A stretch of DNA of 35,401 bases, taken from contig JANYAB010000746.1 in assembly GCA_025355225.1 (NCBI GenBank), positions 1-35,401 of the forward strand. Reading direction: 5' to 3'. The DNA is from Bacteroidota bacterium (lineage in GTDB: Bacteria; Bacteroidota; Bacteroidia; Sphingobacteriales; Sphingobacteriaceae). Shown piece by piece: positions 1 to 35,401 of this stretch. A program made the position numbers and the translations under genes. Each line of letters begins with the position of its first letter. Position 1 is the stretch's first letter. The notes below the pieces were generated by a model. It worked only from the letters and a program-made list of their open reading frames with translations, was not told the origin of the DNA and did no database searches.

Positions 1-79
1 CCCCGGTAGGGGAGACTTTAGCTTCGTCGCCGATTAATTCCGAGATTAAGATTCGGAAGTTACTTCAACACATTATCTT

Positions 80-943
80 ATGCATTTTATAAAGGGATTC
101 TCAAAAAAAATCATTCTTAGCTTAATTATCACCTGGTGCGCATGCCTTACTGCTTTCTCACAAAACATTATTGACGCTAATTCAAAGCCAACGGTATTTG
201 TACAGGAGGGGGTTTCTTTACCAAACGATCAGTCTGTAGCAACCTTTATGCCGGACGGCAATACCGTATATATTGCTGCAGGCCAAACCATTTGTTTTTC
301 GAAAATGGTTAATAATAAATGGACCAAACCAACGGTAGCTGCATTTTCGGGGCAATGGAAAGATTGGGACCCGGCCCTCAGCCCGGATGGGAAGCGATTG
401 GTATTCGTGTCAACCCGCCCGTTAGATGATATGCCCCAGAACAAGCCTCAAAAAAATGCCCACCTTTGGTATGTTGATCGTCTTTCGGGAGACGGCTGGT
501 CAAAACCAAAGCACCTGGATGCGCCGGTCAATTTAGAGGGGCTTAATGACTACGGCCCTTCTGTAAGCAGTTCGGGAACAATTTGTTTCTGCTGCCGTGG
601 GCGCGACGGAAACAAAGGAATGGGCGGCTACTACACGAAATGGCTGGGAGATCATTACGACAAACCAAAGCTTCTTTCATTAAACGGCAACAATGAGATA
701 TATGATCCATTTATCGCCCCCGATGAACGCTATATAATATTTGTGAGCAACGGCGACCTTTATATTAGCTATCGTCACGGCAACGACTGGTCCCAGGGTA
801 ACAAATTAGGCCCGCAGGTTAACAATGGCAAAGGTAACAGCGACCCGTATGTTTCGACCGACGGCAAGACACTATATTACTCACAAGATCATGCTCCGGG
901 CATTTTGATGATTCCTATTAACCTGCCGCCATCAGCAAATTGA
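80..943 (+). CDS. Secreted PD40/TolB-like beta-propeller protein
   Basis: N-terminal signal peptide; repeated PD40-like motifs (DWDPALSPDGKRLVFVS, YGPSVSSSG, YDPFIAPDE, SDPYVSTDGKTLYY). Confidence 0.8.
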   Translation: MHFIKGFSKKIILSLIITWCACLTAFSQNIIDANSKPTVFVQEGVSLPNDQSVATFMPDGNTVYIAAGQTICFSKMVNNKWTKPTVAAFSGQWKDWDPALSPDGKRLVFVSTRPLDDMPQNKPQKNAHLWYVDRLSGDGWSKPKHLDAPVNLEGLNDYGPSVSSSGTICFCCRGRDGNKGMGGYYTKWLGDHYDKPKLLSLNGNNEIYDPFIAPDERYIIFVSNGDLYISYRHGNDWSQGNKLGPQVNNGKGNSDPYVSTDGKTLYYSQDHAPGILMIPINLPPSAN

Positions 944-947
944 TATA

Positions 948-1655
948 ATGGATATGGACATTTTAATACTTATCGGCTTGTTGATATTGGGTTTTTTAGT
1001 AAACCTTATTTGGGAGCCTGGTGTTAAATCTGCCAATAGCCTGGCCAGGGCTTATTTGATATGGATAGTCATTTTAGTCGTGGCGGTATGGTTATTCTAT
1101 TTTGCCGGTATAAAAAATGCCATAATATTGAAAATACTTGGCCAGCTCATTCATTACGGCGGATATCTGTCCAACCTGTTATTTGGATTTTTAACTGGTA
1201 ATATGTTGTTTAAACTGTGGTTGATAGATGAGATGCCAAACAACGGGGGCCTCAAAAAAATAGTCCGCACGACTTTATGGGGCACTTCCCTTGCTATAGG
1301 TAACTCATTTATAGTAGCCACGGTCGGCAAGTCGATGAATATGACCTATATGATCGGTTTTTTTCAGCAATCAGGCTATGCAACGTGGTTTCTTTATTTT
1401 ATTATGTCAGCTGAAATTATTGGGGGCTTAGGTGTACTTCTTCATTTCAAACTCCGGACGGGCCCTTTGGCTGCTGTCGGTTTGATGTTGATCATGGTGG
1501 GGGCCGTCTATACCCACTGGCACAACAGCGACCCGCTCTCCGATTCCTATGCCGCTGCGGGCGAGTTTATCAATCTTTCCTTAATCCTCGTCCTCTATTA
1601 TTTTGAAATGAGGGCAAATCCCAAACCGCCTGTTTCAACTATTTACATTGTATAA
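948..1655 (+). CDS. Membrane protein with C-terminal DoxX-like domain
   Basis: Several hydrophobic helices; DoxX-like segment FFQQSGY...AEIIGGLGVLL...LIMVGAVYTH; starts 4 nt after the upstream stop. Confidence 0.65.
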   Translation: MDMDILILIGLLILGFLVNLIWEPGVKSANSLARAYLIWIVILVVAVWLFYFAGIKNAIILKILGQLIHYGGYLSNLLFGFLTGNMLFKLWLIDEMPNNGGLKKIVRTTLWGTSLAIGNSFIVATVGKSMNMTYMIGFFQQSGYATWFLYFIMSAEIIGGLGVLLHFKLRTGPLAAVGLMLIMVGAVYTHWHNSDPLSDSYAAAGEFINLSLILVLYYFEMRANPKPPVSTIYIV

Positions 1656-1738
1656 AATTCCGAAACGAAGGACATCATTATCTTTGCAGCGATTTGCAAA
1701 ATAAACTTTACCGATAACAACAAATGACGATTAAATTC

Positions 1739-1746
1739 TAACTTTG
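1739..1746 (+). promoter_or_regulatory. Bacteroidota sigma-70 -7 element (TAACTTTG)
   Basis: Exact TAnnTTTG match 30 nt upstream of the ATG at 1776; a second match TATCTTTG at 1679-1686. Confidence 0.45.
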
Positions 1747-1775
1747 GCAAATAGCCGTAGCTATTTTTTTAATCC

Positions 1776-2480
1776 ATGCAGATCATCAATTGCCCCACAC
1801 TTGCTGAATTGAACGAACAGGTCTCTGACCTGCTTATTCGTGAAATAAGGCAAAATCCGCAAGCGTTAGTTTGCGCGGCCACAGGTAATTCGCCAACCGG
1901 AATTTATCAGAAACTGGTCGAAAAACAAAGTTCAATAGTTGTTGCAGGTTTAAGTTTTATTAAACTGGATGAATGGTACGGTTTAGGCGCAGACGATGCG
2001 GGTTCCTGCGAATATTATCTCAATACGCACCTGTTAGCACCGTTAAAAGTATCGCCTGATAGATACATCGCATTCGACGGTAAAACTAATGAGCCCATTG
2101 CTGATTGCAAACGCGTTCAACATTTACTGGAAGAACATGGCCCCATTGGCCTTTGCATTTTGGGGTTGGGCCAAAATGGCCATATCGCCTTTAATGAACC
2201 AGCCGATGCTTTACAACCTCATGCACACCTGGCGCAATTGAGTAAAACATCGCTGACGCACACCATGATCAAGGATACGAATACCGAAATTGAACTTGGC
2301 TTCACGCTAGGTATGGCAGATATACTGCAATCGAAAAAAATAATCCTGGTAGTAAACGGCACACATAAGCACGAAATAATGCAACGCCTTACGGAGGAGA
2401 AAGTGAGCACCCAACTGCCTGCTTCTTTCCTTTGGCTGCATCCGGATGTACAATGTTTTTATTGCGAAAGTGATAATTGA
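1776..2480 (+). CDS. agaI: Galactosamine-6-phosphate isomerase / glucosamine-6-phosphate deaminase family protein (AgaI-like)
   Basis: NagB/AgaI motifs CAATGNSP, IKLDEW, LGLGQNGHIAFNEP; C-terminal KVSTQLPASFLWLH resembles AgaI. Confidence 0.75.
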   Translation: MQIINCPTLAELNEQVSDLLIREIRQNPQALVCAATGNSPTGIYQKLVEKQSSIVVAGLSFIKLDEWYGLGADDAGSCEYYLNTHLLAPLKVSPDRYIAFDGKTNEPIADCKRVQHLLEEHGPIGLCILGLGQNGHIAFNEPADALQPHAHLAQLSKTSLTHTMIKDTNTEIELGFTLGMADILQSKKIILVVNGTHKHEIMQRLTEEKVSTQLPASFLWLHPDVQCFYCESDN

Positions 2481-2555
2481 AATAAAAATATCTATACAGG
2501 TTGTCTCAAATTGAGCTTGATAATAGTAAGAATGAAATATTTGTAAAACATCCAA

Positions 2556-2643
2556 CTCTGTGTTTCTCAGTGAAAATCTTTGCGTCCTTTGTGGTTATTT
2601 TTTACCACTGAGATTCACAGAGAAAGACACAAAGGTCACGGAG
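2556..2643. repeat. Intergenic palindromic element of CTCTGTG-like units followed by inverted CACAGAG-like units
   Basis: Left arm ctctgtg, ctcagtg, ctttgcg, ctttgtg; right arm cactgag, cacagag, cacaaag, cacggag; between convergent genes. Confidence 0.7.
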
Positions 2644-2700
2644 GCCAAATGCTATTCTGGTCGCTTTCGTCATTTAATTTTCTCGCGACAAATCTTTGAT

Positions 2701-3522
2701 CTAAAACTTGTGAAACGGTTTTTCAAAGAACTCATCCACCAATTTATTGAAATCATCCCGATGCTGTATTAAAGTGGCATGGCCCGAATTGGGCACAACC
2801 CACAAATAGGCAAGGGGGATACTCTGGTATATTTTTGTGGTGTGTTCTATCGGGATCAGGTCATGGTCTCCGCAAATAATTAGCGACGGGCATTTGATTG
2901 CTTTGAGGGCAGTGAAGGGTATGTTTGGTTGGTCATAATCGAGCATAAATATTTTCCAGTCGTTTTTCTCCTTATCTGTCTTTCGTGCTTTGTCTTTATC
3001 CCGCGCATATTGCTTTACCATATCGTTCCATGTGGATGGAGTAAGCGCGGTTGAATCAGGGGTGAGGTTAGCGCCGGTCGAGGCCAGTTTAATTACTTTT
3101 TCGGGGTGCCGCATAGCCAGTACTAAGGCATTAATGCCTCCGTCACTCCAGCCGATCACATAAGCGGATTTAATATGGATAGCATCCAGCAAGGCCGAGA
3201 AATCATCAGCCATCATTTCAAAACTTAAGGAATCCCGGGTGTCGATCGTTTTGCCATGCGCCCTGCTGTCAACAGCAATAACCCTATACTTCTTTGAAAA
3301 ATAAGGGATGGTGCTGGCAAAGGCTTTTATACTTCCCCCGTTGCCATGTATCAGGAGCAAGGGCGTTCCTTCACCATAAACTTCGGTATACATTTTTATA
3401 CCACGGACAGTGTAGTACTTGCCGGTCTTACTGTTGCTTCCGTAAGGTATCGTATTTGTTTGCCCAAAAACAAGTTGGGTTAACAATGTCAATGCGAATA
3501 AGCTTAAAATTATCTTTTTCAT
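2701..3522 (-). CDS. Secreted alpha/beta fold hydrolase
   Basis: HGNGG oxyanion motif, GWSDGG nucleophile elbow, GDHD acid, SGH histidine; start moved to ATG 3522 (MKKIILSLFAL signal peptide). Confidence 0.85.
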   Translation of the reverse strand: MKKIILSLFALTLLTQLVFGQTNTIPYGSNSKTGKYYTVRGIKMYTEVYGEGTPLLLIHGNGGSIKAFASTIPYFSKKYRVIAVDSRAHGKTIDTRDSLSFEMMADDFSALLDAIHIKSAYVIGWSDGGINALVLAMRHPEKVIKLASTGANLTPDSTALTPSTWNDMVKQYARDKDKARKTDKEKNDWKIFMLDYDQPNIPFTALKAIKCPSLIICGDHDLIPIEHTTKIYQSIPLAYLWVVPNSGHATLIQHRDDFNKLVDEFFEKPFHKF

Positions 3523-3640
3523 GGAGGTAAAAGGTCTGTAAAACGATTTATACGCTAAAGATAGCAAGTTATGTGTCTGAATTTAATATCTTTAGTTACT
3601 AATTATATTTATCCATTAGATTATTTAACCCTTTACGCCA

Positions 3641-6600
3641 TTGAAAAAAATAGTTTTATTTTTTCAATTACTTCTATCCGGCTATAGTATTTACGGGCAA
3701 ACTATTCTTCCGCATTTTGAAACATTAAGCGTGAACGACGGGCTTTCGCAAAGTTCGGTATATTCTATTTTACAAGATCGGGAAGGCTTTATGTGGTTTG
3801 GTACCAGCGATGGATTGAACAGGTACGATGGCGGTGAAATTAAGATATTTAAGTTTTCAGGCGATATAAAAGATTCCTTTAATTCCAATTATGTTGGAAA
3901 AATGTGCGAAGATGCGGACGGCAATATATGGTATAGTAATGAAACAGGTATTTACTATTACGACAGGCTTAATCAAAAAATAGAGCAATCGCGTCCTTTT
4001 TCGAAAACCGAATTCCCAAGTACTTACCTGGACATTGTAACCATAGAAAAAGATGTTATTTACCTCGAAAATATTCTTACCGGCATCGTCGCATACAACA
4101 CTAAAACAAAAGCACTGACAAGGTATTCTTTTCCTAACCAGGTAAATATTTTTAACAGCTATGATCACCCAATCAGCTATCCCGCAACCACGTATGATAA
4201 CAAAATATGGGTGCGTGGTTTATTAACCAAAGGGCTATATATATTTGATCTGGTCTCAAAAAAATTCACACCGTACCTGCTAAATCAACAAATAGCTAAA
4301 ATAGTTTTTGGACAGCATAATAAATACCTGATTAACCCCGACAAGATATATGTGTTGAATGCAAACAATAAATTTATTGATACCATACAATATGCGGAGA
4401 AAGGCAAGTCAACGCACTATTACAATGTGGTTGAGGACAGGTACCAGCATTTGTGGATCATCACTATCAATAACGGAATTATTATGTATGAGCCCGCATC
4501 AAAAAAGTTTTTTTCATACCAGCATGAAAATTCAAAAGAAAATTCATTGCCAATAGACGGAGTAAGGGTAATTTACAATGACAACAATAATAATTTGTGG
4601 ATTGGCACGGACGGGGGCGGGGTATGCCGGTTGGATATTAAGCCAAAAAAGTTCAATCAATTCCCGCTCAACCAGGCTGAATATCCTTTCATGAATGACT
4701 ATTTTACCAAATGTATTTATGATGATGAAAAAGGTAATATCTACTTTGGTTCATTTTCTAACGGGCTTTGTATCTTAAACAAAACAACCGGGGTTCTTAA
4801 ACAATTTAAAAATATTCCGGGTAATAGCGGCAGCATTCATGCTAATACGGTGAGCGCCATTTTTGGCGATGCTGACAACAATATCTGGGTTGCAAGTTCA
4901 ATGGGGATTTCCATTTTTAAAGACGGTGTTTTCCGCAGAATTCATATTAAAAATATGCCGCTGATTCAGCAGTGGAACAACCTTGTCAATCATTTTTACC
5001 AGCTAAACAACGGCGATGTTGTAGCCGCGGCAAGAAGCGGGATCATCTATTTCAAAAAAAAAGGTGGTAGTATAAAAGGCTATTACAATCTTCAAAAGGG
5101 CTTCGAGATAGCTGATATTGTGGAGGCTGCAGACCACCAAATATGGATAGGCTGTCCGGGCAATGGTTTACAGCACATTGATGTTACTGCGGATACAATT
5201 ATTATACATGAAAAATATTTTCCGGGCAGTAATATCAGGAGCATTCATCTTGATGAAAGAAACCCTGATGTTTTATGGCTATGTACCGTAAAAGGGTTGA
5301 TCCGCTTTTATTGCCGGTCTAAAAAATTCAGAGTTTACGATCAACAGGATGGTATGGCAAACACGTACGTCTATGGTGCGCTTGAGGATGGAATGCACAA
5401 TCTTTGGTTGAGTACGAATTCGGGCATTAGCTATTTTAACAGGAATAATGAAAGTTTTAAAAACTATAATGTGAAGGATGGCTTGCAAAGTAATGAGTTT
5501 AATAGCGGGTCTTATTTCAAATCTGCATCAGGTACTTTGTATTTTGGAGGTATCAAGGGCTTCAACTGGTTTAAACCGTCACCGGTTGTAGCCGATAGAT
5601 CTGCGCCATTATTAGGCATAACAGATGTTTCGATTGATGATGAGTCAATTTTAAGCGAACCTGTTTTTAATGCAACAAGGACGATCAGCTTACCTTCAGG
5701 GAAAAAATCCATGCTCCTCAAATTTGCTGTCCTTGATTACACCCTCCCACAGGCTAATACCATAGAATACAAACTGGACGGCTGGGAAAACAAATGGTTT
5801 AAAACAGAGAACAAAAATATCCGCTATTCTAATTTAACCCCGGGCAAATACACCTTATTGATAAGGGCCATCAATAGTTCGGATGTAAAGAGTGCGGTTG
5901 CAAAGTTCCGGATATTGGTAATGCCGCCATTTTGGAAAACATTCCCTTTTATCGCACTTGTTTTTTTATTGTTCGCCACTGCAATTGTATTGTCAACTAT
6001 TAGCATTTCGCAAAGAAAACTGAAGGCTAAATTGGCTATTTACCAGGGGCAAAAAGAACTGGAAAATGAGCGGCAAAGAATTTCCCGCGAAATGCATGAC
6101 GACATTGGCGCAGGCTTAACGCAGATAACGCTGATGAGCGAATCATTTAACAATCATAGATTAAAGAAGACAAAGGAATTAACTGATATTGCTGAAACCA
6201 GCCGCAAACTTGTTGAGAATATGAGTGAGATAATTTGGAGTATGAACCCCGCTAATAGTACCCTTGACGTTTTTTTTGCGTACCTGCGCGAAAGTCTTTA
6301 TAAGCTGCTTGAATATTCGGGCATGGAATATAAGATCTGTTTACCTGATAATTTTGGAGACATTGTTTTAAATACCGAGCAAAAACGCAATCTGTTACTC
6401 ATCGTAAAAGAAACAGTGCATAATGCTGTTAAATACAGTCGGGCCACCGAAATAATAGTTGAGGCTGAACTAAAAGATAAGGGACTGAAATTTTTAATAA
6501 GTGATAATGGTATTGGTTTCGATACCAATAAACAAACCAATGGAAACGGGTTCAATAATATAAAAAAGCGAATAAGTGATTTGAATGGTGTATTTTCTGC

Positions 6601-6664
6601 TACATCCGTAATTAATAAAGGAAGTAGTTTTACATTTTTAATACCACTAAAATCACATTCCTAA
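3641..6664 (+). CDS. Sensor histidine kinase: periplasmic Reg_prop beta-propellers, Y_Y_Y domain, TM helix, HisKA_3/HATPase
   Basis: TTG start with signal peptide; GLSQSSVYSILQDREGFMWFGT propeller repeats; YKLDGWE...YSNLTPGKY; ERQRISREMHDDIG H-box; KETVHNAVKY N-box; DNGIGFD and GNG G-boxes. Confidence 0.92.
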   Translation: MKKIVLFFQLLLSGYSIYGQTILPHFETLSVNDGLSQSSVYSILQDREGFMWFGTSDGLNRYDGGEIKIFKFSGDIKDSFNSNYVGKMCEDADGNIWYSNETGIYYYDRLNQKIEQSRPFSKTEFPSTYLDIVTIEKDVIYLENILTGIVAYNTKTKALTRYSFPNQVNIFNSYDHPISYPATTYDNKIWVRGLLTKGLYIFDLVSKKFTPYLLNQQIAKIVFGQHNKYLINPDKIYVLNANNKFIDTIQYAEKGKSTHYYNVVEDRYQHLWIITINNGIIMYEPASKKFFSYQHENSKENSLPIDGVRVIYNDNNNNLWIGTDGGGVCRLDIKPKKFNQFPLNQAEYPFMNDYFTKCIYDDEKGNIYFGSFSNGLCILNKTTGVLKQFKNIPGNSGSIHANTVSAIFGDADNNIWVASSMGISIFKDGVFRRIHIKNMPLIQQWNNLVNHFYQLNNGDVVAAARSGIIYFKKKGGSIKGYYNLQKGFEIADIVEAADHQIWIGCPGNGLQHIDVTADTIIIHEKYFPGSNIRSIHLDERNPDVLWLCTVKGLIRFYCRSKKFRVYDQQDGMANTYVYGALEDGMHNLWLSTNSGISYFNRNNESFKNYNVKDGLQSNEFNSGSYFKSASGTLYFGGIKGFNWFKPSPVVADRSAPLLGITDVSIDDESILSEPVFNATRTISLPSGKKSMLLKFAVLDYTLPQANTIEYKLDGWENKWFKTENKNIRYSNLTPGKYTLLIRAINSSDVKSAVAKFRILVMPPFWKTFPFIALVFLLFATAIVLSTISISQRKLKAKLAIYQGQKELENERQRISREMHDDIGAGLTQITLMSESFNNHRLKKTKELTDIAETSRKLVENMSEIIWSMNPANSTLDVFFAYLRESLYKLLEYSGMEYKICLPDNFGDIVLNTEQKRNLLLIVKETVHNAVKYSRATEIIVEAELKDKGLKFLISDNGIGFDTNKQTNGNGFNNIKKRISDLNGVFSATSVINKGSSFTFLIPLKSHS

Positions 6665-6720
6665 TGCCAAAGCTTTGATCCATCTTTACATAGTACATCT
6701 TTTATAATAATTCATTCAAA

Positions 6721-7347
6721 GTGCAAATCCGTTCAATAGCTATAATTGAGGATGATGATAAAGTAAGGAAGTATCTTGCTGAGCAGATACATGTGCAAAT
6801 TAGCGTAGAAGAGTTACGTGTTTTTAAAGATGCCGAATCAGCATTGAAAAGCCTCGCAGCCAACCCGGCTGACATTGCTTTGTTTGATATTCAACTCCCC
6901 GGAATGAACGGTATAGAGTGTATCCGTCGCTTGAAAATAGTGCATCCGAAAATGCAAATGATGGTTCTTACCGTGTATGACAACGTTGACAATATTTTCA
7001 ATGCGTTAAAGGCGGGTGCAACCAGTTATTTATTGAAAACAACCCCTCCGGAAAAAGTTATAGAGGCTATTTATGATGTATACAACGGAGGGTCACCGAT
7101 TAGCAGCCAGATAGCAAGGAAAGTGATAGAGGCTTTTACAAAGGAGAAAGCAAATGATTATTTCCAGGAGTTAAGCAGGCGCGAGCAGGAAATTTTGGAA
7201 CAGCTTGCCAAAGGCTATAGATATAAGGAGATAGCTGATAATCTGTTTGTAAGTATTGAAACAGTAAGAACCCATACCCGGAATATCTACGAAAAACTCC
7301 AGGTAAACTGCCGCATTGATGCCTTAAAGAAGACAGGCCTGTTTTAA
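6721..7347 (+). CDS. NarL/LuxR-family response regulator
   Basis: IIEDD, DIQLPGMNG receiver motifs; C-terminal LSRREQEIL...GYRYKEIADNLFVSIETVRTH LuxR HTH; GTG start. Confidence 0.93.
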   Translation: MQIRSIAIIEDDDKVRKYLAEQIHVQISVEELRVFKDAESALKSLAANPADIALFDIQLPGMNGIECIRRLKIVHPKMQMMVLTVYDNVDNIFNALKAGATSYLLKTTPPEKVIEAIYDVYNGGSPISSQIARKVIEAFTKEKANDYFQELSRREQEILEQLAKGYRYKEIADNLFVSIETVRTHTRNIYEKLQVNCRIDALKKTGLF

Positions 7348-7523
7348 TACTGGTTGCTTGAGCTGACGGGATAACGCCTGAACACGAGTAATTGATCAGT
7401 TTGAAAAACAACTTCTTAATTCACCCAACACAATCGATCTATAGCGACAAAATTACTACTATCATGCGATTGATGCACAATGGTTTAGTTTTCATCTTGC
7501 ATAAAACTTAAATCAAGATCATT

Positions 7524-9161
7524 ATGAAGCATTATTTCTTTTGCGTTGCATTAATCGTATTTACATGCTGTTCGGCTAAGGCACAGCAAAGCCAGGAATC
7601 TGTTCAGCCATTATCCAAAAAGGCGATTAAAGGATTTATTTATGGCATTAATAAAAATGACAAAGGAGATCTGAATATTACCTATAAAATTGCCGGCGAT
7701 AATAAAGCAGATGTCTTTTTTGAGAACTACGCATTCGACAAACAGATCAAATTTATAAGCAGCAGTGATGCTAATGTTCCAAAGGAGGACCGGGAGGATA
7801 GGGTTAAAACAATTATATATGCTACAGTAGGCGGATGTACATCATTTGATATACTGAGCATGAAACTTAAACTGCATAAAAGAGTATTGCAGCAAAGCTG
7901 GAGCCACGAGAAGCAGAAGTATATAACTACTAAAGTTGTTACCGACGAAAATATTAAAGCAAAAAATGATAATGGTAAGGCGTATAAAGGTATAGCCTCT
8001 TATGAATCCTCTGTAGCCGGGGATGAAACTTTTATAATTGCCGCCAATGATAAAAAAGAGAAAAAACAGGCCAATCCTTTTTATATTTTGAAGATTTCGC
8101 CTGATCTGGATATAACTGAAAGAACTATTGATATTTCTGGTAACCAATCATTGGTTTATTGCGACCAGCTTGCCAACGACGATGTGATAATGGTATTTGC
8201 ACCTAAAAAGGGCGAGGGTGACCCATCGGCCTATACCTATCTGCGTTATTCTATTAAAGGCGACCTGATAAATAAAGTTCCCTTTAAAAGCCCCTCAAAT
8301 AATATGCTTATCATCAATATGGAGGAAAAGAATGACGCAGTTTATTTTTGCGCAACCTCCACCAAATCAAAAGAGGCATATAGTGAGGTTTTTGAAGATT
8401 ATGCCTCCATATCAAATCCATGTTTTACAGATGCGCAAAACGACCAGGACTTGCGCTGGGAAAATAAATCAAATGAAAAAATGGAGAAGTTCCATTTGTT
8501 GAAATTCAAAGGCGATCAAATGATCTTCGCTTCAACAGCTTCGGTTTCTGATTTCAAATCGAAATTTAAAGCATCGGGCAAAGGGGCCTCCGCCTATAAA
8601 GGGAATAAGTTTAGTATCAGCAAATTTTTTGTAACAGCAGATGAAGAATTTTTAATTGCCGGTCAGCTTACCGGCCATGCGGTTATAAAAAGCGGTTACG
8701 GCTCTCTCGGAAATACGCCCACAGGATCTTATATGAAGACCTATTTGGACATCATCTGTATGCATTTTGATAAAAATGGCGAGCTTAAAGCGCAATATGG
8801 GGTTGAGCGGTTAAATGACGATAAGAAAAGTGAAATATTTGATATCAGGCAAAATTTCTATTTAGGGTCTGACAAAAAAACACTTTATTGGGAAATGCTG
8901 GAGGTAAAGGGGGCAAAAGGATATTCGGGCTTTATGGACGCTATGAATGGCAACCTTACTTATTTTCCGCACTACTTTCCGAGGATAGCAAAAATTGATT
9001 TGTCGGGCACCAATGTGAGTGATTTCACCGTTTTGGGTAATCAAAAATATTATCTACGAAAAGATTTTACAGGTCTGTTTGACGAAAAAGAAAATAGTAT
9101 TACCTACGTGGGACATGATGAGGATTATAAAAAACTATGGGTGAATAAATATAGTTTTTAA
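7524..9161 (+). CDS. Secreted hypothetical protein (545 aa)
   Basis: Long ORF, signal peptide ending AKA-Q, no family recognised. Confidence 0.75.
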   Translation: MKHYFFCVALIVFTCCSAKAQQSQESVQPLSKKAIKGFIYGINKNDKGDLNITYKIAGDNKADVFFENYAFDKQIKFISSSDANVPKEDREDRVKTIIYATVGGCTSFDILSMKLKLHKRVLQQSWSHEKQKYITTKVVTDENIKAKNDNGKAYKGIASYESSVAGDETFIIAANDKKEKKQANPFYILKISPDLDITERTIDISGNQSLVYCDQLANDDVIMVFAPKKGEGDPSAYTYLRYSIKGDLINKVPFKSPSNNMLIINMEEKNDAVYFCATSTKSKEAYSEVFEDYASISNPCFTDAQNDQDLRWENKSNEKMEKFHLLKFKGDQMIFASTASVSDFKSKFKASGKGASAYKGNKFSISKFFVTADEEFLIAGQLTGHAVIKSGYGSLGNTPTGSYMKTYLDIICMHFDKNGELKAQYGVERLNDDKKSEIFDIRQNFYLGSDKKTLYWEMLEVKGAKGYSGFMDAMNGNLTYFPHYFPRIAKIDLSGTNVSDFTVLGNQKYYLRKDFTGLFDEKENSITYVGHDEDYKKLWVNKYSF

Positions 9162-9185
9162 CTATACTTTTTTCTACATACCATA

Positions 9186-9223
9186 TACAAAGCCCTTGAG
9201 CAATTTGCTGAGGGCTTTTGTAT
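9186..9223 (+). terminator. Intrinsic terminator
   Basis: aaagccct...agggcttt stem followed by T-rich tract, 25 nt after the stop at 9161. Confidence 0.7.
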
Positions 9224-9422
9224 TTTAGGCTTTGTAATTGAGAATGTATGGAGAAGCTATAAACAGAATTTCTACTCCCTTCAATTCCGTCCGGCATCTG
9301 GTTTTAAAAAAATATACTACCTTTAAAAGCAAATAATTCTTAAATAAATTAACTAATAATGATCTCTTCAGGATATTGCAGGCTTCTGTTTTTGGCTTGT
9401 AATAAACTCTAATAGTATACTA

Positions 9423-11144
9423 ATGGACACCGTGAATGTTAAACCCGCTGCAATAAAAGCAAGTACCTATGATGCCATTGTTATCGGTTCAGGTATTAGT
9501 GGTGGCTGGGCTGCTAAAGAACTATGCGAACAAGGCCTGAAAACACTTGTTTTGGAGCGTGGACGAAATGTTGAACACATTATAGATTATCCTACAGCTA
9601 ATACGCCTCCCTGGCAGTTCAAACATCGGGGCAGAATGAGTGCCGCGTTTCTGAAAGAAAACCCCCTGATCAGCAAAGCTGCGGGTTATGGAGAAGATAA
9701 TGAACATTTTTTTGTAAAGGATAAGGATCACCCTTACATACAGGAAAAACCTTTCGATTGGATAAGGGGATACCAGGTAGGTGGGAAGTCGCTCACCTGG
9801 GGGCGTGCCTGCCAGCGATGGAGCGAATTTGAATTTACCAATCCGGAACGTTTTGGCTATGGAATAGGGTGGCCTATTGGCTATGAGGACGTTGCACCCT
9901 GGTATTCGCACGTAGAGAAATTTATAGGTGTATGCGGTAGTAAGGATGGCATAGAGGCTATGCCCGACGGCGAATTTTTACCGCCTTTCGAAATGAACTG
10001 TGTACAGGAAGTAATCAGCAAAAAAATAAATGAAACTTACAAAGACCGCCATTTGGTACATGCCAGATGGGCGCATTTAACCAAACCTAACCAGATCCAT
10101 TTAGATCAGGGGAGGGCCCAATGCCAGGCGCGCAACATGTGTATGCGTGGCTGCCCCTTCGGCGGTTATTTCAGTTCGAACAGTTGTACTTTACCCTGGG
10201 CAAAAAGGACCGGAAACTTAACGATCAGGCCTTTTTCAGTAGTTCATTCTATTATTTACGATGAAAAACTTGGCAAGGCGTCTGGAGTTCGGGTAATTGA
10301 TACGAATACAAAAGAGATAATTGAATATTCAGCGCGTATAGTTTTTTTAAATGCATCTGCTTTGAACAGCAACCTGGTGCTGCTGAATTCCACCTCTAAT
10401 CGTTTCCCTAATGGTTTAGGCAACGACAATGGCCTGCTGGGGAAATATGTGGCATTTCAGAATTATCGTGCTTCGGTCACCGCGGAGATCGATGGCTTCC
10501 TGGACAAATATTATTTCGGCCGTAATCCAACCGAGCTTATTTTGGCTAATTACCGCAACCTCCACAAACACGAGACCGACTATTTCGGGGGCTTTACTAC
10601 TTTTATGGGTGCTTATCGCGACAAAAGGCCCGGTGAGACTGACCAGGGACAGGTTGGCGCCGCTTACAAAGACTCGCTTACCGAACCAGGCGGATGGCGG
10701 GTTTATATGTATATGCAGGGCGAAACTGTACCTAAAGCAGCCAATCATGTGCGCTTAAGCAAGGATCAGAAAGATCAATGGGGAATCCCGCTGCTCATTA
10801 CCTCGGTAGAATATGATGATAATGATGAGCGGATGATACAGGACTTTTTAAAAGAAAGCTCATCGATGCTGACCATGGCGGGATGCAAAAATGTTGAGAC
10901 TTACGAGAACAAGCAAGCGCCCGGCCTTGACATTCACGAGATGGGCGGCTGTCGTATGGGGAAAGATCCTAAAACATCATTACTGAACAAATGGAACCAG
11001 TTGCATTTGTGTAAGAATGTATTTGTGACCGATGGCGCATGTATGACAAGTACAGGCAATCAGAGCCCATCCATTCTATATATGGCTTTAACAGCAAGGG
11101 CGGCGAATTATGCAGTTAGCGAAATGAAGAAAGGAAATTTGTGA
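9423..11144 (+). CDS. GMC-family FAD oxidoreductase (glycoside 3-dehydrogenase / gluconate 2-dehydrogenase large-subunit type)
   Basis: GSGISG FAD motif; GGKSLTWG; Cys cluster CQARNMCMRGC; C-terminal HEMGGCRMG and NVFVTDGA. Confidence 0.88.
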   Translation: MDTVNVKPAAIKASTYDAIVIGSGISGGWAAKELCEQGLKTLVLERGRNVEHIIDYPTANTPPWQFKHRGRMSAAFLKENPLISKAAGYGEDNEHFFVKDKDHPYIQEKPFDWIRGYQVGGKSLTWGRACQRWSEFEFTNPERFGYGIGWPIGYEDVAPWYSHVEKFIGVCGSKDGIEAMPDGEFLPPFEMNCVQEVISKKINETYKDRHLVHARWAHLTKPNQIHLDQGRAQCQARNMCMRGCPFGGYFSSNSCTLPWAKRTGNLTIRPFSVVHSIIYDEKLGKASGVRVIDTNTKEIIEYSARIVFLNASALNSNLVLLNSTSNRFPNGLGNDNGLLGKYVAFQNYRASVTAEIDGFLDKYYFGRNPTELILANYRNLHKHETDYFGGFTTFMGAYRDKRPGETDQGQVGAAYKDSLTEPGGWRVYMYMQGETVPKAANHVRLSKDQKDQWGIPLLITSVEYDDNDERMIQDFLKESSSMLTMAGCKNVETYENKQAPGLDIHEMGGCRMGKDPKTSLLNKWNQLHLCKNVFVTDGACMTSTGNQSPSILYMALTARAANYAVSEMKKGNL

Positions 11145-11219
11145 CTATATTTATTTTTAATAATTGATGTTCAAATTATCCTGTTTAAAACTAAGCTTCT
11201 CACAATAAAACTATTTTAA

Positions 11220-13466
11220 ATGATCAAAATAAACTGGAAAGTAATAGGTATGCTGACGCTTGCAGGCTGCCTGGTAACCGGTAATAAAGCACTGGCACAG
11301 CAGGATAGCATTGACTTGAAAGTAGAGAGCCTGTTGGGCAAAATGACCCTGGCCGAAAAAATTGGACAACTAAATCAATATAATGGTGATTGGGAGGCCA
11401 CCGGTCCGGTTACTAAAGACGTGGGCAACAAAATTAATGAGATAAAGCAGGGCAGGGTAGGTGCTGTTTTAAATATTATGGGCACCACGCATATTCGCAC
11501 TTTTCAGGATGCTGCCATGCAGTCGCGTTTGAAGATCCCTTTATTGTTTGGGCAGGATGTAATACATGGTTACCGGATCACTTTTCCTATTCCGCTGGGC
11601 GAAGCATCCAGTTGGGATATGAAAGCTATTGAGCAATCGGCACGTATTGCTGCTACCGAAGCATCAGCATCTGGCATAAACTGGACATTTGCCCCGATGG
11701 TGGATATTGCCCGCGACCCGCGCTGGGGGCGTGTAATGGAAGGCGCCGGCGAGGACCCTTATCTCGGATCGCTTATTGCCACAGCAAGGGTAAAAGGTTT
11801 CCAGGGGAATGGACTGGGCAGCATTGACGCGGTAATGGCCTGCGCCAAGCACTTTGCAGCTTATGGCGCGGCTATAGGCGGGCGTGATTATAATAGCGTG
11901 GATATGGGCCTGCATACGTTGTGGGAAATCTACCTTCCGCCGTTCAAAGCAGCGCTTGATGCAGGGGTAGCTACCTTCATGAATTCGTTTAACGACTTGA
12001 ACGGTATACCGGCTACCGGTAATAACTATTTGCAGCGCGACATTCTGAAAGGCAAATGGGGCTTTAAAGGATTTGTAGTGAGCGACTGGGGTTCAATTGG
12101 TGAAATGATCAACCACGGGTACGTTAAAGATAATTATGAAGCAGCTGAAGTGGCCTTAAAGGCGGGCAGTGATATGGATATGGAAAGCAGGAGCTATATA
12201 AACAACCTAAGTAAGCTGGTGGCTGATAATAAAGTGCCTGTAAGTTTAATAGACGATGCCGCGAAAAGAATATTAAGGAAAAAATTTGAAATGGGCTTGT
12301 TTGATGACCCTTACCGCTTCATTAACGCCAAAAGGGAAAAAACCGCGCTGAATACGCCTGAAAATATTGAAGCAGCCAGGGATATCGCCCGCAAAAGTAT
12401 TGTATTACTAAAAAATGAACATCAGCTGTTACCGCTTTCAAAAGACTTGAAAACTATTGCGGTGATCGGCCCACTTGCGAATGCTAAAAAGGAATTAAAA
12501 GGGTTTTGGTCGCTAGAGATAGATAAGAATGAGAATAATGTTTCATTGTTGGAAGGAATGCAGAAACAGGCCGGACAAACAAAATTGATCTACGCGCAGG
12601 GATGCAATATAACCGATAATTCTCGGGTTGGGTTTGCTGATGCCATTGCCGCGGCCCAAAAAGCTGATGTGATAGTAATGGCAGTGGGCGAAGCGCCCGA
12701 TATGACGGGCGAAGCAAAAAGCAAATCGAATATTCGCCTTCCTGATATACAGGAGCAACTGATAAAAGAAATGAAGGCGACAGGGAAACCAGTCGTAGTT
12801 TTATTAATGGCTGGCAGGCCAATGATATTTAACTGGACGGCAGACAATGTACCGGCGATTTTATATACATGGTGGTTGGGCAGCCAGGGCGGTAATGCCA
12901 TGGCGGATGTGTTGTATGGAAATTATAACCCATCGGGCAAATTGCCTATTACCTTCCCACGGTCCGAAGGGCAAATACCCATTTATTATAACCACTACAA
13001 TACCGGAAGACCGGCGCAGGGCGACAACGATCTGTATTATAAATCTGCCTATATTGATCTTCCTAATTCTCCGCGCTATGCATTTGGCTATGGCTTAAGT
13101 TATACCACTTTTGAATACCAGGATGATCCGTTCTACAGTAAAATAGCAATGAAAGATAACCAGACATTGGCTATTTCATTTGTCTTGAAAAATACCGGGA
13201 AATATGCCGGGGAAGAAGTGGTACAATTGTATATACGCGATCTTGTATCGCAGCCGTTGCGCCCTGTAAAGGAGCTGAAGGACTTCCGTAAAATATTATT
13301 GCAGCCTGGAGAAAGCAGGCGGGTAACATTTAATATCAACAAAAATATGCTATCGTTTTATAATGACAAACAGGAATTGATAACCCAGCCGGGCGATTTT
13401 CAGGTAATGATAGGAAGCGCGTCAAACGATATCAGGCTTCAACGAACTTTTGAATTGGTTAATTAA
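11220..13466 (+). CDS. bglX: Periplasmic GH3 beta-glucosidase BglX
   Basis: Signal peptide; DVIHG, RDPRWGR, CAKHF, VSDW nucleophile motif; C-terminal Fn3-like EVVQLY...KELKDF. Confidence 0.93.
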   Translation: MIKINWKVIGMLTLAGCLVTGNKALAQQDSIDLKVESLLGKMTLAEKIGQLNQYNGDWEATGPVTKDVGNKINEIKQGRVGAVLNIMGTTHIRTFQDAAMQSRLKIPLLFGQDVIHGYRITFPIPLGEASSWDMKAIEQSARIAATEASASGINWTFAPMVDIARDPRWGRVMEGAGEDPYLGSLIATARVKGFQGNGLGSIDAVMACAKHFAAYGAAIGGRDYNSVDMGLHTLWEIYLPPFKAALDAGVATFMNSFNDLNGIPATGNNYLQRDILKGKWGFKGFVVSDWGSIGEMINHGYVKDNYEAAEVALKAGSDMDMESRSYINNLSKLVADNKVPVSLIDDAAKRILRKKFEMGLFDDPYRFINAKREKTALNTPENIEAARDIARKSIVLLKNEHQLLPLSKDLKTIAVIGPLANAKKELKGFWSLEIDKNENNVSLLEGMQKQAGQTKLIYAQGCNITDNSRVGFADAIAAAQKADVIVMAVGEAPDMTGEAKSKSNIRLPDIQEQLIKEMKATGKPVVVLLMAGRPMIFNWTADNVPAILYTWWLGSQGGNAMADVLYGNYNPSGKLPITFPRSEGQIPIYYNHYNTGRPAQGDNDLYYKSAYIDLPNSPRYAFGYGLSYTTFEYQDDPFYSKIAMKDNQTLAISFVLKNTGKYAGEEVVQLYIRDLVSQPLRPVKELKDFRKILLQPGESRRVTFNINKNMLSFYNDKQELITQPGDFQVMIGSASNDIRLQRTFELVN

Positions 13467-13641
13467 TGGGACAGGATAGATCGCAGCGTTTGTTAAGGAT
13501 AGGCTAAAGGGATTCAGATAAACAAAGATTGTAGTTCAACCAGTGTTTCCTGATGATTACCTGGCCAGGTGGCATGCATCTTTGTTGGGTGCAGGCTGAT
13601 CAGGTAATGTGGGTATTGGTGGAGTAGAATTATAAAATATA

Positions 13642-13827
13642 TTAGTTTTTAGCAGGAGGTTCAGACACTATCTCTCCAAACTCATTAACGTAAGCCATCA
13701 TGCTTTCGAGGTCGCCGCCGGTAGAGCCTTCCTTGCGTTCCTGTTTGCGCTGCTGCTTATCCTCTCTCTTTTTCAGTTTATTTTTTTCGAGCTGCTTTTT
13801 CATGAAGGTTGCCTGGGACTTTGCCAT
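13642..13827 (-). CDS. Small basic protein associated with cold-shock genes
   Basis: 61 aa MAKSQATFMKK...MMAYVNEFGEIVSEPP; resembles from memory a conserved Bacteroidota small-protein family; directly downstream of the csp gene. Confidence 0.7.
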   Translation of the reverse strand: MAKSQATFMKKQLEKNKLKKREDKQQRKQERKEGSTGGDLESMMAYVNEFGEIVSEPPAKN

Positions 13828-13883
13828 ACTTTTATTTATTTATGTGAATGATGCCGTATTGAGATATTAAAACGGTTTAAAAC

Positions 13884-13913
13884 AAAAAGCACCCCGATGT
13901 TAACCAGGGTGCC
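13884..13913 (-). terminator. Intrinsic terminator after csp
   Basis: Minus strand gcaccc-tggttaacatcg-gggtgc followed by TTTTT. Confidence 0.6.
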
Positions 13914-13935
13914 ACGATTAACCTATAGTGATTTT

Positions 13936-14130
13936 TTAGATTACCTTTACATTTACCGCACTAAGGCCTTTTTTGCCTTCTTCTACATCAAATTGTACCC
14001 TGTCATTGTCACGGATCTGATCGATAAGACCGGTTGAATGTACAAAAATATCGCTTCTATCATCAGTTTGAGAGATGAATCCGAATCCTTTTGTAACATT
14101 GAAAAACTTTACTGTTCCTTCTTTTTGCAT
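13936..14130 (-). CDS. cspA: Cold-shock domain protein
   Basis: GTVKFFN, RNP1 KGFGFI, RNP2 IFVH, GKKGLSAVNV. Confidence 0.95.
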   Translation of the reverse strand: MQKEGTVKFFNVTKGFGFISQTDDRSDIFVHSTGLIDQIRDNDRVQFDVEEGKKGLSAVNVKVI

Positions 14131-14748
14131 TATGTATTTTTTAATAAGCCCGCAAGTTAAGCATTAATCCGGCATATTTTCCTTTTGGTAAATATAATTA
14201 ACGTTTATTCTATAAAAATACAACATCCAAAGTTGATTGAGCGTTTAAGTAAAAAAGCGGATATGAAAAGAATTATAGTAAAAAAAGAAAGTTTTTTACA
14301 TTATAATTACATATCTTTATAGAACCAATACTACATAAATTGCTGTTACTTTAAATTTTTGCTGATACTTAGGCATTGCCAGTTTTCTGATCGGGTAATA
14401 TTTAAGCATTTTACTTAATCAGGGAGCTATGAGATCTAATTTAATTAAATATTGTCGTGTTTTCAGGGATGAAGCCCCGATAAGCTTAACTAACAACATA
14501 AAACACCTGACAATCAATCACTTCCAAAATGCGTCCCATGGCACGCACGCAGTAAACATACTTTATCCCATCTCTCGCAGCAGTGATTTATTGCTGCGGT
14601 TGCTCTATTTTACCGGTATCCAAATAAATAAAAGACTGCGATGTGCTATTGGATAATATCAGTAATGAGCGGGCTCCGCTATTTTCAATCCTTTTTTTCA
14701 ATCATTTTCACTTATAATCCCAATACAACCAATTAACAAAGAAACCCG

Positions 14749-15837
14749 ATGGCATTTTTAGATCACGTATTACAAGCCCCTTCATATGGTTGGCAGGATA
14801 CAAGCGGAAGTTTGATTAAACCAACTTCCGGACAAATATTTAATGAGTTTTTCTCGAGGCTAAATGTGTTTAAAAACCGCAAAAACTGGCTGCCTTTTTT
14901 TAGCTGGGTCAAGGTCCTGTGCCTGATCCCTTTCTTTGCGCTGTTCGTTTTTCATTTTTTTAGCCTGTATATGTTGCTGGCGGCCTTTTTATACAGCATG
15001 ATCATCATGGGAACGCATGGTACCATCTGGCACCACAGGTATTGTACCCACGGCGCCTACAAATTCCGGAATAATTTCTGGCGGTTTTTTACGCAGAATT
15101 TAACCCTGAACGTTATACCCGAAGAGATTTATGTGATATCCCATCATGTGCATCATGCCAAATCAGATCAGCCTGGCGATCCTTATAATGCATATGCCGG
15201 TTTTTTGTACTGTTTTCTGGCAGATGTAAACCATCAACCCATTGCAAAGAATCTGAGTGAAGCAGATTACAACCGCATAAAGCTATTAATGCTGCATACT
15301 GGTATTAAAGGCAATACATACGCGCAGTATCAGCGTTGGGGCTCCTATGTAAATCCCGGCAGGGCTGTGTTATCATGGCTGTGCAACTGGACATTTTGGT
15401 ACCTTGTTTTCTTTTTAATAGGCGGCCATGCGCTTGCCTGTACCTTGTTTGGCGCTGCTGGTTTCTGGGCAATTGGTGTGCGTACTTTTAATTTTGAAGG
15501 ACATGGAAAGGGATCCGGCGAGCAACGTGAAGGAATAGATTTTAATCATAAAGACAAATCAGTTAACCAAATATGGCCGGGCTTCGTTGCCGGCGAATGG
15601 CACAACAATCATCACCTGTTCCCAAAAAGCGCCCGGAGCGGTTTCAAGCCTATGCAACTTGACCTTGCCTGGCAGTATATTCACCTGATGCACCGGCTGG
15701 GAGCTGTTAAAAGTTATAAGGATAACAAGAAGCAATTTAATGCGCTGTATTACTTCCCCGAACTGGCAAGGAAAAAAGAATTAGCAGCAGAAAAGCGCAG
15801 TCTTCATAAAAATTTAAAAGGGCAGGTTAATTCCTAA
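14749..15837 (+). CDS. Membrane fatty acid desaturase (delta-9 acyl-CoA/acyl-lipid type)
   Basis: Three His boxes HHRYCTH, HHVHH, GEWHNNHH; hydrophobic segments. Confidence 0.88.
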   Translation: MAFLDHVLQAPSYGWQDTSGSLIKPTSGQIFNEFFSRLNVFKNRKNWLPFFSWVKVLCLIPFFALFVFHFFSLYMLLAAFLYSMIIMGTHGTIWHHRYCTHGAYKFRNNFWRFFTQNLTLNVIPEEIYVISHHVHHAKSDQPGDPYNAYAGFLYCFLADVNHQPIAKNLSEADYNRIKLLMLHTGIKGNTYAQYQRWGSYVNPGRAVLSWLCNWTFWYLVFFLIGGHALACTLFGAAGFWAIGVRTFNFEGHGKGSGEQREGIDFNHKDKSVNQIWPGFVAGEWHNNHHLFPKSARSGFKPMQLDLAWQYIHLMHRLGAVKSYKDNKKQFNALYYFPELARKKELAAEKRSLHKNLKGQVNS

Positions 15838-15874
15838 TATAAAACGGTTCCCTGATTCGATTTTTCGATTGTGT

Positions 15875-15914
15875 AAAGAAAGCCTGCAAGTTCAAGGACT
15901 GGCAGGCTTTCTTT
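15875..15914 (+). terminator. Intrinsic terminator
   Basis: 13-bp inverted repeat aaagaaagcctgc / gcaggctttcttt downstream of the desaturase. Confidence 0.8.
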
Positions 15915-16014
15915 GTGTTTTAAAAGATCGCAAATAATGCCACTACTTTTGGGATATATATGTAGTTTTAAACTAAGATTTTCCATTACTCAATGTCATT
16001 AAAGAATATTCGCG

Positions 16015-16167
16015 ATGAGCTTAAAAAGAATATTTAAAAAATATACTGCCGAAGAAATTGCTGAGGCAATGATAATACCTGTAAAGCTTACACCAAAACA
16101 AAAACAGGAAGCCGACAGGCAGCTGGCTGAATACCGTGCGAAACGAAGGACGGAAATGAGACCTTAA
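16015..16167 (+). CDS. Small ORF (50 aa), possibly a truncated gene remnant; not in the ORF track
   Basis: Hand-translated MSLKRIFKKYTAEEIAEAMIIPVKLTPKQKQEADRQLAEYRAKRRTEMRP*; fills an intergenic gap, protein-like helical composition. Confidence 0.5.
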   Translation: MSLKRIFKKYTAEEIAEAMIIPVKLTPKQKQEADRQLAEYRAKRRTEMRP

Positions 16168-16211
16168 GTGACGCATTGCATGCAATTCACCATATAAAAT
16201 ACACTTCCGCT

Positions 16212-17063
16212 TTATAATTTATTCGAATTAAGCACCGGATTTTGGCTGGCATTTACCTGGTAGGTATGTATTTCGTTGGCTTCGTTTACCTCTACAATTC
16301 GGTAGCCTCTATAGTCTGTACCCCAGTCGCCACCAATATGGGCGTCAAATAAATGCGGCAACTTGCCGGTATGGCGTACGCCATCCAACCTGTGATCATG
16401 CCCATGGAATACGGCCTTTACATTAGCGTAGACGTGCAGCAGGTTAACTGTTTCAGGGCAGTCAGTAAATGTTAATTGTTCTTCCTTCAACCATATTACA
16501 GGGGCGATATGTAATATTACAAATACGATTTTTTTGTCGGTAAATTTATCAAGCGCACTTTTAATAAAAGCATTATCGGGACACACATATCCGCCCTTTG
16601 TATCAGCTGTATTGGCCAATACAAAAGCGATATCATCATGCTCAAAAAAGTATTTGTCCTCGTACCCGAAAACATTTTTCCAAACTTGCGCGTCTGCAAA
16701 ATCATGGTTTCCCGGTATGGTGTGGTAGGGCACGCTGAGTTTATCCAGGTAGTTTTTCTTTATCTCGGGTAGCAATGCAGGTTGATTGTGCACCAGGTCG
16801 CCATTTATGATCACAAAATCAAGGTGATTTTTGCTATGGTCTTCGTTTAGCCATTTAACCATGTTGCCGGTATGCAAAACATAATCAGTACCCGCTTGTC
16901 CATAATGGATATCCGACGCCAGGGCGAAGCGTAATTTAAAATTCCCCTTTGTTTGCCTAACGTAATCGTTACTGTCTTTCGCAAACGTATTAATTGCCGG
17001 CAACAGGCTCAACCCGGCTATTCCGGCGATGGAAGTTTCTAAAAATTTTCTTCGGCTGCTCAT
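16212..17063 (-). CDS. Tat-exported calcineurin-like metallophosphoesterase
   Basis: SRRKFL twin-arginine signal; motifs SDIH, NGDL, GNHD, FHGHDH. Confidence 0.9.
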   Translation of the reverse strand: MSSRRKFLETSIAGIAGLSLLPAINTFAKDSNDYVRQTKGNFKLRFALASDIHYGQAGTDYVLHTGNMVKWLNEDHSKNHLDFVIINGDLVHNQPALLPEIKKNYLDKLSVPYHTIPGNHDFADAQVWKNVFGYEDKYFFEHDDIAFVLANTADTKGGYVCPDNAFIKSALDKFTDKKIVFVILHIAPVIWLKEEQLTFTDCPETVNLLHVYANVKAVFHGHDHRLDGVRHTGKLPHLFDAHIGGDWGTDYRGYRIVEVNEANEIHTYQVNASQNPVLNSNKL

Positions 17064-17113
17064 CTGTAGTATTGTTAAAGAAATATTTGTTCTAATTACA
17101 ATATTACTTATTT

Positions 17114-17204
17114 ATTGGTTGATTGAGTTATGCAGTTGATTAAGTTAAGTAGTGATCAAGCAAATATTCAGTCGAATCCAACTTAATCAACCCAATCAGC
17201 CAAT
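17114..17204. repeat. Intergenic palindromic element (GGTTGATT / AATCAACC units), copy 1
   Basis: ggttgattgagtt...gttgattaagttaagt then aacttaatcaacccaatcagccaat; 16-mer gttgattaagttaagt shared with 25012-25027. Confidence 0.7.
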
Positions 17205-17207
17205 CCC

Positions 17208-18320
17208 TCACTTACTTAACCCGGATTTTTCTTTAATCATCATAGTTTCGATGGCATTTCCCACCTCGTGATCTGAGCTTGTCTTAAAATCGAACCCCAG
17301 AAATTTCGCCATGCTTTGGGCCAATTGCTTGTGGTAGGTAGTGGTGGGTGTTTTAATTATTCCGTCGGCGGGTGTGTCGGGACCGATAACGGCCACCCAG
17401 GTTTGCTCGGAGTTTTTGATCCATGATCCATGATTTCGCCAGTTGTCCAATGGTAAATCACCACGCCCGTGGTCACAGGTTACAATCAGGGTAGTTTTGT
17501 TTTTATATGTTGGGTCAGTTTGGAGGTATTCCCATAATTCTTGTAAAAAAGCATCTTCCTGGTGTGCCTGGCTCAGGTACATTTTGTAGTTACCTGCATG
17601 GGCCATGTCATCAGTCTCATCAAAAGCAAGGTACAATACCCGTGGCTTGTATTGTTTTAAATATTCCTTACCAAACTCATAGGTCATAAAATCTATTCGG
17701 GTATCGCCCAGGTAAGTGGGCGCTTTGTGTTGTATTTCGTTTAGATATTTTAAACGCTCATCATTTGTTTTATTCTCAAAATCGGTATATCCCGCGTTTA
17801 CTTTTAATCCCGAACGCTGAACATTAAATATAGCCGGGAAAACCTCCCATGATGCGAACACAGCGACTTTGTTTTCAAAGCCTTTTTGCTTATTGAGATA
17901 CTCAAGTACATTGGTGTTGGGATTGAGCACCGGGTTATTACTATTTACCCTAACATCCGGGAAACCGGTAAATATTTCGTTATAACCGGGGTACGAAAAA
18001 TGATATTTATTAGCTACTTCATCAAAATTTCCCGTATCCCTGTCGCCATACAATTGCCCTTCAGTTACCATGGTCGACCAAAAAAAAGGCATCAGCAGCT
18101 TGCGGCGCTCCTCTGTTGTTTGGCTCCAGTATTTTTTACGTATTTCAGTCTTGTTTTCGGTGTATTTTGAGTTGATTAAAGCCGAATCTGCACCCCGGTA
18201 AAGCTCCTGCCAACGAAAACCGTCGAGCGTTACGATTACTATATTTTGTGTTTTATGGTTCTGTGCAAACAGTTGCGGTACAACTGCAAAGACTAAAAGC
18301 AATAAATTGAGTTTCTTCAT
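17208..18320 (-). CDS. Secreted alkaline-phosphatase-superfamily metalloenzyme
   Basis: TLDGFR, FSYPGY (putative Ser nucleophile), DETDDMAH, TCDHG metal ligands; start moved to ATG 18320 (MKKLNLLLL signal peptide). Confidence 0.8.
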   Translation of the reverse strand: MKKLNLLLLVFAVVPQLFAQNHKTQNIVIVTLDGFRWQELYRGADSALINSKYTENKTEIRKKYWSQTTEERRKLLMPFFWSTMVTEGQLYGDRDTGNFDEVANKYHFSYPGYNEIFTGFPDVRVNSNNPVLNPNTNVLEYLNKQKGFENKVAVFASWEVFPAIFNVQRSGLKVNAGYTDFENKTNDERLKYLNEIQHKAPTYLGDTRIDFMTYEFGKEYLKQYKPRVLYLAFDETDDMAHAGNYKMYLSQAHQEDAFLQELWEYLQTDPTYKNKTTLIVTCDHGRGDLPLDNWRNHGSWIKNSEQTWVAVIGPDTPADGIIKTPTTTYHKQLAQSMAKFLGFDFKTSSDHEVGNAIETMMIKEKSGLSK

Positions 18321-18343
18321 ATAGTGCTTGATTATATAACAAA

Positions 18344-18375
18344 AATAAAGGCGGGAGATTAAGCCCACCTTTATT
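18344..18375 (-). terminator. Intra-operon hairpin/terminator after susD
   Basis: Minus strand aataaaggtggg-cttaatct-cccgcctttatt followed by TTT. Confidence 0.6.
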
Positions 18376-18433
18376 GAAATTTAATTTAAAAATTGTTGGT
18401 AATTTGTCTATTGTTAGTAATTATTACCCTTGG

Positions 18434-20083
18434 TTATTTAAGTATCCACATTATACCATTGATGTCATCATTACCACCGTATTGGCTTGTTAATGCGGCA
18501 TTATAATTAACTGTGTTAGCGGTACGTTCACTTGATGGATACTGAAAACGTAAAGCTATACGCTGGCCATTATCCGTACCCGGCCCGGTTGTAAAGGTTG
18601 GTACGCCAGTTCTGCGATAGGTAAAATAAGATTCTAACCCCGAATGGCGGAACAACGCCAGGTATTTTTGCTGCAAAACCTGTGTTAACCCGTTGGCGCC
18701 TCCGGCATATTTTACCGCAGGCTGAGCGTAATAAGTTGCCCAGTCGAAATTTATAACATAGCTATCATAGTTTGAGGCGATTTTTACATCCGAAGAACCC
18801 GGACGGTAAAAATATGCTGTAAACGTACCGGTATTTGGTATGTTGTAATAGGCCATCGATGCCTGGATACCCGCTACATAGTGAGCCTCCGCATTACCAG
18901 TGGCCCAACCGCGGGTTATTCCTTCGGCTATATTAAATTCTTGCTCAGGGAAACCAATTTGTACGCTTGGCTCGCCTGTATAAGTTGAGTAATAATGTTT
19001 CCTGTTGAGAAAAGAATAGAATTGCAAGCCGGCATTATTATACATTATACCCAGGTCTAACCCGGGATCGGCGCCTACAAACGAATTAAAAGCAGTAGGA
19101 CTTTGATGCAGGGAGTCGACCAGGCGACGGGACGGCTCTGCTGTTACATAAACTCTCGGGTCCTGAAACTGGGTAAGTAAACTGATATAAGTTTGAGATG
19201 TATTTTGCCTTGAACCACTTTGACCAAAATTATCCGGGTTTTGCGGGTAAAAATTGGTAGGTGTTACAAAAGTATACTGCAGGTTATCTGCAGAACTTTG
19301 CAGTAGGGGATATTTTGCCGGGTTGCCAACAATTGCAGCAAATTGGGTAGGTATATTCAAATCAGGGTCTGATGTTACCTTCTTGCTTAATTGAAGAAGC
19401 AGCCTGAGATGGTATGCATTTACTATCTTTTGCCATTTTGTTAAGTCGCCGCCGAAATAGATATCACCTCCTAAAGTCGCCCCCAATCCTGTTCCACCAG
19501 TAGAGGGATTTGCTATTAATTGAGTGAGATCAGTATTGGCGCTCTCCAGCCATGTTAATGACTGCGCCATCACCGCTTTTTGCGAATCGTATTTTGGTGT
19601 GAGGTTACTCAGCCCTTTTAATGCCTCTGTCATCGGGATGTCGCCGCGCTCCAAACTCATTTTAGTGAAAAAATAAGCTCTGAAAAATTTGCCCAGGGCC
19701 TCATAAGGATTAACGGCAGCACCACCCGAAGCCGCCGCCTGTCCTTCCATAAGCATCACATTTTTTAAAGTAGCATAATAATCGGCATTGCTGTCAAAAT
19801 CGTAGGTATTGTTGCCATAGTAATTATAGTTGTAAATATAGTACTGGCACAGTATTTCATCTTTATTTGAAGTGCCTTTGTATACTACACCGTTTTGATT
19901 GCTGCTGGCATAAGCTCCATCCGGCAAATCCGGCAAATCATTCAGCACTCCGTTTAGAAGTAACGAAGCGGGAACGCTAAGTGGTACGTTCGGATTTTTA
20001 GTTAAATCCTCAAAACTCTTTTTACAACTGCTTACTGTCAGCAACATAAGTACCGGCAGTAAATAAATAAATATCTTTTTCAT
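18434..20083 (-). CDS. susD: SusD/RagB-family outer-membrane lipoprotein
   Basis: Lipobox VSSC then KKSFED, NPN; GDIPMTEA, PKYDSQ, GDLTKWQK, QKYLAL, RRTGVP, RFQYP motifs; directly downstream of susC; start 20083-20095. Confidence 0.92.
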   Translation of the reverse strand: MKKIFIYLLPVLMLLTVSSCKKSFEDLTKNPNVPLSVPASLLLNGVLNDLPDLPDGAYASSNQNGVVYKGTSNKDEILCQYYIYNYNYYGNNTYDFDSNADYYATLKNVMLMEGQAAASGGAAVNPYEALGKFFRAYFFTKMSLERGDIPMTEALKGLSNLTPKYDSQKAVMAQSLTWLESANTDLTQLIANPSTGGTGLGATLGGDIYFGGDLTKWQKIVNAYHLRLLLQLSKKVTSDPDLNIPTQFAAIVGNPAKYPLLQSSADNLQYTFVTPTNFYPQNPDNFGQSGSRQNTSQTYISLLTQFQDPRVYVTAEPSRRLVDSLHQSPTAFNSFVGADPGLDLGIMYNNAGLQFYSFLNRKHYYSTYTGEPSVQIGFPEQEFNIAEGITRGWATGNAEAHYVAGIQASMAYYNIPNTGTFTAYFYRPGSSDVKIASNYDSYVINFDWATYYAQPAVKYAGGANGLTQVLQQKYLALFRHSGLESYFTYRRTGVPTFTTGPGTDNGQRIALRFQYPSSERTANTVNYNAALTSQYGGNDDINGIMWILK

Positions 20084-20101
20084 GATCATTATCAATTTTA
20101 A

Positions 20102-23100
20102 TTAAAATGAAAGTTTTAAGTTAAGACCATAGCTGCGTACCGAAGGCGATTGCAAGCCGGTAAGAGACGTACGTGTATTATTGTATTGATCCAGGTCGAC
20201 ATCCTTAAACTCAGGGTTTTTATAAAAATACAATAGGTTACGACCGTAGATGGACGCAGATGCTTTTGTTATAAAGGTTTTTTCCAGCCATTTTTTTGGG
20301 AAATTATAATTAAGAGTTACCTCGCGCAGTTTTGCATAAGTTTTGCTCATTAAGTTGGCTTCTGTAACATTATAATATTCGCTCGCATACTCTTGCACAA
20401 AAGCGGTCTGGGTATTTTGTCCGTATTGCAGTGCGCTATAGTTTAAAACAGCGCCTGTTTTTGAATCGAAGTTAGGGGCAACGCCATTTGATATAACTAC
20501 TCCCTGGCCCACATATGAACCATTGTAACCGGCCTTACCAAAATTTACCCAATCCTGGTAACGTGCCGCGCCGAGCGCACCTTCTGCTGTAATGGCATTG
20601 GCACCGCCACGAACGGTTTTATTGTGTACATAGTCAGTAGTGACACCACCTACAGAACCGTCGAACTGGAATCCGAGGCTTAAATTCTTGTAGTGTACAT
20701 TATTATATATCGACCAGGTATAGTCAGCATCCAGGTGCCCGAGGTACTGCGGAACGGGGTTTACCAATGGTTCGCCATTGGTGCCGTTAATGATTTTACC
20801 GTCAGGTGTTCTTACGAATTTGCTGCCATAAAAATTATCAACGCGGTCACCTTGTTTAAAGAAAGTATTGTAAGTTGTTTGTCCCGGAGGCAGTTCGTTA
20901 TAAACTTCTTTATAGGTTGACCAATTCACCAATACGTCCCAGCCAAAACCGCCCAGGTTTTTAATTGGCGTGCCGCTCAATGAAATTTCATAGCCTGTTT
21001 TTTTAGTTTTTAAGGCGTTTAATAATTCATTATTATCGCCTGTAGCAGTAGATATAGCGTTATTCAAAATTTGAGGGCCATCTATATACTGAAACGCAGT
21101 GAGGCTTAATCCCAAACGATTTTGAATGAATTTAAAATCTAACCCTTCTTCGTAATTTACACGGGTTGAAGTTTTAATATTGTTTATATACAACGAATTG
21201 GGACCGTAACCTGCAGGTTGCCCGTTATAGGGTTTGCCCGCACCGTATGATGGGATAAGTGAATAATCCGGACCATTATATGGAGAATTATAGGTAGTGC
21301 CATAACCCAATGGATTATCAAATAATGAATTTCCTGTGCTGCCTCCAAATGCAGATATTGTGCTAAATGGTGCAGGCCCTATGGTCGGGCTCGTAGCATC
21401 CGATCGTACGTTGGAAAATGATGCGCGTGCCTTTAAGAAAGTTATAAAGTCGGGTAATTTAATATAATCTGATATTACAGTGGCACCCGATAAACTCGGA
21501 TAGTAATAAGTGGTCACATCCTGAAATGCCGACGATTTATCAATACGCCCGGTGCTCGACAGGGTTGCATATTTACCAAAACTCAAATCGACAGAATAGT
21601 AACCGCTTAATGTTCTCAATTGCGAATTAAAGCTGGTGGCCTGTAATGGATTTAATGAGTTACTGAATGAATAAACCGCAGGTATACTTAAATAGTCGGT
21701 TGAAACCCAGCTGGAACTGTATTTAAAGTTGCGTAAGTTACCACCTACCAAACCCGAAATATTCAAGAATTTATGAACAGTATAATCGAAATTCAATTTT
21801 AACTCTGTATTGTTTTCAAACAGGTCGCGGCGATCTTCGCGATAATCTCCCTTGTTACCTTCACGACCGTAGGGGTGTGCCGAGTAGGGCAGGTCTTCTG
21901 TGTGCAACAGGTTGTAAGTATCAATTTGCGATTTTAAACCTACATTTAAATGATCATCAATTTTAAAGTTACTTGAAAGGTATCCGTAGGTATCATTTTT
22001 TTGATGACCGCGGGTCCATATTTCCGTCAGGAACCAGGGATTATGATAACGGGTATATTCCTCAAAGTTAGATTGTACGTTTACTTTACCGGGCTGCCAA
22101 ATTGCCTTAATATCCGGTGCGTTCACATTCCAGTCAGCGCCTGTCCAGATAGCCATGTTGTAAATAATACTGTTCGGCCCGTATTGAACGTCCGGATAAT
22201 CATCTGTGCTCTGCCTGTTAAAATCAACGCTTGCTTCAAATTTTAAGCGCGAAGTTGGATTGAAAGCTGCATAAAAGTTAGCATTGGCAATATCCAGGTA
22301 CTGAGAAGGGATATAACTGTTTTGATGCTGTTGCGAAACTGAAAAGCGGGTAGTATAATTATCACCGTTAGCCGTTAAAGCAATGTCATTATTAGTTTGA
22401 TATCCGGTCCGTAAAAAGTTGGCCAGGTTGTTTGCGCCGCGCGCAGTCCATGGAGTTCCCTGGCGTACGCCATTAACTACCGGGCTATCATATTGTGGGA
22501 TCAATTGCCCGGCAAAATATGGGCCCCAAACGTCATAGTCGCTATCTACACCGCCCGGTGCGCCGCCTTTACCGTCAACAAACTCGTAAAAGGTATTTTC
22601 ACCTGGTCCGAATTTATTCTGTATCCGTGGAAACGCAACGAACCCTTTGTTTATTACTGTACTGCTGTTGATATCAACAGTAAGTCCTTTTTTAGCATTA
22701 TTGCCTTTTTTTGTGGTGATTAAAATAGCTCCGTTTGCTGCCCGGTTGCCATACAAAGCAGCAGCGGCAGGCCCTTTCAATACGGTGTAAGTATCTATGT
22801 CATCAGGACTCAAGTCGAAAGTGTCCGAGTTGATAGGTAAACCATCCACAACATATAGCGAGACCGTATTACCACGTATGGTTACATTTGGTACCCCCAA
22901 TATTTCGGAAGTTGCACCTACTGACAAACCGGCAACCTTACCTATCAAACCATTAATAGGATTAGGGTCGCGTGCAGTGGTTAATTGATCGCCATTAACG
23001 GTTTGGATGGCGTAGCCTATGCGCCGCGTTTCCTTTTTAACGCCCAAAGCGGTAACCACTACTTCGTTAAGCGACTTGCTGTCGGTTGTTAGGGAAACAT

Positions 23101-23389
23101 TGTAATTAGTCTGGTCGCCTATTGTAATGTCTCGGGTTACAAAACCAATGAACTTGAATGTAAGCACCTGGCCTTTGTTAACAGTAAATAAAAACCGTCC
23201 GTTGCCATCGGTCACTGTACCTTTAGAAGATCCTTTCAGCATTACGCTTACTCCGGGCAAAGGTTGTTGATTTTCGTCGGTCACTGTACCACCGATCTGG
23301 GTTTGCCCGAATAGAAGGATCGGGGAAAGACAGAATAACACTATCGTTACTACGGTCTTAAGTTGCATGTAAAGCTGTTTCATCTGCAT
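20102..23389 (-). CDS. susC: SusC/RagA-family TonB-dependent transporter
   Basis: N-terminal carboxypeptidase-regulatory-like domain, LNEVVVTALG, plug motif VLKGPAAAALYGNRAANGAILITTK, C-terminal F; start at ATG 23389 or 23383. Confidence 0.95.
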   Translation of the reverse strand: MQMKQLYMQLKTVVTIVLFCLSPILLFGQTQIGGTVTDENQQPLPGVSVMLKGSSKGTVTDGNGRFLFTVNKGQVLTFKFIGFVTRDITIGDQTNYNVSLTTDSKSLNEVVVTALGVKKETRRIGYAIQTVNGDQLTTARDPNPINGLIGKVAGLSVGATSEILGVPNVTIRGNTVSLYVVDGLPINSDTFDLSPDDIDTYTVLKGPAAAALYGNRAANGAILITTKKGNNAKKGLTVDINSSTVINKGFVAFPRIQNKFGPGENTFYEFVDGKGGAPGGVDSDYDVWGPYFAGQLIPQYDSPVVNGVRQGTPWTARGANNLANFLRTGYQTNNDIALTANGDNYTTRFSVSQQHQNSYIPSQYLDIANANFYAAFNPTSRLKFEASVDFNRQSTDDYPDVQYGPNSIIYNMAIWTGADWNVNAPDIKAIWQPGKVNVQSNFEEYTRYHNPWFLTEIWTRGHQKNDTYGYLSSNFKIDDHLNVGLKSQIDTYNLLHTEDLPYSAHPYGREGNKGDYREDRRDLFENNTELKLNFDYTVHKFLNISGLVGGNLRNFKYSSSWVSTDYLSIPAVYSFSNSLNPLQATSFNSQLRTLSGYYSVDLSFGKYATLSSTGRIDKSSAFQDVTTYYYPSLSGATVISDYIKLPDFITFLKARASFSNVRSDATSPTIGPAPFSTISAFGGSTGNSLFDNPLGYGTTYNSPYNGPDYSLIPSYGAGKPYNGQPAGYGPNSLYINNIKTSTRVNYEEGLDFKFIQNRLGLSLTAFQYIDGPQILNNAISTATGDNNELLNALKTKKTGYEISLSGTPIKNLGGFGWDVLVNWSTYKEVYNELPPGQTTYNTFFKQGDRVDNFYGSKFVRTPDGKIINGTNGEPLVNPVPQYLGHLDADYTWSIYNNVHYKNLSLGFQFDGSVGGVTTDYVHNKTVRGGANAITAEGALGAARYQDWVNFGKAGYNGSYVGQGVVISNGVAPNFDSKTGAVLNYSALQYGQNTQTAFVQEYASEYYNVTEANLMSKTYAKLREVTLNYNFPKKWLEKTFITKASASIYGRNLLYFYKNPEFKDVDLDQYNNTRTSLTGLQSPSVRSYGLNLKLSF

Positions 23390-23431
23390 GAATTTAATGG
23401 TGAGAGGAGGGAATTTTTCATACAGCAATGC

Positions 23432-23464
23432 TAAACTTAGTTTATTATTTGTAAACTAAGTTTA
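23432..23464. promoter_or_regulatory. Two palindromic operator sites TAAACTWAGTTTA in the susC promoter
   Basis: TAAACTTAGTTTA 23432-23444 and TAAACTAAGTTTA 23452-23464; first abuts the -7-like TAGCATTG on the minus strand. Confidence 0.75.
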
Positions 23465-23574
23465 TATTAAGGAAAGCTTAAGATTGCGTGTAACGCAGGT
23501 TAAGGAGGGTATGATTTTGTAACAAATTAATTATAATCGTCTTACAATTAATTAATGTTTAGGCAATGGGCGTA

Positions 23575-24150
23575 TTAGTTATTTTTATTTAGATGGCTTA
23601 TGGCCAGCAATTTAAGATAAGATAAATCATTTATTGGTTTATTTATCTCTTTGGCCTTATCATCCCAATAACGTAAACGAATAAATAATTCAGCATCGGG
23701 GTTTAATTCAAAATCAGCGGCCTCGCTTTCGTTCATCCGGCCACCCTGGAACTCAAGCGTCGCTTTGCTGGCTTCCGAAAGCTGATCATAGTATTCAGGA
23801 TATTTATAGGTAAGATATCTTTTAGCAATTACATGGCTCTCTACTAAAGTGGCAAGCCTTTCCGAAAATCCTCTTTCGCGCAAATAATCAGCGCCTAATC
23901 TTTCATGGTCAATATTACCAAAACCATCCATGCTTTTTTCGGCTTCGCCGGTTGCGCATAAATGCCCTATATCATGGAAAAATGCCGCCAGTATAACTTC
24001 ATCTTCAAAACCCTCTTCCTCGGCTAAAGCAGCTGCCTGCGACATGTGCTCCAGTTGCGAAACAGGTTCGCCAATGTAGTCTTCCCCGCCATGTTTTTCA
24101 TACAAGGCAAAAACTTCGTTAACAATCGTCTCGGAGGTTAATACAAGCAC
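23575..24150 (-). CDS. phnZ: HD-domain di-iron phosphonate oxygenase PhnZ
   Basis: YIGEPVSQLEH, HDIGH, DHE, HVIAKRYL, SEASKATL, QGG, LRYWDDKAK; start likely GTG 24150 because the track start 24174 falls inside a -7 box. Confidence 0.88.
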   Translation of the reverse strand: MLVLTSETIVNEVFALYEKHGGEDYIGEPVSQLEHMSQAAALAEEEGFEDEVILAAFFHDIGHLCATGEAEKSMDGFGNIDHERLGADYLRERGFSERLATLVESHVIAKRYLTYKYPEYYDQLSEASKATLEFQGGRMNESEAADFELNPDAELFIRLRYWDDKAKEINKPINDLSYLKLLAISHLNKNN

Positions 24151-24171
24151 TTGATAAAATTTAAATTCACA

Positions 24172-24179
24172 CAAATTTA
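24172..24179 (-). promoter_or_regulatory. Bacteroidota -7 element (TAAATTTG) for phnZ
   Basis: Exact TAnnTTTG on the minus strand, about 22 nt upstream of GTG 24150. Confidence 0.55.
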
Positions 24180-24417
24180 AAGATTCGACATTACCGCACT
24201 ATTAAATCAATATAAAGTATTCAACTGATTTGTTTAAAAAAAATACTGTCGATTTATTAAAAAACTTAAAAACTTAATTATTTACAGCAAATCAAATAAT
24301 ACTTACTTAATACGCTATATTCAATTTTTAAATTAATTTGCCCACGTTGTAAAACAATTACTTAAAGATTTAATTTGCGACGCACTATTACCAATATAAA
24401 TAACGTTTACCTGCCTT

Positions 24418-24996
24418 ATGGAAGATGATATACTGATACAGATCAGTAACCGTATTAAAGAGCGCCGCCGCGAAAAAAATATTACTGTACAAGAACTGGC
24501 CACCCTTGCAAATGTAAGCAAGGGCTTGATCTCACAGATCGAAAACAGCCGTACCATCCCATCGCTTATTGTGCTGATTGATATTATAAAGGCTCTCGAG
24601 ATCGATCTCAACGCGTTTTTCAAAGATATCCGCACCAGGAACAAACTTTCGCCAATCCTGGTAACCAGGAAAAATGACTATTACCGTTTTGAGAAGGAAC
24701 ACGCCATTGGCTTTCACTATCAGCGGATTTTAACCCGGTTTATTGATCGTTCAACGGTAGATATTGTGATCCTTGAACTCGAGCCCAACGCAACAAGGCC
24801 ACTTGTAGAGACCGATGCTTTTGAATACAAATACATATTGGCAGGGGAAATTGAATATCAGTTTAATGAGGAGCGGATACAGCTGAGCCAGGGCGATTCT
24901 ATTTTATTTGACGGGCGCATACCACATACACCAATAAACCTCGGCGGCCAAACAGCCAGTATGCTCGTTGTTTATTTTTTTGAGGAAAAGAAGTGA
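24418..24996 (+). CDS. XRE-family HTH plus cupin transcriptional regulator
   Basis: TVQELATLANVSKGLISQIEN HTH; cupin EYKYILAGEI...GDSILFDGRIPH. Confidence 0.92.
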   Translation: MEDDILIQISNRIKERRREKNITVQELATLANVSKGLISQIENSRTIPSLIVLIDIIKALEIDLNAFFKDIRTRNKLSPILVTRKNDYYRFEKEHAIGFHYQRILTRFIDRSTVDIVILELEPNATRPLVETDAFEYKYILAGEIEYQFNEERIQLSQGDSILFDGRIPHTPINLGGQTASMLVVYFFEEKK

Positions 24997-24998
24997 AG

Positions 24999-25137
24999 GG
25001 TGGTTGCTTGGGTTGATTAAGTTAAGTGGTTGATTAGGTTGGATCGAGTTTAGACGGAGTAATAAAACGTCTTTTTAATAAACCACTCACTCAATCAACT
25101 ATTCACCTAATCAACCAAATCATCAACTAATTAACCA
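24999..25137. repeat. Intergenic palindromic element (GGTTGATT / AATCAACC units), copy 2
   Basis: Left arm ggttgcttgggttgattaagttaagtggttgattaggtt; right arm aaccactcactcaatcaact...cctaatcaacc. Confidence 0.7.
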
Positions 25138-25156
25138 AACCTTAACACAAATTTCG

Positions 25157-25186
25157 TTTGATGGTAATAAACTAAGTTTAGTATTG
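25157..25186 (+). promoter_or_regulatory. Promoter (-33 TTTG, -7 TAGTATTG) with operator TAAACTAAGTTTA in the spacer
   Basis: TTTG 25157-25160, palindrome 25168-25180, TAGTATTG 25179-25186; 23/24 nt identical to the susC promoter segment. Confidence 0.75.
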
Positions 25187-25209
25187 CTCAACATTTCAAC
25201 GACAATTAT

Positions 25210-25896
25210 ATGCTCATTAAATTAGTGGTTTTTGATATAGCCGGCACAACGGTTAAAGATGATCATAACGTTAGCAAAGCTTTTCAGGCGGCGCTTAATA
25301 AGTACAATTATGAAGTGCCGCTCGAAATGATCAACCCGCTGATGGGCTACGAGAAAAACCAGGCGATCACACAGATGCTGCATCTTCACGAAAAAGACGA
25401 ATCAAAGATCACAGCAGAACTTGTAGATGAAATACACCGGGAGTTTGTGCGGCAAATGATCGATTTTTACCGATCAGCACCCGGCATTGAAGCGCTTCCA
25501 AATGTTGAAGAAACTTTTGCCACACTGCATCAGATGGGTATTGGGGTAGGCATTAATACCGGTTTCTCGCGGGATATTGCCGAAACAATCATCAATCGCC
25601 TTAAATGGCGCGAAAAGGGTTTAATAGATCACCTCATTGGTTCCGATGAAGTTGAACTGGGCCGCCCGCACCCTTATATGATCCAAAAAATGATGCTGGA
25701 TGCTGGTATCACTGATCCGTTGGAAGTTGTAAAAGTAGGCGATACCGAGGTTGATGTGCGCGAAGGGCAAAATTCAGGTTGCCGCTTTGTGATCGGGGTT
25801 ACGACTGGAATCTTCACCCGTGAGGAACTGGAGCCTTACCATCCAACACACATCATTGATGATATGGCACAGGTAATTGATATAATTAGCCAATAG
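25210..25896 (+). CDS. phnX: HAD-superfamily phosphonatase-like hydrolase (PhnX-like)
   Basis: FDIAGTT (DxAGT as in phosphonatase), LMGYEK cap lysine, NTGF, GRPHPYM, KVGDTEVD; shorter than canonical PhnX so the symbol is tentative. Confidence 0.75.
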   Translation: MLIKLVVFDIAGTTVKDDHNVSKAFQAALNKYNYEVPLEMINPLMGYEKNQAITQMLHLHEKDESKITAELVDEIHREFVRQMIDFYRSAPGIEALPNVEETFATLHQMGIGVGINTGFSRDIAETIINRLKWREKGLIDHLIGSDEVELGRPHPYMIQKMMLDAGITDPLEVVKVGDTEVDVREGQNSGCRFVIGVTTGIFTREELEPYHPTHIIDDMAQVIDIISQ

Positions 25897-25897
25897 C

Positions 25898-27214
25898 ATG
25901 AAACTGACAGATCAGCTTAGAATAAAAGTTGCTAAGTGGCCTTACGTATTGCTGTCCCTAATGGCTGCGGTTTCTTCATTTGGGGCTTACACGTCTATGT
26001 ATGCCTTTCGCAAAGCATTTTCTGCAGGCACTTTTACAGGGCAGCAATACTTTCACGTCGATTATAAGGTTTGGCTGGTGATAGCGCAAATAATTGGCTA
26101 TACCCTAAGCAAATTTTATGGCATTAAATTTATTTCCGAATTAAAACCGGGTCAGCGGGCCAAATATATTCTTTTGTTAGTCGGAATCGCCTGGCTGGCA
26201 TTATTGTTTTTTGCCATCGTTCCGGCGCCATACAATATTATATTTTTATTTATAAATGGGTTCCCGCTTGGATTGATCTGGGGCCTGGTGTTTGGATATC
26301 TTGAAGGACGTAAATCGACCGAGTTTATGGCAGCGGTATTGTCCATTAGCTTGATTTTTGCATCTGGCTTTGTAAAAACGATAGCCCGTATGACGATGGG
26401 GTCATTCCATGTAAGCGAATATAACATGCCTTTTCTGATGGGAGCCTTGTTCATTATCCCGCTGCTGTTATTTGTATTTCTCCTTGAATTGATGCCCCCG
26501 CCAACGGCGGAGGATATTCGATTGCGAACCAAACGTTTGCCGATGAATGCTGCAGAACGTAAGAGTTTTTTAAGGCGCTTTTTACCAGGCATCATACTTA
26601 CGCTTATTATTTATGTGCTGTTAACCATTATGCGGGATGTAAGGGATAGTTTTGAAGTGGAAATTTGGGCGAGCCTGGGCGTAAAAGACAATACTATTTA
26701 TGCGAAAATCGATTCCATTATATCAGTGGCAGTATTGGTAGCCATGAGTTTGCTTATCCTTGTAAAACGAAACCTCAAAGCCTTCAGCATTATTCATATC
26801 ATGATTATATTTGGTTGTGTCCTGATCGGCGCAGCCACTGGCTTCTTTGCTTTGGGATTAATCAGCCCAATGGTTTGGATGACCTTAGCAGGGCTAGGCC
26901 TTTATCTCGGTTACGTGCCCTATAATGCTGTTTTCTTCGAACGGCTACTGGCTTCGTTTCATTACAAGGGTAATGTGGGGTTTTTAATTTATGTGGCCGA
27001 TTCGATAGGTTATTTAGGTAGTGTTAGTGTTCTTTTGGTAAAAGAACTCGGCCAGCCTGGGATAAGCTGGGGGACCTTTTTTAAAAACGGAGTACTGACG
27101 GTTGCTGTGATAGGCGGAATATGTGCAACCTTATCATTGCTGTATTTTTTAAGTAGCGCCCGTAAACAAGTTAAGGACCCTGCAGAGCAACAACTTAATA
27201 TTTCAACCGCATAA
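25898..27214 (+). CDS. Polytopic MFS-like membrane protein (DUF5690-like), probable transporter
   Basis: About 11-12 hydrophobic helices; motifs MYAFRK, GYTLSKFYGIK, YLEGR, FFERL, NVGFLIYVADSIGYLGS; family name from recollection. Confidence 0.75.
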   Translation: MKLTDQLRIKVAKWPYVLLSLMAAVSSFGAYTSMYAFRKAFSAGTFTGQQYFHVDYKVWLVIAQIIGYTLSKFYGIKFISELKPGQRAKYILLLVGIAWLALLFFAIVPAPYNIIFLFINGFPLGLIWGLVFGYLEGRKSTEFMAAVLSISLIFASGFVKTIARMTMGSFHVSEYNMPFLMGALFIIPLLLFVFLLELMPPPTAEDIRLRTKRLPMNAAERKSFLRRFLPGIILTLIIYVLLTIMRDVRDSFEVEIWASLGVKDNTIYAKIDSIISVAVLVAMSLLILVKRNLKAFSIIHIMIIFGCVLIGAATGFFALGLISPMVWMTLAGLGLYLGYVPYNAVFFERLLASFHYKGNVGFLIYVADSIGYLGSVSVLLVKELGQPGISWGTFFKNGVLTVAVIGGICATLSLLYFLSSARKQVKDPAEQQLNISTA

Positions 27215-28380
27215 TGCAATCATCAGGAATGCCAAATAAAAACTTTCCATCCAGGGCGCCGCGACGTTCCGCAATAATCATTGGCGCTGGTATTGTTGGT
27301 CTTGCAATGGCCCGTGCACTGGCAATACGGGGTTATAAGGTTACAGTTTTTGAACGCAACGAACGTGCTGTTGGTGCATCCATCCGAAATTTTGGTATGA
27401 TATGGCCCATTGGGCAAGCTACAGGGCCGCTTTTTGAAAGGGCAATTCTGTCGCGAAGTATTTGGAAAGAAATTTGCGCCGAAGCCAATATTTGGCATAA
27501 CGAAGTTGGCTCACTTCATTTGGCTTACCATGATGATGAATTGCAGGTGATAGCCGAATATGTTCAGGCTAACCGGATGCACCGCGATTGCGCGTTGCTT
27601 ACCCCTTTGCAAACTTTAGTAAAATCTCCCGCTGTTAACCCGGATAACCTGAAAGGGGCATTATGGAGCAGCGAGGAAATGATCGTAGAATCGAGGGTAG
27701 CAATAGGGGAGATAGCCAAATATTTAGCTGAAAAATACAATGTCGAATTTCATTGGAACACAGCCATCAGCCAGATACAATACCCCAAAGCGATGTCAGG
27801 TAAACGTAGTTGGGAAGCCGATGAAATATTTGTTTGCAGCGGGGCGGATTTTGAAACACTTTATCCGGAATTATTTTTAGAAACCAGCATTACCAAATGC
27901 AAATTGCAAATGATGAGGCTGGTTGCCCAGCCTGACGGGTGGCGTATTGGTCCGTCATTATGCGGCGGTTTGTCAATGATTCATTATCCGGGCTTTCAGT
28001 CGGCAGCTTCTTTATCTTTGTTAAAGAAACGTTACAAAGAACAATATGGCGAATACCTGGAATGGGGCATACATGTAATGGTTTCGCAAAACGGATCTGG
28101 CGAGCTAACCGTTGGCGATTCGCACGAATACGGTTTGGTACACGATCCATTTGATAAAGAATTTATTAATAATTTAATAACAACCTACTTACATAGTTTC
28201 GCCAGTTTTAAAGATTGGCGGCTACTACAGTCCTGGAACGGAATATATCCTAAAATGATGAATGGACAAACGGAACTGATCATTGAAACAGAGCCCGGCG
28301 TAACCGTTATAAACGGCCTTGGTGGTAATGGGATGACCTTATCATTTGGATTGTGTGAGCAGTTTATAGAAGGCAGGTGA
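27214..28380 (+). CDS. DAO-family FAD-dependent oxidoreductase (TIGR03364-like, phosphonate-cluster associated)
   Basis: GAGIVG FAD motif, GASIRNFG, CKLQMM, GDSHEY, GGNGMTLSFG; TAATG overlap with the upstream gene. Confidence 0.85.
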   Translation: MQSSGMPNKNFPSRAPRRSAIIIGAGIVGLAMARALAIRGYKVTVFERNERAVGASIRNFGMIWPIGQATGPLFERAILSRSIWKEICAEANIWHNEVGSLHLAYHDDELQVIAEYVQANRMHRDCALLTPLQTLVKSPAVNPDNLKGALWSSEEMIVESRVAIGEIAKYLAEKYNVEFHWNTAISQIQYPKAMSGKRSWEADEIFVCSGADFETLYPELFLETSITKCKLQMMRLVAQPDGWRIGPSLCGGLSMIHYPGFQSAASLSLLKKRYKEQYGEYLEWGIHVMVSQNGSGELTVGDSHEYGLVHDPFDKEFINNLITTYLHSFASFKDWRLLQSWNGIYPKMMNGQTELIIETEPGVTVINGLGGNGMTLSFGLCEQFIEGR

Positions 28381-28382
28381 GG

Positions 28383-28493
28383 TTGTACGTTGTAAGTTCT
28401 ACGTTTTACGTACTTGCAATTTACGACAAAGCAATAAATATCAGGCGCTATTTTCTGACGCTTACTTATAACGTAAAACGTATAACTTACAAC
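28383..28493. repeat. Heptamer tandem inverted-repeat element
   Basis: ttgtacg-ttgtaag-ttctacg-ttttacg and cttataa-cgtaaaa-cgtataa-cttacaa; 28389-28411 vs 28471-28493 complementary at 22/23 nt. Confidence 0.8.
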
Positions 28494-28500
28494 TAGTAAA

Positions 28501-31071
28501 ATGACCGATTCCCGCAGAGATTTTTTAAAGAAAGCAGCTTTATTAGCAGGTGCAACAAGTTTGGCAAATGTAATGCCGGCTTCCATTCAAAAAGCGCTGG
28601 CAATTAACGCCCCTGAAGGTAGTACCTACCTCGATGCCGAACATATTGTGATATTAATGCAGGAAAATCGCTCATTTGATCATTGTTTTGGTACGTTGAA
28701 GGGTGTTCGCGGCTTTAATGACCCGCGAGCTATTGATTTACCGAATAGAAATAAAGTTTGGCTGCAATCGAACAAGGCAGGCGAAACGTATGCGCCTTTT
28801 CACCTCGACATAAAAAACACCAAAGCTACGTGGATGGATTCATTACCCCATTCCTGGGCCAACCAGGTAAATGCACGCAACGATGGCAAATTCGATCAAT
28901 GGTTGGAAAATAAGCGAAACAGTAATCCCGGATACGCTGATATGCCTTTAACACTAGGTTATTATAATCGCGAAGATATTCCCTTTTACTATACACTTGC
29001 CGATGCTTTTACGGTATGTGATCAGAATTTTTGTTCTGCTTTGACAGGCACCAATCCCAATCGACTTTATTTTTGGACTGGCACCATAAGGGAAGAGCAG
29101 ATCGAAAACTCCCGCGCCAATGTGTGGAATGATGATATGGACTATGGTACTTTGAAATGGGCCACTTTCCCGGAGCGGCTCGAAGATCAGGGCATATCAT
29201 GGAAATGCTACCAAAATGAAGTTGCGATAGACACTGGTTTTGAGGGTGAAGAAGATCCCTGGTTATCCAATTTCCAGGACAATCCATTAGAGTTTTTTGA
29301 ACAGTACAATATCCACTTGCACGAAAAACATATCCAGGCAATGGAAAAAAGATCCGCCGAATTGCCTGGTAAAATAGACGAATTGCAAAAAAAGATTGAT
29401 TCACTGCCGGCAGGTGATGCCCATATCGATCACTTAAAACATCAATTGAAAGGGTTACAGCACTATCTTGAAGCTGTAAAAAAGGAAAAGGACACCTATA
29501 AGCCCGGTCAGTTTGAAAAATTATCAAATCGTGATAAGAGTTTGCATTTAAAGGCATTTAACACGAATTTGAATGATCCGGATCATAGGCAGCTTACTAC
29601 TTTGACTTATGATGATGACGGCACAAAGCGCGAGGTACAAGTACCAAAAGGGGATGTGCTGCACCAGTTCAGGGTCGATGTGAAAACCGGGAAATTACCA
29701 ACCGTATCATGGCTTACCGCACCTGAGAATTTTAGCGACCATCCAAGTTCAGCCTGGTATGGCGCCTGGTACGTATCTGAAGTGATGGATATTCTTACCC
29801 AAAACCCGGAGGTATGGAAAAAAACCATCTTTATTCTTACCTATGACGAAAATGATGGTTATTTTGATCATGTACCACCTTTTGTTGCGCCCAACTCACA
29901 TAAAATTGGCACCGGTGCTGTTTCAAAAGGCATAGATACCCGAGTTGAATTTGTAACTCTTGATCAGGAAAAAGAAAGAAAAGGCTTCCCGGAAAAATAT
30001 GACCGTGAAAGCGCTATTGGTTTAGGCTTTCGGGTGCCAATGGTTATTGCCTCGCCCTGGAGCAAAGGAGGCTGGGTGAATTCGGAAATTTTCGATCATA
30101 CCTCAACTTTGCAGTTTTTAGAAGAATTTCTATCCAAAAAAACCGGGAAAAAGGTTCAGGAACCAAACATCAGCGATTGGAGGCGCACCGTTTGTGGCAA
30201 CCTTACTTCGGTGTTCAGGCCTTATAAAGGGGAAGATATAGCAGCCCCCGAATTTGTAAAGAAGGATGCTTTTATGGAGAGTATACATAAAGCAAAATTC
30301 AAAAAACTACCCACTGATTTTAAGCTGCTGACCAAAGAAGAAATTGATCAGATCAATCGTGATCCTCATTCCTCGCAATATATGCCGCAACAGGAAAATG
30401 GCATACGGCAATCATGCGCTTTACCTTACGAACTATATGTGGACGGCCAATTAAACGTCGCTAAAACGGCTTTTGAAATAAAATTTAAAGCAGACAATAA
30501 AGTTTTTGGCGATAAGGCATCAGGTGCCCCTTTTAATGTTTATGCACCTGGTGGTTACCTTCAGCAAAAGGAAAGCGAGCATCAGGCTTTTGAAAATGTA
30601 CGCACATGGGCTTACGGGTTAATGGCGGGCGACACGTTGACCGATAACTGGCCCATCCACGAGTTTGAAGATAGTAATTATCATTTGAGGGTTTACGGGC
30701 CGAACGGATTTTTCCGCGAATTTAAGGGCAATGCGGCTGACCCCGCTTTCGATACTATTTTTGATTACCAACATAATATTGCAAAAAGCAATACATTCAC
30801 AGGTAATGTGGAGATAAAACTAAGGAACTTAAGCAGCCAACCACATTCGATTGAAATAATTGACCATGCCTATAAAAGCAACAACCAAAAAAGGACATTG
30901 ACAGCCTCAGCCACAGTCAATTTGGTTTTAAACCTCGAAAAAAGCTATGGCTGGTATGATTTTAGCATTAAAGTCGCTGGAAATAATTCATTTGAGAAGA
31001 GGTATGCCGGACGTGTGGAAACCGGCAAATCCAGCTTTAGCGATCCGTTTATGGGTAAGGTGATTATTTAA
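28501..31071 (+). CDS. plc: Tat-exported phospholipase C (PlcH/PlcN phosphoesterase family)
   Basis: SRRDFLK Tat signal; MQENRSFDH, TGTNPNR nucleophile Thr, SDHP, YDENDGYFDHV, GFRVP, FDHTS; C-terminal DUF756-like YGPNGFFR and GWYDF. Confidence 0.93.
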   Translation: MTDSRRDFLKKAALLAGATSLANVMPASIQKALAINAPEGSTYLDAEHIVILMQENRSFDHCFGTLKGVRGFNDPRAIDLPNRNKVWLQSNKAGETYAPFHLDIKNTKATWMDSLPHSWANQVNARNDGKFDQWLENKRNSNPGYADMPLTLGYYNREDIPFYYTLADAFTVCDQNFCSALTGTNPNRLYFWTGTIREEQIENSRANVWNDDMDYGTLKWATFPERLEDQGISWKCYQNEVAIDTGFEGEEDPWLSNFQDNPLEFFEQYNIHLHEKHIQAMEKRSAELPGKIDELQKKIDSLPAGDAHIDHLKHQLKGLQHYLEAVKKEKDTYKPGQFEKLSNRDKSLHLKAFNTNLNDPDHRQLTTLTYDDDGTKREVQVPKGDVLHQFRVDVKTGKLPTVSWLTAPENFSDHPSSAWYGAWYVSEVMDILTQNPEVWKKTIFILTYDENDGYFDHVPPFVAPNSHKIGTGAVSKGIDTRVEFVTLDQEKERKGFPEKYDRESAIGLGFRVPMVIASPWSKGGWVNSEIFDHTSTLQFLEEFLSKKTGKKVQEPNISDWRRTVCGNLTSVFRPYKGEDIAAPEFVKKDAFMESIHKAKFKKLPTDFKLLTKEEIDQINRDPHSSQYMPQQENGIRQSCALPYELYVDGQLNVAKTAFEIKFKADNKVFGDKASGAPFNVYAPGGYLQQKESEHQAFENVRTWAYGLMAGDTLTDNWPIHEFEDSNYHLRVYGPNGFFREFKGNAADPAFDTIFDYQHNIAKSNTFTGNVEIKLRNLSSQPHSIEIIDHAYKSNNQKRTLTASATVNLVLNLEKSYGWYDFSIKVAGNNSFEKRYAGRVETGKSSFSDPFMGKVII

Positions 31072-31088
31072 AAATAACGAAAACATTG

Positions 31089-31121
31089 AGCAAAGCCGGT
31101 TTAATTAAATGGCTTTGCTTA
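31089..31121. terminator. Probable bidirectional terminator
   Basis: agcaaagcc / ggctttgct inverted repeat between convergent genes. Confidence 0.6.
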
Positions 31122-31172
31122 TTTGAACCAGCAGCGCTCCTATTGAATCGGAGGCCCGCTTCTGAATTTTGC

Positions 31173-31457
31173 TTATTTCGTTACAGTTGCTTTGGGACTC
31201 TTTTTTGGAGGATTGGTAACAGGGGCTTTTTTAGCCACTTTAGTTTCGGGCACGGCTACCGGAGCGGCCTCTTCTTCAATTTTAATTTCCCTGGAGATCT
31301 TTTTAGCTAATTTTTTAGCGCCTTTGCTAATCTCCTTTTCTAATTTTGCGGAAGCGTCGCCGAACTTGCTGGTTAAGCTTTTTAGTTCCTTTATCAGACT
31401 TGATTTGATATCGTCTTTAACTGTTTTTTTTACGGATTTAACGTTGGTTTTTTTCAT
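31173..31457 (-). CDS. Small Lys/Ala-rich basic hypothetical protein
   Basis: MKKTNVKSVKK...; helical N-half and low-complexity PAK-rich tail; start moved to ATG 31457. Confidence 0.65.
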   Translation of the reverse strand: MKKTNVKSVKKTVKDDIKSSLIKELKSLTSKFGDASAKLEKEISKGAKKLAKKISREIKIEEEAAPVAVPETKVAKKAPVTNPPKKSPKATVTK

Positions 31458-31966
31458 GAAGTGGCAATTTTTCACAAACCTATGTTATTTTAAGATAAAT
31501 TCAATGTTATCATTATGTTAACATATATTGTAATATTAACTAATCCATAAAATATTAAAATATTTTTTTATTTCATCGTCATTCACAAATATTTGTAATT
31601 GTTTGAACTCCAATTAACTTGTTTATATTTTGAGCATTACTAAAAATATTATTTAATAAATGTCTAATAAATATTTACTTGTCGGTATTTTTTTCTGCGC
31701 CGGGTTTAACAATTGAATAATTCAGAGTGAAAACCCCGACTTTCATGCGTCTGTGCTGCAAGAGTAGTTTAGTTAATAAGCTACACAAATTCCATTAAAC
31801 TGATCATAACTGGCTGATATATTTAATTTTAGGATTAATATAGTTTCTGTAACTGAATTTATTTTAATTTTAAATTAAAATAAAAGACTGCAATACAGAG
31901 CGATATGCAGGTTATCTGAAAACGCATTCGTTTTCGGGCACTTGCTTTGCAAGTGTGACAAGTACA

Positions 31967-32527
31967 ATGCAGCTTTTTATAAAAAACATGGTATGCACCA
32001 GGTGCAAAATGGTGCTTAGATTCGAATTAGAAAAACTCGGACTTCATTGCACATCAATCGAGTTAGGCAGAGCCGAAACTGAGGAAATTGTTTCCACTGA
32101 ACAGATCGAAAAAATTAAGATCGCTTTACTTCAATCCGGATTAGAGTTAATAGATAACAAGAAAAGTATCCTGATAGAAAAAATTAAACATGTCATCATT
32201 GAGATGGTCAACGGTTCTGATGAGCGGTTAAAGACAAATTTTTCATATTATCTGGCAATAAAATTAAATCACGACTATACTTATCTTGCTAATATATTTT
32301 CGGAAGTATCAGGCATAACCATTGGACACTTTATCATCCTGCATAAAATCCAAAGGGTAAAACAGCTCATCGGATACGACGAACTCAATCTTACAGAGAT
32401 TTCATGGAAGCTGCACTACAGCAGCGTGGCGCATTTATCTTCCCAATTTAAAAAGGTTACCGGTGTAACCCCCTCCCGCTTTAAGCAACTCGAACACAGA
32501 GGCCTGATGGCCCTTGAGAATGTGTGA
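31967..32527 (+). CDS. AraC-family regulator with N-terminal CxxC (KNMVCTRC) domain
   Basis: IKNMVCTRC; YTYLANIFS, LNLTEIS...YSSVAHLSSQFKKVTGVTPS AraC HTH; start ATG 31967 (or GTG 31955). Confidence 0.9.
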   Translation: MQLFIKNMVCTRCKMVLRFELEKLGLHCTSIELGRAETEEIVSTEQIEKIKIALLQSGLELIDNKKSILIEKIKHVIIEMVNGSDERLKTNFSYYLAIKLNHDYTYLANIFSEVSGITIGHFIILHKIQRVKQLIGYDELNLTEISWKLHYSSVAHLSSQFKKVTGVTPSRFKQLEHRGLMALENV

Positions 32528-32587
32528 ATTATATAACTTATTTAAAAAAATGTGTAACGTACCGGCCCCGGGTATGGGGTAGGTTTG
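32527..32587 (+). promoter_or_regulatory. Promoter with 21-bp-spaced direct repeats and -7 TAGGTTTG
   Basis: AATTATATAAC 32527-32537 and AAATGTGTAAC 32548-32558; exact TAnnTTTG at 32580-32587. Confidence 0.55.
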
Positions 32588-32657
32588 TATTGCCCGAATT
32601 CTTGTCAATAAAGAGTAAGGAAGTTTAAACATTTACCATTCATCTAAAAAAACTACT

Positions 32658-34535
32658 ATGAAAAAAAAATTTACTTTGACCAGGTATAATTCTTTGGTGC
32701 GTCAAAGTTGGGACAATTCTAAAATATTCAATACCGCCCTGTCCCTGGTATTGCTGTTGGTCATCTTCGCTACGGGATGTAAAAAGGATAATTTCACAGG
32801 AGAGGTCAAAGGGGTCTGCCCTGTAGTTGCAACCGATCCATTGGATAAAGCTGTAGATGTCGCCCTTGACAAGGTAATTTCGGTAACCTTCAATACCGCC
32901 ATGAATCCGGCAACTATCAATAATTCTACTCTTATTATTAAGCAAGGCGCAACAACGGTTGCCGGAACAATTTCTCCAACGCCTAATGCTGCTGTCTTTA
33001 CTTTCACGCCAACCGCAGCACTGCTGCCATTTGCTGTTTATACTGGCACTGTCACAACTGGAGCTAAGGATTCATTTGGCAGCGCCATGGTTGCTAATTA
33101 TGTATGGACCTTCACAACTATTCCACAAGTAACATTGACCTCACTCCCTGCCTTAGGAGGAACAACAGTTGGGGCAGGTACATATGCCCAGAGTTCGGTA
33201 GCTGCAGTAAGTGCAGTACCCAATGCAGGTTTTGCATTCGTTAATTTTACAAATAATGGAACTGTGGTTTCAACAAGTTCCAGCTACCAGTTTACTATGG
33301 CCGGCAATACAGCTTTAGTAGCGAATTTTGCACCGGTAGCTGCCGGGAATTTTGCGGTAGCGCTATCATCAAGTCCCATCGCTGGCGGAACAACTACCGG
33401 CTCAGGTTCTTATGCTGCGGGCACTTCGGTAACTGTAACAGCAACGCCAAGTGCGGGATATACTTTCACCAATTGGACAGATAACGGGGTTATCGCATCT
33501 GTAAGTTCGAGTTACAAGTTTACTTTAGCTGCCAATCGTGTCTTGGTTGCTAATTTCAAAATTATACCGGCATCTCAGTTTGGTGTTATATTATCATCAA
33601 GTCCTGCAGCCGGTGGCACAACAACCGGATCAGGCGCATACAATGCGGGTGCTTCTGTAACCGTATCAGCATTGCCAAATCCTGGCTATACATTTACCAA
33701 TTGGACAGACAATGGAGTTGTAGCGTCAACGAGTGCAAGTTATACGTTCAATTTAACCGCTAACAGAACGCTGGTTGCGAATTTCGCCTTGATACCGCTG
33801 CCTCCAACCTTAGGGACAGTCGCCCTTTTTGGAGCTTTTGGTGGTAACGCCGGAGTAACTAACCAGGGGATAAATACGGTAATTAATAATGGAGGAATTG
33901 GTAGCACTGCCGCTTCTACCCTAATTACAGGATTCCATGACGGACTAACAAATGATATTTACACAGAGACACCTCTCAATGTGGGATTGGTAACCGGCGG
34001 CATCTACACAGCTCCTCCTTTTCCAGGAACTGCGACTTCATTTGCCAAGGCATCACAAGCCCTTCTTGATGCGACGGTACTGTATAATAGTATTTCACCG
34101 GCTTCAAAACCAGGTGGCACCGATCCGGGTGCTGGCGAACTGGGCGGCTTAACATTAGCTCCGGGCGTCTACAAAGCAGCAAGCGGAACTTTTAAAATAA
34201 CAAACGGCAATCTTACACTTGATGCCCAGGGTGATCCAAACGCTGTTTGGATATTCCAGACCGCAGCAGGGCTGACAGTTGGAACCGCAGGACCAGCTGG
34301 CGCACGCAGTATCATCATGATAAACGGTGCCTTGCCTAAGAATGTATTTTGGTACGTAGGCAGTTCTGCAACCATTAACGGAGCAGGCGGCGGCATAATG
34401 GTAGGAACCATAGTTGCTACTGCCGGAGTGACGTTGTCTACCGCAGGAAACGCTGTTCAAACGGTGCTGAATGGCAGAGCTATTTCGCTGGTTGCCTCGG
34501 TTACCATGGTAAACACTACGGTTAATGTGCCTTAA
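32658..34535 (+). CDS. Surface lipoprotein: Ig-like (Big_5) domain, 3 InlB-B-like repeats, DUF3494 ice-binding-like domain
   Basis: Lipobox ATGC-KKD; ISVTFNTAMNPATIN...YVWTFTT; DUF3494 motifs LGGLTLAPGVY, LTLDAQGDPNAVWIFQ, PKNVFWYVGSSATI, LNGRAI. Confidence 0.9.
   Translation: MKKKFTLTRYNSLVRQSWDNSKIFNTALSLVLLLVIFATGCKKDNFTGEVKGVCPVVATDPLDKAVDVALDKVISVTFNTAMNPATINNSTLIIKQGATTVAGTISPTPNAAVFTFTPTAALLPFAVYTGTVTTGAKDSFGSAMVANYVWTFTTIPQVTLTSLPALGGTTVGAGTYAQSSVAAVSAVPNAGFAFVNFTNNGTVVSTSSSYQFTMAGNTALVANFAPVAAGNFAVALSSSPIAGGTTTGSGSYAAGTSVTVTATPSAGYTFTNWTDNGVIASVSSSYKFTLAANRVLVANFKIIPASQFGVILSSSPAAGGTTTGSGAYNAGASVTVSALPNPGYTFTNWTDNGVVASTSASYTFNLTANRTLVANFALIPLPPTLGTVALFGAFGGNAGVTNQGINTVINNGGIGSTAASTLITGFHDGLTNDIYTETPLNVGLVTGGIYTAPPFPGTATSFAKASQALLDATVLYNSISPASKPGGTDPGAGELGGLTLAPGVYKAASGTFKITNGNLTLDAQGDPNAVWIFQTAAGLTVGTAGPAGARSIIMINGALPKNVFWYVGSSATINGAGGGIMVGTIVATAGVTLSTAGNAVQTVLNGRAISLVASVTMVNTTVNVP
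33123..33785 (+). repeat. Three ~76-aa intragenic domain repeats (228-nt period)
   Basis: Each unit P.AGGTT.G.G.Y...V.A.P..G(F/Y).F.N(W/F)T.NG...S..Y.F....N..LVANF; units end at 33329, 33557 and 33785. Confidence 0.85.
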
Positions 34536-34569
34536 CAGGCCTAAGATTGTGGTTTAAAACCCATCAAAT

Positions 34570-34606
34570 ATCCTCCGCTCCAGGAAAATCCGGAGCGGAG
34601 GATTTA
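34570..34606 (+). terminator. Strong hairpin between the ice-binding gene and the beta-barrel gene
   Basis: atcctccgctcc / ggagcggaggat 12-bp stem, short T tract. Confidence 0.65.
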
Positions 34607-34650
34607 CAAAAAATAAACAAACAGAAAATTAATTTTAAAGAAGATACATC

Positions 34651-35401
34651 ATGTTACCTAAAAATAAGTTAATGCAAAAAATCATCATCTGTTCAATGGT
34701 GATATTCTTTGCTCACGCCACTGTCCAGGCGCAGACCACACAGCCAACCTGGTGGTTTGGCGTATCCGGTGCGGCAAATTTTAATTTCTACGATGGGACA
34801 ACCCAAAAGCTCGACAATTCATTGCTTGTTCCAACTGCCTTTCATAAAGGTAATGGGGTACGCCCTTACGGTTCTGTCCTGGTTGAATATCGTCCGGGAC
34901 GGATATGGGGATTTATGCTGAATGTAGGATATGACGGCCGCGGGGCAAAATTTGACAACGTGGTAGCGCCATGCGACTGCCCCGCCACATTAAAAACAGA
35001 CTTGAGTTATATTGCAATTGAACCCAGTTTGCGTTTAGGTTTTAACGCCATAGGTTTGTACTTTTTCGCAGGTCCACGGGTCGCTCTTGGTTTACAGAAG
35101 GATTACTCCTACACGCAGCTAAGACAGCCGAACACCAACAGTCAGTTTAGCGATATGCATAGCACATTGATCTCTGGCCAGGTGGGTATGGGTTATGATA
35201 TTCCAATTTCTTCGGCCACCAGTACCACAAAGATTACTCTTTCACCGTTCGTTTCCTATCACCCATATTTTGGCCAGGAACCACGTACTATAGAAAGTTT
35301 ATCGGTATCAACCGTGAGAATAGGTATGGCCCTTAAGTTTGGAAAAGGTAAAAAAGCGCCCGTAAAAGAAGCGCCTGTGGCAGCAGTTGTTGCTGTGGTG
35401 C
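34651..35401 (+). CDS. Outer-membrane beta-barrel protein (possibly OmpA-family), runs off the window end; absent from the ORF track
   Basis: Hand translation MLPKNKLMQKIIICSMVIFFAHATVQAQTTQPTWWFGVSGAANFNFY...APCDCP...YFFAGP...GQVGMGYDIP...RIGMALKFGKGKKAPVKEAP; signal peptide, amphipathic strands, Pro/Ala linker, no stop. Confidence 0.8.
   Translation, partial: MLPKNKLMQKIIICSMVIFFAHATVQAQTTQPTWWFGVSGAANFNFYDGTTQKLDNSLLVPTAFHKGNGVRPYGSVLVEYRPGRIWGFMLNVGYDGRGAKFDNVVAPCDCPATLKTDLSYIAIEPSLRLGFNAIGLYFFAGPRVALGLQKDYSYTQLRQPNTNSQFSDMHSTLISGQVGMGYDIPISSATSTTKITLSPFVSYHPYFGQEPRTIESLSVSTVRIGMALKFGKGKKAPVKEAPVAAVVAVV

What the first reader, a model, noticed from the sequence alone, without database searches (positions are those of the whole stretch)
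16212..31071. PUL-like SusCD locus for phosphonolipid/aminophosphonate scavenging
Seen: ten contiguous genes in two divergent arms. Left arm: phnZ, susC, susD, alkaline-phosphatase-superfamily enzyme, Tat metallophosphoesterase. Right arm: XRE-cupin, PhnX-like, DUF5690-like, FAD oxidoreductase, Tat phospholipase C. No glycoside hydrolase lies within it. Established: SusCD pairs import macromolecule fragments; PhnZ and PhnX cleave C-P bonds; PlcH/N enzymes release lipid head groups. Inference: a full pipeline in which phosphonolipids or other phosphonate esters (e.g. ceramide aminoethylphosphonate and N-methyl or hydroxy variants) are captured by SusCD, the head group is released by three exported esterases, imported by the membrane protein and converted to Pi by oxidase plus PhnX or by PhnZ. 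I know of no characterised locus combining SusCD, PLC and C-P cleavage, but cannot search the literature. It has no PhnCDE, PhnW or C-P lyase.
Basis: partly seen in the sequence, partly recalled or inferred. Interest (0 to 1): 0.88.

Follow-up and report, generated by a model that had tools for sequence, protein, structure and literature searches.

The report
Co-regulated SusCD aminophosphonate uptake locus
A Mucilaginibacter-like bacterium carries a conserved ten-gene cluster whose outer-membrane importer genes and phosphonate-breakdown genes share one palindromic DNA motif, so it likely captures aminoethylphosphonate-type compounds (possibly cut from lipids) and frees their phosphate; this kind of cluster has been noted in print but no test of one was found.

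Summary
All ten genes are present as described. The arms belong together. Close SusD relatives keep phnZ (24 of 25 loci), XRE (23), DUF5690 (21) and the FAD oxidase (20), and many Chitinophagaceae carry them as one operon. A palindrome, TAAACTWAGTTTA, occurs exactly three times in the 5.16-Mb genome: twice before susC and once before the PhnX-like gene. It is conserved in Sphingobacteriaceae, follows gene rearrangements and tracks the XRE-cupin gene, so it is likely that regulator's operator. DUF5690 models as an MFS transporter closest to sugar-phosphate exchangers. The oxidase is a TIGR03364/PbfD-type enzyme. PhnZ alternates with the HAEP lyase PbfA, pointing to AEP, N-methyl-AEP and (R)-HAEP as substrates. 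The lipid part is weaker: phospholipase C is accessory (11 of 20 loci), and relatives swap in GDPD and other esterases of ordinary phosphodiesters. The concept is in print: Flavobacterium Pus loci with phnX and dao (2019/2021), PbfD-PhnX chemistry (2023), and PusCD1 importing inositol-lipid head groups, with aminophosphonate-linked pusCD loci flagged as unexplored (2026). Verdict: a new, untested variant of a known kind. The operator, transporter fold and PhnZ/PbfA swap make it directly testable.

The parts
16212..17063 (-). Tat-type metallophosphoesterase (PF00149); accessory
   Evidence: N-terminal SRRKFL in sequence; in 7 of 25 close loci
17208..18368 (-). Exported alkaline-phosphatase-superfamily enzyme (likely start 18320) with a predicted Ser nucleophile (S125 of the listed ORF); no close characterised relative
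   Evidence: (candidate site residues conserved in 47-48 of 48); in 18 of 25 close loci
18344..18375 (-). Terminator-like hairpin between susD and the AP-superfamily gene
   Evidence: 12-pair stem; consensus match only
18434..20095 (-). SusD lipoprotein (PF12771); its wider clade sits mostly beside phosphorus-ester or phosphonate genes
20102..23428 (-). SusC TonB-dependent transporter (likely start 23389 or 23383)
   Evidence: TIGR04056 over cut-off
23432..23444 (.). Palindromic site 1 (TAAACTTAGTTTA), likely operator of susCD
   Evidence: (25.9 bits)
23452..23464 (.). Palindromic site 2 (TAAACTAAGTTTA), likely operator of susCD
   Evidence: 24.2 bits
23575..24174 (-). PhnZ-type HD di-iron oxygenase; predicted (R)-HAEP to glycine + Pi
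   Evidence: 4MLM E 2.7e-43; 13 site residues in 69 of 69, one in 68 of 69
24418..24996 (+). XRE-cupin regulator; likely binds the palindrome
   Evidence: co-occurrence with the site
25168..25180 (.). Palindromic site 3 (TAAACTAAGTTTA), likely operator of the catabolic operon
   Evidence: 25.9 bits
25210..25896 (+). PhnX-like HAD hydrolase; keeps the cap lysine (K49), has Ala where B. cereus PhnX has His
   Evidence: K in 79 of 79; Ala in 78 of 79
25898..27214 (+). DUF5690 inner-membrane protein with a predicted MFS fold; likely aminophosphonate permease
   Evidence: pLDDT 91.5; best match G6PT1/SLC37A4, E 2.9e-9, TM 0.63
27214..28380 (+). TIGR03364 (PbfD-type) FAD amine oxidase; predicted AEP or N-methyl-AEP to phosphonoacetaldehyde
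   Evidence: PMC10590968
28501..31071 (+). Tat-type PC-specific phospholipase C (TIGR03396); accessory
   Evidence: in 11 of 20 complete close loci

Best explanation
The locus is a conserved two-arm gene cluster sharing one palindromic site, and it likely works as an XRE-controlled aminophosphonate utilisation system that imports AEP-type compounds and releases their phosphate. Inferred steps: (1) SusCD would carry AEP, N-methyl-AEP and (R)-1-hydroxy-AEP, free or still ester-linked to lipid or glycan fragments, across the outer membrane. (2) Exported esterases (AP-superfamily enzyme, metallophosphoesterase, PLC; GDPD in relatives) would cut ester links in the periplasm. (3) The DUF5690 MFS protein would move the free phosphonate into the cytoplasm. 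(4) The PbfD-type oxidase would turn AEP or N-methyl-AEP into phosphonoacetaldehyde, which the PhnX-like enzyme would hydrolyse to acetaldehyde + Pi. (5) PhnZ would cleave (R)-HAEP to glycine + Pi, the job PbfA starts in related loci. (6) The XRE-cupin protein would repress susCD and the catabolic operon at the palindrome until a substrate binds its cupin domain. Shown here: gene content, co-conservation, the shared site, conserved catalytic residues and a fold prediction. Not shown: any activity, ligand, binding or expression.
For: SusD-anchored loci (28 at >=57% identity, 25 with >=1 kb beyond susC): phnZ 24, XRE 23, DUF5690 21, oxidase 20, PhnX-like 16. Oxidase-anchored loci (82 of 98 with full flanks): DUF5690 77, PhnX-like 67, PhnZ 59, XRE 54, close SusD 46. 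Many Chitinophagaceae loci read susC-susD-AP-phnZ-phnX-like-DUF5690-oxidase on one strand. The palindrome has 3 exact copies in the genome, all in this locus. A matrix trained without the window ranks them first to third (24-26 bits; next 18.4). The site lies before susC in 25 of 28 close loci, and in 0 of 18 distant SusD loci that lack XRE. It moves to DUF5690 when the PhnX-like gene is lost and stays on both arms when they are unlinked (L175, L136). PhnZ and PbfA co-occur in 0 of 82 loci at the thresholds used (59 PhnZ only, 11 PbfA only), and PbfA loci fall in at least 4 places on the oxidase tree. Both enzymes act on (R)-HAEP (PMC10574752). The three Pbf oxidoreductases tested in vitro oxidise N-methyl-AEP, the two PbfD also AEP, and none oxidises sarcosine, taurine or beta-alanine (PMC10590968 section 10).
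Against: The PhnX-like protein is below both family cut-offs, lacks the His of B. cereus PhnX, and is missing from 9 of 25 close loci, although all 5 such genomes tested hold a 36-39% paralogue. Only 2 of those 5 paralogues have the site within 1.5 kb. No site lies before phnZ, the XRE gene or the esterases in the window (best other score 5.7). The site is not seen in most Chitinophagaceae loci. Two close SusD loci (L180, L181) lack both site and XRE. L147 has PbfA plus a distant (38%) phnZ-like gene. The oxidase is only about 30% identical to Acinetobacter homologues and was not compared with the tested PbfD2. Many MFS families score close to G6PT1. The genomes are kin, and matrix training genomes may overlap the test loci.
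Confidence: 0.62

Rival explanations
1. SusCD and the exported esterases take up ordinary phosphate-diester head groups (glycerophosphocholine, glycerophosphoethanolamine, phosphocholine), and the aminophosphonate genes are a co-regulated second module for look-alike amine head groups.
For: GDPD is in 15 of 25 close loci and PC-PLC in 11 of 20; both families are known for P-O esters (established knowledge). More distant SusD paralogues sit beside GDPD-like or tyrosine-phosphatase-like genes with no phosphonate genes (motif reading by eye). The one PusCD with a solved ligand handles inositol-lipid head groups (bioRxiv 10.64898/2026.09.03.749221).
Against: The fixed partners of this SusD are the phosphonate genes; every esterase can be missing. 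Several loci have SusCD plus phosphonate genes and no detected esterase (L105, L120, L187).
Confidence: 0.24
2. SusCD captures phosphonylated glycan or glycolipid fragments (AEP- or HAEP-decorated surface polymers), so SusD binds a sugar and the esterases strip the phosphonate.
For: SusD proteins are mostly glycan binders, and PusD1/2 bind through a sugar ring. The AP-superfamily enzyme has no characterised relative. AEP and HAEP in amoebal lipophosphonoglycan is recalled; one search confirmed only that the polymer exists.
Against: No glycoside hydrolase is a regular neighbour in the loci clustered. Lipid-type esterases recur instead.
Confidence: 0.1
3. The arms are neighbours by chance: a generic phosphatase-linked SusCD next to a standard PbfD-PhnX-PhnZ cassette.
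For: The arms are split in some genomes (L041 and L175). 31 of 82 oxidase loci have no SusD within about 10 kb.
Against: The shared palindrome is kept even when the arms are unlinked. A single-operon form exists in Chitinophagaceae. phnZ lies beside 24 of 25 close susCD pairs.
Confidence: 0.03

Closest known systems
Phosphate utilisation systems (Pus; PusCD4/5/6 of Flavobacterium; Lidbury et al., PMC8115612 and bioRxiv 10.1101/719427)
   Same: SusCD with phosphoesterases, phosphonate-degrading genes and inner-membrane transporters in place of CAZymes. The preprint's Fig. 4C legend lists phnX, dao oxidoreductase, gdpd, dgdA and gpmI1, which read like this gene set.
   Different: Those were seen as low-Pi-induced proteins in Flavobacterium, with no substrate assigned. 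Here PhnZ, PC-PLC, an XRE-cupin regulator and a palindromic site are present. Orthology of this SusD to PusD4/5/6 could not be tested (figures and supplements not readable).
Pus1/PusCD1 of Flavobacterium johnsoniae (bioRxiv 10.64898/2026.09.03.749221)
   Same: SusCD with a phospholipase C and a calcineurin-like esterase; shown to support growth on a lipid head group as P source.
   Different: Its substrate is phosphatidylinositol or glycerophosphoinositol, it uses a PI-PLC and an ECF sigma pair, and it has no C-P cleavage genes. Its Discussion names aminophosphonate-linked pusCD loci as still to be explored.
PbfD-PhnX pathway (Zangelmi et al. 2023, PMC10590968), with PhnZ and PbfA for (R)-HAEP
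   Same: TIGR03364-type oxidase with a PhnX-type hydrolase and no PhnW; PbfD homologues are reported in the FCB group.
   Different: That work is on cytoplasmic enzymes only. The parts read do not mention SusCD, DUF5690, esterases or regulation, and the tested enzymes are from Acinetobacter and Mariniblastus.
Organophosphate:Pi antiporters (GlpT, UhpT, SLC37/G6PT1)
   Same: MFS fold; best structural matches are G6PT1. Invariant Y35-x-x-R38-K39 on helix 1 resembles the GlpT R45/K46 motif (recalled).
   Different: At most 19% identity; no sequence match to PDB chains; substrate and coupling untested.

Membership tests
Phosphate utilisation system (Pus) | SusC/SusD pair | tested here: met
Phosphate utilisation system (Pus) | Co-located phosphoesterases or phosphonate enzymes rather than CAZymes | tested here: met
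Phosphate utilisation system (Pus) | Induced by phosphate depletion | not testable with these tools
   no RNA holder listed; the local palindrome suggests substrate control instead (inference)
Phosphate utilisation system (Pus) | SusD orthologous to a described PusD1-6 | not testable with these tools
   supplements unreadable; PDB matches are labelled SusD homologues or glycan binders
Classical polysaccharide utilisation locus | CAZyme genes in the locus | tested here: not met
PbfD (TIGR03364) amine oxidase | TIGR03364 score over cut-off | tested here: met
   432 vs 285 bits; PbfD1 carries this annotation
PbfD (TIGR03364) amine oxidase | Placement in the PbfD clade with tested enzymes; oxidation of AEP or N-methyl-AEP | not tested
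   PbfD2 sequence and Table S1 not obtained; about 30% to Acinetobacter homologues
PhnX phosphonatase (TIGR01422) | Family cut-off | tested here: not met
   119 vs 220 bits; TIGR03351 also under cut-off, 190.7 vs 218.9
PhnX phosphonatase (TIGR01422) | DxAGT motif, cap Schiff-base lysine, Arg in motif III | tested here: met
   D9, G12, T13, K49, R152 in 79 of 79; roles recalled
PhnX phosphonatase (TIGR01422) | His three residues after the cap lysine | tested here: not met
   Ala in 78 of 79; role recalled
PhnZ (HAEP oxygenase) | Di-iron ligands plus the Tyr/Glu pair and phosphonate-binding residues of PhnZ | tested here: met
   roles recalled
PhnZ (HAEP oxygenase) | TIGR03276 cut-off | tested here: inconclusive
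   213.5 vs 214.6 bits
PhnY*/PhnZ oxidative pathway | Linked PhnY*-type hydroxylase | tested here: not met
   none in the locus; 5 PhyH-family genes lie on other contigs, function not tested
Organophosphate:Pi antiporter (MFS) | MFS fold with a basic motif on helix 1 | tested here: inconclusive
   fold met; other MFS families score nearly as well

The most novel reading that the evidence does not exclude
This is a dedicated phosphonolipid utilisation locus. SusCD captures AEP-, N-methyl-AEP- or HAEP-bearing lipid fragments, PLC and the uncharacterised AP-superfamily enzyme free the head group, DUF5690 is a new family of aminophosphonate permease, and an aminophosphonate-sensing XRE-cupin repressor acts at TAAACTWAGTTTA. 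It would be the missing route from conjugated natural phosphonates to free AEP in soil and freshwater Bacteroidota.
Probability: 0.3. Interest if true: 0.72.

Novelty: new variant of a known kind. Interest (0 to 1): 0.5.

Why it matters
Natural AEP-type phosphonates largely occur bound to lipids and glycans (established knowledge), yet the characterised catabolic enzymes act on free compounds. The authors who solved the first organophosphorus SusCD name aminophosphonate-linked SusCD loci as unexplored. This locus gives a concrete test case. Close SusD relatives occur in 23 of 36 genus genomes drawn, including cultured Mucilaginibacter and Pedobacter species. It also offers a predicted operator and regulator, a candidate function for DUF5690, and a substrate prediction from the PhnZ/PbfA swap.

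Tried and rejected
ESM Atlas look-ups for DUF5690 and the AP-superfamily enzyme gave no answer. No RNA holder was listed. Sequence searches of PDB found no close relative of the AP-superfamily enzyme or DUF5690, and Foldseek gave only superfamily-level matches for the former. The recurring 272-aa neighbour was first suspected to be PhnY*; it is GDPD. The idea that the oxidase acts on the PhnZ product (glycine or sarcosine) was set aside because tested Pbf enzymes ignore sarcosine and the genomes lacking the linked PhnX-like gene hold a paralogue (5 of 5). A global Pho-box reading of the palindrome was rejected because no other genome site scores above 18.4 bits. The sigma-70 promoter scan is uninformative for Bacteroidota. 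The Mucilaginibacter RB-TnSeq supplement, cut when stored, had no hit for DUF5690, TIGR03364 or phosphonate. The careful oxidase tree did not finish; the quick tree was used. Supplements of PMC10590968 and PMC8115612 were unreadable and may already show Bacteroidota loci of this type.
Full report
Observation. The oxidase, PLC and SusC pass their curated cut-offs. Phn-HD misses by 1.1 bits and the PhnX-like protein by 28 bits. Nine of the ten genes have no close paralogue in the genome; the AP-superfamily gene has one at 78% on contig C23. No PhnW, PbfA or PhnJ passes cut-off in this 86.5%-complete genome, and among four near-complete relatives one has PhnJ. Five PhyH-family genes lie on other contigs and were not tested as PhnY*. 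The closest named homologues are Mucilaginibacter, so the source is taken to be that genus or near it (inference).

Co-conservation from the SusD side. SusD matched 26 of 36 genus genomes (23 as close orthologues; tallies include unpublished G002, not otherwise used) and 0 of 24 other families. It matched 27 of 200 family genomes. I fetched 33 of the 36 matches (left out: the window and two from G002) and 18 of the 28 non-window matches, giving 51 loci. Twenty-eight have SusD at 57% identity or more, and 25 of these reach at least 1 kb beyond susC. They carry phnZ 24, XRE 23, DUF5690 21, oxidase 20, AP 18, PhnX-like 16, GDPD 15, PLC 11, the metallophosphoesterase 7 and a beta-propeller phosphoesterase 3 (three are cut short by contig ends). 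PLC is in 11 of 20 loci with the oxidase and a long flank. The fixed partners of this SusCD are therefore the phosphonate genes, and the exported esterases are a swappable set. The 23 more distant SusD loci sit with phosphonate genes, GDPD-like or tyrosine-phosphatase-like genes (read by eye from motifs), or C-P lyase-like genes; a few have no such neighbour.

Co-conservation from the oxidase side. The oxidase matched 18 of 400 phylum genomes. I took those 18 and the best 80 of 580 confirmed places in named genomes. Of these 98, 82 have full flanks: DUF5690 77, PhnX-like 67, PhnZ 59, XRE 54, close SusD 46 (any SusD 51), AP 40, PLC 35, PbfA 11 (PbfA identified over cut-off). Many Chitinophagaceae loci run susC-susD-AP-phnZ-phnX-like-DUF5690-oxidase on one strand. 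PhnZ and PbfA occur together in 0 of 82 loci at the thresholds used. L147 is an exception below threshold, with PbfA and a 38% phnZ-like gene. PbfA loci fall in at least four places on a quick tree of 47 oxidases. Both enzymes act on (R)-HAEP (PMC10574752, passages), so the swap suggests (R)-HAEP is a substrate and explains PhnZ without a linked PhnY* (inference). The sets may overlap and the genomes are kin, so the counts are descriptive.

A shared palindrome. Aligning intergenic regions showed a conserved block before the PhnX-like gene. Its core, TAAACTWAGTTTA, occurs exactly three times in the 5.16-Mb genome: at 23432 and 23452 before susC and at 25168 before the PhnX-like gene. An order-3 model expects 0.43 copies genome-wide, but the motif was chosen after seeing the locus. 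A matrix built from 39 distinct sites of other genomes ranks these three first (25.9, 25.9, 24.2 bits; next 18.4). A site of 17 bits or more precedes susC in 25 of 28 close loci. The three misses are L031 (split susC near a contig end) and L180 and L181, which lack XRE. Among distant SusD loci the site is before susC in 0 of 18 without XRE and 3 of 5 with XRE; the other two have it at the head of a rearranged operon. Training genomes may overlap these loci. The site moves to DUF5690 when the PhnX-like gene is lost, and both arms keep it when they are on different contigs (L136, L175). It precedes an unlinked PhnX-like paralogue in 2 of 5 genomes. Four of five genomes whose oxidase locus has the site but no XRE hold an XRE orthologue elsewhere. 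Against a simple picture: no site lies before phnZ, the XRE gene or the esterases, and most Chitinophagaceae loci lack it. That XRE binds it, and that it represses, is inference.

The proteins. The PhnX-like enzyme keeps the nucleophilic Asp, the cap lysine and the motif-III Arg in 79 of 79 homologues, but has Ala for the following His in 78 of 79 (roles recalled). PhnZ keeps 13 of 14 checked site residues in 69 of 69 homologues. DUF5690 models with pLDDT 91.5 as an MFS protein. Its first seven structural matches are G6PT1/SLC37A4 (E 2.9e-9, TM 0.63) and GlpT ranks 31st; other MFS families are close behind. It has an invariant Y-x-x-R-K on helix 1. The AP-superfamily enzyme models well (pLDDT 91.5) but has no close characterised relative. 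PLC is a full-length PC-PLC. Export signals were read by eye from the sequence; TIGR01409 gives only a weak hit for PLC.

What is known. [quoted passage not shown] Its preprint 10.1101/719427 (passages) lists phnX, dao, gdpd, dgdA and gpmI1 in the neighbourhood figure legend. bioRxiv 10.64898/2026.09.03.749221 (parts 1-2 of 6, Discussion, passages) shows that PusCD1/2 are needed for growth on phosphatidylinositol, and says aminophosphonate-linked pusCD loci should be explored. PMC10590968 (sections 8, 10, 15, passages) establishes PbfD chemistry and PhnW-less PbfD-PhnX pathways. PMC13576164, PMC12366243, PMC13440311 and PMC3964302 were seen as passages only. Ten literature searches listed no paper that tests a SusCD aminophosphonate locus, assigns DUF5690 to phosphonate transport or describes this site. 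The library lacks most subscription papers, one listed preprint mentioning DUF5690 (on Pandoravirus proteins) was not read, and the figures and supplements of the Pus and PbfD papers were not seen.

Verdict. The locus is real, conserved and likely one regulon for aminophosphonate uptake and breakdown (0.62). Whether the imported form is a phosphonolipid fragment is open (about 0.3); uptake of ordinary phosphodiester head groups is the main rival (0.24). It works like a Pus locus and meets the gene-content part of that definition; phosphate induction and PusD orthology could not be tested. It is a new variant of a known kind. Interest is 0.5 because the concept and the enzymes are in print, while the operator, regulator, transporter fold and PhnZ/PbfA swap turn a flagged open question into specific experiments.

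Noticed in passing
G000:C371:2504-2546 and G000:C525:12191-12233: A near-identical inverted repeat of about 40 bp (two half-sites 22 bp apart) lies upstream of unrelated-looking genes on two contigs. It scores 17-18 bits with the locus matrix but has a different core, so it likely belongs to another regulator.
   Followed up: partly
G000:C23:1299-2435: A second copy of the AP-superfamily gene (78% identical), next to a regulator-like ORF.
   Followed up: partly
window 31955-34535: An AraC regulator followed by a protein with Big_5, three Flg_new_2 repeats and an ice-binding domain PF11999; not part of the locus.
   Followed up: no
L054, L055, L090, L189, L190: A second cassette type with DUF5690, a zinc alcohol dehydrogenase (TIGR03366, under cut-off; resembles the HEP dehydrogenase PbfG of PMC13576164) and a PhnX-like paralogue.
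   Followed up: partly
L198-L207: Distant SusD paralogues (34-40%) are followed by a 272-287-aa tyrosine-phosphatase-like ORF (motif read by eye); in L203 the pair lies between DUF5690 and C-P lyase-like genes. This may be a further phosphorus-uptake SusCD type.
   Followed up: no
window 25000-25140: An AT-rich imperfect inverted repeat after the XRE gene, poorly conserved in relatives; possibly a terminator.
   Followed up: no
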